IMG/VR virus record: IMGVR_UViG_2896384573_000007
Location: 4,318-68,317 of that record
DNA: 64,000 bases
Strand: one strand, 5' to 3'
Source: a virus
Taxonomy: Duplodnaviria; Caudoviricetes
Position numbers and translations under genes: made by a program
Notes under the pieces: generated by a model
The model's input: the letters and a program-made list of their open reading frames with translations, nothing else
Told to the model about the DNA's origin: nothing
Database searches by the model: none
Shown: positions 1 through 64,000 of the stretch, one piece after another
Layout of the letters: each line of letters starts with the position of its first letter
How positions within the stretch are numbered: position 1 is the first letter of the stretch

Positions 1-2959
1 ACGCGACGTCCGCACCCTGATCGACCTTGGCCGAAACGTCGGCGAGGATGCAAAGCTCCTCGACGGCGACGTTCTGTCCTTCCGGCGCGGCAAGCTGTGC
101 CTGAAACTGGAAACCGCGCCCGTAATATTCCCCGGAGATGAACTGCCGCCAATCCGACCAGACGGCGGTGCCGGAGGCCGGATCGTTGTCGGTCTGACGC
201 ACCTGAATGGTTACTAGGCCGTCGCCGTCATCGATAGCCGAATCCCAGTTCTGCCAGTCGTCGACGAGGCCGGGGCGCTCGTCGATGAACACATCGCTCT
301 CGTAGTAGGGGAAGGCGAGCATGTCGACGGTGAGGATCACCGGGAACACGCCGCCCATGTCGATCTGGTTGGTGAAGCTATATTCGCCGAGGCCTGCGGT
401 CTCGTCGGTGATGATCAGCCATTGCTGCGGCGTCTTGATCTGGCAGTTGACCTTGCTGCCGGTCCAGTTCGGGCTTTCGCAGATGCGGATGAAGTTCTTG
501 TAATCGGTCGGCACCGTGGTCGTGATGACGGCGGCGTTGACCGAATAGATGCCGCTGATGTCCCGCGCCTTCAGAAGATAGGTGCCGGAGCGATAGGGCA
601 GCTCGGCGGTGGTGGCGGTGCCGGGGATCGAGGTCAGCACCTTGTTCGATGACGTCCAGGACACGCCGCTGGTGCGTGGCGAATAGCGCATCTCGAAGGA
701 GCCGCCGATGACGACGTCGAGGTCGGTGGCTGGTGCCCACTGGAACAGCGCCACCTTGTCGACGATCTGGATGCGCAGGTTTTTGGGATCCGCAGGCGGT
801 GCCGAGCGCCCGATCACCTCGTAGGTGATCTTCGAGGTCTTGCCGCGCCTGCCGAGCACGTTGATCGGCGTCACCCAGATCTCGTATGTGCCCTCGGTCG
901 CCTCGACGTCGTGTGCTGTCTGGTCGACACGCGCCCGGATCCAGTTGCCGTTCAGCGGACGCCAGGCGACGTCGAAGGAGGGGGCCTTGCTCGTCCAGGA
1001 TATCAGCATGCGGACGCCGACCGAGATCGCCGACAGCGCGATCAGGTAATCCTTGGCATTCAGGCCGGTGATACCTGGAATGCCGCGGATGTTGGAAATG
1101 TCCGGCTTCGACAGCGGGATATTCTTCTCGACGTAATCCCATTTGTCGGTGAAGTGCCTGACCGCGTTCATCTCGTAACGGCCCGGTTCGCTCTCGCGCG
1201 CATCGACGATGCGCCAGAGCGTCGGCTCCAGATCGCTGGACGCGAGGATCCAGATCGAATCTGGCAGCGGGGCTGCCGAGAACGCAGGCGCGACGGTGAT
1301 GACCGAGGTGGTCGAGGCGGCGGTCGAGACCTGCCGCGTTTCGATCACGCCGTCGCCGACGACGCATGAGGCGAAATAGGTGCGGCCACTGGCGAGCGTT
1401 ACCGGGGCGTCGAGCGTCAGCTGCGTCGTGGTTGCCGCCTTCAGGCGTCCGCCGCGGCGCTCGCCGCCGACGTTGACATCGGCCACCCGCGCCTTGTCGC
1501 CGGGGCGCGCCCATGCCGCATCGAGGCCAGCCACGAATTCGACGGTCTCGCCCTCGTAGGTGTCGGAATAGATCAGCCAGCGCCCGGAGCGCACCGCCTG
1601 TCCCTCGGACGTGCAGCCGACGGCGATCAGGTCGGTCTTCTGGATGCCGAATTTCGAGATCGCCTGGACGTCCTCGACCATCGTAATGCGCGGCTCGCCG
1701 AGATTGGCCGGGTCGTTCCACCTGACCGCCACCATGTTGTGGCGCGAGCGGATGTCAGCGCCGTGGTAGGTGAAGGCACCGTCGATGACGTTGGCATTGG
1801 TGTAGTCGAACACCGGGTCGGCTGGCATGTCAGCCACCGCCACCATCTGCCCGCCCGCCCAGAAGGCCCAGCCGCGAAAGATCGAGGCGATCGACGACAA
1901 GAGGTCGTAGGCCTCCTGCTGGGTCGCGATCACCGCGTTGCAGGTAAAGCGCGGCTCCTGCCCGCCTGAGCCGTTCGGCACCTGCTGGTCGCACCATTGC
2001 GCGATCTTGTAGAGCGTCCATTTGTCGACGTCGGCAGGCTGGACGAACTGGCCGAGGCCATAGCGGTCGTTGACGACGATGTCGTAAAACACCCATGCCG
2101 GATTGTCCGTCCAGGCGAGCTTGAAGGTGCCGTCCCAGACGCCGGTATAGGCGCGGGTCTCGGGATCGTAATTCGAGGGCACCTGAATGATGAGCCCCTT
2201 GATGTCGTAGGTGCGCCTCGGGATCCGGTCGAACTGCTCGGCGTCGATGGTGACGCCGATCACCGACGAGAGCGTGTAGTTCACCCGGTCGTCGATGATC
2301 TCGGTGTAGGAGGACCAATAGAGATCGTTCTGGACGTTGTTGGTCGTCGAGTCGGCGGTGACGCGCTCGACGCGGATGTCCCATGGCGGATCGCCGACCA
2401 GCGGAAAGGTGAGCGAGCGCTGATATTCGGTGTTGGTCTTGCCGGAGATGGTGTTCTCGGTCACCAGCGCATAGCCGCCGCCGTTCGATTGCAGGTAGAT
2501 GCGCCAGACGAGCGAGGTGCCCTTGATGTCGCCGGTCGACATGCTTTGCACCTGCAGCGACGGCACCGAAACGGTGACCCGGCAGCGGTCGACGTCGGAG
2601 TCGGTGATCGTCCGGGTGATCGGCGAATCCTTTTTGACCTGCAGCGATACCTGCGTCTCGGACTGCTGCGCGGCGAAGCCGGTCAAGAGCGGCTGGTCGG
2701 GCCAGCCTGCATTGCCAGCGATGGACCAGTTCTCGAAGTTCGGCGTGCCGTCGTCGGAGAGCACCGGGACGCCGTCGAAGTAGACCGACTTGGCCCCATC
2801 GACCGGGCCGACAATCGGTCCTTCTGAGAGCAGGTCGACGAGGCGGGCGATCTGCTTCGAGTGCAGCGAGTTCGGCGCTTCCGAGCCGCCGCCGGAGCCG
2901 CGACCGCGTTTGCCGCCGCCACCCTGTCCGCCGATGAATGGAATGACCGTGGCGTCCAT
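1..2959 (-). CDS. Tail tip / host specificity protein (lambda gpJ-like), 3' end runs off the window
   Basis: Translated by hand from ATG 2959 (TGATG overlap with the upstream gene): MDATVIPFIGGQGGGGK...LHSKQIARLVDLLSEGPIVG; the same frame reads ...WSDWRQFISGEYYGRGFQF at the left edge; missing from the ORF track because it has no stop in the window; follows M-L-K-I. Confidence 0.9.
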   Translation of the reverse strand, partial: MDATVIPFIGGQGGGGKRGRGSGGGSEAPNSLHSKQIARLVDLLSEGPIVGPVDGAKSVYFDGVPVLSDDGTPNFENWSIAGNAGWPDQPLLTGFAAQQSETQVSLQVKKDSPITRTITDSDVDRCRVTVSVPSLQVQSMSTGDIKGTSLVWRIYLQSNGGGYALVTENTISGKTNTEYQRSLTFPLVGDPPWDIRVERVTADSTTNNVQNDLYWSSYTEIIDDRVNYTLSSVIGVTIDAEQFDRIPRRTYDIKGLIIQVPSNYDPETRAYTGVWDGTFKLAWTDNPAWVFYDIVVNDRYGLGQFVQPADVDKWTLYKIAQWCDQQVPNGSGGQEPRFTCNAVIATQQEAYDLLSSIASIFRGWAFWAGGQMVAVADMPADPVFDYTNANVIDGAFTYHGADIRSRHNMVAVRWNDPANLGEPRITMVEDVQAISKFGIQKTDLIAVGCTSEGQAVRSGRWLIYSDTYEGETVEFVAGLDAAWARPGDKARVADVNVGGERRGGRLKAATTTQLTLDAPVTLASGRTYFASCVVGDGVIETRQVSTAASTTSVITVAPAFSAAPLPDSIWILASSDLEPTLWRIVDARESEPGRYEMNAVRHFTDKWDYVEKNIPLSKPDISNIRGIPGITGLNAKDYLIALSAISVGVRMLISWTSKAPSFDVAWRPLNGNWIRARVDQTAHDVEATEGTYEIWVTPINVLGRRGKTSKITYEVIGRSAPPADPKNLRIQIVDKVALFQWAPATDLDVVIGGSFEMRYSPRTSGVSWTSSNKVLTSIPGTATTAELPYRSGTYLLKARDISGIYSVNAAVITTTVPTDYKNFIRICESPNWTGSKVNCQIKTPQQWLIITDETAGLGEYSFTNQIDMGGVFPVILTVDMLAFPYYESDVFIDERPGLVDDWQNWDSAIDDGDGLVTIQVRQTDNDPASGTAVWSDWRQFISGEYYGRGFQFQAQLAAPEGQNVAVEELCILADVSAKVDQGADVA

Positions 2960-3687
2960 CAGGCGTTCTCCGGGATCCATTTCGGCGAACGGCCTGACGG
3001 GATTTTCTCAGGCTGGGGCTCTGGCGGCGTCTGGCGCATCGCCTCGCGCACCACGGCAGGATCGTCGAGCGCCATTTCATGCAGGCTCGCCGGTTGCGCC
3101 ACCTTGTTCCAGACCCAGCTGTTGCCGCTGTCCGTGCCGGTGCCCTCCGCCACTTCGAGGCCAGCCGAGACGACCACCGAGCCGACGAAGCAGCGTCCAT
3201 AAACGAGCGGCACCGGCACGCCCTGCTCGGTGACGTTCTCCGGGCCGGTGAAGATGTAGTTCTCGTTTTTCGCCGACTCACGCGCGGTGTCCTGCTTCGG
3301 CTTCGGCGACAGCAACATCGACACACCGAGCAGCAGACCGACGGAAATGACGCCAGCCAGGACCGTCGCCGCCGTGCCGGTGATGCCGACCCAGCCCAGC
3401 GCCGCGACGATGGGTGCGAAGGCGCGGCCCTCGATCACCGGGCAGAAGTCGATCTCCCTGCCGATGGGCGCGTTGGCGACGTCGGGGCAGCTGTCCTCCT
3501 CGCGCCAGTCGCCATCGACGAACAGCGCATAGTGGCTGATCTTCAGGAAGTCGCGGCGGAAACCCGGATAGTTGACGTCGAGCGCATTGATCGCCTCGCG
3601 CGGCGTCGAGATCGCGAACGCATGCTCGCCGCCGTATTTCTCGGCGAGCGCGCCATGCAAGCGGATGGTGACGAGATCATCGCGCAT
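2959..3687 (-). CDS. Tail assembly protein (lambda gpI-like)
   Basis: IRLHGALAEKYG start and EQGVPVPLVYG motif; lies between K and J. Confidence 0.9.
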   Translation of the reverse strand: MRDDLVTIRLHGALAEKYGGEHAFAISTPREAINALDVNYPGFRRDFLKISHYALFVDGDWREEDSCPDVANAPIGREIDFCPVIEGRAFAPIVAALGWVGITGTAATVLAGVISVGLLLGVSMLLSPKPKQDTARESAKNENYIFTGPENVTEQGVPVPLVYGRCFVGSVVVSAGLEVAEGTGTDSGNSWVWNKVAQPASLHEMALDDPAVVREAMRQTPPEPQPEKIPSGRSPKWIPENA

Positions 3688-4444
3688 GGGGCGGGTCTCC
3701 CCACGGCTGATAATCCGGCGGCAGCGCGGGCGGATGGTCGATCAGCGTCTGGTGGCGCAGGTGCAGCACGGTGGCGAGCTGGTGGAGCCCACCATAGACC
3801 TCGCGCACCGAAAGCCGTCCGAGCATCTGGTGCAGGATCAGGTCGGGATGCAGGAACAGGCCGAGATGGTTGACCACCTCGCTCGGCCAGATCTGCATGC
3901 CGATGACGTCGCAATGCTGCCAGCGGTCGGTGACCTCGACGAAACCGGCCTTCTTGAACTGGCGGGTGATGATGTCCTGTCCGCGTTCCCACCACAGCCA
4001 TTGCCGGTCGAAGTCGGGGATGTCGATCCCGGCATAGTCCTTGATGCCGTCGCGGATGAGCCCGAAGCAGTCGTGCGTGCCCCATGCCCATTTCCTGCCG
4101 ACGAGCGGTGCGCGCCAGCCCGAGGGCTCGATGACGCCATAGGTGCCGAGCGGCCACGAGACGATCAGCCAAGGTTTGCGCGTCGCCTCGCACATGGCGC
4201 GGTCGGCGTCCGACGGAAGCGGCGGGCCGTAGACGTGGCTGTGGACGATGGCCTCGACGCCCGCCTTCTTCTCGATCTTGAGATAGGCCTTCATGTCCAT
4301 CACGAAGGTGTCGAACTGCGTCGCGCCGTTATCGATGGGGATGAATTCGCCGCCGGAGACGACGCCGCAGGACTCGAGCGGCTGGCAGGCCTCGGCGTGC
4401 TTCAGCGCCGCCTTGATGATCGTGTCTGCCGCCGCCCAGGCCAT
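3677..4444 (-). CDS. Tail assembly protein K (JAB/MPN + NlpC/P60)
   Basis: ESCG and IVHSH...PSDAD JAB motif; DCFGL and NHLGL NlpC/P60 motifs. Confidence 0.92.
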   Translation of the reverse strand: MAWAAADTIIKAALKHAEACQPLESCGVVSGGEFIPIDNGATQFDTFVMDMKAYLKIEKKAGVEAIVHSHVYGPPLPSDADRAMCEATRKPWLIVSWPLGTYGVIEPSGWRAPLVGRKWAWGTHDCFGLIRDGIKDYAGIDIPDFDRQWLWWERGQDIITRQFKKAGFVEVTDRWQHCDVIGMQIWPSEVVNHLGLFLHPDLILHQMLGRLSVREVYGGLHQLATVLHLRHQTLIDHPPALPPDYQPWGDPPHAR

Positions 4445-4447
4445 GGC

Positions 4448-5149
4448 TCATGTCCTCATCAGCAGCGACGCCGGGAAGGCCGAGGTTCTGAGCACGCCCT
4501 TCGCGCCGAAGCGGGCGCGGCAGGCGTCGAGCGTCTTGCGGCACTGGTCCTTGGCGGGATCGGTGGTGGGATTGCCGTAGACGTCCTCGACCGGCGGCCC
4601 CGCATAGGAGCACTCGGCGGAGCGGTAGGCCCACTGGCAGATGTCGGCGAGGACCTGCCTGCGCGGCAGCAGCACGCCATCGACGTCGAAGCGCACCGCC
4701 AGTTCGATCTCGACGAAGATCGGGTTTTCGGAGAGCTTCTTGGCGACATAGAAAATCTCGTCGGGGAAACCGGCGTTGGGGTTGGCATAGGGATTGCCGC
4801 CGGGAAAGTTCACGGCATCGAGGTATTTGCCGAACACTCGCTTGCGCGTGACCTTGGCATTCAGCGCGTCCGACATCGAGCGGAGATAGGCACCGAGCAC
4901 GCCGCCGGTATTGGCGGCTCTGACCGTCGGGCGCGGCAGCTTGCCCGCCGCCGACACTTCGAGGCCCTCGATCTCAATCGGAAACGGCTCGTAGGTGACG
5001 CCCTGCCAGGTGATCGGATTGCCGGTTTCGGTGGTGCCGGGATGCCAGCGAAACACCGTGGTGCCGCCAATCGGGCGGTCGTCCCAGACGAACATCTCGA
5101 CCATTTCGAGAGGGGCCAGCTGCTGGACGTCGTCGCGCGAGACCGTCAT
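4448..5149 (-). CDS. Minor tail protein L
   Basis: ITWQGVTYEPFPIEIEG, LPRPT and C-terminal Cys pattern CQWAYRSAEC...C.K...AC. Confidence 0.92.
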   Translation of the reverse strand: MTVSRDDVQQLAPLEMVEMFVWDDRPIGGTTVFRWHPGTTETGNPITWQGVTYEPFPIEIEGLEVSAAGKLPRPTVRAANTGGVLGAYLRSMSDALNAKVTRKRVFGKYLDAVNFPGGNPYANPNAGFPDEIFYVAKKLSENPIFVEIELAVRFDVDGVLLPRRQVLADICQWAYRSAECSYAGPPVEDVYGNPTTDPAKDQCRKTLDACRARFGAKGVLRTSAFPASLLMRT

Positions 5150-5532
5150 GCCGTCACTCCGTAGGCCAGAGTGAATTCCACCGACAGCGTGCCGCGCAGC
5201 TCGGTTCTAAGCCCGTTCACGCCGAAGCGCGCCCGCTGCCAATCGACCGTCCAGTCGTCGCACCAGACCTGATAGGCGACGCCGGTCGCCTGATCCCTGA
5301 ACGGAAAGGCGTTGCCGCGCTGTGCTTCGAGGTAGGCGGTCATGGCGTTGATGACCGTCGAGGTCTTCATCTCGAAGCGTAGGCTGAAGCGCCGCTCGAT
5401 GCTGTTGATGCCGTCGAGAATGCGCTGGGCATAGCCGTCGCCGAACTGTGCGGTCCTCAGACGTCTCGACGTCATCGACTGCGCCGGGAGCGCCGCGCAC
5501 CATTCCTTGTCGGTCCCGTCGAACGCCATCAC
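5146..5532 (-). CDS. Minor tail protein M
   Basis: AQFGDGYAQR..DGIN motif; directly after tape measure. Confidence 0.88.
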   Translation of the reverse strand: MMAFDGTDKEWCAALPAQSMTSRRLRTAQFGDGYAQRILDGINSIERRFSLRFEMKTSTVINAMTAYLEAQRGNAFPFRDQATGVAYQVWCDDWTVDWQRARFGVNGLRTELRGTLSVEFTLAYGVTA

Positions 5533-7721
5533 GCCACCTGCCTCAAGATGCCGCCGGGTTTCGATTCCTTGATGAGGATCGCCTGGACGGCCTTTTCGAT
5601 CTGCTGGCCGAGCCGCTTGCCGTCCTCGGTGGTCGCCGCCACCTGTCCGGTCGCCATGTCGATCCTGATGTCGCCGACCTGATTGTTGATCGTGGTGGAG
5701 CCGCCGATCTGCGCCTGCTGCTGTCCGGCGATGTTGGCGAGGCCGGAGACCTCGGCAGCCGACGGCGCTCTGATCATCCCCGAGGATGGTGTGTCGGCGT
5801 TTGCATTGAGGCCTGCAGGCGCGGTCGCGTTAAAGGCGCCGGGGAAGAGCCCGCCGAACAGCGGCTTCAGCACGTATTGCTGCAGCACGAGCTTGGCCAG
5901 ATCCTTGAGGATGTCGGCCAGCACGTCGCGGAAGTCCTCGCCCGCCATGGCGGCGTCCAAGAAACCCATGGCGGCGCTCTCGGCCCACGAGGCGAACGCG
6001 CTGTCCATTTCTTGCGCGGTCTGGTCCATCTCCGACAGATTGTCGTTCGCCGCTTCGGCGGTGGACGCCAGCTTGTCGGTGCCAACCGATGCCTTTTCCA
6101 TCGAGGTCTTGATCGTCTGTCCGGCCCGCTCGGTGGTCGCCGCCGCCTTCTCGACCTCCTTGGAGTATTCCTTCCAGCGGAACAGCACGGCGTCCATGGT
6201 GGCGACGAGACCGCCGCGCGTGCCGTTGTCGTTCGCCGCCCTCGGCGCGGCGCGACCGGCAAACGGCGAGTAGGGCGAGGTGGCAAGCGCACCCGCTGAT
6301 CGCATGAACGCGCCGCCGCCCGAGAACGGCACCGGCACCGACTGGCGCTGCTGTCCTGGAACCATGCCGCCTATCGCCTCGCCAGCCGACGCGGCGCGCA
6401 TGCGCTGCATCGCCTGATCGAACCAGTCGACGAAGGACTGGATCGCCGACTTCACCTTCTCGATGCCGGTTTTGATCGCCCCCAGCGCGGCGTTCCAGAC
6501 GGCGTTCCATCCGGCGATGGCTGCGGCGACGAGCTGATCGAACATCGCCTTGAAGGCAGCGACGGTCTCGGCAGCCGCGTCAGAGATGATCTTCGGCAGG
6601 TTGCGAACGATCTCGGCGACCTTGTTGATGTGCTGCGCCAGCGTGTTGACCATGGCAGGGAGCGCGGCTGTCGCCTGTTCGAAGGCGGTGCCGAGGCCGG
6701 TCAATTGAAGCCATGCGTCGTAGAGATTGCCCGCCGCCGTCGTGAGATTGCCCCACGCGGTGGCCATGGCCGAGTTCCACTTGTCGCTTTCTTCCGCCGC
6801 CCGTTTGTATTTCTCGATGGCGACGGCGAGGTCGTTGACGTTGATCGCCGCGCCTTCGAGCGCCTGATCGATCGCCGCCAGCGTCGCCATGTCCGCGCCT
6901 TCGAACAGCTTCTGCAGGAGCTGCTGCTGCTGCAACGGTTCAAGCAGCTTGTAGCTCTCCTGAATCGATGCCAGCAGCCGCGCCATCGACTCGGCCTTGG
7001 TCGGATCCAGCTGCGAAAGGTCACCGCCCAACAGCCGGATCGCCTCGGCCAGCTGCGCCGCATCCTCGCCGCCCGCCTTCAGCTTTTCCTGCAGCGGCCC
7101 GATGGCCGCAGCCATGTCGCTTGCCGCCTCTGCCGACAGACCGAGCGCCTCGCCGAGACCCTCGTAGGCTCTGAGCTGGCTCACCTCCAGACCAGCGGCA
7201 AATGCGCTGCGCATCGTCTCCGCCGCCGCTTCCGCCGCGCCGGTCACCTTGTCGAGGATCTTGCGGAACTGCTGGTAGATCGTCAGGCCGAGCGCCACGA
7301 TGGCTCCGACGGCGGTGAGCGACAGGCCGGTAATGAGCGCCGTTCCGATCATCCGGCCGGCGGAAAGCGCGATGCGCCCGAGACCGGCGAAGGCGCGCGT
7401 GAAACCGGCGGCGAGCGTCCTGCCAACGTTGGCCATGGTGCGCCCGAGCCGCTGCATGCGCGTCTCGATGATGGCGGTCGATTTCGAAGCGGTGAGCGTG
7501 GCGTCGCCGATGGCCTCGATGCCCTTCGCATCGGCAGGCGTCGGCAGCTTGTCCTTGACCGAGGCGAGACTGTCGCCCCAGAGCGAGGCCTGCTTCGCCG
7601 CGACATCGCTACTCTCGGCAGAGGCCTTGCCCAGCGCCTCGATGTCCTTTTCGAGATCCTTGATCCCCTTTTGCGCGTCGGCGGTGTCGGCTTCGACGTT
7701 GATTTCAAGCTTGTTGGCCAT
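5529..7721 (-). CDS. Tape measure protein (730 aa)
   Basis: Long Ala-rich helical protein, N-terminal LEINVEADT, located between chaperone genes and gene M. Confidence 0.8.
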   Translation of the reverse strand: MANKLEINVEADTADAQKGIKDLEKDIEALGKASAESSDVAAKQASLWGDSLASVKDKLPTPADAKGIEAIGDATLTASKSTAIIETRMQRLGRTMANVGRTLAAGFTRAFAGLGRIALSAGRMIGTALITGLSLTAVGAIVALGLTIYQQFRKILDKVTGAAEAAAETMRSAFAAGLEVSQLRAYEGLGEALGLSAEAASDMAAAIGPLQEKLKAGGEDAAQLAEAIRLLGGDLSQLDPTKAESMARLLASIQESYKLLEPLQQQQLLQKLFEGADMATLAAIDQALEGAAINVNDLAVAIEKYKRAAEESDKWNSAMATAWGNLTTAAGNLYDAWLQLTGLGTAFEQATAALPAMVNTLAQHINKVAEIVRNLPKIISDAAAETVAAFKAMFDQLVAAAIAGWNAVWNAALGAIKTGIEKVKSAIQSFVDWFDQAMQRMRAASAGEAIGGMVPGQQRQSVPVPFSGGGAFMRSAGALATSPYSPFAGRAAPRAANDNGTRGGLVATMDAVLFRWKEYSKEVEKAAATTERAGQTIKTSMEKASVGTDKLASTAEAANDNLSEMDQTAQEMDSAFASWAESAAMGFLDAAMAGEDFRDVLADILKDLAKLVLQQYVLKPLFGGLFPGAFNATAPAGLNANADTPSSGMIRAPSAAEVSGLANIAGQQQAQIGGSTTINNQVGDIRIDMATGQVAATTEDGKRLGQQIEKAVQAILIKESKPGGILRQVA

Positions 7722-7730
7722 CGTCCGCCC

Positions 7731-8177
7731 TCAATGCAGCATGCGGCCCACGGCCTCGGAGAGCCGCTTCTGCGCCGCTGCCAATGCCTGTGCGCGCTTC
7801 TCCGGCAACGCCCGCAGGAAGAACGGGACCGGCGACATGAAGCGCGAGCCGAACTCGAGGATGCGGGCGTACCAGGCACCACCGGCATTCTTCGGATTGA
7901 AGGCGATCTTGGCGCTGGTGATGGTGCCCTTGTTGGCTTCGACGAACGCGTAGATGCCCTGCGGGATCAGACCCTTGCGGACATAGACCCTGCCGGACGG
8001 CATCCGGTGCGGCCCCTTGGCCGAGTAGCCGACCTCGATGGCGTTCTGGATCGCGTCGTCGCGGATGACGTTGGCGGCTTCGGCCACCACGCCGCGCATC
8101 TCCTTCTCGGCGAGATATTTGGTATCGCGCTCGAGCGCCGCGACGATTTCGTCGGAGTTGACCTTGATCTTCAGCAT
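7731..8177 (-). CDS. HK97 gp10-like neck/tail protein
   Basis: WYARILEFGSRFMSPVPFFLRAL motif. Confidence 0.8.
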   Translation of the reverse strand: MLKIKVNSDEIVAALERDTKYLAEKEMRGVVAEAANVIRDDAIQNAIEVGYSAKGPHRMPSGRVYVRKGLIPQGIYAFVEANKGTITSAKIAFNPKNAGGAWYARILEFGSRFMSPVPFFLRALPEKRAQALAAAQKRLSEAVGRMLH

Positions 8178-8413
8178 CAGTGCCTCGTTGCGATTTTCGC
8201 CCCGAATATGGCGGCGATGTCCTGATCGCTGGCGGTGGCGAGATCGACTTCCTCGCCGGACGCCTGAATGCTCTTGCGCCTCGACGCCCTGCGCTCGTCC
8301 TCGGCGACCGCTTCGAAGTAGGCGCTCCAGCCCCTAAGCTCGTGCCATGTCATGCTCGCCGTCAGCTGCTCGACCGTCATGCCGAGCTTCAGCGCCAGGC
8401 CGAACACCGCCAT
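8177..8413 (-). CDS. Tail assembly chaperone, downstream (gpT-like) frame
   Basis: LALKLGMTVEQL...MTWHELRGWSAY pattern; frame is open upstream back into the A9 run. Confidence 0.65.
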   Translation of the reverse strand: MAVFGLALKLGMTVEQLTASMTWHELRGWSAYFEAVAEDERRASRRKSIQASGEEVDLATASDQDIAAIFGAKIATRH

Positions 8414-8783
8414 TGTCAGCGGCGACGGCCTTTCCTTTTTTTTTCGCCTTGGGCTGGTCTCCGTCCTCGTCGATGCCGAGCAGCCGGTTCATGGCAGGCT
8501 GGCATTGCGTCGCCAGCGCGAAGCAGACCGACGAGCCGAGTGCCTGGAGCTTCTCCCATTTGACCCGCTCGCCATCGATCCAGAGGAAGGCGGCGAGCAT
8601 CCTGAGCCCGTATTCCTGCGCGGTGATCGTGCCTTTCTCCTGCGCCAGATTGAGCTGCATGGTGTCCATGAGCGGCGGATCGCGCAGTTCGACGTCGAAG
8701 GTGATCGGCTCGCCTTCGGTCGGTTCGATCCTGATCGGCACGACCACCGAGCGCCGCGCCATGAGCCTGTCGAGCGTTCCCAT
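8334..8783 (-). CDS. Tail assembly chaperone (gpG-like)
   Basis: Directly after the tail tube gene, overlaps the gpT-like frame, contains the A9 run. Confidence 0.6.
   Translation of the reverse strand: MGTLDRLMARRSVVVPIRIEPTEGEPITFDVELRDPPLMDTMQLNLAQEKGTITAQEYGLRMLAAFLWIDGERVKWEKLQALGSSVCFALATQCQPAMNRLLGIDEDGDQPKAKKKGKAVAADNGGVRPGAEARHDGRAADGEHDMARA
8436..8444 (-). other. A9 homopolymer, putative programmed frameshift site
   Basis: Minus strand GCG AAA AAA AAA GGA at the G/T overlap. Confidence 0.6.
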
Positions 8784-8793
8784 GGCGAGCCTC

Positions 8794-9453
8794 TCAGCTG
8801 ACGATGAACAGCGGCACTTCGTTGACCACGGCTTCGCCCGAGAACGAGACCGCCTCGTTGGTCTCCATCGTCAGCGTGTAGCCGGAGATGGTGACCGGCA
8901 TGATGATCTCGCCGCGGTCGCCGGGAAGCACGATCTCCATCACCCGGCGCTGGCCGTCGAACACGGCGCTGCGCCATTCGGTCTGGGCGGCGACGTCGAG
9001 GTCGGTGAAGCCCTCGATGGAGATGTTGCCCGGTTGCGGCGTGCCAGCGAGCGACTCCGAGCCGCAGAAGGTGGTGACATCGATGGCGTCTGCCGCCTCG
9101 ACCTCCCATTCCCATGACGACAGGCAGAAGCGCAGAAGGTCGTCTGCCGAGATCGGCGTCGCCTTGCCGGTGGTGACCGTCGTCGTGTTGCCGGAAAGGT
9201 CAGAGCCGTCGAGCGTGAAGGTGTCGGCGGGCGTGCCGACCGACGAGATCGGGAAGGTCTTGCCGTCGAGCCCCGAGGAGGAGCCGGAGATGGTGACCAG
9301 CTGGCCCTCGGTGAAGTTGGTAATGTCGGCAGAGGCGACGGTGACGACCGCAGGCTTGGCATTGGTGATGTTGGTCACCGAGTAGCCGGTGGGGGCGGGG
9401 GTCGCGTATTTCTGCAGGTAGACCTCGGTTCCCTGTGCGGTGAATTTGGTCAT
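8794..9453 (-). CDS. Major tail tube protein
   Basis: MTKFTAQGTEVYL start, IDVTTFC motif, position upstream of chaperones. Confidence 0.8.
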   Translation of the reverse strand: MTKFTAQGTEVYLQKYATPAPTGYSVTNITNAKPAVVTVASADITNFTEGQLVTISGSSSGLDGKTFPISSVGTPADTFTLDGSDLSGNTTTVTTGKATPISADDLLRFCLSSWEWEVEAADAIDVTTFCGSESLAGTPQPGNISIEGFTDLDVAAQTEWRSAVFDGQRRVMEIVLPGDRGEIIMPVTISGYTLTMETNEAVSFSGEAVVNEVPLFIVS

Positions 9454-10038
9454 GGGGCGGTCCCTTTCGTGAAAGGAGGAGCGCCCAAAAAAATATTCCT
9501 ATGCCGGATGCGAATTTGACTGTGAAAAATTTACGGTTTCAAGGGGGGACGCTTGATCTAAGGCAAATCGGTATTCAGTGCGACCATCTTTGGTCGTTGA
9601 CACGACTGGTCACCACGCGGGCCAGCCGTACCGCCACAATCACTACGTCTCGGAATGATCTCAGAAGTGCCGCTTGTCGACTCCGACCGGGATTTCCGGT
9701 GCCGACCCCTTGCGGCCGTAGGGGACGAGGACCGGGAATGGCTCGATTGAGCCCGGTCCAGTCATGCCCGCCACGCTTCGCAAACGACCGCTGTGCATTT
9801 GCGTCCATAGCGGTCATCGCACCAATGCCGTCGGCGGCTCGACCAACCGGTCTGACGCTTGAACCCGCGCACCGCCAGCGCGAGTTCGGCAGGACGCGCA
9901 AGGCGCGCTACCAAGCGCAAATCTCCGTACGACCAAGGACGCATATCCGCAATATGCTCGACGATTAGCATTCCTTGTGATCCCAATAAGCCAATGAGCG
10001 ATGGACGACGGGGTTCCGTCTGCATCGACTGCATTGGA

Positions 10039-11421
10039 TTACTCGACCGCCGCAGGCTGACGATAGCGCTCCCGTAGGTGGACGGCTGTCTGATCGATGC
10101 TTGGATACACTGAGGTGGCATTAATATTGATCGCATCTAACTGGTCGAGAATGTGCTGTTTCCCGATAACCGTTATGCGCGCGATCTCTATGCCTTCCTG
10201 GCCAAACTCCGGCAGTGTGGCTTCATGGCCAAAAAGAAGAAAGGCTCCTGCCTGAGACTTGATCCTGGTGTTCGTACGTTTCGCCTTCACGCATACGATC
10301 GAACCCAGATCGTCCGGAACGATCTTCGGTTCGAAGAAGCCTTTCTCCGACTTGATGTGGTGCAGCAACTTTCCAGCCACCCCGGTCTCGTTGAATGTCT
10401 CAACATCCTGCGTAAGGTCGATTTCGTTTTTCTGCGGGTAGGTGAGATTTGAGAGATTGGCGATGCAGCTCACGGTATCTGAATCGTAGTATTTCACAGC
10501 ATCGCTTGAGATGCGGAAAATGATGACTTCTCCTTCGACACCCATGAGCTGCGGCGGACAATAGCAAGCGAAGAACAATGCCACCAGCGGATTGCTCGAG
10601 ATGTCGAGCAATCGCGTCGGAAGCCCATAATGCTGCATGCGGACAAGTCGGTCGAAGCAATATTGATCGCCGTGGAACTCGTCGTAATGCGCGATGAGTA
10701 GCTCCTTGCAGAGACGGTCCTCATTCGGCATAAATTGCCATCCCCCGTCCGGCCATTTCCGAAGAAGCGATGGCGTGAGTTCGAAGATCGCGTTCTCGTG
10801 GCCACGATAGAATGTTTCCACGTTATCCCTTGCTGGCAACTCTTGAAGGATTTTTAAGAAGGCTTCGACGCTATCCGCCGTGCCGACGATATTCTTCTTC
10901 TGCGGTGGAGGTTGCACGTTTGCCGCATCCATTCCGACGCCGTTCAAGTCCTCTAAGTCGTCGGCGAGCTCGGGTTTCCGCGCGACCAATCCATCCAAAA
11001 TCTGCTGGATATCTCCTTTTCGAACCGCCCAATGTGTCCGGTAGAGTTGAAACCCGTCGGCTGCGAAGAGCTCCTGCGCTTGGGTGACGCTGTCGAATTC
11101 CACTTCGCCAAAATCGATCAGGGTTTCGAAACGCGTCGTGACCTCCTTGCGGCCAGCCTCGACATTGGAAATTCGGCCGTAGCGAATGACCATCGACGCT
11201 CCGCCCTTCTCGCGAGAAATCTCGCTGCATAGGAACGTGGGCAATTTCTCCAGGTACGCGATTGATGTAGAGTCCAGCTCTTCCAAGCCCTTCGCAACAT
11301 CGGTCGGGGTGTATTCGAACATGCGTCCGCGGTTCATGCCAATCTGATCGACCTCGCCCTCGACATAGTCGCGATTGCCGAAGGCGATGAAATTGAAGTT
11401 CTCTGGCATCTGCCGGTGCAC
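10039..11421 (-). CDS. FRG-domain protein with an extra N-terminal domain (start may be ATG 11409)
   Basis: FYRGH, LTPSL, MQHYGLPTRLLDISSNPLVALFFAC, RIKSQAGAFLLFG motifs. Confidence 0.85.
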   Translation of the reverse strand: MHRQMPENFNFIAFGNRDYVEGEVDQIGMNRGRMFEYTPTDVAKGLEELDSTSIAYLEKLPTFLCSEISREKGGASMVIRYGRISNVEAGRKEVTTRFETLIDFGEVEFDSVTQAQELFAADGFQLYRTHWAVRKGDIQQILDGLVARKPELADDLEDLNGVGMDAANVQPPPQKKNIVGTADSVEAFLKILQELPARDNVETFYRGHENAIFELTPSLLRKWPDGGWQFMPNEDRLCKELLIAHYDEFHGDQYCFDRLVRMQHYGLPTRLLDISSNPLVALFFACYCPPQLMGVEGEVIIFRISSDAVKYYDSDTVSCIANLSNLTYPQKNEIDLTQDVETFNETGVAGKLLHHIKSEKGFFEPKIVPDDLGSIVCVKAKRTNTRIKSQAGAFLLFGHEATLPEFGQEGIEIARITVIGKQHILDQLDAININATSVYPSIDQTAVHLRERYRQPAAVE

Positions 11422-11677
11422 CTAGTTATTCCGCCCATTGGGCGATCGGGGAGGATGTGAAGCGAGTATGGCGGTCACAACGTATAGGCGAAAATACTTG
11501 CTCGCAAGACTTGCCTGTCGTCACCAATAGGCGCCCTCCACAGTCGTAACGCCAGCATTCGACGAGCTCGATTCTTTGAATACCGCAGCCCGATGGCGCG
11601 AAGGCTTAGGTATCAATTGCCAACCAATATCGTCACCGACTACGGATTAGCTGACATGGCGCCCGACGAACGATCAG

Positions 11678-12661
11678 ATGACGACAAATATCCCTGCTTG
11701 CCTAAACCTCGATGGAATACCTTCAACGTCGCCTCGAGGCGACGGTGTGCCTTATTTTAGCTTCGACCCGCAGGGTGCGTGGCGAGTGTCCCAAGGTAGT
11801 CGGCTTTACGATATCGAGAGCTGCTGCGTTCGCCTTCACGAGGCATTCAAGCAAGCGATCATGAAGGGGGTGAACTACTCGCAACTCATCTACGCGATCC
11901 CCGAGTTTGTGAGTGTCGCAGGCCATAACTCCGAAGCGAATTTGACACGCGAGCTTTTCGAACGGTTCCTTCGGGAGACTGCCGCGTTCCCAGAGATCAA
12001 TCGCTTCCTCTATCTGTATGATTGCCAGCACCTGGTAGCCTCCATCCAAGAATGTACAAAGGAGGTCGAGCAAGTCCTCGGCGAATTCTATCTAACATTC
12101 AACACGGAGAGCTTCTTCTTTCCGCCAATGCGACACGACGATGGGCTTCGGTATTCAACGTCTCCGGTGACGACAAAGCTCTTTGCATACCTGGGATTTA
12201 TGCTTATCAGGATGCACAGCCTGCTCGATTACACGGTGAAGGTAGCGTTCGAAGCCGAGCATCTTCGGCAGGACTTTTCCCGCTATCCGAAGCTAGCCAG
12301 CGGCAGCCTCCAATACGGTGATCGCAAACGCGTTGGCTTCAACAACGAATTAGGTACGCTCTTTGAGACATGCGAGTTCATGACGTTCGTTGAAACGCTC
12401 CGCAACCACGTCATCCACGATGGTCTGCTGGACGATATGCCGAAGGCATATGAGCACATCAAGGATGGCGTCGCAGTTGAGAAGTTTGTTCTTTTTCCCG
12501 ACATGACGAACGGCCGCTTCGATCGGTTCGTGAACCGGAATCTCTTCTTCGGCCGAGAGGACAAAATCAATCTGCGACTACCGGGATTGCTAGCCGACTT
12601 CCAGACTCGACAGGTCGCGACACTCGAACGCATCCTCGTCTCGCTCCAACAGCTCGCGTAG
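11678..12661 (+). CDS. Putative HEPN-domain RNase (Cthe_2314-like)
   Basis: Helical protein with SLLDY and Rx4H motif LRNHVIHDG. Confidence 0.6.
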   Translation: MTTNIPACLNLDGIPSTSPRGDGVPYFSFDPQGAWRVSQGSRLYDIESCCVRLHEAFKQAIMKGVNYSQLIYAIPEFVSVAGHNSEANLTRELFERFLRETAAFPEINRFLYLYDCQHLVASIQECTKEVEQVLGEFYLTFNTESFFFPPMRHDDGLRYSTSPVTTKLFAYLGFMLIRMHSLLDYTVKVAFEAEHLRQDFSRYPKLASGSLQYGDRKRVGFNNELGTLFETCEFMTFVETLRNHVIHDGLLDDMPKAYEHIKDGVAVEKFVLFPDMTNGRFDRFVNRNLFFGREDKINLRLPGLLADFQTRQVATLERILVSLQQLA

Positions 12662-12829
12662 ACGTCAGTGCGTAAAACCGACTGGGTGCAATCGCCGCAT
12701 TTCGATCGTTCGGGTTCGGGGCTCCATCCCTCAAACTGCTATGCGTCTCAATACGACACCCTTTCCAGTTGTAAATGTTTGCCACACATGTGAATAGTTC
12801 AGGAATTGACCGCTCCCCGAGGCCCATCC

Positions 12830-14839
12830 GTGCAGCAAATTGAAGTCAAAGTTGAAAACGACCACATTCAGCGGATTACTACCGCAAAACCCCTTGCAGC
12901 CATTTCTGAGCTAATCTGGAACGCTTATGATGCCGATGCGCGCGAAGTAAAAGTCGAACTCGAAGAGGGTCAACTCACCAAACTTGGCGTAATCCGAATT
13001 GTCGATGACGGCACGGGCATTCCTGCCGACGAGTTGGAGACGTGCTTTCAGTCGCTGGGCGGCTCTTGGAAAAAGCGCGCTGTGAAAACCGATGGTGGCC
13101 GTTCGATCCACGGCGAAAAGGGTCAAGGCCGCTTCAAAGCGTTTGCGCTCGGCGATCGCGTGACATGGGTTTCGCGCCATGCCGGGAAAAAGTTTTCAAT
13201 CAGTGGTGACAAATCGGACCTTAAACGATTTTCGATTTCCGACAGCGTGCCAGCAGCAAACACCGGCTGCACGGTAGAAATTGAGAATGTTGTTCGCGAT
13301 TTTGAGATTTGGGCTGAGGATGGCTTCGCGGAACAGCTGCGCGATGTGTTCGCCCTTCAACTCTATGAAGACACTCACTTCCGCATCATTTACGACGGCG
13401 AGGAGATCGACGCGCGAGAAGCCATTAGGGATGTGACGCCCTACCAGGTAATGGCGACCACCGAAGACGGCCACGAATACAAGGCGACGGTGGACGTTAT
13501 CGAATGGAAGAAGAAAGTCGAGCGCAAGCTGATGCTTTGCCTTCCTGGCCGTTTCAGCTTCCATGAAATGGCTCCGGGGATACATGCCCGTGGATTCGAC
13601 TTCACCGCGTATCTGACCGCCGAGCACTTCCAATCCCTTGCAGACGACAACACTGAAGGGCTAGTCGAACTCGACCCGCCGTCAATGGCACTCGTCGAGG
13701 CCGCGAAGGCGAAGTTGCGTGAGCACTTCCGTGTACGGGAAGCAGAACGCTCCCGCGGCAAGATTCAGGAGTGGAAAGAAGCTAAAATCTATCCCTACGA
13801 GGGGAAGGCGTCTGACCCCATCGAAATCAATGAGCGGCAGGTGTTTGATGTCGTCGCGCTGAATTTGGCCGACTACAGCCCTGACTTCGAGAAGGCGCCC
13901 TCGAAGCAGCAGAAGCTCATCCTACAACTCGTCAAAGCGGCCATTGAGACTGGCCCCGGCGCATTGCCGTCCATCTTGGAGAAGGTCGTTGATCTGCCCA
14001 AGGGCAAGCAAGAGGAACTGGCCGAACTGCTTCGGAAAACCTCGCTGACCGCCGTCATCAACGCTGCAAAGGCTGTCACTGACCGCCTTGAGTTTTTGCG
14101 CGCCCTGCAAATTCTGGTGTTTGACCCCGGCTCCAAACGCCAACTGCTCGAACGCTCGCAGCTACACCGGATCATCGCCCGAGAGACGTGGATTTTCGGC
14201 GAGCAGTTCAACCTGATGAATGACGACGAGGATTTATCGGCAGTCCTGCGCAGCCATATCCAGTTGCTAGGCAGCGATAGCGACGACGGCCCACATAGAG
14301 AAGGACTTGCGCCGAAGGAACCCGTCTTGGACGCAGAAGGCAAAGCAGCAATCGTTGACCTGATGCTTTCCTGCCGAGTGCCAACAGCGACTGACGATGA
14401 GCGAAAGCACCTCGTCATCGAACTGAAAAGGCCGAGTCAGAACCTCAACGAGGACGTGATCAACCAGATCAAAAAATACGCAAAAGCCGTTGCTCTTGAT
14501 GACCGGTTCAAGCACTCGAGAGTCGAATGGGACTTCGTGGCCGTCGCCAATCGCTTCACAAAAGACGCCGAATTTGAAGCGCGTCAAAAGGACAAGCCGC
14601 GGGGCATGGTGCTGGAGATCGATGACCCTATCAAGATCCGAGTCTGGGCCAAAACCTGGGGCGAGATCATCCAAGAGGCGGAAGGACGGCTGACTTTCTA
14701 CAAGCGGCGTCTTGAGTATCAGGCGAACGATAGAGAGGCGCTCCGATATCTGCGCACGATCAATTCTGATTATCTCAGCGACGAAGTCAAGGAGCGCATA
14801 TCGGCACTAGATGCGGAAGAACAAATCGCGGCCGAATAA
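12830..14839 (+). CDS. GHKL (MORC/MutL-like) ATPase fused to a C-terminal PD-(D/E)XK nuclease; GTG start inferred (ORF open from 12806)
   Basis: ELIWNAYDADA, DDGTGI, GEKGQGRF, GCTV boxes; C-terminal VDLML...VIELKRP...QIKKY. Confidence 0.82.
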   Translation: MQQIEVKVENDHIQRITTAKPLAAISELIWNAYDADAREVKVELEEGQLTKLGVIRIVDDGTGIPADELETCFQSLGGSWKKRAVKTDGGRSIHGEKGQGRFKAFALGDRVTWVSRHAGKKFSISGDKSDLKRFSISDSVPAANTGCTVEIENVVRDFEIWAEDGFAEQLRDVFALQLYEDTHFRIIYDGEEIDAREAIRDVTPYQVMATTEDGHEYKATVDVIEWKKKVERKLMLCLPGRFSFHEMAPGIHARGFDFTAYLTAEHFQSLADDNTEGLVELDPPSMALVEAAKAKLREHFRVREAERSRGKIQEWKEAKIYPYEGKASDPIEINERQVFDVVALNLADYSPDFEKAPSKQQKLILQLVKAAIETGPGALPSILEKVVDLPKGKQEELAELLRKTSLTAVINAAKAVTDRLEFLRALQILVFDPGSKRQLLERSQLHRIIARETWIFGEQFNLMNDDEDLSAVLRSHIQLLGSDSDDGPHREGLAPKEPVLDAEGKAAIVDLMLSCRVPTATDDERKHLVIELKRPSQNLNEDVINQIKKYAKAVALDDRFKHSRVEWDFVAVANRFTKDAEFEARQKDKPRGMVLEIDDPIKIRVWAKTWGEIIQEAEGRLTFYKRRLEYQANDREALRYLRTINSDYLSDEVKERISALDAEEQIAAE

Positions 14840-15272
14840 GCAGCACGAACTCCCAAGTGCCAACTTGGTAGTCCGCCCGCAGGCCTCCGGCCTCTTTTCG
14901 GCCCCGACCATGCCGCCAGTTAGATGCGACAGCGGCGGCTGCTTTCGGAAAGCCGCAGATAGCCAGGAAACGGATTGCGAGGGGCGTCGGAAGCCGTCAT
15001 AGAGGTATCCAGCGCTCGGCAGCTAACTCATTCTCGGTGCCTTTAACCGGACAGTCCGCTACGCCCCAAACACGTCATTCGGCAATCGGCTTGGCGACGA
15101 CCGCTTAGTCCGCATCTCGGCCATTCGGGCTTACCGCAGCAGACGACCGGTCACCACCCGATCGCGACAGAGAAGGTTCCAGCGCCATACCGCCCGAGCA
15201 AAGCAATGAGGATTCGGACACTGGGTTTTGGAGGGTGAACCCCTCTGATAACTGATGCCGTTAGCTTGATTG

Positions 15273-15650
15273 TCAGCCGTGCCCGGCTCCTATATTTTCC
15301 GTGACCAGCCGAAGCATGCGCACCTGCGTCTTGACGCCCGGTTCCTTCCGGCGATTGACGACGTCGATCAGGCTGTCTGGCGAGGCCGAGCCATAGGCAT
15401 GCGCGAAGGCCTCGATGCCGATCTCGCGGATGACGTGCTTTACCGCCACCCTGAGTTCCTGCCAGCTGATCGCGCTCTGGACAAGGCGCAGCGGTCGCTT
15501 CGGAGCGCCGAGCGCATCGGTCTCGGCGTTTGGATTGTTTACGAGTTCGAACAATGCTTTTTCGAGGATGCGCGCGGCGCGGGTGCGATCAGCGGCCATC
15601 GGAAACGACAGCGTCACGGCAATCATCGCTTCGTCCAGGCGGTCGCTCAA
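15273..15650 (-). CDS. Hypothetical protein
   Basis: TTG start overlapping the upstream TGA (alternative ATG 15626); part of ORF 15273-15767. Confidence 0.5.
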   Translation of the reverse strand: MSDRLDEAMIAVTLSFPMAADRTRAARILEKALFELVNNPNAETDALGAPKRPLRLVQSAISWQELRVAVKHVIREIGIEAFAHAYGSASPDSLIDVVNRRKEPGVKTQVRMLRLVTENIGAGHG

Positions 15651-15823
15651 TTCGGCTCGCTCTCCTTGACCACCGGCAGATCGCGCCAGAGATAGAACAC
15701 GGTTTTCGCGCCCTCGACATGGAACCGCTGCTGCAGGATGGGAGCGCCTTTGGTCTGCCTCTTCCATCGAAGCTCGGCGAGCGGCGTCAGGATCGCGCCC
15801 TTCGGAATGTCCTTCTCTTCCAT
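15647..15823 (-). CDS. Small hypothetical protein (58 aa, MEEKDIPKG...)
   Basis: GGAGGG RBS 7 nt upstream of ATG 15823. Confidence 0.5.
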   Translation of the reverse strand: MEEKDIPKGAILTPLAELRWKRQTKGAPILQQRFHVEGAKTVFYLWRDLPVVKESEPN

Positions 15824-15851
15824 TTCATCGCCCTCCGGCGGATAGCCATCT

Positions 15852-16238
15852 TCAGGAAAGCGCTGGAGAATAGTCCGCCACATCCCAGCGCTGCTGAACG
15901 CGCCAGCCCCGGCTGTCCTCGTCATAGTAGGAGATCTCCGAATCGAGCAGCGCGCCGCCTGCCGACGAGGCGACGATGTCGCGCAGCGCCACGCGGCCCT
16001 GATCGGCCAGCCGCCGCGCGCCCTCGGCGGTCTCGTCGTAATAGTCCACCTGAATGCCAGCGGTGGAGAGGTCGGTGTCGATGCCGCAGAAGCCGCCAAG
16101 CCAGACTGAGGCGACGCGGTTGACGATGACCACCGGCAGCGGCGCTGGGCGGTCGTCAGGCGGCTGCGGCTGCATGCCGTAATAGACCTCTGCGGAAAGC
16201 ACCGCGTCGAGCCGGTCAACGATATCCTTCTCGATCAT
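15852..16238 (-). CDS. Tail completion protein (DUF3168-like)
   Basis: VYYGMQPQ, LPVVIVNRV, IQVDYY motifs; follows the head-closure gene. Confidence 0.75.
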   Translation of the reverse strand: MIEKDIVDRLDAVLSAEVYYGMQPQPPDDRPAPLPVVIVNRVASVWLGGFCGIDTDLSTAGIQVDYYDETAEGARRLADQGRVALRDIVASSAGGALLDSEISYYDEDSRGWRVQQRWDVADYSPALS

Positions 16239-16585
16239 CGCTTCGCGCCTCCATGCTTGCAGACCAGCAAATAATCGCTGCGCTGCGCCGTCGGCTGGAC
16301 GCCGACGATCTCATAGATGTCGCCCCGGTCCACATCGACGAGCCGCCATGCCGGGTCGATGTTCTCGCCGGGAATTTCACGCACGCGGATGCGCGTCGAG
16401 CCCTCGGCCAATTCGGTGTTCATGGCGAAATATTCACGGCCATAGTCGCGGCCCGTCCCGGCTTCGAGGATCTGGCAATTCACCTCGGCGACCAGCTGCC
16501 ACGTTTTCTTCGCCGCGCCGAGCGCGTCGTCGCTGGTCACGAACCGCTCGATGCGCACCCGGTCTCTGAGCAGGCCCGCCTTCAT
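16235..16585 (-). CDS. Head closure / head-tail adaptor (SPP1 gp16-like)
   Basis: MKAGLLRDRVRIER start, IYEIVGV motif; ATGA overlaps at both ends. Confidence 0.82.
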   Translation of the reverse strand: MKAGLLRDRVRIERFVTSDDALGAAKKTWQLVAEVNCQILEAGTGRDYGREYFAMNTELAEGSTRIRVREIPGENIDPAWRLVDVDRGDIYEIVGVQPTAQRSDYLLVCKHGGAKR

Positions 16586-17286
16586 CCCTCCACCTCCTCG
16601 ACCATCACCTTGACCTCCACGCCCTTCGGCTTCTGGATCGTCACGAACACCGTCAGGGGCTGCGGCTGCGGTAGCCGCCGCGGCGCGGGACCGAGCCAGC
16701 GCAGCAAGTTGTCTTCCGTACCATTCCAGCGATTGCCGTCGACCGGAGCCGAACAGCCTTCGATGGATGCGTGATCGGTATATTGCCAGAGCGACCATGC
16801 GGGCCATGTCCCTTTCGGCCATGAAGGCTGCGCCTCCTCGGTGTAATGGGCGATCCACAGCGAGGTGTTGATCGCCAGATAACTGTTCTTGGAATCGCCA
16901 AGCTGGTCCTTGATGAGGTGGCCGCTGTAGATCGTGACCTTCAGGTCTGGGCGGGTCTCGCGAATGTACCTGACCGCCCGGATGAGCTGGTCGAGCGTCG
17001 CCTCCGCCTCGTGGTCGATCACCACGCGCTCGCCGCGCACCGGATCCGCGACCAGAAGATAGTGGGCCATCTCGGCAGCGGAATTGCCATGGAAGAAATG
17101 ATAGGAGGCGGTCGCCAGCCCAGCCGCCAAGGCGTTCTGCTTGCGTGGCTGGTAGGTGGGATCGACGTAGGTCTCGCCCTCGCTCGCCTTCATGATGACG
17201 CCGACAATGCCGCCAGCCTTGAGCGCCTCCCAATCGGGCTCGGGATTGTGGTGCGACAGGTCGATGACGAGAGTCTCGCAGGTCAT
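16582..17286 (-). CDS. GH25 muramidase (endolysin-like)
   Basis: IDLSHHN, KASEG, YHF, IDHE, LWIAHY, WQYT motifs; ATG 17286 overlaps the upstream stop. Confidence 0.9.
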   Translation of the reverse strand: MTCETLVIDLSHHNPEPDWEALKAGGIVGVIMKASEGETYVDPTYQPRKQNALAAGLATASYHFFHGNSAAEMAHYLLVADPVRGERVVIDHEAEATLDQLIRAVRYIRETRPDLKVTIYSGHLIKDQLGDSKNSYLAINTSLWIAHYTEEAQPSWPKGTWPAWSLWQYTDHASIEGCSAPVDGNRWNGTEDNLLRWLGPAPRRLPQPQPLTVFVTIQKPKGVEVKVMVEEVEG

Positions 17287-17843
17287 GCGCGTGGCACCCA
17301 GTAACCGGAGATGAAGCTGTTGGCATAGGCCATGACGTCGACGGCGGTGATTGCCGCCATTTCGCGGTTCTCGTAGAGGAAGGCACCGACCCGGAAACCG
17401 ATGTCGGTGATGCCAGGCGGCAGGTCGTCGGCGACCGAATAGCCGAGGGCGAGCATGACCGAACCAGACGACGGCCACGAGGCACCGGAGACCGGCTGCA
17501 GCCATTGCCGCGCCATCTGGTCGCTGCCGACGACACCGACAATCTCGTAGTCGCTAGAGACATCGGTTCCCTCGCCGTCGGTGACGACGAAGTCCTCGAC
17601 CGGCTGCATCGGGATCTCGATTTTTTCCGTCCCGCCTGCTGGCCAGTCCGGCTGCCAATCGTAGGCGACGGCGAAAACATGGAATTCGGTCAGTCGTTCG
17701 AAGACGTCGAAGGCCCGCACCAGCGCCTGCGTCAGATATTGATCGTCGCGCGTGAATTCGACCCGGCAATGAGTCTTGAAGGCCGGGAGTAGGGCGGTCG
17801 GAATGGTGGTGCGATCTACCGACGTGACACGCTGCAGCTTCAT
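17283..17843 (-). CDS. Head-tail connector (HK97 gp6 / phiE125 gp8-like)
   Basis: FKTHCRVEFTRDDQYL...LP.GI...VGAFLYENRE pattern. Confidence 0.8.
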   Translation of the reverse strand: MKLQRVTSVDRTTIPTALLPAFKTHCRVEFTRDDQYLTQALVRAFDVFERLTEFHVFAVAYDWQPDWPAGGTEKIEIPMQPVEDFVVTDGEGTDVSSDYEIVGVVGSDQMARQWLQPVSGASWPSSGSVMLALGYSVADDLPPGITDIGFRVGAFLYENREMAAITAVDVMAYANSFISGYWVPRA

Positions 17844-18055
17844 GGCGCTCTCCTTGGCCCGGTGCTCCTGTCAGCGAAGCAGGCGGTCATGAGCTTGTCG
17901 AACGTCTCATACTGGCGTTGCTGATTTGCCTGCCCGCTGAAATAGACGAGCGCGGCGAAGATCGCGGCGAACAGGATCGCGGCCAAGCACGAGGGGTTTC
18001 CCTTCATGCTGTCCGCCACGGTGGCGACGATCCCGGTGACCTTCTCGCCGTTCAT
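17840..18055 (-). CDS. Small single-TM protein, holin-like candidate
   Basis: Hydrophobic CLAAILFAAIFAALVYFS segment; two genes upstream of the muramidase. Confidence 0.45.
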   Translation of the reverse strand: MNGEKVTGIVATVADSMKGNPSCLAAILFAAIFAALVYFSGQANQQRQYETFDKLMTACFADRSTGPRRAP

Positions 18056-18058
18056 TGC

Positions 18059-19369
18059 TCATGCTCCGATGTCGTCGATGGTCGTCGGGATGACGATCTC
18101 GACCCATTGGCCGTTGCGCCGCCCATAGAGCTTGCCGTCGTTCGGCGCGTCTGGGAATCCGGTCCCCGGATCACCCTTCGGCCCCTGTGGTCCCTGCGGC
18201 CCCATCAGGCTCTGGCCGGTATCGCTCCAAGCCGTGCCGTTCCACTGCCAGACGAAACCATCGGAACGGTCGAGGTAACTGTCGCCGATCTCGTTCCCTG
18301 CGCTAACAGGGTCACCATTGCCGGAATACATCGAAACGCCATCGGCACCCGGCGGGCCGGGTGGCCCTTGCGTTCCGGTAGTAAGATGCGCAAACAAGAC
18401 CTGTTGCTGCCAAGGAGGGACTGAATCACCGACAGCGACAAAGGCGACGGGAACAGAAAAATATCCGCCGGTCTCTTCGATGGCGTCGGCGGTCGCATCG
18501 TATTCGATCCAGCGGGCAGCCACGTCCTTGTCCTGAATCATCAATCGGTCGGCAGCCTTGATGATGCGCAGGAATGCAGCAACAGCCGTGCCGTTCGACG
18601 TCGTCGCACTGATCCAGAGTTCCGTCGCTGTTGTTGGTGGGGCGCTGTTGACCTGTATGTAGCCAACGGGCGGCGGTTCCGTCGTGTTGTCCCTGTAGAG
18701 ATATTCCATGACCGTGCTTGACTGACCGGACGCGCCTTGTGGCCCGGTCAGATTGTCGCCGGTATCGACCCATGCGGTGCCGTTCCATCGCCACAAGCCG
18801 CCATCGTCCCGGTCGAGCCAGGTATCACCGATCTCGTTTCCCGCCGCGACCGGATCGCCATCGCCGGAATACATCGACACGCCATCCATGCCTGCGGGAC
18901 CAGTCGCGCCGGTAGGCCCCGGATCGCCTTGCGGCCCTTCTGGCCCAGCCGGTCCCTGCGGCCCTTCTGGTCCGGTAGCGCCAGCCGGTCCTGCTGGCCC
19001 CTGCGGCCCCGGATCGCCCTGTGCGCCGGTTGCGCCCGCTGGTCCTTCCGGGCCTGCCGGTCCTTGCGGCCCCGGAGGACCGGGCGGGCCGGGGATGCCT
19101 TCGCCGCTGCCGCTGCCGCCTCCACCGGATGTCGTCTCGGCCTCGGCGAGTGGCTCCCATTGACCATTGCGGCGCGCGTAGGGCGTGTCATCGAGCGGCG
19201 CTTCCTCGACGAGCGGCGTGTCGCCGACAAAGAGCTTCAGCTGCTCGCGGTCGAACAAGAGATCATCGCTGCCCGAGAGCCTGCCGTCGGCCTCCCAGAC
19301 GGCGACCTGATTTTCCGACCCGGTCCCGACTATCGCCCGACGGCGCATGGAAAGCGGCTGGTCGTTCAT
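18059..19369 (-). CDS. Collagen-like virion protein with duplicated modules
   Basis: GxP triplets; two GVSMYSG.GDP...WNGTAW modules and two AP.D...Y.RRNGQW motifs. Confidence 0.8.
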
Positions 19370-20811
19370 CCGCGCTCTCCATGGTAGCGATCAAAGGCCG
19401 GAGTGAGATCGATGGCGACGGCGCGGCCATCGTCGAGCACGAGCTTCAGCGTGAAGCCGTCACAGATGCCGCCCTTGACGCCGATCCCCGGTTTTCCCTG
19501 CGGGCCTCGCTCGCCCGGTCTCCCTTTGCTGCCCGCTCTGGCGGCGAGCATCCAGTCGTCACCCGGCAACGGCCCCGGAGCGTCGCGGCGGGCGATCCAT
19601 TCCGAACCGTCGAAGGCGACCCGGTCGAGCTTGCGGTAAATTCCCTTCGGATCGTAAAAGCCGCAGGCCTCGCCGCAACAGGCGTCGGCTCCCTTCATCG
19701 CAACGCAAGCCCAGTCGTCGTGCGGCGGGCGACGGGCGGTGTCGCGACGGGCGCAATAGGTCGAGCCGTCGCAATGGACCAGTTGGCCCTCGTGATGGAC
19801 AGCCTCCTCGGTCCAGTCCTGTGGCGGCGCGAATTTGCCCGGATCGCCTTTCTCGCCCTTGTCGCCCTTCGGACCTGCTGGTCCCGGTTCGCCGCGGAGC
19901 CCGCGCGGCCCTGTTTCCCCTTGTGGTCCAAGCTCGCCGCGCTCGCCGGGGTCTCCCTTGTCGCCACGTTCGCCTTTTTCACCGGGTGGTCCGCGCTCGC
20001 CGTCTTTACCCGGTGCGCCGTCGGCCCCATCTTTACCCGGCAGGCCGGGATCACCCTTGTCGCCGCGCTCGCCTTTTTCACCGGGTGGTCCGCGCTCGCC
20101 GTCTTTACCCGGTGCGCCGTCGGCCCCATCTTTACCCGGCAGGCCGGGATCACCCTTGTCGCCGCGCTCGCCTTTTTCACCGGGTGGTCCGCGCTCGCCG
20201 TCTTTACCCGGTGCGCCGTCGGCCCCATCTTTACCCGGCAGGCCGGGATCACCCTTGTCGCCGCGCTCGCCTTTTTCACCGGGTGGTCCGCGCTCGCCGT
20301 CTTTACCCGGTGCGCCGTCGGCCCCATCTTTACCCGGCAGGCCGGGATCACCCTTGTCGCCGCGCTCGCCTTTTTCACCGGGTGGTCCGCGCTCGCCGTC
20401 TTTACCCGGCGCGCCGTCGGCCCCATCTTTACCGGGCAGGCCGGGATCGCCCTGTTCGCCGCGCTCGCCCGGTTCGCCGCGAGCGCCGGCCGGTCCCGGT
20501 TCGCCCGGTGGGCCGGGATCACCCTGAAGTCCCGGCTCGCCTCTTTCGCCAGCTTCGCCGCGCTCTCCCGGTTCTCCCTTGTCGCCACGTTCGCCTTTTT
20601 CGCCGCGCTCGCCCTTTTCCCCCGGCGGTCCCGGCTTGCCGTCCTCGCCATCGCGGATCGCTGCAACGCGCTCGGAAAGATCGAGCACCATTGTCTTGTG
20701 CTCGGCGCGCATTTCGGCGATGGCGCGACCCACCATGTCGGCCAGCCGGTCACGCTCCTCGCGAAAGCGGCGACCGATATATTCCCCGAATTCCCTAAGC
20801 GGCGCGCTCAT
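19366..20811 (-). CDS. Collagen-like protein with long Gly-X-Y tract
   Basis: Likely start MSAPLREF at 20811 overlapping the portal end; continuous GXY repeats. Confidence 0.8.
19955..20449. repeat. Five tandem 99-bp (33-aa) coding repeats
   Basis: caggccgggatc recurs at 20041, 20140, 20239, 20338 and 20437; unit [33 protein letters not shown]. Confidence 0.95.
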
Positions 20812-22207
20812 GGTCGATACCCTCGAACCCGCCGACGAGTTCGGCGAGTTGCTTTTCGTCGGTTTCGCTTTCCTCCGGCGGTTCTGGCGCGGCAGGCGGC
20901 GCGGCGGGCGGCGCATCCGGGGCAGGCGTCGATGGTTGCGCCTGATTCCAGGCGGACAGCGGCACGACCTGTTGCTGGACGCGCGGCTCGTCGCCTGCCT
21001 CGGCATCCGGCAGGTCTTCCATGTTGCGTGCTTCGTTCGGCGAGTAGATGCCGGAGATGACGCCGCGCGCCAGCCCCTCGATCCGGTCCCGGTAAGCAAC
21101 GCGAAGAAGCGCATGCGTGTCAAATTCGACATACTCGTAAGGCCATCCTCTCAGCCCGAAGAAATGATCGAAGGCGGTCTCGATGTGGTTGATCGCAAAG
21201 CCCAATCCGCGCGCCAGCCAGAACTGCATCAGCGCCTCGGTCGAGGCGAAGGTCGCGCGCTCGGTAAGCCCGAGGATCGCTGGCGGCACGCCATAGACCA
21301 TGAAGATTTCGTCCTGCGTCATCTTCAGCGCGTTGGCGACCTCGGCCTCCTTGGCGCTCATGGCGATGCCATGGAATTTCAGGCCGTTGGTGAGAATAGG
21401 CGGGCCGCCGCCGAGATTATCGACGCCGCGCCATGCCTCATTCAGCCGCTCGCGCAGTTCACTCACCTGCGCCTTGGATAAATTGAGTTCGGTTTCGATC
21501 ACACCGGGCGGACGGCTCATGTTGGCGAAGAAATTGATCAGCTGCGCGCCGATGGCAGCCTGTGCGGTGACCGCCAGTTCGGCGTGGCGCAGCGGCGGGA
21601 TGCCGACGAGCGGCTCACCCTGCTTCGCTTCGAGCTTGATATGCAGCACGTCGCGGGCGGGAGCGACGCCGTAATCGATGGCGCGGCCTTGGCTTTCCAG
21701 GACGTTGTTGCCGCCGAGCTGGTAGAAGATATCGCCCTCGGCGGAGACCACCGGCTTTGACTGGTTGGGGTTGAACGGGTGCAGCGAATCGACCTCGAAG
21801 CGGCTGTTGCGCAAGCCGAGATGGTAGGTGTTGCCGGTGAGATAGAGGTCGCGCACCAGGTTCATGATGAAGTCCGAGCGCGACTGGTAATCGTTCGGCG
21901 ATCTCAGGATGCGCGACAGCGCCGAGGTGGTGACGCGCTCACGGCCACCATCCGGTAGCGCCCGCCAGTGGTCGCCGGGGCATTGCGCGATGGTTTGCGC
22001 GTAAGCCGCGACGCAGGCCTCGACGACCGCGCCCCGCGCGCCAGCGATGGGGTCGTAACCCATCTGCCAGTAATTCCAGTATTGTCCCCATGCGTGCGGC
22101 AGGACGCCGTCCGGGTTCATGACGATCCACGGCCCGTCGCGATATTCGCCCTCTCGCGCGACCGACCGCCGGAACGGTTTCAGCAATTGCTGAATCAGCC
22201 CCGGCAT
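20795..22207 (-). CDS. Portal protein (HK97 family)
   Basis: VEACV..YAQTIAQ, L.LTGN.Y, DVLHIK, GIPPL, YGVPP.ILG, SPNEAR motifs. Confidence 0.95.
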
Positions 22208-22210
22208 GGA

Positions 22211-22513
22211 TCATTCTTTCGCTTCGCTCTGGCGGGTCTTGTAGGTGCCGCCCTTGTCCGGTTCCGGGCTTGCGGCCTTGGTTTTCTCTGCCTCGGGTTT
22301 GGCCTTCGTTTCCTCTTCGCCGCGCAATCTGCGCGCAGCCTTCTCTGCGGCCTTCGCCGCCTTTTCGACATCGATCTTTTTCGGCTCTGCGGCCAGACGG
22401 TAGGGATCGCGAGCCCAGCCATCGGCTATTGCCGACTTCGCGTCGGCTTCTTCGAGCGCGATGATGTGACCGGCATAAGGCCCGAAGAGTGCCTCGACGT
22501 GCTTTGTCGCCAT
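22211..22513 (-). CDS. Hypothetical head-region protein (100 aa)
   Basis: GGAGG RBS before ATG 22513; lies between capsid and portal genes. Confidence 0.6.
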   Translation of the reverse strand: MATKHVEALFGPYAGHIIALEEADAKSAIADGWARDPYRLAAEPKKIDVEKAAKAAEKAARRLRGEEETKAKPEAEKTKAASPEPDKGGTYKTRQSEAKE

Positions 22514-22583
22514 TGGTGGTTTCCTCCATAAAAGCACCGGGTGGCGCGACGGAGCCACCCGGCGAAGTTGGGGAGTTGATCCC

Positions 22584-24515
22584 TTACCAGGTCACGTTCT
22601 CGATCCATGCGACCATGCCGGAACGCCGCATCGCCCAATTCATGTCGAGCAGCATGCGGACGCCGATGGACGCGGTCTGCCAGAGCGAGCGAACCGGCGC
22701 GGCAACGGTGGCTGGCGTGCCAGGCGTGCCGATCGGCAGCGGGGTCGTGTCCTCTTCATGGATCGTCGCCTGATCGGAGACGTCGTATTCCGGCATGTCA
22801 CCTGTCGCCGAGGAGAAGTCGGCGGCATCGACGGCAATCACCGTATCGAGCGGGACCGTCGGCGAGACGATGAACCGCACGCCGAGACGGCGGCCTGCCT
22901 CGTCGGTCGAGCCGAACATGAATTCGCCCGTCGTGGTCTGCTGGAAGGCAATGGAGATTGCCTGCGACGGGTTGATCAGGATCGCGATGTTGCGCCCGCC
23001 ACGGTTGGAGGTGATAGCGGTCACCAGTGCCTTCAGGTCGGCGATCATCGCCAGCGCGTCGGCCTCGGCGGATGCCGGCAATGCGGCGACGCCGTTGAGC
23101 AGACCTGCGGGGCGGATGGTGGTCGCCGGATTCGCGTCGATCAGCGTTGCGTCGACCGTTGCGGCGGTGTCCTCGGCCATGGCCTCGCGGATGACGCCCT
23201 CGATTGCGGGTGTCGAATGCGCGGCCAGCTCGCGGGTGAACGTCGAGATGACGCCGAGTTTCTTCGGCGTCAGGGTGACCGAGGTGAAGCCCAGCCTGCG
23301 GACGGGGATCGGTTCGCCTTCACCCACCCATGCGCCGGAGACGTTCGGCGTCGCCGCGCGTGCGGGGATCTTGATCGAGCCGTTGCGGCCGAAGGTGAAG
23401 CGCGTGCCCATCCCCGACAGTGCCGGATAGATGGCATCGCGCGGCAGCAGATCGAGATAGTCGCCGATGGCCTGCTGCACCAGTTCCTGCGCCCACGTCG
23501 GAACGTCGGTCTTCGCCGGATTGACGGCGGCGCGGACCATGATCTGCACCGCCTCGTCGTGCGGGTAGATGGCCCGCAGGATGGTGTCCGGTGACTGCTT
23601 GTGGATGTGTGCCAGGAATTGCACGACCGCGCCCCGAATGAGCAGGTCGCGCGGCTGGGTCTTTTTCGCCGGGACGGCGTAGGGCCGCTTGTCGGGCAGG
23701 GAGGCCTGCTTCGTTTCCGGCTGCTGTTCGACGGTGCGGACGGCAATCGCCTGTTCGATCCGCTGGTCCCGTTCGAGCCCTGCCTCCAGATCGGCGATCT
23801 GGTCCGGCAGTTCGGCCATGAGAGCGGTCTGCTCGTCGTCCGGTTCGTCGATGTTCGACAGTTCGACGAGCTGATCCTTCATGGCGTTGATGCGTTTTTG
23901 CGCGTCCTCAATGCGCTTTGCGAGTTTTGACATGGTGGTATTCCCGGTCTTGTCGGGTTCGCGACGGGCGAGCTTGCCGGGTGAGGCTGCCGGGGCGGGC
24001 AGTGGCGCTCGGGCGATCTTGCCGCGCAACTGCTCACGGATATCGGCAGGAAGTTCGAAGGATTTTCCGACCTGGAGCGCGTTCGGATTCGCCGGGACGG
24101 CGACGAGCGAGCACTCGACGAGCTTGCTCTTCAGGTAGCGAAACGGTCCCCAGTCGGGATCGGCCTTGGCATCGAGGGGCTCGGCCTCCATCGGATAGAA
24201 GCCGACCGACACCGCGCGCAAGATCCGCTGCTGCACGAGGCGTCGTATCTCGTCGACGAGCCTGCTGGTGCCTTCAGCGGCGAGCCGCAAACGGCCAAGG
24301 AGCCGTCCCTTCTCGACGCGCACGTTTTCCCATTCGCCGACGATGGCGGACTGGTTGTGGTTGAAGAGGGCGATGGGGTTGTTCTTGAATTCGCCGAGAT
24401 CCCAGCCGTCCACCGCGATCACGTCGCCATAGCGGTCGACCGTCTCGTCGGAGAGAACGTATTCGAGCGGATCGTTCTCCGATTGCCGTGCGGTGCGGTA
24501 GATCAGGCCTTCCAT
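22584..24515 (-). CDS. Prohead protease (S78-like)-major capsid fusion protein
   Basis: N-terminal DRYGDVI, LFNH, VSVGF, ECSLVAVPANPNA; C-terminal HK97-fold WVGEG, LTPKKLGVI, VGVRM. Confidence 0.95.
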   Translation of the reverse strand: MEGLIYRTARQSENDPLEYVLSDETVDRYGDVIAVDGWDLGEFKNNPIALFNHNQSAIVGEWENVRVEKGRLLGRLRLAAEGTSRLVDEIRRLVQQRILRAVSVGFYPMEAEPLDAKADPDWGPFRYLKSKLVECSLVAVPANPNALQVGKSFELPADIREQLRGKIARAPLPAPAASPGKLARREPDKTGNTTMSKLAKRIEDAQKRINAMKDQLVELSNIDEPDDEQTALMAELPDQIADLEAGLERDQRIEQAIAVRTVEQQPETKQASLPDKRPYAVPAKKTQPRDLLIRGAVVQFLAHIHKQSPDTILRAIYPHDEAVQIMVRAAVNPAKTDVPTWAQELVQQAIGDYLDLLPRDAIYPALSGMGTRFTFGRNGSIKIPARAATPNVSGAWVGEGEPIPVRRLGFTSVTLTPKKLGVISTFTRELAAHSTPAIEGVIREAMAEDTAATVDATLIDANPATTIRPAGLLNGVAALPASAEADALAMIADLKALVTAITSNRGGRNIAILINPSQAISIAFQQTTTGEFMFGSTDEAGRRLGVRFIVSPTVPLDTVIAVDAADFSSATGDMPEYDVSDQATIHEEDTTPLPIGTPGTPATVAAPVRSLWQTASIGVRMLLDMNWAMRRSGMVAWIENVTW

Positions 24516-24519
24516 GGCA

Positions 24520-24542
24520 GCCAAGTCCTGAATTGACTTGGC
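24520..24542. promoter_or_regulatory. 8-bp inverted repeat over the capsid-gene RBS
   Basis: GCCAAGTC-N7-GACTTGGC; the minus-strand AGGA lies at the loop/stem junction 10 nt before ATG 24515. Confidence 0.6.
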
Positions 24543-24557
24543 CAGCCCATTTACACC

Positions 24558-24767
24558 TTAGCGGCGTAACATGTCCGTTACAGCAGCTCGGCGCGCCGCC
24601 AGCGATTTCAGCCGCACGACGGTTTCGTAAGAGGGGCGGGATGTCTCGCCGTTGGCGATCCGCCATACCGTCATGCGCGAGAGGCCCGTTTCGCGGGCGA
24701 TCTCGGAAGGCCCCATGCCTTGGCTTTCAAGCCCCGCGATGATGGCGGCGAATTCGTCGGCTGTCAT
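24558..24767 (-). CDS. XRE-type HTH regulator (69 aa)
   Basis: SEIARETGLSRMTVWRIANG..RPSYE HTH. Confidence 0.82.
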   Translation of the reverse strand: MTADEFAAIIAGLESQGMGPSEIARETGLSRMTVWRIANGETSRPSYETVVRLKSLAARRAAVTDMLRR

Positions 24768-24775
24768 AAACCCCG

Positions 24776-24784
24776 ATTATAGCA
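24776..24784 (-). promoter_or_regulatory. Extended -10 promoter (TGcTATAAT), near-leaderless, for the HTH gene
   Basis: Perfect TATAAT with TGn, 8 nt before ATG 24767. Confidence 0.6.
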
Positions 24785-24800
24785 GCGAAATCCTGTCAAG

Positions 24801-24828
24801 AACAAAAGGGGCAGCCTTGCGCCGCCCC
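24801..24828 (-). terminator. Intrinsic terminator ending the leftward small-gene operon
   Basis: GGGGCGGC-GCAAG-GCTGCCCC followed by TTTTGTT on the minus strand. Confidence 0.7.
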
Positions 24829-24870
24829 TCATGATATTTTTATAGCCTTCCTCCCTCTTGAATGCCCCGC

Positions 24871-25350
24871 CTATTCGCGGGGCCTTTTTAACGGCCAGTG
24901 CTCATCAACACCGCGACACGGTTCCAACGCCGGATCGCCCGAGGGCACGCCGTTGGCCTCGGCCATCTCGCGATAACTGCGATAGAGCGGCACGTCCGAG
25001 CGGACGCCGCGCGGGTCGTAGCGGCCCGCGATGATCGCCAGCCGGATCCCGAGATTGTGCTCGGCACCGCGCAAAAGAAAACCGGCACAAGTGGCCGGTT
25101 TTTCTTTTCCTGACATGTGGCAGGCGAAGGTGTTGTTCGCCATGTCGTAGGCGGTAGAGGCCGAGCGCCGGAAGGCCTCGGGCGGAAAGACGCCCGTCGG
25201 CAGATCGCTGCGCCATGGACATTGCTCGCACGGCTCGCGGCGATGCGCGAGTTTGTCGGCGTCGCTCGTCGTCAGCGATACCACCTGATGCTCGCCGTCG
25301 CCGCAATCGAAAACATCAGTTTGTTTTACCTTGCGCACCATTCGGCTCAT
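24871..25350 (-). CDS. DUF6283-like Cys/His protein
   Basis: PCEQCPWRSD...FACH...CAGFL...Y.SY.EM pattern. Confidence 0.7.
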   Translation of the reverse strand: MSRMVRKVKQTDVFDCGDGEHQVVSLTTSDADKLAHRREPCEQCPWRSDLPTGVFPPEAFRRSASTAYDMANNTFACHMSGKEKPATCAGFLLRGAEHNLGIRLAIIAGRYDPRGVRSDVPLYRSYREMAEANGVPSGDPALEPCRGVDEHWPLKRPRE

Positions 25351-25517
25351 CGCTCCAGTTTGACGCCATAGGCTTCTTCCAAGCCGCGAAGTGCCCTTTC
25401 GTGATCCCGCCAGATCTGGCCCTTCGCATAGGCCGCTCTATCGGCGCGATCCTGCGCGAAGAAATAGACGGCGATGGCGGCGACGATTACGGCGCATATG
25501 CAGATGATTACTTTCAT
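25347..25517 (-). CDS. Small protein with hydrophobic N-terminus (56 aa)
   Basis: MKVIICICAVIVAAIAVYFF; ATGA coupling at both ends. Confidence 0.55.
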   Translation of the reverse strand: MKVIICICAVIVAAIAVYFFAQDRADRAAYAKGQIWRDHERALRGLEEAYGVKLER

Positions 25518-25903
25518 GCTCGGCCCTCCGCCATGACCGCGAGGATCGACATCTCGGATTCGGTGAATGTCATCTCGATATCGCAGCCGTCGCTGGCGGC
25601 GTTGAAGATGACCTCGGCCTCGATGAAGTCCGCGCCGTCGTCGCCGCCGAAGGTGGCGCGTTTCGTGTCCCACCATTCGTCGAAGGGGAGCGTCTCGGGA
25701 TTACACTCGACGGCGTAGACCACGAAGGCCTTCTCGCCCTCCGGCAGGATGGCATTGTGCATCAGGTAGACGCCCTGATCGCCGACGACCCAGAAGCCTT
25801 GGCCGTTCTCTTGGCCCCACAGCGATTGGTGCCCGTTCGGCCATTTCGCGAAGGCGTCGTCGACCAGCTTTTTCAGGTCGGCGTTGGGGAAGGTGAGTTT
25901 CAT
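25514..25903 (-). CDS. DUF3085-like protein
   Basis: VVGDQGVYLM, YAVECNP, FGGDDGADFI motifs; GAGGA RBS. Confidence 0.65.
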   Translation of the reverse strand: MKLTFPNADLKKLVDDAFAKWPNGHQSLWGQENGQGFWVVGDQGVYLMHNAILPEGEKAFVVYAVECNPETLPFDEWWDTKRATFGGDDGADFIEAEVIFNAASDGCDIEMTFTESEMSILAVMAEGRA

Positions 25904-26052
25904 GATGGGTTGCTGTCCTCTGTGGTTGGGATTGGTGGTTCGGTCGTTTCCTCGGCGGCTTTCCGCTTCGCTCGGTGCCATCGCCATAGGGCGATCAGAG
26001 CGGCGGGCGGGAAGATCGCCCACAACACGATGAAGATGAAAAAGCGCTTCAT
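25900..26052 (-). CDS. Small membrane protein (50 aa)
   Basis: MKRFFIFIVLWAIFPPAALIALW; ATGA coupling. Confidence 0.5.
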   Translation of the reverse strand: MKRFFIFIVLWAIFPPAALIALWRWHRAKRKAAEETTEPPIPTTEDSNPS

Positions 26053-26270
26053 TTGTCCTCTGTTGGGATGGGTGGCTGGTATTTCGCCTCGACCAAAAAG
26101 CCGAGTGCCTGCGACCAGCGATAGGCGGCTTCCGAAGCCTCGGCCTCCGTTTTGAAACGCATGACGGTATTGCCGGTCATCCACCTGAACCGCTCCAGCT
26201 GCTCGATGCGTTCGGCAATCGGCACCGCCTTTCCGGCGCACCAGAGCGGTACGGTGACGATCCAGTTCAT
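26049..26270 (-). CDS. Hypothetical protein (73 aa)
   Basis: ATGA-coupled in the operon chain. Confidence 0.55.
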   Translation of the reverse strand: MNWIVTVPLWCAGKAVPIAERIEQLERFRWMTGNTVMRFKTEAEASEAAYRWSQALGFLVEAKYQPPIPTEDK

Positions 26271-26467
26271 GGGATTTCCCTTCTGCCGCTTTCGATTAGC
26301 CTCATGTGAAAGCTGCCGGTGCGACGCAGTTCCTTCGCAACGTCGTCCAGACTCTCGGCGAAACTCTCTTGTCCGTCGGCGCGCATCTGTGCGGCCAGTT
26401 CCTCGTATTTGCCTGCGTCATGGAGTAGTTGTCTCGCAATCCGCTTTGCAAGGTCATCTTTCTTCAT
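26267..26467 (-). CDS. Hypothetical protein (66 aa)
   Basis: ATGA-coupled in the operon chain. Confidence 0.55.
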   Translation of the reverse strand: MKKDDLAKRIARQLLHDAGKYEELAAQMRADGQESFAESLDDVAKELRRTGSFHMRLIESGRREIP

Positions 26468-26709
26468 GTGTTGCCCGCCTCGATGGAGTTTGCGTGCTTC
26501 TCGGTTTGTTCAAACTTGGCGAAGGCGATGCCGGTATCGCCGACCAGAAACAGTTGGCCGAAGCGGCTGGAGTCGACGATGCGGATGGCGTGGCCATTGA
26601 CGACCGAAACCGTCATCTCGTCGAAGTGGTCCTTGATGCGGCGATTATATTCATCGACGCCGACCTGTTCGATCAGCGCGAGGCGGGCTGCGGGATCATT
26701 CCAGTTCAT
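26464..26709 (-). CDS. Hypothetical protein (81 aa)
   Basis: GGAG RBS; ATGA-coupled downstream. Confidence 0.6.
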   Translation of the reverse strand: MNWNDPAARLALIEQVGVDEYNRRIKDHFDEMTVSVVNGHAIRIVDSSRFGQLFLVGDTGIAFAKFEQTEKHANSIEAGNT

Positions 26710-26753
26710 GTTTTGTACTCCGAATTAGTAATCCATATTTGGGCCAAACACTG

Positions 26754-27260
26754 TCACGACCGCTTTCCCTTCACAGGGTCGGCATTTCCATTAAGGAAGG
26801 GTGGGCCAAGCTCCCAAAGGCCGTTCTTGATAGCGGTTTCAACGGCGAAAGCCGCTGCTCCATCTGGCAGCATGGCAAATCTGTAACAGAGGTTCTCGTG
26901 GATATATCGGCGCACGAATGCATCCATCTGGTGACGACCTGATGCAATCGCGGCTATGTCCTCTTCGGACAAAGTTGGAAGCACAAACCTGTCGGCGACA
27001 TAGACGCAGAACTGATCACCGCTCCGTCGTCCGCTGGCGTGGCTTTGGAGGCGCGTGTAAAGACCGTGCGGTGTATTTCGACGGACTGTCTCCGCTGTTA
27101 TCCCCCGACCTGACATGCCCACATAGATAAAGCGGCCATCTTTATGCCAGATCGTGTATACGCCTGCGCCGAATGTCGGCAGGGCGCTGTTCGGCCAATC
27201 GGCAAATAAGTGAACGGGGCCGCAGGATAGATCGTGCGCAAGTTGGGCTGTCAGAGTCAT
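26754..27260 (-). CDS. GIY-YIG superfamily nuclease-like protein
   Basis: GVYTIW...FIYVGMS...TRLQSH...E...N pattern; ATG 27260 overlaps the upstream stop. Confidence 0.7.
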   Translation of the reverse strand: MTLTAQLAHDLSCGPVHLFADWPNSALPTFGAGVYTIWHKDGRFIYVGMSGRGITAETVRRNTPHGLYTRLQSHASGRRSGDQFCVYVADRFVLPTLSEEDIAAIASGRHQMDAFVRRYIHENLCYRFAMLPDGAAAFAVETAIKNGLWELGPPFLNGNADPVKGKRS

Positions 27261-27592
27261 TCCGGCACCACCAGACTTTTTTCGGCCATCTTCGTCAGCG
27301 GCTTGACCGGGTAGCGGGTAAGCATGCCGTTGTCCTGCCGCCAGCCTTTGAGGCGGATGCCTTGCGCGGCGAAACAGTCGGACGCGTCGTCGATCAGGCT
27401 GAATTGGTTCGAAGCGCCATAAGCCATGATCTGGTTCGCGTCGGAATCGCGCAAGCGCATCCGGCAGACCGCCTTGGCCTTCTCCAGCCGCATGGGCGTC
27501 AACTTCCCTTCCATCGCGGCGAATTCGGCTTTGCCCGTCATGCATCCGGCGAGCGGAAGGGCGGCGAGAACGCTGAGAATGATTTTCATCAT
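27257..27592 (-). CDS. Lipoprotein
   Basis: Signal peptide with LAGC lipobox. Confidence 0.7.
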   Translation of the reverse strand: MMKIILSVLAALPLAGCMTGKAEFAAMEGKLTPMRLEKAKAVCRMRLRDSDANQIMAYGASNQFSLIDDASDCFAAQGIRLKGWRQDNGMLTRYPVKPLTKMAEKSLVVPE

Positions 27593-27595
27593 CGG

Positions 27596-27898
27596 TTAGT
27601 TGCTTTCGATTTCAAATCCGCGCGAGCGGTAGTGGCGGCAGAGAAGGAAGGCCGCGAAGGGCGACACAATCACAATGTTCGCCATGGCCAGCATGAGTAG
27701 CGCCAATGGCCAGAAACCCATTGTGAGAGCGAGCAGGATCAAAAAAATTACCCAATGGACGAACAAGAGCGCGAAAAACGTCGGCCATGCGCCCTTCAGC
27801 AGGAAGTAGAACGGGCCTAGCAGCGCCGAGCCGAGGAATGCCGTGAAACCGCTTACCTTCCTGCGGTGCCCGTTATGGCGATTGACGAAAGTTGCCAT
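27596..27898 (-). CDS. Membrane protein (DUF2628-like)
   Basis: AFLGSALLGPFYFLLKGAW and several hydrophobic segments. Confidence 0.6.
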   Translation of the reverse strand: MATFVNRHNGHRRKVSGFTAFLGSALLGPFYFLLKGAWPTFFALLFVHWVIFLILLALTMGFWPLALLMLAMANIVIVSPFAAFLLCRHYRSRGFEIESN

Positions 27899-27907
27899 CT
27901 ATTTTCC

Positions 27908-28210
27908 CTAATTCAGCTGTGCCCCAGAGGCCAAAGCGGCGACGATGTCATTCCAGTCGTCGCTGTCGGCTATGGTGTCGAGATATTCCAGATGCTCGTT
28001 GAGGCGGTGCATGCGGAACCGCCTGCTCTCGGGGAATTCCCGTTCGCCGGGATCCGCATAGTCGATGAAGATCTGCAGGCGGCGCTGCTCGTCCAGAAAG
28101 GATGGGCAGATGTCGTTGTGCCAAGAGCTATCCACAAAGCCAGCCGGGATGGCTGGCAGCGTGGCCGGATCGAAGTCCGGAAATTCCTGCTGAAACAATG
28201 GGTTGGTCAT
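27908..28210 (-). CDS. Hypothetical phage protein (100 aa)
   Basis: F.DSSWHNDICPSF motif; ATGA coupling. Confidence 0.65.
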   Translation of the reverse strand: MTNPLFQQEFPDFDPATLPAIPAGFVDSSWHNDICPSFLDEQRRLQIFIDYADPGEREFPESRRFRMHRLNEHLEYLDTIADSDDWNDIVAALASGAQLN

Positions 28211-28425
28211 TTGTAGGTTTCCTTAAGCAGCTTGCGGGCGACAACGCCCATGTCGATGTAGGTAGCTTTCCCACCGCGAACGTCGCGCTCGACGGTCTTG
28301 CCCTCGGCAAGCCAGAGGCGCTCGTGCGGCGTGAAGAGTTCATCCATTTCGGCGGGAAGGTACTGGAGCACATGTTCCTGCGGGTGTTTGCCGCCGATCT
28401 CGGTATAAAGCAGGTAGGTGATCAT
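28207..28425 (-). CDS. Hypothetical protein, first gene of the leftward operon
   Basis: ATG 28425 within ORF 28207-28467. Confidence 0.5.
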   Translation of the reverse strand: MITYLLYTEIGGKHPQEHVLQYLPAEMDELFTPHERLWLAEGKTVERDVRGGKATYIDMGVVARKLLKETYK

Positions 28426-28450
28426 GGTCGTAATCGCGTTCTCGTTGGTG

Positions 28451-28469
28451 CCTTGCCCATCAGGCAAGG
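28451..28469. promoter_or_regulatory. Operator-like palindrome CCTTGCC-N5-GGCAAGG
   Basis: Perfect 7-bp arms in an AT-rich divergent intergenic region; same core as the switch-region sites. Confidence 0.55.
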
Positions 28470-28473
28470 TTCA

Positions 28474-28512
28474 TATATACAATCAGAGAGCGAGTTACAA
28501 CGATTGTATATA
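28474..28512. promoter_or_regulatory. 11-bp inverted repeat TATATACAATC-N17-GATTGTATATA
   Basis: Perfect arms ending 10 nt upstream of an RHH-like gene. Confidence 0.65.
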
Positions 28513-28522
28513 CGATTTAACG

Positions 28523-28699
28523 ATGAAAAGAGCCGATTACCGCAGTATTTCCGACCGTATTGTTCTGCCTTTGCCAGAAGGGATGCGCGACGCAATTGAT
28601 CAGGCGCGCCTGGACGGCGAGAACCGCGTCGCCTTCATCCGCACCGCCATCGAAAACGAGCTGGCACGCCGTGCCCGTAAGGAAAGGCGAACCGGATGA
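28523..28699 (+). CDS. Ribbon-helix-helix (CopG/Arc-like) regulator
   Basis: RIVLPLP strand followed by two helices (EGMRDAIDQA, NRVAFIRTAIENEL). Confidence 0.6.
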   Translation: MKRADYRSISDRIVLPLPEGMRDAIDQARLDGENRVAFIRTAIENELARRARKERRTG

Positions 28700-29289
28700 A
28701 GGTCGGGATGAAAGGCGACGCGCTGATTTTCGATTTCCAGTCAGGCCCGGCGCGTAAATGCGGTGATTGTTCGCTGTGCTGCAAATTGCTGCCTGTGCGC
28801 GAACTGGCCAAGCGCGGCGGCAGCCGTTGCCGGTTCCAGCGCCATGGCAAGGGCTGCACGATCTATCATCGCGCCGACAAGGGCTTCCCGCCGCCGTGCG
28901 GCCTGTGGTCCTGCGTCTGGCTTGCCGACCCCGAGGACGCCGGAGCGATGAGGCGACCCGACCACGCCCATTACGTCGTCGACCCGCTGCCGGATTTCAT
29001 CGTCATCCAGACCGAAGGGCAACCCGACCAGCGCGTCAATGTCGTGCAGGTCTGGCTCCACCCGGCCCATCCCGACGCGCATCGCGATCCGGGCCTGCGC
29101 GCCTATCTCGCCCTGCGTGGCGCTCGCGATGGTTTCGCGGCGCTGATCCGGCTGAACGAGAGCGACGGCTGGGTGCTGTTTCCGCCAGCCCTTTCACCGG
29201 ATGGTCAATGGCACGAGCGCGGCTCGCGCAAGAGGCCGGAGGATAACGACGTGGTCGTCTCCCGAACGCCAATGGAGGTCTACCGCTAA
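28696..29289 (+). CDS. CxxCxxCC metal-binding protein (YkgJ-like)
   Basis: CGDCSLCC...C.....GCTIY.....C....C.W. Confidence 0.7.
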   Translation: MKVGMKGDALIFDFQSGPARKCGDCSLCCKLLPVRELAKRGGSRCRFQRHGKGCTIYHRADKGFPPPCGLWSCVWLADPEDAGAMRRPDHAHYVVDPLPDFIVIQTEGQPDQRVNVVQVWLHPAHPDAHRDPGLRAYLALRGARDGFAALIRLNESDGWVLFPPALSPDGQWHERGSRKRPEDNDVVVSRTPMEVYR

Positions 29290-29387
29290 AAGGACGCCGC
29301 ACAAGTCATCAAGGGTGCGCAGGAAAACTTCGCGAGCATGAACAGCGTCGCGGCTGCATTTGGTAATTCAAAGAGAAAGGACAAGCC

Positions 29388-29825
29388 ATGACGGCTCTTA
29401 ACCAAGCGATCAAAACGAGATCCCGCGCCCCACAAAGCAACACGCGCTCGCCGAGTAAGCGTGAATTAGAAATCAGCGCCACCGTCGGCCAGAACATCAG
29501 GACGCTCAGGGCGATGACCGGCATGTCACAGATGACCCTAGCTGAAAAGCTGGGGATCACGTTCCAGCAAGTGCAGAAATATGAGAAGGGAACAAATCGC
29601 GTCAGCGCCCCGAAACTTGTTCTGATGGCGGAAATCTTCAAGACGCCGATTTCGACGTTCTTTTCCAATATCGAATTGTTGCCGTCGAAAGACGGCGGCG
29701 TGACCTTGCCGACCTTCGGGAAAGATGGGATGCGCGCCGCACGGCTATTCGAGGTGTTGCCTCCGAAGATACAGGGTGCGGCCCTGCGGGTCTTGCAGTC
29801 GCTCTCCGAGGGCAATGGTGAGTGA
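29388..29825 (+). CDS. XRE regulator of the rhizobial PraR/PhrR type
   Basis: GMSQ..LAEKLGITFQQVQKYEKGTNRVSA signature. Confidence 0.85.
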   Translation: MTALNQAIKTRSRAPQSNTRSPSKRELEISATVGQNIRTLRAMTGMSQMTLAEKLGITFQQVQKYEKGTNRVSAPKLVLMAEIFKTPISTFFSNIELLPSKDGGVTLPTFGKDGMRAARLFEVLPPKIQGAALRVLQSLSEGNGE

Positions 29826-29826
29826 A

Positions 29827-30074
29827 ATGAAGGCGGGCACCACCAGCGGGCTCGACATCTATGTCGTCTGTAAGAATCCCTCGGACTTTCCGGGCAAGTA
29901 CACCTGCCGTTGCCAGACCATCTATCGTGGCGGCGACGGCGGCACCGAGATCTCGGCGGAGGGCTGGTCGCAGACCGCATCGAGGCCATTCGCGCCGAGA
30001 TGCAGAAACGCGGGTTGTACCGATTACCGCGTTTCCCGAGCGACGATCCCACCATCGTCGAATGCTGGCTTTAA
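29827..30074 (+). pseudogene. Small phage gene with a 1-bp deletion
   Basis: N-terminal NPSDFPGKYTCR in one frame, C-terminal IEAIRAEMQKRGLYRLPRFPSDDPTIVECWL* in another; 248 nt span; one extra C at ~29965 restores a single frame. Confidence 0.6.
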
Positions 30075-30128
30075 GCCGCATTTCCGCGCCAAGGCCGGGT
30101 CGCGGCGAGTCTGAAAACCGCCATATTG

Positions 30129-30157
30129 CCCCACAGGCACATTTTGTGCCTGTGGGG
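30129..30157. promoter_or_regulatory. 29-bp perfect palindrome (13-bp arms) downstream of terL
   Basis: CCCCACAGGCACA-TTT-TGTGCCTGTGGGG; no U-tract on either side; left arm identical to 53674-53686. Confidence 0.6.
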
Positions 30158-30224
30158 GCGATGGTAGGACCCGACAGGTGGCGAAATCGCGTCTGTGGCC
30201 GCCTGTGGCCGAAAGCGCAGATTT

Positions 30225-31787
30225 TCAAGCCACCAGCGAGTCCAGTTCCAGCTCGGTTTCCGTCTGCAGGCGGCAGGCCGCCACCGCCATCACCGCCGCG
30301 ACGCCCGCGTCGATCCTGCCGAACGACTTTGCCTTGGTCAGCTTGCGGTTCCCGGCGGCGTCGCGGTCGACCACGGCGTTGGACACGCACCAGCGCAGCA
30401 CCGGGTGGCCGCCGTGGACGAGCCGACCCTGGACGGCAAGTTCCTCGAAGATCTCGATGGCGGGCGACATCGACTTGTAGCCTTGGCCGAATGGCGACAG
30501 CGGCACCAGCACGCCCATGCGGGCGAACGACTGCTTCAGGACGTCGATGCGCCACTGGTCGTAGTTGACCTTGGCAAACAGGATCTTCGACGAAAGCTCG
30601 CCGACGTCGGCGGCGAGGAAGTCGTAGTCAAGCACCTGTCCCGGCACCGGGATCAGGAACGAGCGGTCGGCCCAAACGCGGTAGGGCGCGCGGTCGCGCA
30701 GGCCCCGTTCGTCGATCGTATCGCCTGGCGTCCAGATGCGCGGGAACAGGTGGACGTTGCCGTGGTCGTCGTTGACCGCCATGACCAGCGCCGAGAGGTC
30801 GGTGCGCGCCGACAGGTCGAGCCCGCCATAGACCGGCCTGCCATCGTAGAGCAGATCCTCGACGAGTTCCCGGTTGCCGCGGATCCAGACGTTCGGCGAC
30901 AGGAAAGGGGCCTTCGCCTGGACGCGCTGGTTCAGGTAGAGGTTTCTTAGGCGCGATTCCAGCGACGGCACCTTTTCGGCCCGCTTCATGGCGGCGCGGA
31001 ATTCGTCGATGTCGCGGTAGTCGCCGAGCGCCGGGTTTGCCTTCTTCCATTGTTTTTCGTCGAGCAGGTCGCAGCCGGGGTCGGCGGCGTAGAGGTGGAC
31101 GGTAAAGGTGTCGTCCTCGATCTCGCCCGCGCGGATCTTCAGCCCGTAGTCTATCAGCTCCGACAGGATATGGTCGTCGGCCGGCGCTTGCGTCGAGATG
31201 ATCATCATCAACGGCTCGACCTGCGCGCCGAGCGAGGTCATAAGCACGTCGTAGAGCGCGGCGTTCTTCGCCTGCGCCAGTTCATCATAGACGACCAGGT
31301 CGAGGCCTTCGCCGAACTGGCCACCGGCTTCCGCCGCGATGGCCGAGTAGAACGAGCCGTCGCGGCGGTGGGTGACGTGCTTGGTCGACTCCACCAGCTT
31401 CAGCCGCTTCATCAGCACCGGGTTCATGCGGATCATCTTGGCGACGAAGCGGTAGACGATCCCGGCCTGCTTGCGGGTGGTGGCGGCGGACGCGATCACC
31501 GAGTTCGGCCTTTTGAACGGGCCGACCAGGTGCAGGAGGATGATGACCGCAGCGAGCAGCGTCTTGCCGTTGCGCCTGCCGACCGAAAAGATCGCCTGCC
31601 TGCGCTTGCGCAGCCCGTCCTTGTCGCGGGGATTGTAGACGTCGCGGATGAATTCGATCTGCGGCTTCGACAGCCTGAGCGGCTTTCCGACGTGTTTCCC
31701 CGCCGGGACGATCAGCGAATGTGCGAACGCAATCGCCCTGCCGGACGGCAGGTTCCAGTCCTTTTTCGGCACGTTGCGGCGCTGCAT
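30225..31787 (-). CDS. terL: Terminase large subunit (HK97/cos-type); start may be GTG 31859
   Basis: Walker A GRRNGKT, Walker B VVYDE, nuclease GLDLS and KSFGRIDAGVA. Confidence 0.95.
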   Translation of the reverse strand: MQRRNVPKKDWNLPSGRAIAFAHSLIVPAGKHVGKPLRLSKPQIEFIRDVYNPRDKDGLRKRRQAIFSVGRRNGKTLLAAVIILLHLVGPFKRPNSVIASAATTRKQAGIVYRFVAKMIRMNPVLMKRLKLVESTKHVTHRRDGSFYSAIAAEAGGQFGEGLDLVVYDELAQAKNAALYDVLMTSLGAQVEPLMMIISTQAPADDHILSELIDYGLKIRAGEIEDDTFTVHLYAADPGCDLLDEKQWKKANPALGDYRDIDEFRAAMKRAEKVPSLESRLRNLYLNQRVQAKAPFLSPNVWIRGNRELVEDLLYDGRPVYGGLDLSARTDLSALVMAVNDDHGNVHLFPRIWTPGDTIDERGLRDRAPYRVWADRSFLIPVPGQVLDYDFLAADVGELSSKILFAKVNYDQWRIDVLKQSFARMGVLVPLSPFGQGYKSMSPAIEIFEELAVQGRLVHGGHPVLRWCVSNAVVDRDAAGNRKLTKAKSFGRIDAGVAAVMAVAACRLQTETELELDSLVA

Positions 31788-31900
31788 GAGCTGGCGCAAT
31801 TCGGGCGTCAGGCTGCTCGCAGATTTATCAGCGAGTGCCGCTTGCTTGTCGATAAACACAATCCTATGTCCACAACCGCAACACGAAACGGAGACTTCAA

Positions 31901-32470
31901 ATGATTGTTTTTGAAATCGTAGGTGGTGGCGACGAGTCCAACGAGACCCACGACACCGCACCAGATTCCATCGTCGATTTCGCCGAGGCGGAGGACGCCG
32001 TGAAGGGCAAGCGCCGCAAGAGCGGCACGCTGCGCTTCCCGCCGCCGGTCGACCTCGACGAGGTCATCCCGCCCTTGCCCGACGGCATCAAGGCGATCCC
32101 CGGCGGCATCGAGTATCCCGACGGCACGCAGGTCACCGAGGCGACCGCCAGCGCCGAGGAGGCGAAGCCCGCCAAGCAGCGCAAGGCGAAAGAGCCGAAG
32201 GAACCGAAGGCGAAGAAGGCGAAGGCCGAAAAGCCCGCCAAGGCACCGCGCGAAAACAAGACCGACACGCTGGTGCTGATGCTCTTGGACGACAAGGGTG
32301 CCACCACCGAGGAGGTCGCCAAGGCCTTCGGCTGGCTGGCGCACACGACCCGCGCCGCCATCTCGACGCTGCCGAAGAAGAAACAGTTCCCCGAGGGCCA
32401 CGTCCTTTCCAAGGAGAAGGTCGAGGAGCGCGGTCTGGTCTACCGCATCACGCCGGTCAAGGCCGAATAG
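31901..32470 (+). CDS. DUF3489-domain protein with Lys/Ala-rich linker
   Basis: C-terminal KTDTLVLML...GAT.EEVA...GWLAHTTRAAIS winged helix. Confidence 0.75.
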   Translation: MIVFEIVGGGDESNETHDTAPDSIVDFAEAEDAVKGKRRKSGTLRFPPPVDLDEVIPPLPDGIKAIPGGIEYPDGTQVTEATASAEEAKPAKQRKAKEPKEPKAKKAKAEKPAKAPRENKTDTLVLMLLDDKGATTEEVAKAFGWLAHTTRAAISTLPKKKQFPEGHVLSKEKVEERGLVYRITPVKAE

Positions 32471-33689
32471 CGCCAGCCGCAGCATCGTCGAACGAAGGCC
32501 CGCCATCCAAGCGGGCCTTTTCTCCTGTGAAGTCCTGCCAGCGCCTGACCGCCACGTCGACATAGGCCGGGTTGATTTCGAGGCAGTAGGCGACCCGCGC
32601 CTCTATCTCGGCGGCGATCATCGTCGTGCCCGAGCCGACGAAGGGATCGTAGACCGCCTGACCGGCGGAAGAATTGTTCTGCATCGGGCGGCGCATCGCC
32701 TCGACCGGCTTCTGCGTCGAATGGCCATGGCCGGAGTCCTCGCGCGCCGGGATCGTCCACAGAGTCGATTGCGAGCGGTCGCCGCACCAGTTGCCCTTCT
32801 TGCGGACGGCGTACCAGCACGGCTCGTGCTGCCAGTGATAATCGCCGCGCGACAGCGCGAAGCGGTCCTTCGCCCAGATGATCTGTGAGCGGATCTCGAA
32901 GCCGGAGGCCTCCAGTGACCGCTGCACCTCGGATGCGTATTTCCCGGCGTGCCAGACGTAGGCGACCGGGCCGGGAAAGAGGTCGTAGGCCTGCCGCCAG
33001 TCGGCGCGCTCGTCGTTGACCACTTCGCCCATCTTCAGCCTGTTGCGGTTCACACCCGCCTCGGCGCGCCAGTGCGGATCGTAGTCGACGCCATAGGGCG
33101 GGTCGGTCACCATCAGGTTCGGTTTCACACCGCCAAGCAGCCGCTCGACGTCCGCCGCCTTCGTGGCGTCGCCGCACAGCAGCCGGTGGGCTCCGCAGAT
33201 CCAGAGATCGCCGGGTTTCGACGTCAGGACGTCGGGCAGGGGCGGGGCCTCGTCGGGATCGGTAAGCCCCGGATTGCCGGTGAGCCGCCCGAGCCTGCGC
33301 AGCTCCTGCTCGGAAAAGCCGATCAGCGCCGCCATGTCCGGCAACGTTTCGAGTTCGGCCGCAAGCAGCTTCACGTCCCATCCGGCATTCAGTGCGAGCT
33401 GGTTGTCGGCGAGCCGGTAGGCCCTGATCTGCTTCGGCGTCCAGCCCTTGGCGACCATCACCGGCACCAGTTCCAGGCCCATCTCTTGTGCCGCGAGGGC
33501 GCGGCCATGTCCGGCGATCAGCTCGCCAGCCTCGTCGACCAAGAGCGGGATGGTGAAGCCGAATTCGCGGATCGACGCGGCGATCTGCGCCACCTGCTCC
33601 GGCGAATGCGTGCGGGCGTTTTTGTCGTAGTGCTTCAGGCTGGCGAGCGGCCTGCGCTCGACCGCGTCGGCGGGCCACGGCAGGTTCAT
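32457..33689 (-). CDS. ParB-like N-terminus + amino-MTase (N6/N4) DNA methyltransferase
   Basis: NARTHS..Q..AGHGR ParB-like part; DPPYG, HSTQKP and DPFVGSGTT motifs. Confidence 0.92.
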   Translation of the reverse strand: MNLPWPADAVERRPLASLKHYDKNARTHSPEQVAQIAASIREFGFTIPLLVDEAGELIAGHGRALAAQEMGLELVPVMVAKGWTPKQIRAYRLADNQLALNAGWDVKLLAAELETLPDMAALIGFSEQELRRLGRLTGNPGLTDPDEAPPLPDVLTSKPGDLWICGAHRLLCGDATKAADVERLLGGVKPNLMVTDPPYGVDYDPHWRAEAGVNRNRLKMGEVVNDERADWRQAYDLFPGPVAYVWHAGKYASEVQRSLEASGFEIRSQIIWAKDRFALSRGDYHWQHEPCWYAVRKKGNWCGDRSQSTLWTIPAREDSGHGHSTQKPVEAMRRPMQNNSSAGQAVYDPFVGSGTTMIAAEIEARVAYCLEINPAYVDVAVRRWQDFTGEKARLDGGPSFDDAAAGAIRP

Positions 33690-33690
33690 C

Positions 33691-34146
33691 TCACTCTCCC
33701 AAGAGCAGCGTTATCGGGTCGGTGTCCCAGCGTTCGGGGTGTGCCAGGCGCGCCCGACCGGCGGGCGTCAGGCCGAGTTCTGCGCCCGACTGCATCATCA
33801 ACTTGGCGGCATTGTTCATGACCACGAGCAGGGGATTGCGGATCGGCCCATGCGGGCTCTGGACGAGCAGGCCGGTCATGTCGAGCTTCTCGCGCGCCTG
33901 CCGGAACGTTGCCCAGTTCACCGCGAACGTCTCCAAAGCCGCTTCATCCGCCCGCGTCAGCACCCCCTCCGGCAACGAACTGACGGTGTCCAGCCATAAC
34001 TCCTCGGCCAGCTCGTTCATCCCCGGAGGCATCCTCGGATGCCCCAAACCTTGCGGTTCGTCGTGAATCCGGTGCACGCCGACCTTCGAGCGGTTGCCCT
34101 CGGCGATTTTGATGATCTTCGACTTCGGTTTCGGTCCTCTCGGCAT
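33691..34146 (-). CDS. terS: Terminase small subunit (P27 family)
   Basis: MPRGPKPK...EGN start; NPL...ELGLTPAGR motif. Confidence 0.9.
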   Translation of the reverse strand: MPRGPKPKSKIIKIAEGNRSKVGVHRIHDEPQGLGHPRMPPGMNELAEELWLDTVSSLPEGVLTRADEAALETFAVNWATFRQAREKLDMTGLLVQSPHGPIRNPLLVVMNNAAKLMMQSGAELGLTPAGRARLAHPERWDTDPITLLLGE

Positions 34147-34223
34147 TTTTGGAAGCCTTTTCAGGATGATCGATCGAAAAGATAATCCAAAAAATAAATA
34201 GCCGGAAATTGTAACGAGGCTAC

Positions 34224-34275
34224 CGCCGCGCCTCCGGGCTCCGTGCGGGGGCTTTTGGGGCCTCCCCCCGCCGGA
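34224..34275. repeat. Putative cos region, copy 1 (about 80 bp upstream of terS)
   Basis: GC-rich CGCCGCGCCT core; 23 bp (34229-34251) identical to 40712-40734; canonical position for cos in P27-terS phages. Confidence 0.55.
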
Positions 34276-34473
34276 GGGTACCCGCCCGCAGCGCCTTGCA
34301 ACGGTTGGCTTCGTCGATCGTGACGCGCGCACACTTCTTCATAGTAGGTAACAGAGGACGCTCCGGAATCTGGTTCGCCGAGTCCCCGACCGATGCCGGC
34401 GCAAACGCCAGCGGAAATGACCTTGCCGCACATCCTGCACCTCAGTAGTGTCCGCAACTATAGGGGGACTCGG

Positions 34474-35421
34474 ATGTCGTATTTCTCGGACACGAAGGGC
34501 TGCACGCTCGTCAACAACTTCACACTGCACTATCCCGACAAGCTGTCGAGCGGGCGTCCGTTTACGAGCACTTGCGTGCCGCAAGGAATATGGGTGGATC
34601 TCCACGACATCGAGATCATCCATACGATCGACTGGCAGCACGGGGGATTTGAGAAGCAGGCTCCCGGAAACCCCGAATTCAAGGTGCAGTCCAGGCTGAT
34701 TGCAAAAGGCACTTTCAAGGACACGATCACGGTCTTCCGTGTGCCTGAAGGGCGCGTCGCTTCCTTCCGGGAGCTCGACGTGCAGATCAAGCCGATCAAG
34801 AAGGGCGCGGTCGGTGGCGAAACGAAGTCCACCACGCTCGACGGTGTGGGCTACTCCGGCATGACCTCAAGGACAGTCCCTGACGAAGGGCTGATGGCAG
34901 GCGATCCAGGCACGCTGCTCTACGTAGATCCGACCAAGGATGAATGGCCTTCTGATCACGACAAACCGTACCTGCAGCTTGAGGGGTACATCGACGAGGC
35001 GGAGTTCGCGAGCCTGCTGCAGCGCATGGCCATGACGTCCGCCCCGATCCGCAGCGGCGTTCTGCGTATGGTGGCCGAACTCTTTCAGCATGAGGTCGAT
35101 GCAAGCCTGTCGGAGCCATATCACCCGCACGATTACGGCATGCTCCTTCGCGGAGACGACAAGACCTACGGCATCACCCGGGCGCGGTCCGAGACTGTGT
35201 CGGTGGCGTATAAGCCCATCATGCTGCAGCCTGAACCGGACGAATACGATGCAGCGGTAGATGAAGCGGCCGCGCCGATATCGATGGACAACCTGCCGCC
35301 GGATATCGTCTCCAAGATAAGCAAGGACATGCTCGTCTCCATCGAGAAACGCCTGAAGACCATCTCCACGGTGCTTTGCTTCGGGCTGGGGATCATCGTC
35401 GCCGTGCTGCTCTTGAGGTAA
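34474..35421 (+). CDS. Unknown protein with C-terminal TM anchor (315 aa)
   Basis: AGGGGGA RBS before ATG 34474; ends ISTVLCFGLGIIVAVLLLR. Confidence 0.7.
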   Translation: MSYFSDTKGCTLVNNFTLHYPDKLSSGRPFTSTCVPQGIWVDLHDIEIIHTIDWQHGGFEKQAPGNPEFKVQSRLIAKGTFKDTITVFRVPEGRVASFRELDVQIKPIKKGAVGGETKSTTLDGVGYSGMTSRTVPDEGLMAGDPGTLLYVDPTKDEWPSDHDKPYLQLEGYIDEAEFASLLQRMAMTSAPIRSGVLRMVAELFQHEVDASLSEPYHPHDYGMLLRGDDKTYGITRARSETVSVAYKPIMLQPEPDEYDAAVDEAAAPISMDNLPPDIVSKISKDMLVSIEKRLKTISTVLCFGLGIIVAVLLLR

Positions 35422-35424
35422 CCC

Positions 35425-35667
35425 ATGAAGGACAAGATTGCATCCGCTGCGCAGAATCTCGCGTGTGCAGCGAAGGCCAGGCCAGAAGAAAGCAAGTGGT
35501 CGCTCATCGGCGCGGCTGTGGGTGCGATCCTCGGCCTCATCATTGGGGGCATTGGTGTCACGGCCATGGGTGGAGCGATTGGTGTGCCTGCGACAGTCGT
35601 CTTGGCTGTGGTCGGCGGCGTGTTGGGCAATAGGTACGGTATCTCGAAGGATAGGCCAGTTCGATGA
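35425..35667 (+). CDS. Glycine-zipper small membrane protein (80 aa)
   Basis: GAAVGAILGLIIGGIG...GGAIG...VGGVLG GxxxG repeats. Confidence 0.7.
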   Translation: MKDKIASAAQNLACAAKARPEESKWSLIGAAVGAILGLIIGGIGVTAMGGAIGVPATVVLAVVGGVLGNRYGISKDRPVR

Positions 35668-36569
35668 AATTGCGCATGAGAACCGCCCGGGGACTCTTCA
35701 TTGGATTTCTGGCGCTAGGATCCGGCACGGGGGCTGTAGTCGCAATCGACGTGCCGCCGAATGCCCACCTGGATTACACCGGCCGATCATGGGACTGCGA
35801 CAGAGGGTTCAGGAGAAGCGGCAACGGCTGTGCGGCAGTCCAGCTCCCCGCGAATGCTGAGCTCGACTATACAGGTCACTCATGGACATGTAACCGCGGA
35901 TTTCGGCAGCAGGGGCAAATCTGTATCGTGGTCACTATTCCTCAGGACGCCCAGCTCGATTACACGGGGCATTCTTGGACGTGCAATCGAGGCTTCCGGC
36001 AGCAGGCGCAGAGCTGCGTCCCGGTTCAAATCCCTTCAAACGCATCGCTCGACTACACGGGGCACTCATGGACATGTAACCGCGGTTTCTTTCAGCAAGG
36101 TCAGGTTTGCGTGCCGGTGAGCCTGCCGGAGAACGCCGAGCTGGATTTCAACGGGCACAGTTGGAAATGCAGCTATGGCTTCCGGCGGGTCGGCAATGCA
36201 TGCGAGACGTTCAAGGTGCCAGAAAATGCGCACATCGATTTTACTGGCAACAATTTCGCGTGTGTCCAGAACTACAAACGCGTCGGCGACAAGTGCGAGC
36301 CGATGACACAGGCCGAGATCCAGTACCAGAACTACCTGATGATGCTTGCGATGCAGTGTGGCGGCACGAAGTCGGTTGAGGTCGAAGGAACCTGTGGCAG
36401 CGACAGCGTCAGCGGCGAGATCGACGTGTGCCAAGGATCAAAGGAAGCATCTGGAGAGCTGGAGTTCGACAATGGTCTGACGACCAAGTTCGAGGGCACA
36501 TGGACGTCGGCCGACGAGTTCGAAGGCACTGACGGCTTCGGGAATAGCTGCGATCTGGAGGTGGATTGA
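35664..36569 (+). CDS. Exported Cys-rich repeat protein
   Basis: Signal-like N-terminus; six 31-aa P.NA.LDYTGHSW.C.RGF...G..C units; Cys-containing C-terminal domain. Confidence 0.8.
   Translation: MKLRMRTARGLFIGFLALGSGTGAVVAIDVPPNAHLDYTGRSWDCDRGFRRSGNGCAAVQLPANAELDYTGHSWTCNRGFRQQGQICIVVTIPQDAQLDYTGHSWTCNRGFRQQAQSCVPVQIPSNASLDYTGHSWTCNRGFFQQGQVCVPVSLPENAELDFNGHSWKCSYGFRRVGNACETFKVPENAHIDFTGNNFACVQNYKRVGDKCEPMTQAEIQYQNYLMMLAMQCGGTKSVEVEGTCGSDSVSGEIDVCQGSKEASGELEFDNGLTTKFEGTWTSADEFEGTDGFGNSCDLEVD
35754..36311 (+). repeat. Six diverged 93-bp coding repeats
   Basis: Unit starts at 35754 and 35847, 93-bp period. Confidence 0.85.
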
Positions 36570-37078
36570 TGGCCGACAACATCATTCCGTTCAGAAAGCG
36601 CAAAAGGCCTAAACCGATCAAGCGGCCCAAACAAAATCCGTCATCTCCGAAAGCTTTAATCGCCGTTCTAGGTGTCGCTGCGGCGCTGGCATTCGTTTAC
36701 ACGGATTTCTCGCTCCCAGGTTCGACTGCACAGGCCTCATCGTTCGCTCGTTGCGGCATCATCAAGAGAGACTGTGTGGTCGACGGTGACACCCTCTACG
36801 TCGCCAGCGAGAAAATCCGCGTCGCCGACATCGATACGCCAGAGATCAGCGAGCCGAAGTGTGCATCGGAAAAAGCTCTCGGCGAGCGGGCGACTGAGCG
36901 GTTCATTGAGCTCGTCAATTTGGGACCATTCGAACTGCGCGCATGGGAAGGGCGGGACGAAGACCAATACGGCAGGAAATTGCGTGTACTCGTGCGCGAC
37001 GGGCGCAGCCTCGGTGACCTGCTGGTCGAGGAGGGACTTGCGCGCACCTGGTCAGGTCGTAGGGAGCCGTGGTGTTGA
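36569..37078 (+). CDS. Membrane-anchored thermonuclease (SNase family)
   Basis: VDGDTL, IRVADIDTPE, DQYGR, LVEEGLAR; N-terminal TM segment. Confidence 0.9.
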   Translation: MADNIIPFRKRKRPKPIKRPKQNPSSPKALIAVLGVAAALAFVYTDFSLPGSTAQASSFARCGIIKRDCVVDGDTLYVASEKIRVADIDTPEISEPKCASEKALGERATERFIELVNLGPFELRAWEGRDEDQYGRKLRVLVRDGRSLGDLLVEEGLARTWSGRREPWC

Positions 37079-37397
37079 TACCTCGCCCGGCGGCAAAGAC
37101 TGGCCGATCACGATGCCGCACTGTATACCGTCGCATCATCCGCCCCCTCTCGTATCCCCTTGAATGACATTGCCGTAGACGACTCCAACGACAGCCAGGA
37201 CGGCGAGAGGGCCAGCGAGCCAGCTATACAGTTTGGACACGGAGGGTGTATCGTACTCCTGATGGTTGAATTAAGGGGGTCTGAAATGGAGAAGACAGCA
37301 GCAGCAGTCGCTGTATGGACACCCAACGACTGGTCTCAGATTCAGGCTTCAAGCGCTTGCCTCGAGTTCGAGACATTCTTCAGATCGAGCGTGTCGA

Positions 37398-38000
37398 TCA
37401 TAACTTCTTGAATTCGTAATCCGCCCATCGAAGAGATTTCCGGATTTCCGAAGCTTTCACGCCCTTCAGGGTTTCTTGGACAGCGGCAAGAGCTACCGAG
37501 AAGCTCGTTTTCAGCATCTCTGCCGCTTCCTGTTTTCTCCCGTCCTTCTCGTACATCCGGACGACTTTGTATTTCGCTAGACGTGACAGAGCATCGGCTT
37601 CGATCCTGCCACCTGCATCCACCTTCACGGTGAATAGCATCTCCCAATCTGTGATGTTGCCATAAGCCTGGTGCCGCAGGTTCTTCCTGCGCTGTTCGAT
37701 GTCGACGCAAGTGCCGACTTTCAGAAGCTTCGCCGACCTGGATCCAGCGATGTAAATGTAGCCCTCTGTGTTATGGCGCTTCTGGTAGCCCAACTTGGCT
37801 GTGTCGCACTGTGCGCAATGACCTGACCGTGTCCGGAGACGGTGACCTTTCTCCTTGCAGGGCGTCCCGATGACAACCGTCTGACCTGCTGCCCGAACGC
37901 CAGCCTTCCATGCGGCGGATGATTGTCCGCGCCCATCGTATACGTCCGATGTAGTAAGGCTCTGAGACTTCAGAAATTCAAGCTCGTCCTTCGTCAACAT
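37398..38000 (-). CDS. T5orf172/GIY-YIG-like protein with N-terminal Cys/His knuckle
   Basis: GYIYIAGS...LKVG.C.DIEQR; C....HRLRTRSGHCAQC. Confidence 0.7.
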   Translation of the reverse strand: MLTKDELEFLKSQSLTTSDVYDGRGQSSAAWKAGVRAAGQTVVIGTPCKEKGHRLRTRSGHCAQCDTAKLGYQKRHNTEGYIYIAGSRSAKLLKVGTCVDIEQRRKNLRHQAYGNITDWEMLFTVKVDAGGRIEADALSRLAKYKVVRMYEKDGRKQEAAEMLKTSFSVALAAVQETLKGVKASEIRKSLRWADYEFKKL

Positions 38001-38007
38001 GACGGGA

Positions 38008-38403
38008 TCACTCTCCGATGGTGCTACCGTCCAACTCGTGTTCCCGCAGCACGCATGTTCCGTATTGAATCTTGGATGGGTCAGCCAAAACGGGCTGGCT
38101 GGCTTGACCAGTCTTCAAATTCACGACGAACCTTGGTTGCAAATCCGGACGGTTGGACCACTGCGCTTCCATCCTCTCGTTGGTGCGTACGAGTATCGTT
38201 TTTGTCGCCGCGAGGGAAGTTTTCCGATACTTGCCGCCTGCTTGCCGGAGTGCGTCGCCGTCAATTAGCCAACTCTCAGAACGGAAACCAGTGACGTGCT
38301 TAGGATCGGGGTAACGGCAGAACATGAATGTCGCAGCCTCGGCGTTTGCCTGCGACACGGTAATCAAAGTGCCCATGATCGCAACAGCGATTGTCCTCTT
38401 CAT
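38008..38403 (-). CDS. Putative exported protein (131 aa)
   Basis: MKRTIAVAIMGTLITVSQANA signal peptide. Confidence 0.55.
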   Translation of the reverse strand: MKRTIAVAIMGTLITVSQANAEAATFMFCRYPDPKHVTGFRSESWLIDGDALRQAGGKYRKTSLAATKTILVRTNERMEAQWSNRPDLQPRFVVNLKTGQASQPVLADPSKIQYGTCVLREHELDGSTIGE

Positions 38404-38542
38404 GCCTCACCCTCTATCGACAATACGCCCGTTGATGTACATCCAAAAGTTGGGCACGACAATTCGCCAACAATCTCTAGCCATTGATTTACTTTGTTGA
38501 TCGAAGATAGTTGCAAGCAAGGGACTCAGGGGATCTGGAAAT

Positions 38543-38992
38543 ATGCAACCACAGCCCATCGATGCAGCCAAACACGCCGAAATGATCGGCAAGCCAGTCT
38601 TTGCAATTCTTCTCGTCGTGATCTATGGGATTTATCGCATCGTCCAGGAGGGCATATGGCCTGCAGGCTGGCCGAATGGCACGATCCTAGCTGCGGGCGG
38701 CATCCTGTCAGCGGTCGCGATATTCGCATACATGCGCACAATCGAAGGCGGCAGAGGGCGGAGCTTGGGCAAGGCGCTGTCGGCGTTCGGCGGACTGCTC
38801 CCATATGCGTACTCGCTGTACGTGATATTCCACGTCGGGCTCTGGTCCCTAGTTCAGCTTTTTACCGTCGGATTCGCGGTAACGGGATTGCTCGTGGGTG
38901 TCGTCGGCATTCTGCTCGGATACCGAATCCTAAAGACATTTTATGACATCACAGAACTTGGGAATGCTCGGCTCGCGTCCGAGAAAGCGTGA
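38543..38992 (+). CDS. Multi-pass membrane protein (149 aa)
   Basis: About four hydrophobic segments. Confidence 0.65.
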   Translation: MQPQPIDAAKHAEMIGKPVFAILLVVIYGIYRIVQEGIWPAGWPNGTILAAGGILSAVAIFAYMRTIEGGRGRSLGKALSAFGGLLPYAYSLYVIFHVGLWSLVQLFTVGFAVTGLLVGVVGILLGYRILKTFYDITELGNARLASEKA

Positions 38993-39104
38993 ACTAATCG
39001 CTGCGCTCGACAATCTTGCCGTCGTTCGTGAAGTGACGCCTCGACCCCGTCTCGTAGGAACCGATAGCGGCTGTCGCAATCGGCACCTGGTTGGCGCGCA
39101 GAAT

Positions 39105-40607
39105 TCATCGCATTCGGAAGCGATTCTTGAGTGCCAGCGCCAGCAGGAAGAGCAGAACGGCGCCACCGAGCGCCTCGACTGCGCTGATCGCACGAAAAAT
39201 CCAATTGAACTGGAGGTGGTTGAGGGCATCTATAGCTTCCCTTCGCATTGGCAGGAAGGAAAGCAGGTTTAGCAAGGTCAATTGTGCCGCCGATCCGCAC
39301 GGGAGAGGGATTCCAGCCATGCCGGATGAAGGAGAAATCTTGTTGGAGACGGGGAGCAGGGCCAGCGCGACGAAGCCGATGGCTGCGAGTGCGCCCATGC
39401 CCACAAGGGGGCGCATGAAGCTCGAGCCGTAACCGCTCAGCTTCTCATACGCGAAATTGAGTAGCCAGCCGAACGATAACGGCTTCATGAGCGCGCGGCG
39501 CACCCGCAGCTCTTGGCGGAAGAAAAACTGCTCATCCTCATGTTTCTTCAGCCGCTCCATTTCCAGCTTGAGTCGTTCATAAGCATAGAGGTTGGCCTGT
39601 TGATCCGTCTCCTCGTTGAAGGTCGCCGGCCACGTGACGCCGTCGAGTTCGGTAGCCTCGTGTAGCACCGCGCCCCGGAAATCGGGGACGCACTTCACGA
39701 ATGTTGCGCCCCGGAAGCGGCTACCGGCCTCGAACCTAACGTTGGTAAAGGAGACCGGAGCCCCACGCCATAAGGTCCGATCGAACCACGCACGGTCCTT
39801 GAAGGTGGTTCCGCGGAACTCGGCGCTCGCACCGAAGACGGCATCGATAAAGACTGAACCGCCGTGGAAGATGGCGTTGATGAAGTCTACGTCACCTGTG
39901 AATTCTGCATGGGCGAAATCCGCTGACTCGGAAAATTTGGGTTCGACGAAGCGGACCGGGCCGAGCCGGGCACTCCCGAAATACACATGGCTGTTGAAAT
40001 ACATGTGCGAAAACACAGTATCGCCGGAAACCGTGCATTCGCGCATACTGAACTCGCCACGGACCTCGCCGGCAAACCCCAGCTGTCCTTCGACTTCCAA
40101 GTTGTCGAGATTGACATAATTAAACGTTTCCCCTCGAAAATTTCCGCGAACCTTTATCTTCGCGGAGACAAGTGACAGATCTTCGTCGAAGCTGGCCTTG
40201 GTGGCGTCGATGCCTCGCTCGAAGACGGACCTGTCGAAACGGGCGCCTGCGGGGAACTTGTAGCCTCCCAGGAACAACCTCCGCTCGAAAATCGTGTCGG
40301 AGAAATCCGCCAGCCGGGTGGAATCGGGAAGCTCGGCCTTGGCATTGCCCATACGCGACCGGAGTAGCGACGTGAGTTCGCCACGGATCGCTCGAAAAGT
40401 GACCAAGTCGGGATCGGCGGCGCTCGTCGATCCGCTGTTGCCGGCGTCCAGCCATCGCTGCCATTCGTTACGGTTGCGATCGAGCAGGTCACCGAGTTTT
40501 CCGGGTTCGGGCTCTCCATGCAAAGTCGCGAGACAGTAGTACACGTTCTCGTTCGCGCTCTTCAGCGCGCGCTCTGGCTCAGAATCATTGTCCGTCACTC
40601 TGCCCAT
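39105..40607 (-). CDS. Pentapeptide-repeat protein with C-terminal membrane domain (500 aa)
   Basis: Repeating F..A.F units; GYGSSFMRPL plus TM helices; GGAGGAGG RBS before ATG 40607. Confidence 0.8.
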   Translation of the reverse strand: MGRVTDNDSEPERALKSANENVYYCLATLHGEPEPGKLGDLLDRNRNEWQRWLDAGNSGSTSAADPDLVTFRAIRGELTSLLRSRMGNAKAELPDSTRLADFSDTIFERRLFLGGYKFPAGARFDRSVFERGIDATKASFDEDLSLVSAKIKVRGNFRGETFNYVNLDNLEVEGQLGFAGEVRGEFSMRECTVSGDTVFSHMYFNSHVYFGSARLGPVRFVEPKFSESADFAHAEFTGDVDFINAIFHGGSVFIDAVFGASAEFRGTTFKDRAWFDRTLWRGAPVSFTNVRFEAGSRFRGATFVKCVPDFRGAVLHEATELDGVTWPATFNEETDQQANLYAYERLKLEMERLKKHEDEQFFFRQELRVRRALMKPLSFGWLLNFAYEKLSGYGSSFMRPLVGMGALAAIGFVALALLPVSNKISPSSGMAGIPLPCGSAAQLTLLNLLSFLPMRREAIDALNHLQFNWIFRAISAVEALGGAVLLFLLALALKNRFRMR

Positions 40608-40694
40608 CCTCCTCCTCCTCGACCTCACCCATAATACCTGGCGTGAATTCGCTTCCAAGCACCCCTGACTGACGGCACCTCTTCGTGACAGCCT

Positions 40695-40760
40695 CGCCGC
40701 GCCTGTATGTCCGCCTCCGGGCTCCGTGCGGGGGACTTTGGGACCGCCTCCCCGCCGGGA
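40695..40760. repeat. Second, altered copy of the cos-like sequence
   Basis: CGCCGCGCCT at 40695, then a 12-nt insert, then the 23-bp identity to 34229-34251 and further partial similarity. Confidence 0.7.
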
Positions 40761-41198
40761 TGCCGCCCCCAACGCTGACCGGCGCGGTTACGGGGACGGC
40801 TCCGCTCCGAGGCTGGGCGGGCAAGTCTCAAAGCATCAAGCTTCGTCCGGTCGCTCGATTCTTAATGAAATCAGCGCAGACTCCAACGGAGCGGTTTGTC
40901 GACATCGAGCGTCTTCCCTGAAGCGCGGTAGAAGCGAGCCGCGAGCGCCGGAAGGTCATCCGCAGTCGGCACTTCGATCGAAGCAATCGCGCGGCCATGG
41001 TCATGACCGAGAGCGACAACCCCAAGGACGCTACGTTCGCGGAGGGGTGAGCCCGGGGAGAAGCGACCAATCCGCTCATCTGATCGGGTGGTTCACATTT
41101 CTGCACAAAACATTTTCGGCCTCCTGATGCTGTGGCTGTCTTGTGAAAGCGGGGTAAGGCGGACATAAAGGACTCGGTACACGCATCGGGGGAACCGC

Positions 41199-43030
<1,832 letters not shown>

Positions 43031-43034
<4 letters not shown>

Positions 43035-44395
43035 GCTTCACTCAGCATTCCAGGTACAAGAGCAGCAACGTTGATGGACTCGAAGAGGTGCCAGAGCATT
43101 GGCGCTTGTCGCGCCTTGGTTTTGCCAGTTGGGTACGCGCGCGTCTTGGATGGAAGGGATTGAAGGCCGACGAGTATGTGGACGATGGCTATGTATTTCT
43201 CGCCACGCCCAACATCAAGGGCAGGGAAATAGACTTCGAGAATGTAAACTACATCGATCAGATCCGTTACGATGAATCACCTGAGATCGCTCTCGGGCTG
43301 GGAGATGTTCTCCTTGCAAAAGACGGATCAACCTTAGGCACTGTCAATGTCGTCCGTTGCTTGCCTAGACCCGCGACAGTCAATAGCTCGATTGCGGTGA
43401 TTACGCCGCGCGCTGATCTCAGCGGCATGTACTTGTTCTATTTGTTTCAGAGTTCGTACATGCAAGCGACCATCCAAAGAATTAAAGGGGGAATGGGCGT
43501 TCCCCATTTATTTCAGGAGGACCTCAACAAGTTTCACATTCCACTTCCCCCGCTGCCCGAGCAAATCGCCATTGCCTCCTTTCTTGACCGCGAGACCGGT
43601 AAGATCGATGCGCTGGTGGAGGAGCAGAAGCGGTTGATCGAACTGCTGAAGGAAAAGCGCCAGGCCGTCATCTCCCAGGCGGTCACCAAGGGTCTCAACT
43701 CAGAGAGCCCAATGAAAGTCACGCGTATTGATTGGCTCCAACAAGTGCCACGACACTGGTCTTTATCGCGCCTTGGTTTTGCCACTTGGGTACGAGCACG
43801 TCTTGGATGGAAGGGGCTGAAGGCCGATGAGTATGTGAACGAGGGCTATGTATTTCTCGCCACGCCCAATATCAAAGGCCGGGAAATTGATTTCGACAAT
43901 GTGAACTACATCGATCAATCTCGTTATGAGGAATCTCCTGAGATTGCTCTCCAGGTGGGAGACGTTCTTCTAGCAAAAGACGGATCAACGCTCGGGACTG
44001 TCAACGTCGTTCGCTGTTTGCCGCGCCCAGCGACAGTCAACAGCTCGATTGCCGTAATTACGCCTGGCGACGGGCTCTCCGGGGTGTACTTGTTCTATCT
44101 GTTCCAAAGTTCGTACATGCAGGCGACCATCCAAAGAATTAAGGGGGGAATGGGCGTCCCACATCTATTCCAGGAAGACCTCAATAAATTCCACATCCCC
44201 CTTCCTCCCCTACCCGAGCAAGTCGCTATTGCTGACTTCCTTGACCGCGAGACAGAGAAACTTGACCTCTTGGCGGCACAAGTCGAGACGGCGATTGCAA
44301 AGCTCCAGGAGCGTCGCGCCGCGTTAATTTCCGCAGCAGTTAACGGCAAGATCGATGTCCGAAACCTTGTCGGAGCCCGGGAGGCTGCTGAATGA
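43031..44395 (+). CDS. hsdS: Type I R-M specificity subunit with near-identical TRDs
   Basis: Two TRD + IPLPPLPEQ conserved-region units; ends [15 protein letters not shown]. Confidence 0.95.
43100..44254 (+). repeat. Internal direct repeat in hsdS (43100-43597 vs 43757-44254)
   Basis: 166-aa units differ at 15 positions by manual alignment; 657-bp offset. Confidence 0.95.
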
Positions 44396-44928
44396 CCCCC
44401 TTTAAGTTGCCTGACGTTGCTGCAATGGATGCTGAGGGAAGGGCGAATCTGCGCAAGAACGCGGAGCGACTTCTCAGAAGTGGAAGCCCAACGGAGAAGT
44501 CTAGGGCGCAAGACGTTCTCGACGAACTGGCAAGAGTGATCGGCATCGAAGAGATGCAGCGTCGCGCCATTGTCGCCCGAATGGGCATCCCCGCACGGGT
44601 CGCCAATGCTTTCACTTCCATACCACCCACGGAAACCGAACAGGCCCTCCTTCAGGTGCTGCTCGACAATCCCGACCACACATCCCACGCTCTTAGCGCA
44701 AAATTGACCTGGGGTGGCCAGTCCTGGCACATGCATTTCGGCAAGATGTGCGAAAGGCGAGAGCACCTTCTCTGGGATGCCGAACCTGCGGTGACGCGCG
44801 ACGCAAACTTCTATTGCGGCATCCTCGCAAGCTACTCGGATCTCAGCCACGGCTTTACGATCAAGCCCGAGGTTGCCGAGGGTTTGGCAGCTATCGGAAT
44901 CAGACCGTCGAACAGGTACTCTCGATGA
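44392..44928 (+). CDS. Unknown protein between hsdS and hsdR, probable winged-helix C-terminal domain
   Basis: ATGA-coupled to both neighbours; TSHALSAKL..HFGKM...FTIKPEVAEGL. Confidence 0.7.
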   Translation: MTPFKLPDVAAMDAEGRANLRKNAERLLRSGSPTEKSRAQDVLDELARVIGIEEMQRRAIVARMGIPARVANAFTSIPPTETEQALLQVLLDNPDHTSHALSAKLTWGGQSWHMHFGKMCERREHLLWDAEPAVTRDANFYCGILASYSDLSHGFTIKPEVAEGLAAIGIRPSNRYSR

Positions 44929-47900
44929 GCCTCCACAAGGAAATCAGCTTCGAAGGAGAAATCTGCAGCCACCTCGCGCATCATGGCTGGCATTACGAGG
45001 ATGGCGACGCTGCCAAGTATGACCGCACCCGGGCGCTGTTTCCTGCCGATGTCGTGGCGTGGGTCCAGACTTCGCAGCCGAAGGCTTGGGAGACGCTGGC
45101 GAAGAACCACGGTTCCGCCGCCGAGACCATGCTGCTCGACCGCATCCGCAAGCAACTCGACGAGCGCGGGACCCTGGATGTGCTGCGCCACGGCGTCGAA
45201 CTGATCGGCCTCAGGGCTCCGCTGAAGCTCGCTGAGTTCAAGCCGGCCTTTGGGCTCAACGAGGAGATCCTCGCCCGGTACGACGCCAACCGGCTGCGTG
45301 TCGTACGGCAGGTACGTTACTCGAACAGCAACGAGAATTGCATCGACCTTGTCCTGTTCCTCAACGGGCTCCCTGTTTCGACTGTTGAGTTGAAGACGGA
45401 CTTCACCCAAAGCGTGCAGGACGCGGTGGACCAGTACAGGTTCGATCGGCATCCGAGCCCCAAGGGACAATCGCCTGAGGCGCTCCTGAGCTTCCCCAGC
45501 GGCGCCCTCGTCCACCTTGCAGTCAGCAATGCCGAAGTGATGATGGCGACGAAACTCGAAGGTGCCGACACCCGCTTCCTGCCGTTCAACAAGGGCAATG
45601 AGGGCGGCAAGGGCAACCCGCCCAACCCGAAGGGGCACCCGACCGCCTATCTCTGGGAGGAGGTCTGGGAGCGCCATTCCTGGCTGGAGATCCTGGGGCG
45701 CTACATCGTTGCCGCGAAGGACGCCAAGAAGAAGATCACGGGCCTGATCTTTCCGCGCTTCCATCAGCTAGATGCAAGCCGGAAGCTTCAAGCTGAGGTT
45801 CTCGCCGAGGGCGCAGGGGGCAAGTACCTGATCCAGCATTCGGCGGGATCGGGAAAGACCAACTCGATCGCATGGTCGGCGCATTTCCTTGCCGATCTCC
45901 ATGACGCGCAGCACAAGAAGATCTTCGACACCGTCATCGTCGTCTCCGACCGCAATGTGATTGACACCCAACTTCAGGAAGCGATCTTCAGCTTCGAGCG
46001 CACTACGGGCGTCGTCGAGACGATCACCGGTGAAGGCGGTGCCAAGAGCAGCAAACTTGCCGAAGCGCTTGCGGGAGGGAAAAAGATTGTCGTCTGCACC
46101 ATCCAGACCTTCCCATTCGCGCTGGAGGCGGTGCGGGAACTTGCTGCGACGCAGGGCAAAAAGTTCGCGGTAATCGCCGACGAGGCGCATTCAAGCCAGA
46201 CGGGTGAGACCGCATCGAAGCTGAAGCAGGTTCTCTCAGCCGAAGAACTCGCGGAACTCAGGGACGGTGGCGAGGTCAGCAGCGAAGACATTCTCGCGGC
46301 TCAGATGGCGGCTCGGGCGAGCGAAAGCGGCATCACCTATGTGGCGTTCACCGCGACCCCCAAGGGCAAGACGCTGGAGCTCTTTGGCCGCCGCCCGAAC
46401 CCGAGTGAACCGGCGAGCGAGACCAACAAGCCGCAGCCCTTCCACGTCTATTCCATGCGTCAGGCCATCGAAGAGGGCTTCATTCTCGACGTCCTGAGGA
46501 ATTACACGCCCTATGATCTCGCCTTCAAACTGGCCAACGCTGGTGGGGAGATGGACGACAAAGAGGTGGAGCGCAAGGAGGCGGTCAAGGCGCTGATGCG
46601 CTGGGTGCGGCTGCATCCCTACAATATCAGCCAGAAGGTCCAGATCGTCGTCGAGCATTACCGAGCGAACGTGCAGCCGCTGCTCGACGGCAAGGCGAAG
46701 GCTATGGTGGTCACCAGCAGCCGTGTCGAGGCCGTGCGGTGGCAGATCGCCATGCAGAAATACATCAAGGACCAGAAGTACTCCCTCGGCACCCTAGTCG
46801 CCTTCTCCGGGGAGGTCGATGACAAGGAAAGTGGACCTGACCCCTTCTCGGAGACCAGCAAGGAACTGAACGCGGGGCTGAACGGGCGCGACATCCGCGA
46901 GGCCTTCAAGCTACCGGAATACCACGTGCTGCTGGTCGCCAACAAATTCCAGACCGGGTTCGATCAGCCCCTGCTGTGCGGCATGTATGTCGATCGCCGC
47001 TTGGCGGGAATACAGGCCGTCCAGACGCTCTCCCGCCTCAACAGGGCCCATTCCGGCAAGGATACGACCTACGTCCTCGACTTCGTCAACAGCGGCGACG
47101 ACATCCTTAAGGCGTTTCAGACCTACTACGAGACGGCTGAACTCGCAGGGGTCACCGATCCCAACCTCGTGTTCGACCTCAGGGCGAAGCTGGACGCCGC
47201 CGGATACTATGACAGCTTCGAGGTTGATCGTGTCGTGAAGGCCGAACTCGATCCGCAATCGAAGCAGAGTGATCTTGTAGCCGCCATCATGCCTGTCGCG
47301 GATCGTCTGCTTAAGGCCTACAAGGCGGCACAGGAGCGCCGAACGGTTGCCCTGACGAAAGAGGATACCAAGGTGGCGAAGGATGCCCAGGACGAGATGG
47401 AGGCGCTTCTGCTCTTCCGCAGCGACATGGGCGCGTTTGTCCGGGTCTATGCCTTCCTGTCGCAGATCTTCGACTACGGCAACACCGACATCGAGAAGCG
47501 ATCGATCTTCTACAAGCGACTGACCCCGCTGCTCGACTTCGGTCGCGAACGGGACACTGTTGACGTCTCTCAGATCAAGCTGACGCATCACAAGCTTTCG
47601 ACCAAGGGGCCGCGCTCTCTTGCTCTCACGGGCGAAGCGTCCCCGTTGACGCCCTTCACGGCCCCTGGGTCAGGCTCGGTGCAGGACAAGGAGAAGGCGT
47701 TGCTCGCTGAGATCGTTGCGAGGGTGAACGACCTGTTCCAGGGTGAACTGACGGATGGCGACCAGGTCATCTATGTGAACAGCGTGTTGAAGGGGAAGCT
47801 GCTGGAGTCGGAAACGCTCGTCCAGCAAGCCGAACACAACACGAAGGAGCAGTTTGCGAGTTCGCCGGATCTCTCGAAGGCCATTCTCGACGCGATCATG

Positions 47901-48035
47901 GACGCCTTCGAAGCCCATTCGGTGATGAGCAAGCAGGCCCTCGACTCGCCGAAGATCCGCGAAGGCATCAAGGACATCCTGCTTGGACCGGGGCAGCTTT
48001 GGGAGGGGCTCAGGAAGAAGGCAGAGAACGCGTAG
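44925..48035 (+). CDS. hsdR: Type I R-M restriction subunit
   Basis: IDLVLFLNGLP..TVELK nuclease, HSAGSGKT, IADEAH, FTATPK; start MSLHKEISFE at 44925. Confidence 0.97.
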   Translation: MSLHKEISFEGEICSHLAHHGWHYEDGDAAKYDRTRALFPADVVAWVQTSQPKAWETLAKNHGSAAETMLLDRIRKQLDERGTLDVLRHGVELIGLRAPLKLAEFKPAFGLNEEILARYDANRLRVVRQVRYSNSNENCIDLVLFLNGLPVSTVELKTDFTQSVQDAVDQYRFDRHPSPKGQSPEALLSFPSGALVHLAVSNAEVMMATKLEGADTRFLPFNKGNEGGKGNPPNPKGHPTAYLWEEVWERHSWLEILGRYIVAAKDAKKKITGLIFPRFHQLDASRKLQAEVLAEGAGGKYLIQHSAGSGKTNSIAWSAHFLADLHDAQHKKIFDTVIVVSDRNVIDTQLQEAIFSFERTTGVVETITGEGGAKSSKLAEALAGGKKIVVCTIQTFPFALEAVRELAATQGKKFAVIADEAHSSQTGETASKLKQVLSAEELAELRDGGEVSSEDILAAQMAARASESGITYVAFTATPKGKTLELFGRRPNPSEPASETNKPQPFHVYSMRQAIEEGFILDVLRNYTPYDLAFKLANAGGEMDDKEVERKEAVKALMRWVRLHPYNISQKVQIVVEHYRANVQPLLDGKAKAMVVTSSRVEAVRWQIAMQKYIKDQKYSLGTLVAFSGEVDDKESGPDPFSETSKELNAGLNGRDIREAFKLPEYHVLLVANKFQTGFDQPLLCGMYVDRRLAGIQAVQTLSRLNRAHSGKDTTYVLDFVNSGDDILKAFQTYYETAELAGVTDPNLVFDLRAKLDAAGYYDSFEVDRVVKAELDPQSKQSDLVAAIMPVADRLLKAYKAAQERRTVALTKEDTKVAKDAQDEMEALLLFRSDMGAFVRVYAFLSQIFDYGNTDIEKRSIFYKRLTPLLDFGRERDTVDVSQIKLTHHKLSTKGPRSLALTGEASPLTPFTAPGSGSVQDKEKALLAEIVARVNDLFQGELTDGDQVIYVNSVLKGKLLESETLVQQAEHNTKEQFASSPDLSKAILDAIMDAFEAHSVMSKQALDSPKIREGIKDILLGPGQLWEGLRKKAENA

Positions 48036-48237
48036 CTAGGCTGATCGATGCAATCTGACGGGGGACAGCGAGAATGCGCAAGCCTACTAGGCGACAGCAC
48101 TGTGGTGGGGCCGTTGTCAGTTAGTTCACCGGTGTTGGCGTTCCTCGCGCCGGTGGACGTTCAGCCCCTCGAAGGGGGTTACTCCCGACATTATGCACAC
48201 TCACATGATCAACTTCGTCAAAATGAGGCTTGTTGCC

Positions 48238-48636
48238 CTACCGTCTCTTCCCGAGCACGTAGTCGCGTTTCAATTGCGCGGCAAGGTGTGGGTCGGCAAC
48301 GGAATGGCTATTTACTGCAGTTATTGCCTCCTGCTGGGTGAGTCGTGTCCATGGGTGGGCTGGGTTCAAAGGTAGGCCGTCCTCGTCGCAGGCGCCCGTC
48401 AGACGTCCCTGATCGTAAGCATGCGTCAGCCTGGAATGGTGCTGGTGGCAGAGCGCCTGCAGGTTGGACCAGTGTAGCCGGAGGTGGGGCGCGGCGCGCA
48501 CGGTAACGATGTGATCGACGTGCTCGGTGGGCCTACCGCAGCCCTTCACTTGGCAGTAGGGATGCGCCTTCTTGAACCGGGCGGCGAGGCGGTGCCAGTC
48601 GGCGTCGTAGGGGATGTTGCGGGGTCGCTTGCGCAT
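48238..48636 (-). CDS. HNH endonuclease (HK97 gp74-like packaging accessory)
   Basis: C....C...HVDHI...NLQALC..HHS..T. Confidence 0.9.
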   Translation of the reverse strand: MRKRPRNIPYDADWHRLAARFKKAHPYCQVKGCGRPTEHVDHIVTVRAAPHLRLHWSNLQALCHQHHSRLTHAYDQGRLTGACDEDGLPLNPAHPWTRLTQQEAITAVNSHSVADPHLAAQLKRDYVLGKRR

Positions 48637-48640
48637 GGCT

Positions 48641-48718
48641 TCACGTCCACAGGAACAGCGCAAGCAGGAGCGCTGCCACGACGAGGACGGCGAAGGCGAA
48701 CGTGTCGTGGTGGTCCAT
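48641..48718 (-). CDS. 25-aa membrane micropeptide
   Basis: MDHHDTFAFAVLVVAALLLALFLWT*; GGAGGAGG RBS; stop 4 nt before the HNH ATG. Confidence 0.55.
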   Translation of the reverse strand: MDHHDTFAFAVLVVAALLLALFLWT

Positions 48719-48820
48719 CGGTTTCCTCCTCCAAGCAGCAGCACGGCTCGTCGAGCCAGCACCATCGGCCGTCGATGATCAGCCGCGGCAGGCCGCGATA
48801 GACGGCCCTGCAGCATTTGC

Positions 48821-49081
48821 TCATGGCGCGGCCTCGCTGAGCTTCCTGCCTTCGCCACGTTTCAATGCCTCGATCAGACCGGCGATCTTGTCGTGGATCG
48901 CATCGGCGTCCTGCACGTCGATGCCGAAGCGCGGCATGTACGTCGCCGGGACGAGCGCCGAGAGACCCCGACCCGTTTCGCAATCCTCGACCTCGACGAG
49001 GAAATCATGGCCCTTCGGCTGATAGGATGCGTAAGCGACAAATGGCGGCAGATGTTGAATCCATTTGTACGGCTCGCTCAT
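48821..49081 (-). CDS. Hypothetical protein (86 aa)
   Basis: GGAG RBS before ATG 49081. Confidence 0.55.
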   Translation of the reverse strand: MSEPYKWIQHLPPFVAYASYQPKGHDFLVEVEDCETGRGLSALVPATYMPRFGIDVQDADAIHDKIAGLIEALKRGEGRKLSEAAP

Positions 49082-49108
49082 GGCTGGTTTCTCCTTTTCC
49101 GGTTGCAT

Positions 49109-49323
49109 TTCCCGGTTCGCTTCGGCGTCCCGGTTCAATCGCGTCTGGTGCCCTGTCCAAGCCCTTCTCCCGGCTTCCCTCCCCGATAGGGGTGGAGGGA
49201 GCCGGGAGAACAGTTCCCTGTTCTCCCTCCCTCCCCGAAGGGGAGGGCACCAGAGATAAACCGGGACATCTTTTCGAGGCCATTTCCCGGTTCTGTCCCG
49301 GTTCTCGAAAAAAGAACCGGGAC
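49109..49323. repeat. Six 10-bp (G/T)TCCCGGTT(C/T) iteron-like repeats; candidate replication origin
   Basis: Copies at 49109, 49127, 49258 (rc), 49284, 49295 and 49314 (rc), directly downstream of the helicase-like gene. Confidence 0.65.
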
Positions 49324-49334
49324 GATGATTCCTC

Positions 49335-50573
49335 CTACGCTTCGGTGGTCGCCGAAGGCCGCTTTTCGTTGGCGACGAAAACGCCGTTCTTCAACCTTGA
49401 CTTGCTGCCGAGATATTCCTGTTCGAACAGCAGGCCTGACTTCTTCCAGCACTTGACGATGCGGTCGGCGCGCTGCTCCGAGACTTCGAGGCCCTTGGCG
49501 ATGGGGATGCCGACGTAGCGGTCCTTCGATTGCGGCGCGAAGGAATAACGCTCGTATTCCAGCCCCTTAGCGTTCTGGATGACGTCGAGCACGCCGTCGA
49601 TCAGGTCGTAACCGATGTTCTCGAACAGACCGGGCGGCTGCCACGGCACGAGGATGCCCACCTTGTCGGACTCGGGATAGTCGGGCGGGTTTTCGTTTTC
49701 GAGGTCGACGGAGATGAATTTGAACCAGTTGGCCTGGCCCGGATCCGGCAGGTAGTTACCCTTGGCATGGTCGACGCGGACGATGTGGCGCGGGCTGTCG
49801 ACGCCGAGCGACGCGGCCATGTCGGCGGTCATGTTGGTGATGGTGTGCGCCAGCCGGACGAGCCCGCCGAGCGACGAGCCGCCGCGCGATGCGTCGATGT
49901 CGCCGGGGGTGACGACGCCCTTGCGGACGTGGTGCGTCAGCAGGCCTGCGGCGTCCAGGCGGCGGATCATGCCGCGAATGACGGCGGCTGCGGCCTTGAC
50001 CTGGCCGTTGTCGTTTTCCGCGCCTGACCAGAGCTCGATGAACGGGTCGAGCATGAGCACCTCGACGCCGTATTGGCCCATCAGCCGCTCCAGCTGCTTC
50101 AGGTTATCGGTGGCGTGGATGATGCCCTTGCGGTCGACCTGCGCGAGGATGGGCGGGTCGTCGATATGGGCGACGTGGATCTGACGCTCCTCATTCCTGC
50201 CGAAGCCGTAGTGCTTGGCGATGGCGTGCATGCGCCGGTCCAGCTCGTCGCGGTCCTCCTCGACGGTGAGGATGCCGACGCGCTTCGGCGGGCCGACGAT
50301 CTTGAACGGGCCATAGGCGAGACCGGCGGCGAGGTGCCATGCGATGACGAGACCGAAGATGGACTTGCCAGCGCCGCCTGCGGCGATCAGCGACGTCACC
50401 TGCTGCCTGAGCAAGAGCCCGCGCATGATCCATGGCCTGACCGGCAGCGTCTTGGGATCGCGCAGCCGATAGGGCCTGACGCGCACCGGCAGCCGCACGA
50501 CGTTCTCGGCATCGTCGCCGGAGGGGCGGTCGCCGGGGAAGTCGTCGTCGTCCCTCACGGCTCGCTCCTCCAT
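49335..50573 (-). CDS. AAA_25 / RepA-like SF4 helicase-type ATPase
   Basis: AAGGAGKS Walker A, VEED, LDPF..END, THHVRK, SRGGSSL. Confidence 0.85.
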   Translation of the reverse strand: MEERAVRDDDDFPGDRPSGDDAENVVRLPVRVRPYRLRDPKTLPVRPWIMRGLLLRQQVTSLIAAGGAGKSIFGLVIAWHLAAGLAYGPFKIVGPPKRVGILTVEEDRDELDRRMHAIAKHYGFGRNEERQIHVAHIDDPPILAQVDRKGIIHATDNLKQLERLMGQYGVEVLMLDPFIELWSGAENDNGQVKAAAAVIRGMIRRLDAAGLLTHHVRKGVVTPGDIDASRGGSSLGGLVRLAHTITNMTADMAASLGVDSPRHIVRVDHAKGNYLPDPGQANWFKFISVDLENENPPDYPESDKVGILVPWQPPGLFENIGYDLIDGVLDVIQNAKGLEYERYSFAPQSKDRYVGIPIAKGLEVSEQRADRIVKCWKKSGLLFEQEYLGSKSRLKNGVFVANEKRPSATTEA

Positions 50574-51040
50574 TCGTTCTGACGCGCGGCGTTGCGCACC
50601 GCCCAGAAGAGCGTGTCGCGGCGCATGCAGGGGAAGCCGATGGCCTGGACGAAGATGTGCAGCGCGGTCAGGTCGTCGCGGGTGAAAGGCCGCATCTCGA
50701 AGTCGGGTTGGCCGAGCCCCCAGTCGCCGGGAAGCGGTCCCTTGAGCATGATCCGGTGCGTTCGAAGGTCGTAGCCGACGAGGCCGGAAAGCTCCGGGCA
50801 TTCGCTCATGCAGAGGAAGGCGTTGTATTGGTTCGGCATCGGCAGGCCGATCTCGTCATACTGCATCGGCTCGCGCCAGTCGGTATCGCGAACCGGACGC
50901 GGTGGCTTTCGGGCTGCGGCGACGCGCTGGTAGCGGCGGCGATTCTTCTGGTACTCGGCGGCGAAGCGGTCGATCTGCTCGTCGAGAGAGCGCCAGAAGC
51001 GCATCTCAGCCAGCCAGCGCTGCCGCTCCGCGCCCTTCAT
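50555..51040 (-). CDS. Stand-alone VapE/VirE N-terminal-like protein
   Basis: N..N....L.GLVGYD.....RP...DD...L...Q..G.....D....AV..AA pattern; no ATPase part. Confidence 0.5.
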   Translation of the reverse strand: MKGAERQRWLAEMRFWRSLDEQIDRFAAEYQKNRRRYQRVAAARKPPRPVRDTDWREPMQYDEIGLPMPNQYNAFLCMSECPELSGLVGYDLRTHRIMLKGPLPGDWGLGQPDFEMRPFTRDDLTALHIFVQAIGFPCMRRDTLFWAVRNAARQNEWRSEP

Positions 51041-52368
51041 GCCTTGGCTTCCCATTCGGTGATGCGGCCAGCGATCCAGTCGGCGATGTTCAGCGGCCAC
51101 GCATTGCCGATGGCCCGGTAGCGCGGCCCGTCGGGCGCATGCGGCTTGCCGCGCCACGGTATATCGGTCCAGTTGTCGGGCAGGCCCTGCAGGCGCTCGC
51201 ATTCGAGCGGCGTCAGCCGGCGCACGCCCCATTGCGCCGCGACCGCTTGGCTGTAGCCGTCCTCGTCGAGCGCGCCGGGAACGTCGGCGGGCACCGGATC
51301 CTGTCTGGCGTTGAAGGCGACCGCCACCTGCCCACCGGCATTGGCATGGCTCTTCGAAAACTCCATGGCGCGCAGCGTCGGCGCGACGTTGCCACCGGAG
51401 CCGTGGCTCTTCGAATCGAACGCGATGGGGATCAGCGCGTCGTGCATGTCCGCGCCCATCGTACCAGGCGGTCGGTCGCCGCCGGTTCGGTTGGCCGCGC
51501 CGGAGAGCGTCGGTGCCACAACCGGGATGATCGGCTGGCCGCGCCCGGTGCCGTCTTCCGAGGCGTCGAAGCTATCGGCCTTCAGCGTGTGGGCGACGAG
51601 GTCGCTGGCGTATTTGTAGTCGCGCACAAGGACCGGCGACGCGGTGCCGTCGATTTCGTAGTCGCCGAAGGAGACGAGGCGGGCAGCGATGACGGTGTCC
51701 TGTCCGCGTGGCTCGCCGGGACGCTCGACGCCCCGGCCACTTGCGACAAGGCTCTGTGCAACATCGGCGGAAGCGCCTTGCCCCGGCGTTCGGCGCGGCG
51801 CAGGATCCCCGCGCATGCTCTCGGGCTCAAGTAGTACCTCGGCGGGACCGCGCCAGTCTCCAAGATGTCCGACAAGGAAGAGACGCCGTCGTCGCTGCGG
51901 GACGGCGCGCGGAAGGCGTTGTGTTCGGACAAACTGAGCGTCAAGCACGCGCCAGGCACAGCAATACCCGCATTCTTCCAGGCCCCGGAGGAAGGTCGCA
52001 AACGACCGTCCCTTGTCGTGGGACAGGGCTCCGGTGACGTTCTCCCAAACCAGCCAGCGGGGGCGATAGCGCCAAGCCACGGCAAGATAGTCGAGCATGA
52101 GGACGCCACGCGGATCGGCAAGCCCGCGCCTGAGTCCGGCGACCGAGAAGGATTGGCAGGGCGTGCCGCCGGTAACGAGGTCGATGTCGAGGTCGGGCCA
52201 GTCGCGGTAACCATTGACGTCTCCGTAGTTCGGCGTGTCGGGGAAGCGGTAGCGCAGCAACGAGGCGGCGAAGCGGTCGATTTCGGAATGCGCCACGCAG
52301 GACCAGCCATGGGCCTCGAAGGCAAGCTTCGCGGTGCCGATACCGGAGAACAGGTCGAGCAACTTCAT
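51037..52368 (-). CDS. C5-cytosine DNA methyltransferase
   Basis: LDLFSGIG, GGTPCQSFS, WENV, QRRRRLF, RRLTPLECERLQG, IGNA; ATG 52368. Confidence 0.95.
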   Translation of the reverse strand: MKLLDLFSGIGTAKLAFEAHGWSCVAHSEIDRFAASLLRYRFPDTPNYGDVNGYRDWPDLDIDLVTGGTPCQSFSVAGLRRGLADPRGVLMLDYLAVAWRYRPRWLVWENVTGALSHDKGRSFATFLRGLEECGYCCAWRVLDAQFVRTQRLPRAVPQRRRRLFLVGHLGDWRGPAEVLLEPESMRGDPAPRRTPGQGASADVAQSLVASGRGVERPGEPRGQDTVIAARLVSFGDYEIDGTASPVLVRDYKYASDLVAHTLKADSFDASEDGTGRGQPIIPVVAPTLSGAANRTGGDRPPGTMGADMHDALIPIAFDSKSHGSGGNVAPTLRAMEFSKSHANAGGQVAVAFNARQDPVPADVPGALDEDGYSQAVAAQWGVRRLTPLECERLQGLPDNWTDIPWRGKPHAPDGPRYRAIGNAWPLNIADWIAGRITEWEAKA

Positions 52369-52931
52369 CCCGCTTCCCCTGCACGCAGCAACCGGAGGAT
52401 CTGCGAGCAGCGGCTCGCCCAGATGGCGACGCATGCCGCCTCGGCCTCGTTGTGGTTCTTGAAGGTGATGCCCAGCCACCGGCAATATTCGCGGGCGCGG
52501 CGCTTTGCTTCGTCCTTTCCAAGCGTGCCACCGCCGCGCCCATAGAGCGCCGCGCGCCATGTGTTGACCGGGACCGTCTCGAAGCCGATGCCGCGGTCGA
52601 TGGCGAGCTGGCGCACATGACCCTGGATTTCCGGCAGCACCATCTGATCGGCGTTCGGCGTCCAGTAGCCATGGTTCCTGCCGCCGAGATCCACCTTCAC
52701 CCGTTTCTGGTAACCGGCGATCAGCCGCATGGCCGCTTCGAGGCAGATGAAGTCGGGGCGGCGGGCAAGGACGACGTCGTGCAGGCGCAGGCCGAAGGCG
52801 GCGCATTTCTCCTCCGCCGTGTCGCCGTGGCTCGTGAACGACGAGCACTCGATGTCGCGCTCTTGGCCGGGGAAGCGGTAGAGCGCCAGCCCGCACTGCG
52901 TGACCGAGGGATCGACGCCGAGGATCAGCAT
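52365..52931 (-). CDS. RuvC-like Holliday junction resolvase
   Basis: ILGVDPS, CLEAA, NHNEAEA. Confidence 0.75.
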   Translation of the reverse strand: MLILGVDPSVTQCGLALYRFPGQERDIECSSFTSHGDTAEEKCAAFGLRLHDVVLARRPDFICLEAAMRLIAGYQKRVKVDLGGRNHGYWTPNADQMVLPEIQGHVRQLAIDRGIGFETVPVNTWRAALYGRGGGTLGKDEAKRRAREYCRWLGITFKNHNEAEAACVAIWASRCSQILRLLRAGEAG

Positions 52932-53122
52932 GGCTCGCCTCCGAACCGTTCGATCAGTTCCCGCCGCAGCTTCAGCAGCCGGGAGAGCGCCGCGTCGCGG
53001 TCTGGCTCGCGCCGCAGCGCCGCCAGCACTCGGCGCTCGTAGGCATCGACGAGGTAGCGGATCTCGACCAGGCAGTCGTCCAGGCTCTCGGCGATCTTCG
53101 CGGCGGCGCGACGTTTACCCAT
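52925..53122 (-). CDS. Hypothetical protein (65 aa)
   Basis: Overlap-coupled in the operon. Confidence 0.5.
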   Translation of the reverse strand: MGKRRAAAKIAESLDDCLVEIRYLVDAYERRVLAALRREPDRDAALSRLLKLRRELIERFGGEPC

Positions 53123-53378
53123 GGCCGAGCCTCCGCCACACCGGCTTCACCGGCTCCTGCTGGTCGAACGGCTCATGCCTGCCACGCCAGCAGAGGCGGT
53201 GGTGGTAGGGGCAGAAGGTCTTGCCGAGCGCCGTCGGCAGGCCGCAGAACAAAAACTTCCCCGGCGCGTTAGGCGCAGAGAGGACCGGGTAGCGGCATTG
53301 CAGGTCGGTGACTTCGGCGAGCGGCACGAGGCGCGGCGCGGGCGGCAATAATGCGGCAACAATAGCCTCATCTCTCAT
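53115..53378 (-). CDS. GcrA-like protein, C-terminal domain only
   Basis: L..V...QCRYP......FLFCG.......FCPYH pattern; GGGGGA RBS. Confidence 0.75.
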   Translation of the reverse strand: MRDEAIVAALLPPAPRLVPLAEVTDLQCRYPVLSAPNAPGKFLFCGLPTALGKTFCPYHHRLCWRGRHEPFDQQEPVKPVWRRLGHG

Positions 53379-53435
53379 GACGGCTTTCCCCCGAAGGTGG
53401 ACGAGCGGGCAGCCGTCTTGGCTATCCGTCAGGCG

Positions 53436-53660
53436 TCAGCGGGCATCGTCGGAAGCGGGCAGAAAAATATCGGGGCGCAGAACGTAGCGCGGGATGCCCG
53501 TAATCTTTTCGTAGCGTTCGAGTTTCTCAGGCGGGATCCGGCGCTTGCCGTTTTCGTAACGCGACACTTGCGGTTCGGTGACACCGAGCATTTTGGCCAC
53601 CGCTTGCAGGCTGCGTTGCCCTTGGGGCAGGCGCTGCCGCCATTGCTTTAATGGGTGCAT
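53436..53660 (-). CDS. Cro-like repressor
   Basis: AVAKMLGVTEPQVSRYENG HTH, LRPDIF end; divergent from cI. Confidence 0.85.
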   Translation of the reverse strand: MHPLKQWRQRLPQGQRSLQAVAKMLGVTEPQVSRYENGKRRIPPEKLERYEKITGIPRYVLRPDIFLPASDDAR

Positions 53661-53667
53661 GGGGCCA

Positions 53668-53697
53668 AACTTACCCCACAGGCACAAATTACGGCAA
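53668..53697 (-). promoter_or_regulatory. PR-like promoter for cro (leaderless) with operator in the spacer
   Basis: TTGCCG-N18-TAAGTT ending 7 nt before ATG 53660; TGCC-TGTGG-GGTA overlaps the -10. Confidence 0.6.
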
Positions 53698-53758
53698 CAG
53701 AAAAGTTACGCCTCTTGCGGATTATGGCGAAACCGTGGAAATCTATTAGCGTTGCAGC

Positions 53759-54133
53759 ATGAAAGGGGCCAGCATGCCTACGAGGGCCAAGACTCGGTCT
53801 GACACTCTTTTTTTCAAGGAATGGCGCATCCATGCCGGGTTCTCGCAAGAGGATGTCGGCGAGAAACTTGGTGTCACTGCGTCAACGGTTTCGAGGATCG
53901 AGACCGGAAAACGCGATTTCCTCGGTTCCTACCTGATCAGATTCGCCGAGATCTGCAAATGCCCGTCACCCGGCGATCCGGTCTCGCGACCGCCGTCGCA
54001 GATCTCCATCGACGCGCTGTTTCGCGGCAATGAGGAGGACCGCAAACGAGCCGAGGCGATCCTGCTTGCGGCGCTCCGCCAGTCGGTCTCGAAGCTCAAC
54101 GACGCAGAAAATGGCGATGATGAGAAGAGCTAG
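53759..54133 (+). CDS. CI-like XRE repressor without a peptidase domain (start may be 53774)
   Basis: FSQEDVGEKLGVTASTVSRIETGKR HTH; divergent from cro. Confidence 0.85.
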   Translation: MKGASMPTRAKTRSDTLFFKEWRIHAGFSQEDVGEKLGVTASTVSRIETGKRDFLGSYLIRFAEICKCPSPGDPVSRPPSQISIDALFRGNEEDRKRAEAILLAALRQSVSKLNDAENGDDEKS

Positions 54134-54160
54134 TCGGACTTAAGTCCTACTTATTCCTGC

Positions 54161-54189
54161 TTGCCAACCTTGCCTCACGGGCATATATT
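54161..54189 (+). promoter_or_regulatory. PL-like promoter of the early operon with operator in the spacer
   Basis: TTGCCA-N17-TATATT; TGCC-TCACG-GGCA at 54171-54183. Confidence 0.65.
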
Positions 54190-54295
54190 CGATCTTCATC
54201 AAAATTTCACAGTACTACCCGCTGTTGTCGCTCGACCGCCGCCGAAATGCCTCGGCGAGCGACGTCTTGCTCTATCATCGCGTGAGGGAAATGCG

Positions 54296-54604
54296 ATGTC
54301 GACCGAACGAGGAAGCCGTTACCTGCACCTCCGGCTGAAGGACGTGCCGGAGGAATTTCGCGACGATCTCATACAGTTTATCGTCGAAGGTGTCTTGCCG
54401 CTTGATAACTGCTTGCTAATGCAAGTGCTTACCGGCCTCGACGCGCTTGCGGCGCGGTCTTTCAGGGACCGCCGCGAACACCTTTCGGCCATCGTCGAGG
54501 CGCTGCAGACCGAATGCCCGGATTATGCATGGTCGTCGGTCGGCGCGTGTGTCCGCTGGGAGCGACGTGGAGGCCTTTCCGGCTATCGCCGTGAATTGAG
54601 ATGA
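54296..54604 (+). CDS. Hypothetical early protein
   Basis: GAGGGA RBS before ATG 54296. Confidence 0.55.
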   Translation: MSTERGSRYLHLRLKDVPEEFRDDLIQFIVEGVLPLDNCLLMQVLTGLDALAARSFRDRREHLSAIVEALQTECPDYAWSSVGACVRWERRGGLSGYRRELR

Positions 54605-55506
54605 TCGAGCGTCGGGCAATCACAACCATCCCGCTATGGCTGGAGTGGCGGCGGTCGTTCCTTTGTGCCTCGGAGGTAGCCGCAGCCGTCGGCGTCGATG
54701 AGTATCGCTCGCCGCTCTCGCTCTATGCCGAGAAGCTCGGGCTGACGAGCGTCGTCGAGACGCCGATCATGCGGCGCGGCAGGCACTTTCAGGAAGCGGC
54801 GCGCTCCTACATCTCAGAGGAATGCTTCGACTGGCGCGTTTACGATCCGCACGTCTTTGTGATGGACACCGAGAAGCGGCTCGCCTGCACGCCCGACCTT
54901 CTGGCCGAGGTGCCGGGGAGGTCGGGAATCTGCAACGTCCAGATCAAGACCATCTCCGCGCCGAAATTCGAGGAATGGCACGGCGTGCCGCCGATAGGCT
55001 ACACGCTGCAAGTGGCGACCGAGAACATGCTCTTGGACGCGAATCATGGCTACCTCGCGGTGCTCGCCGTCTCTACCTATGAGGCAAGCCTGCATCTCTT
55101 CGATGTGCCACGCCACGAAGCGGCGGAAAAAAAACTTGCCGCTGTGGCAAAGGAATTCTGGGACAATATCGCGGCGGGGCGTTTGCCGAAGCCCGACTAC
55201 CGCCTGGACGCGGAGGCCATCGAGCAAATGCATCCGAGCGCGCGGAAGGGCGAGGTCATCGACCTTTCCGGCGACAACCGGCTGGCCGAGATCCTGCCGT
55301 ACCGCGAAACGCTGAAGAAACGCATCAAGGCCGTCGGCGAAGAACTGGAGGCGCTGAACGCCGAGATCCGCGACAAGCTCGGCGATGCCGAGGAGGCGGA
55401 GTTTCCGGGCTGGCGCATCACCTGCCGGAACCAGACGCGCAAGTCCTACACCGTGCCGGAATGGTCGGGGCGCAAGCTCAACATCTCCGAAAGGGGCAAG
55501 GAATGA
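54601..55506 (+). CDS. YqaJ / lambda-exonuclease-like recombination nuclease
   Basis: W...R...L.ASEVAA..G, RG..FQ, ACTPD, QIKT, Y..Q motifs. Confidence 0.88.
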   Translation: MIERRAITTIPLWLEWRRSFLCASEVAAAVGVDEYRSPLSLYAEKLGLTSVVETPIMRRGRHFQEAARSYISEECFDWRVYDPHVFVMDTEKRLACTPDLLAEVPGRSGICNVQIKTISAPKFEEWHGVPPIGYTLQVATENMLLDANHGYLAVLAVSTYEASLHLFDVPRHEAAEKKLAAVAKEFWDNIAAGRLPKPDYRLDAEAIEQMHPSARKGEVIDLSGDNRLAEILPYRETLKKRIKAVGEELEALNAEIRDKLGDAEEAEFPGWRITCRNQTRKSYTVPEWSGRKLNISERGKE

Positions 55507-56042
55507 AACCGAGGATCTATCAGGTGGACGAGGCGGCGGGCGGCATCACGCGCGCCGAGCTGCACGAGAAGGCGGTGGCCTTCGTCGAGGAGCGTTACCC
55601 CAGAACCGGCGACGTGCCGTTCCTCTGGATCATCGACGATGGCGAGGCGCTCGTCTGGATCGAGACCGGCTGGGAGGACGAAGCCGAAAAGGTGGCATCC
55701 TATAATCTCGTCGCCCTGACGCTGATGATTTCCAAGGCGCGGCAATATGCGTCGATCGTCGAGGTCTGGATCGCCCGCCAGCATCCAGCGCCGGACGGCT
55801 CCTATCCCAACGACGCACCGCTGCCCTCCGAGCGCCCGGAAAACGAGCGTGAGGACGCGGTTCTGATCAATACCTTCGAGCGAAACGGCGCGTTCAATCT
55901 GACGACCTTCATCGCCAAGCGGCACTCGAAGCTCTTGGGCGCGCGGGTGAACGAGGACTCCAGCGGCCCCGGCAAATGGCAGGGACGCATGTTCAACATG
56001 TTCGAGCGCGGACAGAAGCTGGCGCGGAGGTTCGCTGAATGA
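55503..56042 (+). CDS. Hypothetical early protein
   Basis: ATGA-coupled to YqaJ. Confidence 0.65.
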   Translation: MKPRIYQVDEAAGGITRAELHEKAVAFVEERYPRTGDVPFLWIIDDGEALVWIETGWEDEAEKVASYNLVALTLMISKARQYASIVEVWIARQHPAPDGSYPNDAPLPSERPENEREDAVLINTFERNGAFNLTTFIAKRHSKLLGARVNEDSSGPGKWQGRMFNMFERGQKLARRFAE

Positions 56043-56506
56043 TGACCGACATCCAGATCTATCGCCTGCACGCGATCCTCGTCGACTGCACCCGCCAGTA
56101 CCGGCTGCACGAGAAGATGGTCGAGCGCGACGTCGGTGGCATGCACGTCGTCACCTATGAGGCGCTGCCGCATGCGTCGGAAGCGCCGCCGGAGCACACG
56201 GTCGTCAATTGCACGCTGTTGAAGGTGGGCGTCGACCGCGACAAGGCCGAGAGCCACCGCGCCGAGCTGCGCCAGCTGATCGCGCCCATGGAGCCGATCC
56301 TGAAGCTGGGGCCGTCTTTCATCACCCTCGGGGCCGAGATCGGCGACCAGGGTGCCGCCTTCCAGCTCATGGCCCTCGGCCATTTTCTCGGCTTCTGGCG
56401 CATCGTGACCCCCGAGGATCTGGGTTTTACCGGCGCGAAAGCAGAGCAGGCGGCAGGCCTCGGCTACGTCATGCTGGCCGGTTACCAACGGGAGGAAGTC
56501 TCATGA
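56039..56506 (+). CDS. Hypothetical early protein
   Basis: ATGA-coupled at both ends. Confidence 0.65.
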   Translation: MMTDIQIYRLHAILVDCTRQYRLHEKMVERDVGGMHVVTYEALPHASEAPPEHTVVNCTLLKVGVDRDKAESHRAELRQLIAPMEPILKLGPSFITLGAEIGDQGAAFQLMALGHFLGFWRIVTPEDLGFTGAKAEQAAGLGYVMLAGYQREEVS

Positions 56507-57603
56507 ACGACGATCAAAGCCGCGTCGAACGCCGCTCCGCGCTCGACGAGTTCGCGGCGATGCAAGTGACCGGCCCAGCCGCGATGATGCCGGTCAACCA
56601 GTCGCAAGGCTTCGAGGTGATCGCGGCGCAGCCGGTCGCAGTAAAACGCGACGAGGGGCAGGTGCTGAAGCGGCTGCGGCTGCTGGCAAGTTCGGCTGGC
56701 ACCGACTGGTATTATCGCTTCCCGGTGAAGAACCGCCGGGAAAACCGCACCGACTGGATCGAAGGCCCTTCGATCAAGCTCGCCAACGATCTGTCCAGGA
56801 TCTTCGGCAATTGCGCGGTGGACTGCCGCGCGCAGGACTTCGGCGACTTCTGGCTGTTCCATGCCCGCTTCGTCGATCTCGAAACCGGCTATTCGCTGGT
56901 GCGACCGTTCCAGCAGAGAAAGAGCGCCGGGAAGATCGGCGGCGCGGACGACGACCGGCGGCTCGATATCGCCTTCCAGATCGGCGCGTCGAAGGCGATC
57001 AGGAACTGCGTCGTCAATGCGCTGCAGACCTTCGCCGACTTCGCCTTCGAGGAGGCCAAGGGCGCGCTGATCGACCGCATCGGCAAGGATCTCGACGGCT
57101 ACCGCCAGCGGACCATCGAACGGGTCTCGACGCATGTCGAGATCGAGCGCGTCGAGCGCGTGATCGGCAGGCCGCGCCAGAACTGGCTGGCGACCGACGT
57201 CGCCAAGATCATCGCCATGGCCAAGGCGGTCAGCGATGGCATGGCCACATGGAACGAGACCTTCCCGCCCATCGATGGCGTGGAGGAAACTGGCGAGGAA
57301 ACGAGCGCCGCCGCCGCCGCCAACGAGACGCTCGACAGCTTCGCCACAGGCCCCGGCGCAGATGCGGCTCCTGAAGGAGACGCCGGGGCCGATCCCTCCG
57401 CCAGCGAGCCGGCCCCCCCTCAAACGCTGGCGGAGGACATCTTCGAGACGATCAGCCGCCGCATGAAGGCCGCGCCGACCGAGGCGGCGGTGCATCAGGT
57501 CTGGGAGGATATGGAACTGGACGCCTATTTCGACGGTGATGCCAAGGGCCGCAGCAAGGCGTGGAAGATCGCCCAGAAGCGGCTCACGGAACTGAAAGGC
57601 TGA
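56503..57603 (+). CDS. Putative single-strand annealing protein
   Basis: IEGPSIKLA...FGN...SKAIRN core plus acidic disordered C-terminus, near YqaJ; GGAGGA RBS. Confidence 0.5.
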   Translation: MNDDQSRVERRSALDEFAAMQVTGPAAMMPVNQSQGFEVIAAQPVAVKRDEGQVLKRLRLLASSAGTDWYYRFPVKNRRENRTDWIEGPSIKLANDLSRIFGNCAVDCRAQDFGDFWLFHARFVDLETGYSLVRPFQQRKSAGKIGGADDDRRLDIAFQIGASKAIRNCVVNALQTFADFAFEEAKGALIDRIGKDLDGYRQRTIERVSTHVEIERVERVIGRPRQNWLATDVAKIIAMAKAVSDGMATWNETFPPIDGVEETGEETSAAAAANETLDSFATGPGADAAPEGDAGADPSASEPAPPQTLAEDIFETISRRMKAAPTEAAVHQVWEDMELDAYFDGDAKGRSKAWKIAQKRLTELKG

Positions 57604-57607
57604 TCCG

Positions 57608-58291
57608 ATGGTCTCCCGCTTCGAACACATGCCGCCGCGCCTCGCCAAGTTGCCCATCGACGAGCGCGGCTATCCGGTGCCGTATTTCGTCGAATGGATC
57701 GATGGCAAGCCGGACTTCCGGGTGATGAATGCCAAGCATCTGGTCGACGCGATCAAGTTTTCGCGCTGCTGGATCTGCGGCGAAAAGCTCGGGCGTTACA
57801 AGGCGTTCGCCATCGGCCCGATGTGCTGCATCAATCGCATCGCGCCCGAGCCGCCGTCGCACTACGAGTGCGCCCGCTTCGGCGTCGAGGCCTGTCCGTT
57901 CCTTACGCGCCCGCTGGCCAGACGCAACACGCGCGGCATGCCGGAGGACGCATGGGTTCCCGGCGTGATGCTTGAACGCAATCCCGGCGTCACCTGCATC
58001 TGGGTGACGCTCGACTACCGATGGTTCAAGGACAACGGCGGCGTGCTGTTCAGGATCGGCGAACCGGAGCGCATCGAGTTCTTCCGCGAAGGCAGAGCGG
58101 CGACCCGCGCGGAGGTCGACCATTCGATTGCGACCGGCATCCACCACCTGGACGACCTCGCCAAGACCGAAGGCACGAAAGCCATCATCCAACTGGAAAA
58201 CTACAAGCGTCGCTTCCGCGAGATTCTTGACCGGATCATGCCGCTGCCGCCGAAGCCGAAGGAGGCAAGCGATGCAGCGCGTGCTTCATAA
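57608..58291 (+). CDS. Cys/His-containing phage hypothetical protein
   Basis: RGYPVPYFV, CWICG, PSHYECA...CPFL. Confidence 0.7.
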   Translation: MVSRFEHMPPRLAKLPIDERGYPVPYFVEWIDGKPDFRVMNAKHLVDAIKFSRCWICGEKLGRYKAFAIGPMCCINRIAPEPPSHYECARFGVEACPFLTRPLARRNTRGMPEDAWVPGVMLERNPGVTCIWVTLDYRWFKDNGGVLFRIGEPERIEFFREGRAATRAEVDHSIATGIHHLDDLAKTEGTKAIIQLENYKRRFREILDRIMPLPPKPKEASDAARAS

Positions 58292-58664
58292 CGGCGAATG
58301 GTTCGTGTTCGCCCATTGCCCCGCCTGCGCCACAGGCCATGCCTTCCCGCAGGCGCTCTATGACGCCGGGATGATCCGCCGCGACGGCCTGTCGATCTAC
58401 TGCCCGAACGGCCATCCGTGGCACTACACGAAAGGCGAGACCGAGATCGTGAGACTGCGGCGCGAGCGCGACCGCTTGCAGCAGAAGCTCGCCGAGGTGG
58501 CCGACGAGCGCGACGCCGCGATCCGCTGCGCCGAAGCCAATGCCGGGAAGGTGCGGCGGCTGGAGACGCGCAGCAGGAACGGTCTCTGTCCCTGCTGCAA
58601 TCGTTCGTTCGTCAATCTTCGCCGCCACGTCGCGACGAAGCATCCAGAGTTCCGCGCCAACTGA
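58272..58664 (+). CDS. Zinc-finger protein with coiled coil
   Basis: CPAC...CPNGH; C-terminal CPCC...H....H. Confidence 0.65.
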   Translation: MQRVLHNGEWFVFAHCPACATGHAFPQALYDAGMIRRDGLSIYCPNGHPWHYTKGETEIVRLRRERDRLQQKLAEVADERDAAIRCAEANAGKVRRLETRSRNGLCPCCNRSFVNLRRHVATKHPEFRAN

Positions 58665-58676
58665 AAGGCGAGACCG

Positions 58677-59228
58677 ATGCACACAGCTTTGACCACCGAG
58701 ACGACCTGTCCGTTCTGCGGCCAGCGGTATGACGCCGCCTCGGCGCTTGTTGGAAACGCCGATCCGGGGAAGGGCGACGTGACGCTGTGCATGAACTGCG
58801 GCGAGTGGGCGATGTTCGACGATGTGCCAGGCCGTCTCAGGAGGCCGACCGACAGCGAGTATGAGATGATCGTCGCCAATCCGATCACCGGCAAGGCGCG
58901 CAGGATCTGGCAGCAGCTGAAGGAAGAGCGGCAGAAGAAAAAGCCGAAGCTCTCCACCGAGCAGAAGTTTGACGCGCTGACGAATCCAGATCTGAAGCTC
59001 GACCAGCAGTTCGATCTGGCATGCCAATTTGCCTACACCAATGCGCCGCCTGATGCGGCCCTGCCTCTCTTGAAGCGCATGTTCCTGCTGGGCGCGCTTG
59101 TGCTGGGCACGAGGTTGACGGGCGCGGCGAGGCAGCGGGATCCGCGCAAGGGAGCGCAGGAGATCGACCGGCTGATGGCCGAGATCATGGAGCAAACGAT
59201 GGGCACGCTCGGGAAGGTGAAGCCATGA
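58677..59228 (+). CDS. Hypothetical protein with N-terminal Zn ribbon
   Basis: CPFC...CMNC. Confidence 0.65.
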   Translation: MHTALTTETTCPFCGQRYDAASALVGNADPGKGDVTLCMNCGEWAMFDDVPGRLRRPTDSEYEMIVANPITGKARRIWQQLKEERQKKKPKLSTEQKFDALTNPDLKLDQQFDLACQFAYTNAPPDAALPLLKRMFLLGALVLGTRLTGAARQRDPRKGAQEIDRLMAEIMEQTMGTLGKVKP

Positions 59229-59296
59229 GCGACTTCCAGCTGATGCTCGTCTTGATGGCGTTTCTCGCCGTCGTGGTGCTGACGATTTTCGTCTGA
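59225..59296 (+). CDS. 23-aa membrane micropeptide
   Basis: MSDFQLMLVLMAFLAVVVLTIFV*; ATGA-coupled to the upstream gene. Confidence 0.5.
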   Translation: MSDFQLMLVLMAFLAVVVLTIFV

Positions 59297-59313
59297 AGAA
59301 AAGGGAGGAGACC

Positions 59314-59769
59314 ATGCAACACGTTCGTTTCACCGACCAGCAGATGCGCATTCTCGGGCTGGCCAATATCATCGAGCGGATTCCCGACCACCGCTTCAAC
59401 ATGGAATGCTGGCTGGACCATCGCTACGAGCCGTCCTGCATCGCCGGATGGGCGGTCTGGGAGATGATCGGTGCAAGGCGTGACCGCAGCGACATCATGC
59501 GCTCGATGTCGATCCCCGAGGAGGCGGCGCGCTACCTCGGCGTCTATGGCAGCGCCATGCGCAGGCTGTTCACGCCGATATGGAACGATCTCCATGACGG
59601 AGCCGCCGCCGACTACGAAGCGGCGAACGATGCGCGCCGGCGCATTTCCAGGCAATGGGCCGCAGCCACGCTCCGGCACCTGGCCGCGACCGGCGAGGTG
59701 GACTGGAAGGCGGCGCAGCGTGGCATGCGGCCCTTCGCATGGCAGCCGGTGGTGGGAATGGTGGCATGA
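59314..59769 (+). CDS. Hypothetical protein
   Basis: GGAGGAG RBS; FNM..W....CIAGWAV motif. Confidence 0.65.
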   Translation: MQHVRFTDQQMRILGLANIIERIPDHRFNMECWLDHRYEPSCIAGWAVWEMIGARRDRSDIMRSMSIPEEAARYLGVYGSAMRRLFTPIWNDLHDGAAADYEAANDARRRISRQWAAATLRHLAATGEVDWKAAQRGMRPFAWQPVVGMVA

Positions 59770-60089
59770 ACACCGACCGGCCCCAGTGGGTGAAGGAGAC
59801 CGACCGGGCGAGCGAGGCGATGCGCTTCGCTGGCTCGGAACTGCTCGACGCCGCCAAGGATATCTGCGGGATGGAATCGCTCGGCAATGACGACGATCTC
59901 GTCTTTGTCCCCATCATCGTTCTGGCGGCGGTGCACCGACCGTCGGAGTCGCTTATCGCCTCGATGTGCAATTTCACATCTGAGAACAACGTCGCGTCCG
60001 TAGCGCGGCTCCTGCATCTGACCGCCGACCATCTGGAGGGCAAAACGCACGACGGCCAGTTCGTCGCCGAGAAGGGAATCGTCCGATGA
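59766..60089 (+). CDS. Hypothetical protein
   Basis: ATGA-coupled at both ends. Confidence 0.55.
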   Translation: MNTDRPQWVKETDRASEAMRFAGSELLDAAKDICGMESLGNDDDLVFVPIIVLAAVHRPSESLIASMCNFTSENNVASVARLLHLTADHLEGKTHDGQFVAEKGIVR

Positions 60090-60355
60090 GCAGGAACAAC
60101 CACACGCTCGGCGACGGCCCGATCCAGCCCGACCTCGTCCATCTGATGAACGGGCTGGCGCAGGGCATCGACGAGATCCTGAACGGCCACGGCGGGAAGA
60201 AGAGGAACGGCTTCGTCGTCATGGTCTTTCCGTTCAACGATCACAATGGTCGCTGCAACTACATCTCCAACGCCTGCCGCGAGGACATCGTCGTGCTGCT
60301 GAAGGAGCAACTGGCCCGCTTCGAGGGTCAGCCGGAGATGAAGGGACACTCATGA
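60086..60355 (+). CDS. Hypothetical phage protein
   Basis: GFVVMVFPF...RCNYISN..R.D motif; ATGA-coupled. Confidence 0.65.
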   Translation: MSRNNHTLGDGPIQPDLVHLMNGLAQGIDEILNGHGGKKRNGFVVMVFPFNDHNGRCNYISNACREDIVVLLKEQLARFEGQPEMKGHS

Positions 60356-60609
60356 ACGACGATGGCGTAAGACAGGCGCTCGAGCATCTGGCCAAGCAGG
60401 GATTTCTCTCGGTCGACAAGGACGGCGTCGTAAAGCTGCGCCCGCCGCGAAACTACATCTGGCAGCCGCAGGAGGACATCACCGCCTATGAACTGGCCCG
60501 CGCCGTCGAGGTGATGTTCGTCGCGATGATGCAGCAGGGCGACTGCGACGCCGCCTTCGAACGGCTGCCCGACGAGGCGAAGCGGCATTTCGAGGTGGTC
60601 AAGCCATGA
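60352..60609 (+). CDS. Hypothetical protein
   Basis: ATGA-coupled. Confidence 0.6.
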   Translation: MNDDGVRQALEHLAKQGFLSVDKDGVVKLRPPRNYIWQPQEDITAYELARAVEVMFVAMMQQGDCDAAFERLPDEAKRHFEVVKP

Positions 60610-61016
60610 AGGTCTACTGGCAAAAGCGCGGCGCGCATGTGCGCATGCGCGTCTTTCACAATGGCAGGATGGGGGATCTCTGCTGCGGCATTGACGAATT
60701 CGAGACCATTCGGCGGGCGATGATCGGGGCCGACTTCGAGGAGGAAGCGCCGCCAGACACGGTGCCGATGACCGGCATGGACGTTCTCGCGCGGCGGCAT
60801 CGCATCGCCGTGGCGATCACCGACGAGATCAACACCTGCGCCAGCGCCGAAGAGCAACGCGACCTGACCGAGGAGATCATCAAGCTCGCCATCGGCGTCT
60901 ACACCATCCGCTTCCGCGACGTGCCGCGCGCCATGCGCGAGCAAGGCATGAAGGAACTGTGGCATTTCACCGCCGATGTGATGAACGGCCACCGCAAAAC
61001 GCTGCTTTATCCGTGA
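60606..61016 (+). CDS. Hypothetical protein
   Basis: ATGA-coupled. Confidence 0.6.
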   Translation: MKVYWQKRGAHVRMRVFHNGRMGDLCCGIDEFETIRRAMIGADFEEEAPPDTVPMTGMDVLARRHRIAVAITDEINTCASAEEQRDLTEEIIKLAIGVYTIRFRDVPRAMREQGMKELWHFTADVMNGHRKTLLYP

Positions 61017-61025
61017 GGTGCGGCC

Positions 61026-61403
61026 ATGACCAGCGAGCAGGACATTCCCTATCTGGCGATCTTTCCGGGCATGCGCGAGGCGACGCATTGCGTCGCGCAT
61101 CTGCCGGACTTCACCAGCCCGCGCTTCTGGCCGAGGCTGCGCGAGGTGGTCGAGGCGGTGGTGGGCGATCCGTGCGAGCACGTCAAGGTTTTCTGGGCCT
61201 TCCCCGGCGATGATGGGGCCTCGTACCACGACCTGTTCGTAAACGAGATGGGCCAGATGCGTCGCCTGCCGCGCAACGAACTGGCGACTAGGATCTACCG
61301 CAACAACGTCCTCACCCACGATCCTCTGCGGTTCCCGACGCCCGAGGCGCTGCCGTGGATCGCGGGACCGGCGGTGCTGTTCAAGGAACGAGTGTGGCGA
61401 TGA
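61026..61403 (+). CDS. Hypothetical protein
   Basis: GAGGTG RBS; LFVNE.G....LPRNE.AT.IY...I.GPAV motif. Confidence 0.65.
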   Translation: MTSEQDIPYLAIFPGMREATHCVAHLPDFTSPRFWPRLREVVEAVVGDPCEHVKVFWAFPGDDGASYHDLFVNEMGQMRRLPRNELATRIYRNNVLTHDPLRFPTPEALPWIAGPAVLFKERVWR

Positions 61404-61533
61404 CGACAACCGATCCGAGCACGAATTATCACGTTAGCGAGATCGAACAAACCAAAGCGTGCATCGGCGGTAACATAGCGCCGCCCCCGGGCATAGGGAA
61501 GGGACGCCCGCGCACAATGGGAGAGACCCGACG

Positions 61534-61689
61534 ATGGAGAAGACCTTTGACGAGGCCCTTCTGGACCTGATCGACGAATATATGCTTGCAGCCGAACAAA
61601 ATGGAAATGGCGACGTCGACGAGATGCGCGAGGACATCATCTCGGCGCTTGAGCTTAGGCTCATGGCGTTGAAGGAGGAGAGCGAGTGA
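61534..61689 (+). CDS. Small acidic protein (51 aa)
   Basis: GGGAGA RBS before ATG 61534; not in the ORF track (<60 aa). Confidence 0.45.
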   Translation: MEKTFDEALLDLIDEYMLAAEQNGNGDVDEMREDIISALELRLMALKEESE

Positions 61690-61690
61690 G

Positions 61691-61915
61691 ATGTCCGAGG
61701 CGTGGAACGAGCAGGACACTTCGGCGGTCGTCCAGGCGGTCGCCGAAACAAGGGATCCGGCCTTAGCCGCCTGTGCCGTGATCGGCGGCATGATCGGCGT
61801 GCTTGTGCATCATGCGGGTGACGATTTCACCCGCGAGGTGCTTGGACGGATGGCCAGCCTGTCGCTCAAGCCGGACGCCGCCAATACGAATCGCCGGGAG
61901 GGAGATGCGTCGTGA
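61691..61915 (+). CDS. Hypothetical protein (74 aa)
   Basis: GGAG RBS; overlaps the xis start. Confidence 0.5.
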   Translation: MSEAWNEQDTSAVVQAVAETRDPALAACAVIGGMIGVLVHHAGDDFTREVLGRMASLSLKPDAANTNRREGDAS

Positions 61916-62163
61916 AGTCTGCCGACAGCTTCGCATATCCCCCGCGCGGGCTTACGCGCGTGGAGGCAGCGCGCTATATCGGCGTGGGCTTGACCAAATT
62001 CGATGAAATGGTCGCCGATCACCGCATGCCGAAGCCGAAGCGCATCGATGGCCGCACGGTATGGGATCGCGTGGCGCTGGACGTCGCGTTCGGCGCGCTG
62101 CCGGATGAGAAGGATGGCCTGCAGGCATTGATCGACGCCAGCAAACGCAAGGCCCAGCATTAA
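61912..62163 (+). CDS. Excisionase / AlpA-like HTH
   Basis: PPRGLTRVEAARYIGVG.TKFDEMV..MP.P...VWDR..LD. Confidence 0.8.
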   Translation: MKSADSFAYPPRGLTRVEAARYIGVGLTKFDEMVADHRMPKPKRIDGRTVWDRVALDVAFGALPDEKDGLQALIDASKRKAQH

Positions 62164-62184
62164 GCCGGAATTCCCTTTCCTTCG

Positions 62185-62219
62185 GTTACAAGTAACGCTA
62201 GTGTGGCGTTATCGGTAAC
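62185..62219. promoter_or_regulatory. Nested GTTA(C)/(G)TAAC palindromes, probable TA operator
   Basis: GTTAC-AA-GTAAC, TAACGC-N7-GCGTTA and GTTA-TCGG-TAAC directly upstream of the antitoxin. Confidence 0.55.
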
Positions 62220-62241
62220 ATGAAAGGAAAGGAGTTGACCG

Positions 62242-62478
62242 ATGACCAATGCTCAACGCCAGCAGCGCTTTCGCGAGAAGATGCGCGCCGCTGGTTTTAA
62301 GCCGGTGACGATTTGGGTGCCGGACACCAGCAATCCGAAGTTCGTCGAGGAAGCGCGTCGTCAGGCTGAATATCTCGCCGCGCAGCCGCGTACCGAAAAC
62401 GACGATTTTTGGGATGCGGTTGCGGAGGAAAATTTCCGCGAGATCGATGAAATGGAACGCCGGAGCGAAAAGGAATGA
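62242..62478 (+). CDS. Antitoxin (DUF3018 / MazE-like)
   Basis: QRFREKMRAAGFKPVTIWVPDT..P.F.EEARRQ. Confidence 0.82.
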   Translation: MTNAQRQQRFREKMRAAGFKPVTIWVPDTSNPKFVEEARRQAEYLAAQPRTENDDFWDAVAEENFREIDEMERRSEKE

Positions 62479-62798
62479 AGCGCGGCGATCTGGTAACCGT
62501 GGCGATGCGAGGCGACAACGGCAAACCACGTCCGGCTGTTGTCATTCAATCGGACATCTTTCTTGCCACCGACGGCGTGCTGGTCCTGCCGTTGACGACC
62601 ACGCTTCACCCAATGCCGATCTATCGCATCGATGTCGAGCCGTCGCCCGAGAACGGGCTGCGCGAACGCTCGCAGATCATGCTGGATCGCCTCGGCCATA
62701 TACGGCGTGAGAAAATCGGTGACGTCATCGGCCAGCTCGACCCGCAGACTATGCAGCAGCTTGAACGACTGCTTGCCGTTTTCCTCGGCATCGCATGA
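62475..62798 (+). CDS. PemK/MazF-family endoribonuclease toxin
   Basis: MKRGD.V....GKPRPAVVIQSD, PLTT, SQIM.D motifs. Confidence 0.92.
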   Translation: MKRGDLVTVAMRGDNGKPRPAVVIQSDIFLATDGVLVLPLTTTLHPMPIYRIDVEPSPENGLRERSQIMLDRLGHIRREKIGDVIGQLDPQTMQQLERLLAVFLGIA

Positions 62799-62812
62799 AG
62801 GGAAATTGAAAA

Positions 62813-64000
62813 ATGGGAAGACCACACAAGCATCCTGACTATCCCGGCATCTCCAGTAAGAAAAACCGGAAAGGCGAAACCATCTGGCGCTACCGCGCCA
62901 AGGGTCGGCCCGACGTCACCTTGCCCGGTGAGCCCGGTGATGAGTGCTTCCACGCCGCCTATCAGAAAGCCGTCAACGGCAGTTTGACCATTGCCGACAT
63001 CGTTGACCTGCCCGGTCGGGCTCTGCCCTATACCTTCGGCAAGGCGCAACGGCTGCTCGAACAGACGATGGAGTGGATCGATTACGACGATGCGACCAAG
63101 GACAAGAATTCGCGGATGATCGAGGCATTCCTCGAAATGCAGGTCGATCCCGACGCGCCGCTGAAATGGCGCGACGTGCCGGTGAAATTCATGACGGCGA
63201 AGCATCTACGGGCGATCATCACCGGCATCTACGCGACTCGCAAGACGGTCGCCAAGCACACGCTCGTCGCTATCCGCAAACTGATCAAGGTGGCGATTGA
63301 CGAGCAGTGGATCGAGCCGGAAGACGATCCGTCGCTGACCATTCAGGTGCGGCTGCCGGAGGCCGAAAGCCACAAGCCATGGCCGAAGGACATCCGCCGC
63401 CGGTTCGAGGCGCGCCACCCGCCGGGATCCGCAGCGCGCACCTGCTATGCCCTCGGTCTGTGGATGGGCAATCGGCGCGGCGACATCGCCAATCTCGCTT
63501 GGGAGCATCTGGTGATCGTGGACGTCGAACTGGACGATGAGATCGTCGAGGTCGAGGCCTTCCATTTCCACCAGCACAAGAACCGAAAGCGGACGGGCGG
63601 CAAGGAGATGTTCATTCCGGTCGTCGACGTCCTTGCAGACGCGCTGGCACCGCTTGACCGCTCGAAAGGCGGCACGGTGCTGAAAACCGCTTACGGCAAT
63701 GCCTTTTCGGAAAAGTCGCTGACCAACCAGATGGCGGTGTGGTGCCAACAGGCCGACGTTCCGCCGGGTTACACGCTGCATGGTTTGCGGTCGACCTTCG
63801 GCACTTACCTCGCCGAATGCGATCTTCAGGCACGCACATTGATGACCGCCATGGGGCATTCGTCGATGAAGGTCACCGACAAGTATATCCAGCAGATCAA
63901 CGACCGCCGCATGATGGTGATAGCGGCTAAAGCAATCAACGAGCGGGAAGCCAAACAAGCGGCGAAGACCCGGCGCAGTGCGCTGCGGCTGGTCAAATAG
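62813..64000 (+). CDS. int: Tyrosine integrase
   Basis: Catalytic R (GNRRGD), HxxR (LHGLRS), H (MGHS) and Y (KYI). Confidence 0.93.
   Translation: MGRPHKHPDYPGISSKKNRKGETIWRYRAKGRPDVTLPGEPGDECFHAAYQKAVNGSLTIADIVDLPGRALPYTFGKAQRLLEQTMEWIDYDDATKDKNSRMIEAFLEMQVDPDAPLKWRDVPVKFMTAKHLRAIITGIYATRKTVAKHTLVAIRKLIKVAIDEQWIEPEDDPSLTIQVRLPEAESHKPWPKDIRRRFEARHPPGSAARTCYALGLWMGNRRGDIANLAWEHLVIVDVELDDEIVEVEAFHFHQHKNRKRTGGKEMFIPVVDVLADALAPLDRSKGGTVLKTAYGNAFSEKSLTNQMAVWCQQADVPPGYTLHGLRSTFGTYLAECDLQARTLMTAMGHSSMKVTDKYIQQINDRRMMVIAAKAINEREAKQAAKTRRSALRLVK

Follow-up and report, generated by a model that had tools for sequence, protein, structure and literature searches.

A low-GC insert in a phage late operon

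The window, a 64,000-nucleotide stretch of viral DNA, comes from a prophage of the soil bacterium Ensifer, a lambda-like siphovirus. Its minus-strand late operon, with 62-67% GC, is broken by an insert of ~5.75 kb with 52-57% GC, which has the major tail gene on one side and a small phrog_24983-like gene on the other (Table 1). The initial annotation had described a low-GC, defence-like insert in the tail operon, and this description holds: GC is 0.62-0.67 in the flanks but only 0.52-0.57 over ~9900-15000. The exact limits proposed there (9460-15270) do not: junction comparison places the variable segment at ~9541-15293. The three large ORFs (10039-11421 on the minus strand, 11678-12661 and 12806-14839 on the plus strand) were confirmed in position and strand, the last two being antisense to the late operon.

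The outer flanks had been read as tail-completion and tail tube genes, and PHROGs profiles agree (tail terminator, phrog_347/123, and major tail, phrog_584); Pfam does not give the DUF3168 assignment suggested for 15852-16238. The tail terminator gene is upstream core of the late operon, outside the cargo, with 59-90% identity across ten related loci (L021 lacks the upstream region). The major tail gene shows 73-96% identity among relatives. Two small genes had also been placed between these flanks. The phrog_24983-like gene is real, and is a core phage gene rather than cargo, also found in the G018 and G002 prophages and in IMG/VR relatives. By contrast, ORFs 9501-9968 and 9762-10136 were rejected as genes: their third-position GC is flat (0.60/0.60/0.61 per frame, versus 0.90 in the tail gene), and Pfam, PADLOC and PHROGs-type profile searches yielded no family match for them. 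Nothing in the other cargos or loci compared matches the distal spacer.

Table 1. Features of the insert and its flanks (window coordinates).
Feature	Position	Strand	Evidence
Tail terminator gene	15852..16238	-	phrog_347 E 3.5e-7, phrog_123 E 3.8e-6
Small phrog_24983-like phage gene, proximal hotspot flank	15273..15767	-	phrog_24983 E 9.4e-66
Proximal junction core copy CTGGTCACGGAAAAT	15294..15308	-	Anchored junction comparison, five loci
Proximal non-coding segment	15154..15293	.	L004 blastn alignment picks up again at 15154
GHKL-nuclease cassette	12760..14960	+	Nucleotide identity to Agrobacterium fabrum chromosome
GHL/GHKL ATPase + Shedu-like PD-(D/E)xK nuclease gene (likely start)	12830..14839	+	HATPase_c_3, Foldseek, hhalign
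327-aa probable HEPN-type RNase gene (Cthe_2314-like)	11678..12661	+	Rx4H motif, phrog_31026
Divergent intergenic region, FRG/HEPN-like genes	11422..11677	.	Gene arrangement
FRG cassette	9829..11590	-	Nucleotide identity to Sinorhizobium meliloti contig L025
FRG gene, 460 aa	10039..11421	-	PADLOC PDC-S15, Pfam FRG, phrog_4962
Distal-end non-coding cargo spacer	9541..9828	.	Flat third-position GC
Native region upstream of tail gene, starts with GAAACCGTAAAT	9454..9540	-	Kept in every relative
Major tail protein gene, distal hotspot flank	8794..9453	-	phrog_584 E 1.3e-31

The site in related prophages

We compared the window with ten related prophages (eleven loci), whose flanks are 75-93% identical to it at the nucleotide level on both sides of the site. 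Flank alignments with G018 (90-93%) and G002 (75-76%) break at window positions 9547 and 15154. The site is empty in 2 of the 11 loci (L023 and L024, 71-72 bp before the tail gene), while four carry a complete Gabija system, one carries GajA alone, and single loci carry a REase-ARP nuclease, a 401-aa protein without assigned family, and a STAND-like NTPase. The gap before the tail gene is 71-72 bp in the empty loci, 3.97 kb in four loci, and 1.4, 2.0, 2.1-2.3, at least 3.2 and 5.8 kb in the others; cargo GC is 0.53-0.55, versus 0.62 in the flanks. The initial annotation had called for such a tabulation of cargo in prophages sharing both flanking genes, and the FRG, HEPN-like and GHKL trio is not invariant in it, being present only in the window. 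A PADLOC run, also proposed, identified PDC-S15 in the window, and GajA (E 1e-267), GajB (E 1e-235) and REase-ARP (E 7e-25) in the relatives. As one Gabija-bearing prophage recurs almost unchanged several times among the relatives (cargo 99-99.5% identical), the eleven loci represent only six independent states. Judged by these sequence comparisons, the site is a real slot for variable accessory genes within the late tail operon, and the hotspot of anti-phage cargo that had been suggested is supported. No paper describing this tail-operon hotspot was found in our literature search, which does not prove that none exists.

On the proximal side, anchored comparison shows that relatives part directly past the junction core. 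The final ~6 codons of the phrog_24983-like gene come from the cargo side, and its C-terminal tail varies by cargo type. The adjoining non-coding segment is common only to the G018 prophage, whose cargo differs (78% match over ~90 bp). On the distal side, the core copy lies at 9529-9540, and the distal ~87 bp are the only segment common to all cargo types. As ~90 bp upstream of the tail gene are conserved in all relatives, empty sites included, these alignments indicate that the region is native intergenic DNA and not a promoter imported with the cargo.

Three cargo genes

The effector-type motifs originally noticed in the three large genes (FRG, HEPN Rx4H, and GHKL with PD-(D/E)XK) were all recovered. 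The FRG protein consists of ~175 N-terminal residues, for which no family match was found, followed by a C-terminal FRG domain (Pfam PF08867, E 1.2e-16; phrog_4962, E 4.5e-60), and residues ~180-454 match PADLOC PDC-S15 (E 4.1e-98). F204, R206, G207, H208 and a QHYxLPTRLLD block are invariant in its homologues. FRG has been placed in the ADP-ribosyltransferase superfamily, with predicted NADase activity. PDC-S15 is a computational candidate, for which we found no experimental validation in the literature; the likeness of our protein to PDC-S15/FRG proteins lies in the model match and in single-gene occurrence in defence islands. The cassette comprises the gene with ~170 bp upstream (homology extends to 11590) and ~210 bp downstream, and is 84-91% identical at the nucleotide level to a S. 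meliloti defence island (L025), where the homologue adjoins RES, Piwi and DpnII-MboI genes. Across the homologues, FRG genes adjoin RES, pAgo and DpnII-MboI genes or else a Shedu-like gene.

The Rx4H motif of the 327-aa protein is RNHVIH (R242-H247), in which R242, N243 and H247 do not vary among 41 homologues. The protein matches phrog_31026 (E 2.9e-45), and two UniRef homologues are named 'Cthe-2314-like HEPN'. Pfam HEPN_Cthe2314 (PF18730) scores 12.3 bits (E 0.17; cut-off 27.1). With its AF2 model (pLDDT 88), Foldseek returned nothing at E <= 0.001, and VIA gave Z 6.0-7.4 against HEPN chains, which is within helical-bundle noise. From the motif, together with weak fold and profile evidence, we consider the protein probably a HEPN-type RNase and a candidate single-gene defence protein. 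Its homologues either neighbour IS21, Gabija and a reverse transcriptase or lie inside a small mobile element. Prophage HEPN defences are known, namely Tha of S. aureus phages (PMC11087260) and HepS of Gifsy-1 (PDB 9oik), both triggered by tail proteins of incoming phages. The 327-aa protein, for which a HEPN fold is only suggested, resembles them as a single HEPN-motif protein on a temperate phage, and HepS is among its structural matches (Z 6.0), but it has no detectable sequence similarity to either.

The third protein carries a GHKL domain (HATPase_c_3, E 7.4e-17) and matches TRAP1, MutL N40 and MORC in Foldseek (E ~1e-10 over ~280-440 columns). None of 57 homologues (32-43% identity) departs from its D...ExK motif (D518, E539, K541), and E35, N39, D42, D67, G69 and Q554 are likewise invariant. 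The gene likely starts at GTG 12830 (669 aa) rather than TTG 12806 (677 aa), as 669 aa is the length of the homologues; E35, numbered from the TTG, then becomes E27. Although neither Pfam SduA_C nor PADLOC Shedu matches the protein directly, and its C-terminal model has a pLDDT below 50, hhalign links its family to Shedu SduA_C (probability 86.5%, E 4.6e-6), with the ExxWxFG, DLM and ELKRP blocks aligned. The protein fits a paraMORC3 (Iyer et al. 2008, PMC2292703) or Shedu type I-D-like assignment, and the gene type is thus not new. VcSduA shares this architecture and defends against T1-like phages, a protection that is abolished in its E27A and K557A mutants (PMC12137116). Shared features are a stand-alone protein of ~650-690 aa, sporadic across Proteobacteria, with an N-terminal GHKL ATPase (motifs intact), a clamp-like middle and, at the C-terminus, a PD-(D/E)xK nuclease that bears E-D-ExK signatures, as well as the catalytic Glu at position 27; this likeness is one of architecture and of the SduA_C profile-profile link. 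VcSduA, unlike the gene studied here, lies in the VSP-II island. Tiamat (TmtA; bioRxiv 10.64898/2026.09.30.754977) likewise stands alone and joins a GHL ATPase to a C-terminal PD-(D/E)xK nuclease, and is proposed to work as an ATP-driven dimeric clamp nuclease. However, it is defined by a long central DUF3684 and a DUF3883 nuclease, neither of which was detected in our protein or in 57 family members; our protein has no PADLOC Tiamat match, and has a MutL/MORC-type middle region instead. Tiamat identity was therefore rejected.

The GHKL cassette is 90.5-91.0% identical at the nucleotide level to the A. fabrum chromosome (L008-L010), where the homologue is solitary, with a type IIG/MmeI-like system on one side and SIR2-HerA on the other. 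By these alignments, a single gene and its short flanks moved together as the cassette. Other homologues are solitary beside pP_pnuc or beside AbiJ-NTD genes, and Pasteurella phage Pmp14 carries one within its tail operon.

Homologues of each of the three genes stand singly in defence islands of other genera, and no gene of the trio travels with the other two in the loci compared. Matches in other species of the genus Ensifer amount to 2/31, 0/31 and 1/31, all distant, while homologues in other genera reach 90-97% amino-acid identity. Such distributions indicate three separate, horizontally acquired single-gene cassettes, which probably work independently. The one to three systems initially proposed are thus three modules.

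A probable defence hotspot and its alternatives

We consider it highly probable that the locus is a defence hotspot in an Ensifer prophage late operon, holding three horizontally acquired and probably independent cassettes, PDC-S15 and the HEPN-like family being candidate defence genes. An unlikely alternative is moron cargo with a role other than anti-phage defence, such as lytic counter-defence, exclusion of plasmids or mobile elements, or host fitness or symbiosis. The FRG gene is co-oriented with the late operon and directly upstream of the tail gene, so that late expression is possible; NAD/ADP-ribose-related genes are carried by phages as counter-measures (PMC9503650); and neither PDC-S15 nor the HEPN-like family has a known phenotype. 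However, complete Gabija fills the same slot in four relatives, homologues of all three genes occur in chromosomal defence islands and not in phage lytic modules, and the GHKL-Shedu architecture is already validated as defence.

It is very doubtful that the 327-aa and GHKL genes form one two-gene system, with a HEPN effector tied to a GHKL ATPase-nuclease as its sensor. They are neighbours on the same strand, 144 bp apart, and no antitoxin or regulator belonging to the HEPN-like protein is evident. Yet tblastn detected no 327-aa homologue near the GHKL gene in seven loci (one 96% identical), nor the reverse; phage records with a GHKL homologue contain no 327-aa match; and homology of the Agrobacterium cassette begins past the end of the HEPN gene.

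Equally improbable is a single ancient insertion, since decayed or partly deleted in different lineages, with empty sites as precise deletions and no recurrent hotspot: although all occupied loci have the same two junctions and duplicated core, and the cargo of L017 clearly arose from Gabija cargo by deletion, the five cargo types have no common sequence past the junction-proximal ~90-140 bp, Gabija cannot decay into FRG, HEPN and GHKL genes, and two cassettes match loci of other genera at ~90% nucleotide identity and were therefore acquired recently.

Under the defence-hotspot reading, we infer anti-phage activity and triggers for the trio. The GHKL-Shedu protein would be an ATP-gated dimeric clamp cutting invading phage DNA, the 327-aa protein an RNase that, once activated, halts infection, and the FRG protein would act by NAD+ depletion or ADP-ribosylation, perhaps with its N-terminal domain as sensor. 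Promoters for the FRG and HEPN-like genes may both lie within 11422-11677 and, with another near 12760, would drive expression in the lysogen. As the slot is inside the late tail operon, late transcription must cross the insert, by read-through or by a restart, the two routes put forward initially.

Nuclease, RNase and NADase effectors borne by a prophage pose a self-toxicity problem on induction, which counts against a defence role.

The closest comparison for the site is with the defence hotspots of E. coli P2 prophages and P4 satellites (Rousset et al. 2022, PMC9122126). The Ensifer slot differs in lying in a lambda-like siphovirus, inside the late tail operon, and in the short duplicated core flanking its cargo. 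As in P2 and P4, core genes flank the slot, content varies between close relatives and is rich in known and candidate anti-phage systems, with GC below that of the phage backbone, and most cargo genes are antisense to the phage operon.

A variable slot in the tail operon

The late region of this lambda-like siphovirus prophage runs on the minus strand from position 1 to ~32000 of the window, and the closest relative with the same prophage is Ensifer sp. IC3342 (G018). The initial annotation had described within the tail operon a low-GC insert with three large ORFs, two of them antisense to the operon. All three ORFs lie at the positions it gave, and GC content is 0.52-0.57 at ~9900-15000 versus 0.62-0.67 in the late genes. 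Its reading of the small genes stands only in part: the phrog_24983-like gene is a real, conserved phage gene and not cargo, and ORFs 9501-9968 and 9762-10136 are not genes, since their third-position GC is flat (0.60-0.61 in all six frames, against 0.90 in the tail gene) and family searches gave no match.

Coordinates in the window of late-operon features, of the insert and of neighbouring genes
Feature	Coordinates	Strand	Remarks
ParB-like nuclease domain fused to DNA methyltransferase	32457-33689	-	phrog_498 E 1e-136; phrog_620; upstream of terminase
Large terminase	31961-30225	-	
Second low-GC stretch	~26400-28800		GC 0.54-0.59
DUF3085 gene	25514-26023		
DUF6283 gene	24871-25350		
Protease-major capsid fusion	24524-22584	-	
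Portal	22207-20795	-	
Collagen-like fibre proteins	21132-18059	-	436 and 588 aa
Head-tail adaptor	17843-17283	-	
GH25 muramidase	17505-16582	-	Pfam Glyco_hydro_25 E 4e-29; PHROG endolysin
Head closure	~16585-16238	-	
Tail terminator	16238-15852	-	
phrog_24983-like gene	15767-15273	-	followed by the insert
GHKL ATPase-nuclease (P0003)	12830-14839	+	669 aa; 677 aa if opened at TTG 12806
HEPN-like protein (P0002)	11678-12661	+	327 aa
FRG protein (P0001)	10039-11421	-	460 aa
Major tail protein	9453-8794	-	after the insert
phrog_22615 gene	8783-8334	-	
Tape measure	7721-5529	-	
M/L/K/I/J-like tail tip genes	5532-2	-	

The main inference of the initial annotation, namely a variable tail-operon slot with defence-type cargo, is supported by the comparison of the window with two same-genus genomes and eight IMG/VR contigs. 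Six cargo states are found in these eleven loci, empty sites included (two loci with gaps of 71-72 bp). Tabulating the cargo between shared flanks, as had been proposed, gave contents that vary among the loci, and the trio of the window is not invariant.

Slot contents in the window, in same-genus genomes (G) and in IMG/VR relatives (L); gap is measured between the phrog_24983-like gene and the tail gene
Locus	Gap	Cargo
L023, L024	72 and 71 bp	empty
L019	1.38 kb	one 401-aa protein, no family
L017	2.0 kb	GajA only
G018	2.1-2.3 kb	REase-ARP (PF22558, E 7e-25)
G002, L018, L020, L022	3.97 kb	GajA (ATPase-TOPRIM; PDLC00086, PADLOC E ~1e-267; Pfam AAA_15, OLD-like TOPRIM) adjoining GajB (UvrD-like helicase; PDLC00104, PADLOC E ~1e-235; Pfam UvrD-helicase)
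L021	at least 3.2 kb	P-loop/HEAT STAND-like protein (at least 852 aa) and 147-aa ORF
Window	5.8 kb	FRG, HEPN-like and GHKL-nuclease genes

Nine of the ten other loci have the slot bounded by the phrog_24983-like gene on one side and the major tail gene on the other (identities 59-96%); the sequence of the tenth, L021, stops short of the upstream flank. At the nucleotide level, the flanks are 90-93% identical to the window in G018 and 75-76% in G002, and the alignment breaks at 9547 to resume at 15154 (G018) or 15292 (G002). All cargos have a GC content of 0.53-0.55, against 0.62 for the flanks. The only sequence common to all of them is a stretch of ~87 bp beside the tail gene, and the window and G018 additionally share ~90-140 bp at the opposite (proximal) end of the slot.

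Known anti-phage systems are enriched in the cargo. Gabija occurs as four complete copies and a fifth, partial one, and the slot also carries REase-ARP, PDC-S15, a GHKL nuclease resembling Shedu and a STAND-like NTPase. The Gabija-bearing copies were counted as one state because their cargo is 99-99.5% identical. In L017, GajA stands alone (3183-4940 of that contig): a deletion reaching the proximal junction has removed GajB and the first ~1.96 kb of Gabija cargo, and this slot is thus a deletion derivative of the Gabija state, i.e. a decaying system. Two further proteins lack any defence-catalogue match: the 401-aa protein of L019 (8653-9858), which shows a very weak HEPN_Toprim_N match (E 0.12), and the P-loop and HEAT-repeat STAND-like protein of L021 (2-2559). 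Both are candidates for new defence genes.

We conclude that the site of the insert is a prophage defence hotspot in the sense of Rousset et al. 2022, a new example of a known phenomenon, with a predicted anti-phage effect. Literature searches returned no description of this tail-operon hotspot in the searchable literature. Hotspots of temperate phages are a productive source of new immune systems, and the present case extends the idea to rhizobial (Ensifer/Sinorhizobium) prophages, where prophage-borne defences are relevant to the phage sensitivity of inoculant strains. It also extends it to a site within the tail operon, at which the phage must tolerate several kb of foreign, mostly antisense DNA.

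The prophage lineage is absent from the phage collection, as neither megablast of 8000-17500 nor tblastn of the tail protein gave a match there. Similarly, the tail protein found no additional relatives at E <= 1e-10 in 399 genomes searched family-wide, and a scan of genome contigs recovered G018 again and nothing else.

Three separate cassettes in the window

The FRG, HEPN-like and GHKL genes are separate cassettes. The GHKL cassette (gene and short flanks, 12760-14960) is 90.5-91% identical at the nucleotide level to a chromosomal locus of Agrobacterium fabrum, and the FRG cassette (gene and flanks, 9829-11590) is 84-91% identical to a Sinorhizobium meliloti contig; for the HEPN-like gene, the match (74%, in a Rhizobiaceae genome) covers the coding region only. 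Agrobacterium, Celeribacter, Paracoccus and Roseibium are among the bacteria with proteins 90-97% identical, and of 31 other species in the genus, 2, 0 and 1 have matches to the three genes, distant relatives only. When loci with a homologue of one trio gene were searched for the other two, none was found. A two-gene HEPN and GHKL system was rejected because of this lack of co-occurrence. The trio combines a member of a validated family, a catalogued candidate and a probable HEPN protein that is not catalogued. The FRG and GHKL domains recognized in the initial annotation are both supported by Pfam, and the Rx4H and D...ExK motifs that it had pointed out are present and invariant across homologues.

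The GHKL-nuclease protein (residues numbered here on the 677-aa form) belongs to a family of at least 914 clusters (50% identity) at E <= 1e-30, with uniform lengths of ~650-690 aa. Its N-terminal part is a GHKL ATPase (HATPase_c_3, E 7.4e-17). Among 57 members at 32-43% identity, ATPase residues E35, N39, D42, D67, G69, G103 and G108 are invariant, as are E449, R450, D518, E539, K541 and Q554 in the C-terminal part. The N-terminal ~350-380 residues are modelled as a GHL ATPase with a middle domain, which Foldseek aligns to TRAP1 N-M, MutL N40 and MORC (E ~1e-10, ~280-440 columns), with a pLDDT of only ~60-90 up to residue ~380. Since the C-terminal third of the AlphaFold model has a pLDDT below 50, profile methods were used for the nuclease. 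The 57 members match only PD-(D/E)xK families of Pfam at their C-terminus: HSDR_N_2 in 14 of the 57, and SduA_C (E 0.0013), PDDEXK_9, NucS_C and VRR_NUC in one each. The window protein itself has no direct Pfam SduA_C match. In hhalign, the C-terminal profile of the family aligns to that of ten canonical Shedu SduA_C domains (probability 86.5%, E 4.6e-6), pairing the ExxWxFG, D(L/F)(M/L) and E(L/I)K(R)P blocks.

This architecture is probably that of paraMORC3, described by Iyer et al. as GHKL, S5 and restriction-endonuclease-fold nuclease domains with E-D-ExK motifs, stand-alone in Proteobacteria (PMC2292703), and of VcSduA (Shedu type I-D), which confers a protection from T1-like phages that is lost in the E27A and K557A mutants (PMC12137116); the SduA_C link is at the profile-profile level. 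Numbered from the 669-aa start of homologues, E35 becomes E27. In Tiamat the plan is similar, with a central DUF3684 and a DUF3883 nuclease as the defining parts. Tiamat was rejected as the family of this protein because both domains are absent (no Pfam match at E <= 0.01 in the protein or in the 57 members); the length of only 669-677 aa also weighs against it, and PADLOC gave no Tiamat match, only weak REase_II matches to the GHKL part.

The GHKL-nuclease family is stand-alone, as the genes around it change between Agrobacterium, Roseibium, Magnetospirillum, Pasteurella phage Pmp14 and the window. Homologues are found beside type IIG and SIR2-HerA genes, beside a pP_pnuc gene and in an AbiJ-NTD island. 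In Pmp14 (OR544131.1), a siphovirus unrelated to the Ensifer prophage, a homologue (36% identity) lies between the tail chaperone and tape-measure genes, among ~5.7 kb of hypothetical genes (3901-9638). A paraMORC3/Shedu-type GHKL nuclease is hence located in tail operons of phages from Ensifer and Pasteurella, two hosts that are not related. Tail-operon cargo may be common.

The FRG protein matches PADLOC PDC-S15 (PDLC04936) over residues 179-454 (E 4.1e-98), Pfam FRG (PF08867) with 61.9 bits (cut-off 25) and phrog_4962 over nearly its full length; searches of PDB sequences gave chance-level matches only. Its family is widespread, with lengths of ~455-470 aa, and has F204, R206, G207, H208 and the QHYxLPTRLLD block as invariant features. 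Neighbours of homologous genes include RES, Piwi and DpnII-MboI genes in S. meliloti and a Shedu-like gene in Bradyrhizobium. According to the Aravind group, FRG belongs to the ADP-ribosyltransferase superfamily and is a predicted NADase-type immune effector (PMC9503650). Literature searches on PDC-S15 and FRG found no validation of activity or anti-phage function.

The third protein is a probable HEPN protein. Its 363 homologues (E <= 1e-5) are mostly 320-340 aa long and unannotated, two of them being named 'Cthe-2314-like HEPN' in UniRef, and the Rx4-6H motif (R242-N243-x2-I246-H247) is invariant in 41 homologues at 50-82% identity. The AF2 model (pLDDT 88) is mostly helical. Foldseek returned nothing at E <= 0.001 with it. 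VIA placed six HEPN structures among its top 40, all over residues ~112-325 (chains 7ae2, 5yep, 4nqf, 1ylm, 3o10 and 9oik, including HepS, the Gifsy-1 prophage sensor), at Z 6.0-7.4, scores that unrelated helical bundles also reach. The match to Pfam PF18730 is below the curated threshold (12.3 bits, cut-off 27.1; E 0.17); among Atlas clusters with a Pfam assignment, the nearest one has PF18730 (score 0.87), which is a lead only. No PF18730 member was found in 401 genomes, nor in the controls, and PDB sequence searches with the protein and its profile gave nothing useful. Homologues adjoin IS21, Gabija and reverse transcriptase genes in one genome, and one lies inside a small integrative element in Paraburkholderia. 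This probable HEPN family (Cthe_2314-like), which counts hundreds of homologues but has no function validated so far, joins the FRG protein (PDC-S15), the 401-aa protein and the STAND-like NTPase in the list of candidates provided by the slot.

Junctions of the slot and transcription across it

Where the slot is empty, the phrog_24983-like ORF passes at its 3' end through a single ACCG(A/G)(T/A)AAT element and continues into TTTCACAGTC..., the native region upstream of the tail gene. At occupied sites, one copy of the core (..CTGGTNACSGAAAAY) precedes the cargo and a second (..GRRACCGTAAAT, then TTTCACA) follows it, whatever the cargo. All occupied loci have the same pair of junctions and a duplicated core of ~9-15 bp (ACCG[A/T]AAA[T/C]). 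As the core is duplicated around the cargo, the C-terminal tail of the small phrog_24983-like protein varies with the cargo.

This duplication may be the mark of a site-specific mechanism, or the relic of one early insertion followed by exchange via the conserved flanks. Because the junctions and the duplicated core are the same whatever the cargo, with a single copy at empty sites, the slot could be seen as a site dedicated to the exchange of cassettes, instead of a gap that passively tolerates recombination: single-gene defence cassettes would be loaded into the tail operon by some recombinase, in an att-like or integron-like way. No recombinase is encoded in any cargo, and we consider such a dedicated site quite improbable. 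Were it real, the HEPN-like, 401-aa and STAND-like proteins would be new anti-phage genes. A scan of IMG/VR with the junction-core pattern yielded two extra contigs, both discarded as chance matches, being AT-rich and lacking related genes.

The ~87 bp upstream of the tail gene are conserved in all relatives and kept even at empty sites, and are therefore a native leader, not cargo-borne. A scan for consensus promoters and terminators gave no excess over shuffled expectation (4 vs 2.8 and 6 vs 6.2). Late transcription may either read through the 5.75 kb of the insert or restart. A short palindrome, CCTTTC-N2-GAAAGG (9454-9480), overlaps the likely ribosome-binding site of the major tail gene and is kept in most relatives, including one empty site; it could regulate translation of the tail gene.

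Other features of the late region

The second low-GC stretch, between the terminase and capsid genes, holds ORFs without Pfam matches, is adjoined by the DUF3085 and DUF6283 genes and may be another accessory slot. The GH25 muramidase gene sits among head-tail connector genes, overlapping the adaptor ORF, in a segment alignable to both G018 and G002; its product may be a phage endolysin or a virion-associated lysin. The ParB-methyltransferase fusion may be a phage anti-restriction methylase. Finally, the two collagen-like repeat proteins encoded between the portal and adaptor genes match many PHROG tail-fibre families, and their region has a very high GC content (0.69-0.70) and a strong AT skew, with relatives aligning at only ~71-72%.

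Follow-up and report, generated by a model that had tools for sequence, protein, structure and literature searches.

Two copies of one sequence element flank a 6.5 kb block of cargo genes in a rhizobial prophage of ~69 kb, which is read on the minus strand and lies in a host genome of 7.7 Mb. When aligned with the mapped cos site of phiE125 and with the first bases of contigs from three related phages, the element is recognizable as a cos right arm, ~90 nt with a conserved G-tract just upstream of the nick. Copy 1 is most likely part of a complete working cos (34147–34320) next to the small terminase gene terS. Copy 2 appears to be inactive as a cos. We favor, without great confidence, the reading that a terminase-cut right genome end was here joined illegitimately to foreign DNA, which would have left a scar of cargo capture at a cos-adjacent hotspot rather than a packaging switch. 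Coordinates are those of the window, the whole 64,000-nucleotide stretch of DNA that was analyzed.

The repeated element and its setting

The genes that define the setting are as follows.

30225–31961, minus strand: terL, large terminase (PF03354 and PF20441)
33691–34146, minus strand: terS, P27-family small terminase, 151 aa (PF05119, PHROG 83, TIGR01558)
48238–48636, minus strand: HNH endonuclease, terminase partner (weak PF01844 and homology to the HNH of relatives)
62813–64000, plus strand: prophage integrase (PF00589)

The terS product scores 53.9 bits against NCBIfam TIGR01558 (cut-off 45.6), and its true start is 34146, which is M63 of the long ORF. The HNH product scores 20.1 bits against PF01844, below the cut-off of 21.4. 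As predicted, HNH and terS are 14 kb apart (14.1 kb, with HNH ending at 48238). Homology to the relatives ends at the HNH stop codon. The prophage att core, located by a repeat and tRNA search, is 16 nt of a tRNA-Met 3′ end and lies 4.6 kb before the window start and 84 nt past the window end. The related phages are 40–53 kb in size, so the ~69 kb prophage may no longer be packageable.

The original prediction described a 23-mer direct repeat with copies 6483 bp apart. The repeat is exact, occurring on the same strand at 34229–34251 and 40712–40734, and no such match arose in shuffled sequence (0/100 shuffles). In the whole 7.7 Mb genome the 23-mer has these two copies only, even with three mismatches allowed, which ruled out a genome-wide REP-like repeat. 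The further partial similarity that had been predicted runs on rightwards (plus strand) for 41 nt at 88%. A local alignment of the copies matches in 55/67 columns (82% identity) and scores 69, where shuffled sequences average 20.4 (sd 1.9). The copies share a nearly identical block of 23–32 nt and their upstream halves have diverged. In these halves, copies 1 and 2 differ from the relatives at different positions, which points to two lineages. The repeat had no real matches in 300 family genomes, and chance matches only in 185,000 species genomes and IMG/VR. A tRNA fragment or att site was considered and rejected, because the window contains no tRNA and the 6.5 kb block no recombinase.

Both copies lie 83–105 nt upstream of a minus-strand start codon (copy 1 at 83 nt from that of terS, where about 80 bp had been predicted), as would be expected if a regulatory element (a late promoter, a terminator, or a small RNA) had been duplicated so as to stand before each of the two genes. 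We regard this as extremely improbable. Folds of the element are no better than those of shuffled sequence (z −0.5 to +0.75) and there is no Rfam match, and on these two results a structured RNA or terminator was rejected. The hairpin is not kept in relatives, and the gene g7 next to copy 2 has its own promoter-like site in donor-derived flanking DNA.

The predicted cos site at copy 1

Three adjoining features make up the predicted cos.

34147–34218, minus strand: cos left arm, cosB-like (contig starts of related phages and the record starts of phiE125, phi644-2, and HK97)
34219–34228, minus strand: predicted 10-nt 3′ cohesive end, reading CGGCGGTAGC on the top strand of the phage (same place as the overhang of phiE125)
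34229–34320, minus strand: element E copy 1, cos right arm (homology to the HNH-terS intergenic element of relatives and phiE125 architecture)

In the related loci L045, L046, and L065–L070, HNH homologues (70–73% identical) are found directly upstream of terS, the two being separated by ~230–280 bp of intergenic sequence in which no cargo gene is annotated. The adjacency of HNH and terS that was predicted to be the normal state is seen in relatives. Element E copy 1 is homologous to the single element located between HNH and terS in these loci and in G401. Its G-tract is at 34264–34269 and its end is the predicted bottom-strand nick, 34229|34228. The next 10 nt (34219–34228) occupy the position of the phiE125 overhang CGCCCGCTTC; a Sinorhizobium meliloti relative has CGCCCGTAGT at this position. 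The left arm fills the space between the predicted left genome end, which reads CTCGTT..., and the start of terS.

Contig ends and mapped sites were both used to place the genome ends. Contigs from different samples, belonging to three related phages (L071, L073, and L059/L060/L061), start at the homologous base, and one circular assembly (G402) reads through it. Pattern searches for further contigs that span the cos junction or end at the right end gave the same contigs only, and an HNH-based scan gave no right-end contigs. The phiE125, phi644-2, and HK97 records open with a like sequence 45–50 nt before terS (49 by annotated CDS starts). In the phiE125 record a G-tract, then ~30 nt of further sequence, then the 10-nt overhang come before a left end that opens with GTCG. 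The cos layout in the prophage matches this mapped-site architecture and agrees with the contig starts of the three related phages, so that the repeat belongs to a cos region, as had been predicted. The exact nick positions are predictions from phiE125/HK97 homology and contig ends, and the 10-nt overhang length is borrowed from distant relatives (terS is 31–37% identical to those of phiE125 and phi644-2). Both of these phages have 10-nt 3′ overhangs, experimentally mapped in phiE125 (PMC2920897), and a 10-nt 3′ overhang was also experimentally mapped in HK97 (PMC9410871).

The Burkholderia phages phiE125 and phi644-2, HK97, and this prophage all have a P27-family terS and a PF03354/PF20441 terL. 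They also have in common a G-tract ~40–55 nt before the nick (predicted here) and a left end of G/C-T-C-G, followed by an A/T-rich stretch, 45–70 nt before terS. In the known phages HNH sits at the right genome end, whereas here 14 kb of cargo splits HNH from cos. The prophage further differs from phiE125 and phi644-2 in the low identity of its terS, in its extra right-arm-only copy, and in that its ends are predicted.

Copy 2 and the cargo

Between the complete cos and HNH lie the cargo genes and the second copy of the element.

34474–37078, plus strand: g1 (315 aa, C-terminal TM), an 80-aa glycine-zipper membrane peptide, g2, and g3 (hydropathy, Pfam, PHROG)
37398–38992, g4 and g5 on the minus strand and g6 on the plus strand: g4, g5, and g6 (PF10544, hydropathy)
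39082–40711, minus strand: pentapeptide-repeat membrane protein module, g7 with its own 5′ flank (PF13576, Sinorhizobium fredii homology)
40712–40835 (right end approximate), minus strand: element E copy 2, right arm only (homology to copy 1 and relatives)
41199–48035, plus strand: type I restriction-modification cargo (Pfam N6_Mtase/HsdM_N, Methylase_S, HSDR_N/ResIII)

The g2 product has a signal peptide and 16 Cys, and g3 encodes a membrane-anchored SNase-like nuclease (PF00565, PHROG 452). The g1-g2-SNase module is also found in lambda-like Sinorhizobium phages (L050–L053). A T5orf172 domain (PF10544) is present in g4, a signal peptide in g5, and 4 TM in g6. PADLOC gave no matches for g4–g6 and no recognized defense system in the 6.5 kb block. 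The g7 gene occupies 39105–40607, and a promoter scan placed the promoter-like site in its flank at 40658–40631. Beyond copy 2 are hsdM (41199–43034), hsdS (43031–44395), and hsdR (44748–48035). On its composition, a 131-aa ORF at 40828–41223 was dismissed as spurious. Plasmid and phage collections yielded nothing that closely matches the cargo at the DNA level.

The homology of copy 2 to copy 1 stops exactly at 40712, which corresponds to 34229 at the predicted bottom-strand nick and, in copy 1, lies 10 nt upstream of the predicted left end. Copy 2 is without the 10-nt stagger and without the whole left arm. Its G-tract is degenerate, while a G6–9 tract is kept in every relative. A functional duplicated cos would have both nicks, the stagger, and the terS-proximal arm, and copy 2 does not have this set. 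On its other side, faint similarity to the ancestral intergenic region continues in colinear order to ~40835. From 40711 on comes the DNA that flanks the pentapeptide gene on its 5′ side, with 91% identity to the S. fredii chromosome. The pentapeptide module as a whole aligns over 1646 nt, at 90.8% identity, with a non-phage S. fredii chromosomal locus (L047), and this homology begins exactly at the copy 2 junction. The junction is ambiguous by 2 nt, as a CG is common to arm and donor. In front of the pentapeptide gene of S. fredii, a search for a degenerate arm gave nothing significant. The 12 nt that had been read as an insert in copy 2 (40700–40711) are present, but they belong to the DNA natively found 5′ of the pentapeptide gene, as is seen in its S. 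fredii homologue. Copy 2 would not have been silenced by an insert; instead its right arm is cut off at the predicted nick and fused to unrelated DNA. As a separate observation, a 10-nt identity across the nick (34233–34224) recurs 7 nt inside the donor side (40704–40695), and joining of a cos end does not explain it.

The original prediction treated both copies as alternative cos sites in a packaging-driven switch for gain and loss of the cassette. Right-arm sequence is present in both, and from the gene order packaging would reach copy 2 before the true cos. Such a switch is nonetheless very unlikely. Without the stagger, the left arm, and the conserved G-tract, a cut at copy 2 would give a non-cohesive right end, and viable progeny with or without the cassette are not expected to arise through terminase because copy 2 is a putative half site. 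Rare homologous deletion between the two short repeats is possible. The element occurs once in each of at least nine related prophages, where HNH adjoins terS or, in the closest relative, lies 3 kb from it. Thus the single-copy relatives and variable cargo looked for under the original prediction exist, but no two-copy relative was found in 34 related loci. A search for closer relatives through terS in genome contigs found none. Nor was a variant found with the restriction-modification genes but without the cassette, the hsdM product not being on record elsewhere.

The 6.5 kb block is discrete and is bounded by exact direct repeats, as it would be if the 23-bp repeats were the attL/attR cores of a small integrative element inserted site-specifically beside cos. 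This strikes us as far-fetched. No integrase or recombinase family was found in g1–g7 (Pfam, PHROGs, NCBIfam, PADLOC), the similarity extends ~45 nt on one side only and is phage cos sequence, and the block is a mosaic of modules that occur separately elsewhere.

Proposed history and significance

Several observations underlie the reading that we favor, joining of a terminase-cut end to foreign DNA: the repeat is present and has no further copy in the genome, it is homologous to the cos region that relatives have in a single copy, and its copy 2 borders abruptly on donor-like DNA. Terminase would have cut cos to give a right genome end, with the overhang trimmed to the duplex end that corresponds to the copy 2 boundary. 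Illegitimate end joining would then have linked this end to a segment running from g7 to g1, itself followed by a compatible right arm and cos. The joining may have been direct, between two related phages, or the 6.5 kb fragment may have been circularized and then recombined in through the arm. We infer the end-joining step; end joining would be available because the host has Ku genes (at least three Ku proteins are encoded). Cos cleavage probably took part in the capture of the cassette, since the copy 2 junction falls on the predicted nick. That part of the predicted cos-to-cos capture is supported, but copy 2 itself appears not to be a cos. A single coincidence (about 5 in 250 positions) between junction and nick is suggestive but falls short of proof. 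We put the chances at about even that foreign DNA was joined here to a terminase-cut cos end and that the product has been kept intact to the base.

Homology in the arm could also have acted alone, through recombination between related phages or Campbell-type insertion of a circle that carried an arm-like segment, with no cleavage of cos and a coincidental match to the nick. The nearly identical block shared by the two copies, whose upstream halves are diverged, could host a crossover, the phage encodes a YqaJ-type exonuclease, and homology to G401 starts at 34242, a mosaic boundary near cos. We find this account doubtful. Homologous exchange does not make an abrupt non-homologous junction, so an illegitimate junction is needed anyway, and the junction is 0–2 nt from the predicted nick.

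Engineered tandem-cos lambda constructs and cos-bearing satellites (cos PICIs) have complete, cleavable cos sites. They share with this prophage more than one cos-derived sequence per packaging substrate, although the second one here is a predicted half site. An annotation lesson is that a repeated cos-like sequence is not necessarily a second packaging site.

The accessory block between HNH and terS measures 0, 3, or 14 kb across the relatives and this prophage (14 kb here), and G401 has a different 3 kb cargo at this place. Content is variable and the conserved flanking genes are the same, as in a cos-adjacent cargo hotspot. Recombination of cos ends has been speculated for the hotspots of P2 and P4 (Rousset et al., 2022; PMC9122126). 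Those hotspots and this locus have in common a variable accessory block beside cos between conserved genes, which here includes a type I restriction-modification system. The phage family and host are different, and a sequence-level junction at the predicted nick is preserved here but not reported in that study (PMC9122126).

Accessory and defense genes cluster beside cos in several temperate phage families, and their route of acquisition has only been guessed at. A half-cos scar ending at the predicted nick offers a testable model, cos cleavage followed by end joining, and a right arm without a left arm gives a search image for more capture events. If true, the locus would be direct sequence evidence for a proposed but undocumented route of cargo into the cos-adjacent hotspots of temperate phages, and the capture route would be open to experiment in a Ku-rich host.

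Prophage layout and the repeated element

The window holds a prophage read on the minus strand. The repeated element has two copies in it, one on each side of a cassette of ~6.5 kb.

Features of the prophage in the window
62813-64000: integrase
53759-54133, plus strand: cI-like repressor, with a GcrA-like gene
49335-50801: AAA_25 helicase
48238-48636: HNH gene
41199-48035, strand opposite to the prophage reading direction: type I restriction-modification (R-M) genes hsdM, hsdS and hsdR
40712 to ~40835: copy 2 of the repeat, between the R-M and accessory genes
34474-40607: seven or eight small accessory genes
34229-34320: copy 1 of the repeat, between the accessory genes and terS
33691-34146: P27-family terS
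Between terS and terL: ParB-methylase
30225-31961: terL
After terL in prophage gene order: protease-capsid fusion, portal and collagen-like proteins

A 16 nt att core, the 3' end of tRNA-Met, lies 4.6 kb left of the window (L158:13402-13417) and recurs 84 nt past its right end. This pair gives an element of ~68.7 kb inserted at the tRNA-Met 3' end. Relatives measure 40-53 kb, and at ~69 kb the prophage may be over its own capsid capacity. The nearest protein homologues carry names that suggest a Sinorhizobium/Ensifer host. The left arm of the prophage carries an ATP-dependent DNA ligase gene (PF01068 and PF04679; L158:14889-15866) between the att site and the tail-fibre genes, and a MazF/PemK-type toxin gene (62475-62798) adjoins the integrase. 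A collagen-like gene downstream of the portal gene has tandem 99-nt repeats in nine overlapping copies (19846-20614). The tail/lysis region at 10000-15000 is low in GC (52-56% vs about 64%) and is probably another cargo block.

The 23-mer noted in the original prediction is exact at 34229-34251 and 40712-40734. The partial similarity described to its right was confirmed and runs rightwards on the plus strand, with 55 identities in ~67 aligned columns (score 69 vs a shuffle mean of 20.4, sd 1.9). A dispersed repeat is ruled out, as the 23-mer has no further copy in the 7.7 Mb genome with up to 3 mismatches allowed. No comparable match to the element was found in 300 same-family genomes. When 185,000 species genomes plus IMG/VR were scanned for exact 20-mers, only three chance matches came up, all in unrelated high-GC bacteria.

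The repeat as the right arm of cos

As judged from sequence comparison, the repeated element is the right arm of cos, i.e., the part upstream of the predicted terminase nicks, which bears out its predicted cos-like identity. Three concordant lines are contig ends, the phiE125 record and side-by-side layout. Contigs of three different related phages from different samples (L071; L073; L059/L060/L061), with terS 51-54% identical to that of the window, all have the homologous base as their first, 44, 51 and 62 nt upstream of terS. G402, a circular assembly of the L071 phage with a 29-nt terminal overlap, is continuous from HNH through that base. A common start together with this read-through is the pattern expected of a physical genome end. 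In phiE125 (terS 37% identical) the left end is of like sequence type, and the right end consists of a G-tract, ~30 nt and then a 10-nt 3' extension that was mapped experimentally (PMC2920897). The window's packaging module groups with the HK97/phiE125 type; the left ends of HK97 and phi644-2 are similar, and HK97 has cohesive ends with 10-nt 3' overhangs (PMC9410871). The window, the related prophage L045, the closest relative G401, G402 and phiE125 all have a tract of 6-9 G, ~30 nt, a 10-nt block and a left end in which (G/C)TCG comes first and an A/T-rich stretch next. An S. meliloti relative and phiE125 have the first six overhang bases in common. From this alignment we infer a top-strand nick between 34219 and 34218, a bottom-strand nick between 34229 and 34228, and thus an overhang at 34228-34219.

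The HNH-to-cos interval and the copy 2 junction

The closest terS homologues (77-94% identical) are in S. meliloti, S. medicae and several isolate-derived IMG/VR prophages. In L045, L046, L065, L066, L068, L069, L070 and, more distantly related, L037, an intergenic sequence of 230-280 bp with exactly one homologue of the element lies between HNH and terS, which is the adjacency that had been taken as the normal state. In G401 (terS 94%) the HNH stop codon is separated from the element, present once and intact, by 3 kb of different cargo. On the HNH side of the window, homology to relatives reaches only as far as the HNH stop codon. Because cargo varies between 0, 3 and 14 kb, the HNH-to-cos interval is a cargo hotspot. 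The comparison of copy number and cargo suggested with the original prediction thus yielded single-copy relatives and variable cargo, but among about 34 loci a second copy occurs in the window only.

All S. meliloti/S. medicae relatives have a conserved 24-codon hydrophobic ORF overlapping the HNH stop codon (L045:9773-9847). A type I R-M system, distant from that of the window (hsdM and hsdS 22-24% identical), lies on the other side of HNH, upstream, in G401 (L145; G401:C1:4500-12500). The related prophage G108 carries a second-terS fragment (residues 85-150; L041:7645-7847) ~2 kb upstream of its resident terS. The fragment is nearer to the window terS than to G108's own, adjoins an SNase gene, and represents a further recombination scar close to cos.

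In phage orientation copy 2 follows copy 1 up to 40712 (= 34229) and diverges completely beyond. From 40711 down to 39082 the sequence is 90.8% identical to a chromosomal, non-phage S. fredii locus with the same pentapeptide-repeat gene plus its 5' flank. Therefore, what had been read as a 12-nt insert with a duplicated CGCCT is really the first bases of this native flank, which contains a promoter-like site for the gene. What derives from the arm in copy 2 stops, to within 2 nt, at the predicted bottom-strand nick, where the duplex of a cos-cut right end would be expected to stop after loss of the 3' overhang. The ancestral intergenic region has left weak colinear traces upstream of copy 2 as far as about 40835, including the end of the small 24-codon ORF, of which only the last codons seem left (near 40828-40840). 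These traces suggest entry of the R-M cargo between HNH and copy 2, the latter being the resident arm. The 10-nt string spanning the nick in copy 1, AGGCGCGGCG (34233-34224), is found again at 40704-40695, on the donor side and 7 nt in from the junction; the S. fredii sequence agrees with only 8/10 of its bases. The recurrence may have aided end synapsis, been microhomology used in joining, or be chance (roughly 0.002, estimated post hoc).

Origin of the cassette and consequences for packaging

The cassette is a mosaic that occurs once in the genome. Its genes g1, g2 and the SNase-like g3 form a module also present in unrelated lambda-like (Nu1/GpA) Sinorhizobium phages (L051:10001-14281; also L050, L052, L053), with a pentapeptide-repeat gene nearby, there on the opposite strand. 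The closest relative of g7 is in a chromosomal island. The products are mostly predicted membrane or exported proteins, and none of them matches a known defence family; the module with the pentapeptide gene may be an envelope-associated accessory system.

Under any model an illegitimate junction is needed, and it is located at the predicted nick (by chance, roughly 5 positions in a 250-nt intergenic region). Two histories are simplest. The cos-cut right end of an R-M-carrying phage could have been joined to a related phage's DNA, at a point upstream of a cassette that occupied the usual cargo slot, with the next downstream cos completing a packageable molecule. Alternatively, end joining could have circularised a 6.5 kb fragment that had a cos-cut right arm at its end, and the circle could then have entered the resident arm by recombination. 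Either would account for the direct repeat, the near-identity beside the nick and the divergence of the upstream halves, each of which resembles now one relative, now another along its length. At least three Ku genes are present in the host. The locus acts like the cos-adjacent hotspots of P2/P4, where cos ends were proposed, without sequence evidence, as recombination substrates (Rousset et al.; PMC9122126). None of the papers covered by a limited literature search described a capture junction marked by a right-arm-only cos copy.

Copy 2 has neither the stagger sequence nor a left arm, and no run longer than 4 is left in its broken G-tract (6-9 in every relative). On these features it should not act as a packaging site, because a cut there would give a right end unable to anneal to the left end. 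This argues against the switch between alternative cos sites that had been put forward for cassette gain and loss. Since packaging would reach copy 2 first and the true cos only later, a pseudo-site that still functioned would do harm, in keeping with the decayed G-tract. Loss of the cassette is plausible by one route: a crossover in the shared 23-32 nt block could remove it precisely. Such a deletion is a generic low-frequency event, not a packaging-driven switch.

Follow-up and report, generated by a model that had tools for sequence, protein, structure and literature searches.

The window, meaning the whole 64,000-nt stretch of DNA analysed here, clearly contains a prophage in a Sinorhizobium-like genome at approximately 16000–57000. 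An intact operon carried by this prophage, hsdM-hsdS-orfX-hsdR, occupies 41199–48035 on the plus strand, and its four ORFs are joined by ATGA start/stop overlaps indicative of translational coupling (Table 1). The nearest homologues of the operon proteins all come from Sinorhizobium, and a megablast search of the 30–55 kb region against 50,697 phage records returned no match. The operon lies in a stretch of lower GC content at approximately 34–48 kb (56–60% GC, versus 63–67% around it). Low-GC cargo was also observed around the operon at 34000–41000 and 48238–48858, and these surroundings resemble a prophage defence hotspot. At 10039–14839, a second patch of low GC content (54%) was observed.

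Table 1. Features of the operon, its specificity subunit and the surrounding prophage region, with positions in the window.
Feature	Position	Strand	Description
hsdM	41199..43034	+	611 aa; m6A methyltransferase subunit; Pfam HsdM_N and N6_Mtase; ATGA overlap with hsdS
hsdS	43031..44395	+	454 aa; specificity subunit with twin target-recognition domains (TRDs); two Pfam Methylase_S stretches
TRD1	43088..43564	+	aa 20–178 of HsdS
Central conserved region	43565..43744	+	aa 179–238; coiled-coil helix and pre-TRD2 flank; 76–87% identical among alleles
TRD2	43745..44221	+	aa 239–397 of HsdS
C-terminal conserved region	44222..44395	+	aa 398–454; 88% identical to the S. meliloti allele
orfX	44392..44928	+	178 aa; between hsdS and hsdR, translationally coupled
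hsdR	44925..48035	+	1036 aa; restriction/translocase subunit; Pfam HSDR_N nuclease, ResIII/SWI2_SNF2 SF2 motor, T1R_D3-like
FRG-domain protein	10039-11421	-	Second low-GC patch
327-aa protein			No family; second low-GC patch
HATPase_c_3 protein	12806-14839	+	677 aa; second low-GC patch
Head-completion domain	16235-17680		Prophage gene
Protease-capsid fusion	22584-24524		Prophage gene
Large terminase (TerL)	30225-31961		Prophage gene
ParB-N6/N4 methylase	32457-33689		Prophage gene
SNase-like protein	36566-37078		Low-GC cargo
T5orf172 protein	37398-38000	-	Low-GC cargo
Pentapeptide-repeat protein	39105-40772	-	555 aa; low-GC cargo
HNH protein	48238-48858	-	Low-GC cargo; weak PtuB-like matches
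AAA_25 protein	49335-50801		Prophage region
C5 methylase	51037-52896		Prophage region
YqaJ recombinase	54601-55506		Prophage region

Domain profiles and structural modeling agree on the identity of the three Hsd subunits. HsdM matched the Pfam profiles PF02384 (N6_Mtase, 3.7e-59) and PF12161 (HsdM_N, 1e-26), the NPPF and TAGTGG motifs can be read in its translation, and many Sinorhizobium strains carry an HsdM that is 92–94% identical to it. HsdR matched PF04313, PF04851/PF18766 and PF22679, together with TIGR00348 at 7e-46, which is under the cut-off of that model; its D...ELK, GSGKT and DEAH motifs are readable, and its start codon (ATG at 44925) agrees with the N-terminus of the S. meliloti HsdR. 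The AlphaFold2 model of HsdS (pLDDT 91.6, pTM 0.82) contains two long helices, at residues 175–220 and 394–437, and two globular domains whose secondary-structure elements follow one and the same order. Its top Foldseek matches were the HsdS structures 1YF2 (E 4.6e-26), 2Y7C (EcoKI), 7VS4 (PacII) and 5YBB, with an identity of only 17–20% to solved HsdS structures in the fold alignment. For placement among the type IA–IE complementation families (prototypes EcoKI, EcoAI, EcoR124I, StySBLI and KpnBI), the best solved relatives are likewise remote (EcoKI S, E 2e-18 and 17% identity in the fold alignment; PacII M subunits, E 1e-36). With HsdM, a two-TRD HsdS and HsdR all present, the operon is, as read from its sequence, a restriction-modification system of type I. 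Its location in a prophage cargo region might suggest inactive or decaying cargo in which the twin HsdS has no function. However, this is extremely improbable, given four intact ORFs with catalytic motifs and coupled starts, and omega values of 0.08–0.18 for hsdM, hsdR and orfX relative to S. meliloti.

The remaining gene of the operon, orfX, matched nothing in Pfam, PADLOC or NCBIfam. Homologues of 175–178 aa occupy the same operon place in S. meliloti and other Sinorhizobium alleles (L017 9365–9892, L035 5667–6203 and L036 5703–6239), and the gene is conserved relative to S. meliloti with a dN/dS of 0.18. In the Atlas it falls in clusters of approximately 100 hypothetical proteins. Residues 62–178 weakly resemble parts of HNH and McrB-N proteins (TM 0.51–0.54), which serves as a lead only. 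We also observed sister alleles, with HsdM 93–94% identical, from which orfX is absent (L028 4333–6288, L033 4333–6267 and L029 4333–5535 plus 5627–6286); their HsdS is 644–651 aa long and bears a C-terminal extension of approximately 210 aa, which in one strain is a separate 219-aa ORF. This extension represents an alternative accessory module at the operon position otherwise taken by orfX.

The distinguishing feature of the window HsdS is the likeness of its two TRDs. A direct repeat with a spacing of 657 nt was detected in hsdS independently by a repeat search, and self-alignment of the protein at an offset of 219 residues is gap-free from about aa 14 to 197. The similarity spans approximately 43070 to 43600, which corresponds to the TRD and the first turns of the next conserved helix. 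Within the 166-aa units encoded at 43100–43597 and 43757–44254, 151 of 166 residues are identical, while the DNA is 83.3% identical; the DNA differences are distributed over codon positions 1, 2 and 3 as 16, 8 and 59. The initial annotation had described these units as differing at 15 residues, mostly conservatively, with many synonymous differences in the DNA. That count was reproduced exactly, nine of the 15 substitutions have a BLOSUM62 score of at least 0, and most of the divergence is synonymous. When delimited as TRD1 and TRD2, the domains share 91.2% amino acid identity over 159 aa, with dN 0.064, dS 0.85–0.87 and omega of approximately 0.07 by the Nei-Gojobori method, a ratio far from 1. 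The GC3 of TRD1 and TRD2 is 0.59 and 0.57, respectively, compared with 0.76–0.80 in hsdM and hsdR. An assembly artefact was ruled out as the source of the twin TRDs, since 17% of the bases differ between the copies. In 120 homologues of comparable length, the N- and C-terminal halves of one HsdS are usually only about 30–35% identical; the window HsdS is thus unusual within its own family.

Sequence divergence between the two copies also bears on the stability of the repeat. The longest exact matches between TRD1 and TRD2 are 26, 20 and 19 nt, and efficient RecA-dependent exchange usually needs an exact match near or above this scale. Homologous collapse should therefore be infrequent, and the earlier proposal that divergence limits collapse of the repeat seems reasonable.

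To place these domains in a wider context, TRD1 alone was used as a query, which yielded 2648 protein clusters at E <= 0.001. The TRD type is carried by Planctomycetota, Acidobacteria, Burkholderia, Ralstonia, Acinetobacter, actinomycetes and one thaumarchaeal MAG, and identity to TRD1 is typically 75–82% (about 80%) across phyla, at either HsdS position. Of the homologues retrieved, 113 carry the type at the N position and 29 at the C position. When 147 TRD copies were placed on a maximum-likelihood tree, 20 switches of position were counted, at least six of them forced by well-supported branches. Furthermore, a pre-TRD motif (W L.. V P. H W) and a post-TRD motif (LPPLPEQ.AIA.FLDRET.K.D) each occur twice per protein throughout the family, so that the start of the central region is repeated after TRD2 (LPPLPEQ.AIA.FLDRET) and its end repeats the HsdS N-terminus (W L.. 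V P. H W). A repeat-flanked layout of this kind has been linked to the movement of TRDs between positions in H. pylori (Furuta 2011; PMC3077401). Both hallmarks of domain movement (DoMo), namely a TRD type at either position and TRDs flanked by repeated conserved sequence, are thus present in this family.

This breadth alters the meaning of the low omega. The initial annotation had invoked purifying selection on the duplicated half-site, and the low ratio itself stands. Nevertheless, as the TRD type remains approximately 80% identical across phyla in either position, strong purifying selection appears to be a property of the whole TRD family instead of the twin pair, and a low omega is no proof of selection on the twin arrangement.

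Two copies of the TRD were found only in P0001, P0006, P0011 and P0012, with N/C identities of 91, 77, 87 and 80%, respectively. A second copy approximately doubles the score, which places twin alleles at the head of a TRD search; the twin arrangement accounts for about four of the 2648 clusters with this TRD type (about 0.15%). In P0006, which lies within a complete hsdM-hsdS-hsdR operon, the two copies sit in different clades of the tree, indicating an allele assembled from diverged cassettes. In each of P0011 and P0012, the N copy is most closely related to the C copy of the same protein (87% and 80%), although the likeness between the two proteins is only 73%, a pattern that would fit either independent duplications or concerted evolution. 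Hence, the twin arrangement is rare but recurrent, and the three other twin alleles are, from their sequences, of independent origin. P0011, P0012 and P0127 are metagenomic HsdS proteins.

The closest relative of the entire window HsdS is S. meliloti WP_088200310.1 (CP021818.1), with 69% identity. Its operon has the same hsdM-hsdS-orfX-hsdR order and is flanked by a phage-type integrase on one side and by a resolvase and a CHAT-domain gene on the other. Window positions 41043–48154 are 89–91% identical to the S. meliloti DNA, interrupted by a single clean gap at 43065–43546, which corresponds to the TRD1 cassette; the S. meliloti TRD at position 1 is unrelated to TRD1 (33% identical). TRD2 shares 95.6% amino acid identity with the S. 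meliloti TRD2 (dS 0.18) and TRD1 shares 89.3% with the same domain (dS 1.19), while the remainder of the operon gives dS values of 0.27–0.47. Identity along the operon ranges from 0.79 to 0.97, which marks the operon as a mosaic. Five more alleles with HsdM 92–94% identical carry unrelated TRDs at both positions. No other copy of the TRD was found in the genome to which the window belongs (7.7 Mb, 192 contigs), where the sole other hsdS-like match is 26% identical, and among representatives of 31 congeneric species the best match reached only 38–40%, with no close orthologue. Plasmid sequences, searched with the operon by megablast, matched it only in part, at 73–76%.

These distances constrain the origin of the twin allele. 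A recent duplication in place was rejected, as the dS of 0.87 between TRD1 and TRD2 far exceeds both the 0.18 between the two TRD2 sequences and the values found elsewhere in the operon; the copies therefore cannot stem from an in-place duplication that postdates the divergence from the S. meliloti allele. The protein tree has the form (T1,(T2,Smel-C)), with SH-aLRT values of 84 and 95, and the clade uniting all three has a support of only 84. Over 477 nucleotide sites, TRD2 and the S. meliloti TRD2 agree against TRD1 at 72, TRD1 and TRD2 agree against S. meliloti at 17, and TRD1 and S. meliloti agree against TRD2 at five. TRD1, which occupies position 1 of the window HsdS, is nearer to the C-position lineage (89–91%) than to any sampled N-position TRD (<=84%), which requires a change of position in this lineage at a depth of dS of approximately 0.9. 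Given the sister relationship of TRD2 and the S. meliloti TRD2, the divergence between TRD1 and TRD2 need not date a duplication inside the window hsdS. Two histories are compatible with these data: an ancestral twin in which S. meliloti later replaced TRD1, or a diverged TRD of the same lineage that recombined into position 1 (or 2) of the window lineage.

The twin allele is probably one product of ordinary TRD cassette movement in an intact prophage-borne operon, with a symmetric site to be expected. Under this reading, the Rhizobiales operons would form an allelic series whose TRD cassettes are swapped and also shifted from one of the two positions to the other, by way of the conserved repeats flanking each TRD, as in DoMo. 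The split between TRD1 and TRD2, at a dS of approximately 0.9, would have occurred well before that between the window and S. meliloti operons (dS 0.2–0.5), and the likeness of the two TRD proteins would reflect the conservation of this TRD type everywhere, without a demonstrable special constraint on the pair.

An old duplication, as originally proposed, was borne out as to the age of the copies (dS of about 0.87), but a duplication within the gene is not needed, given that TRD2 has its sister in S. meliloti and cassettes are swapped. The fuller version of that proposal holds that one ancient in-gene duplication took place, that the copies were kept together for a palindromic site while their divergence blocks collapse, and that S. 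meliloti later swapped its TRD1. We regard it as rather unlikely. It accords with the closer relationship of TRD1 to TRD2 (91%) and the S. meliloti TRD2 (89%) than to other sampled TRDs, the next-closest of which is 84% identical, with the shortness of the exact runs (26, 20 and 19 nt) and the omega of 0.07, and with the excess of sites shared by TRD1 and TRD2 over those shared by TRD1 and S. meliloti (17 versus 5; p = 0.017, uncorrected, the window and S. meliloti branches being equal in hsdM), a weak hint of sequence exchange between the copies inside one gene. However, no second allele with the same twin pair was found among the 2648 clusters, exchange of cassettes can be shown to be common in operons of this family, and omega is low for this TRD type everywhere. 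In addition, a collapsed, half-size HsdS of 235 aa would presumably form a dimer and retain the palindrome (PMC3874165, PMC6158711, PMC12418389). As dimers of half-size subunits still specify palindromes, both copies are not obviously required for specificity.

A related scenario, in which the twin TRDs have been co-resident for a long time (dS of approximately 0.9) and were kept alike for a palindromic target by selection and occasional gene conversion, is unlikely. The first ~130 nt of the TRDs (43088–43220 versus 43745–43877) are the most alike, at 90–92%, and nine of the 17 sites at which TRD1 and TRD2 agree against S. meliloti fall there, which gives a weak hint of a short conversion tract or exchange between the two domains. 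If long co-residence were true, the window would encode a symmetric type I enzyme outside type IC that is natural, stable and covalently linked, and this TRD family would have reached such a solution on at least three further occasions.

Comparison of the two domains with their family bears on the expected recognition site. All 14 differences between TRD1 and TRD2 within aa 20–178 lie in columns that vary freely in the 147-TRD alignment; the mean entropy of these columns is 2.44 bits, compared with 0.71 bits for the identical columns (Mann-Whitney p = 1e-7). Moreover, in 89 of the 89 columns that are at least 90% conserved, both TRD1 and TRD2 carry the consensus residue. Both positions are thus filled by a single TRD homology group. 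In the established M2S1 architecture, a two-fold axis relates one TRD to the other, as supported by the symmetrical model of Kneale, by the solved HsdS structures that the model of the window HsdS matched, and by the engineered EcoR124I-NT, which recognises a symmetric site (PMC2877798, PMC3320862). Given this symmetry and one TRD type at both positions, a symmetric bipartite site is likely for the window HsdS. Two TRDs reading the same half-site X would specify X-N(n)-rc(X); both strands of this site would be methylated, and HsdR would restrict the unmethylated form. No bipartite motif attributable to the operon was found in two S. meliloti/Ensifer methylome papers, and papers on Xylella, M. 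hyorhinis, S. aureus and lactococci yielded no match to the window TRD.

An identity of 91% does not guarantee a perfect palindrome, because in H. pylori a small number of substitutions within a single TRD homology group can alter the half-site (PMC3983042). The two TRDs could have drifted to slightly different half-sites, resulting in a near-palindrome that is degenerate or differs by one base. The Eco851I site, listed as GTCA-N6-TGAY (PMC3874165), is of this kind, and the 14 differences include non-conservative ones at aa 78, 89 and 127–129. Nonetheless, we consider this outcome improbable, since every difference falls in a freely varying column and every conserved column agrees.

The principle that one TRD used twice gives a symmetric site is not new, having been described for engineered enzymes and for the shuffling of domains in other bacteria. 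The window HsdS resembles EcoR124I-NT in this respect, with its symmetric bipartite site being predicted. EcoR124I-NT is active as methylase and nuclease, belongs to type IC and has identical copies, whereas the window allele is natural and full-length, its copies are 9% diverged and its family is remote from type IC. Half-size HsdS subunits that dimerise and specify palindromes have been described for NgoAV, EcoDXXI and EcoR124I truncations, S. aureus half-S and lactococcal truncated S (PMC3874165, PMC6158711, PMC12418389), and NgoAV, whose S is truncated, was the sole naturally occurring palindromic system named in a 2013 review of type I enzymes (PMC3874165). The predicted window site would likewise be a symmetric type I site derived from one TRD type used twice; unlike the dimer of truncated, single-TRD subunits, however, the window TRDs are covalently linked in a subunit of normal length. 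In H. pylori, HPV225_1544, a type IIG S gene, carries one TRD in duplicate, at positions 1 and 2, and RGA-N7-TCY, a type I-like motif that is palindromic, was observed but left unassigned (PMC3077401; PMC3983042). The window family shares with H. pylori DoMo the occurrence of a TRD type at position 1 or 2, the repeats flanking the TRDs and the existence of a same-TRD allele. In contrast to HPV225_1544, the window twin resides in a classical hsdMSR operon, its divergence is quantified, and it belongs to another family and phylum.

Natural full-length HsdS proteins with one TRD type at both positions have rarely been documented. The new element here, carried by a rhizobial prophage, is an old (dS 0.87), diverged, full-length twin whose sister allele has only TRD2 in common with it. 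As the principle itself was established before, the value of this allele is practical and not conceptual, and lies in motif assignment for a very widespread TRD and in the transformation barriers of rhizobia. The window allele, its S. meliloti sister and the alleles with unrelated TRDs constitute a ready natural set for questions of specificity: whether the half-site is the same in either position, whether the spacer shifts with the pairing, and whether a collapsed half-size subunit keeps its specificity. Shorter HsdS proteins with this TRD were also observed. P0130, P0140 and P0143 (263–293 aa), the last on a 38.5-kb contig, have the same TRD and central helix followed by an unrelated tail, and may be natural half-size subunits or frameshifted genes.
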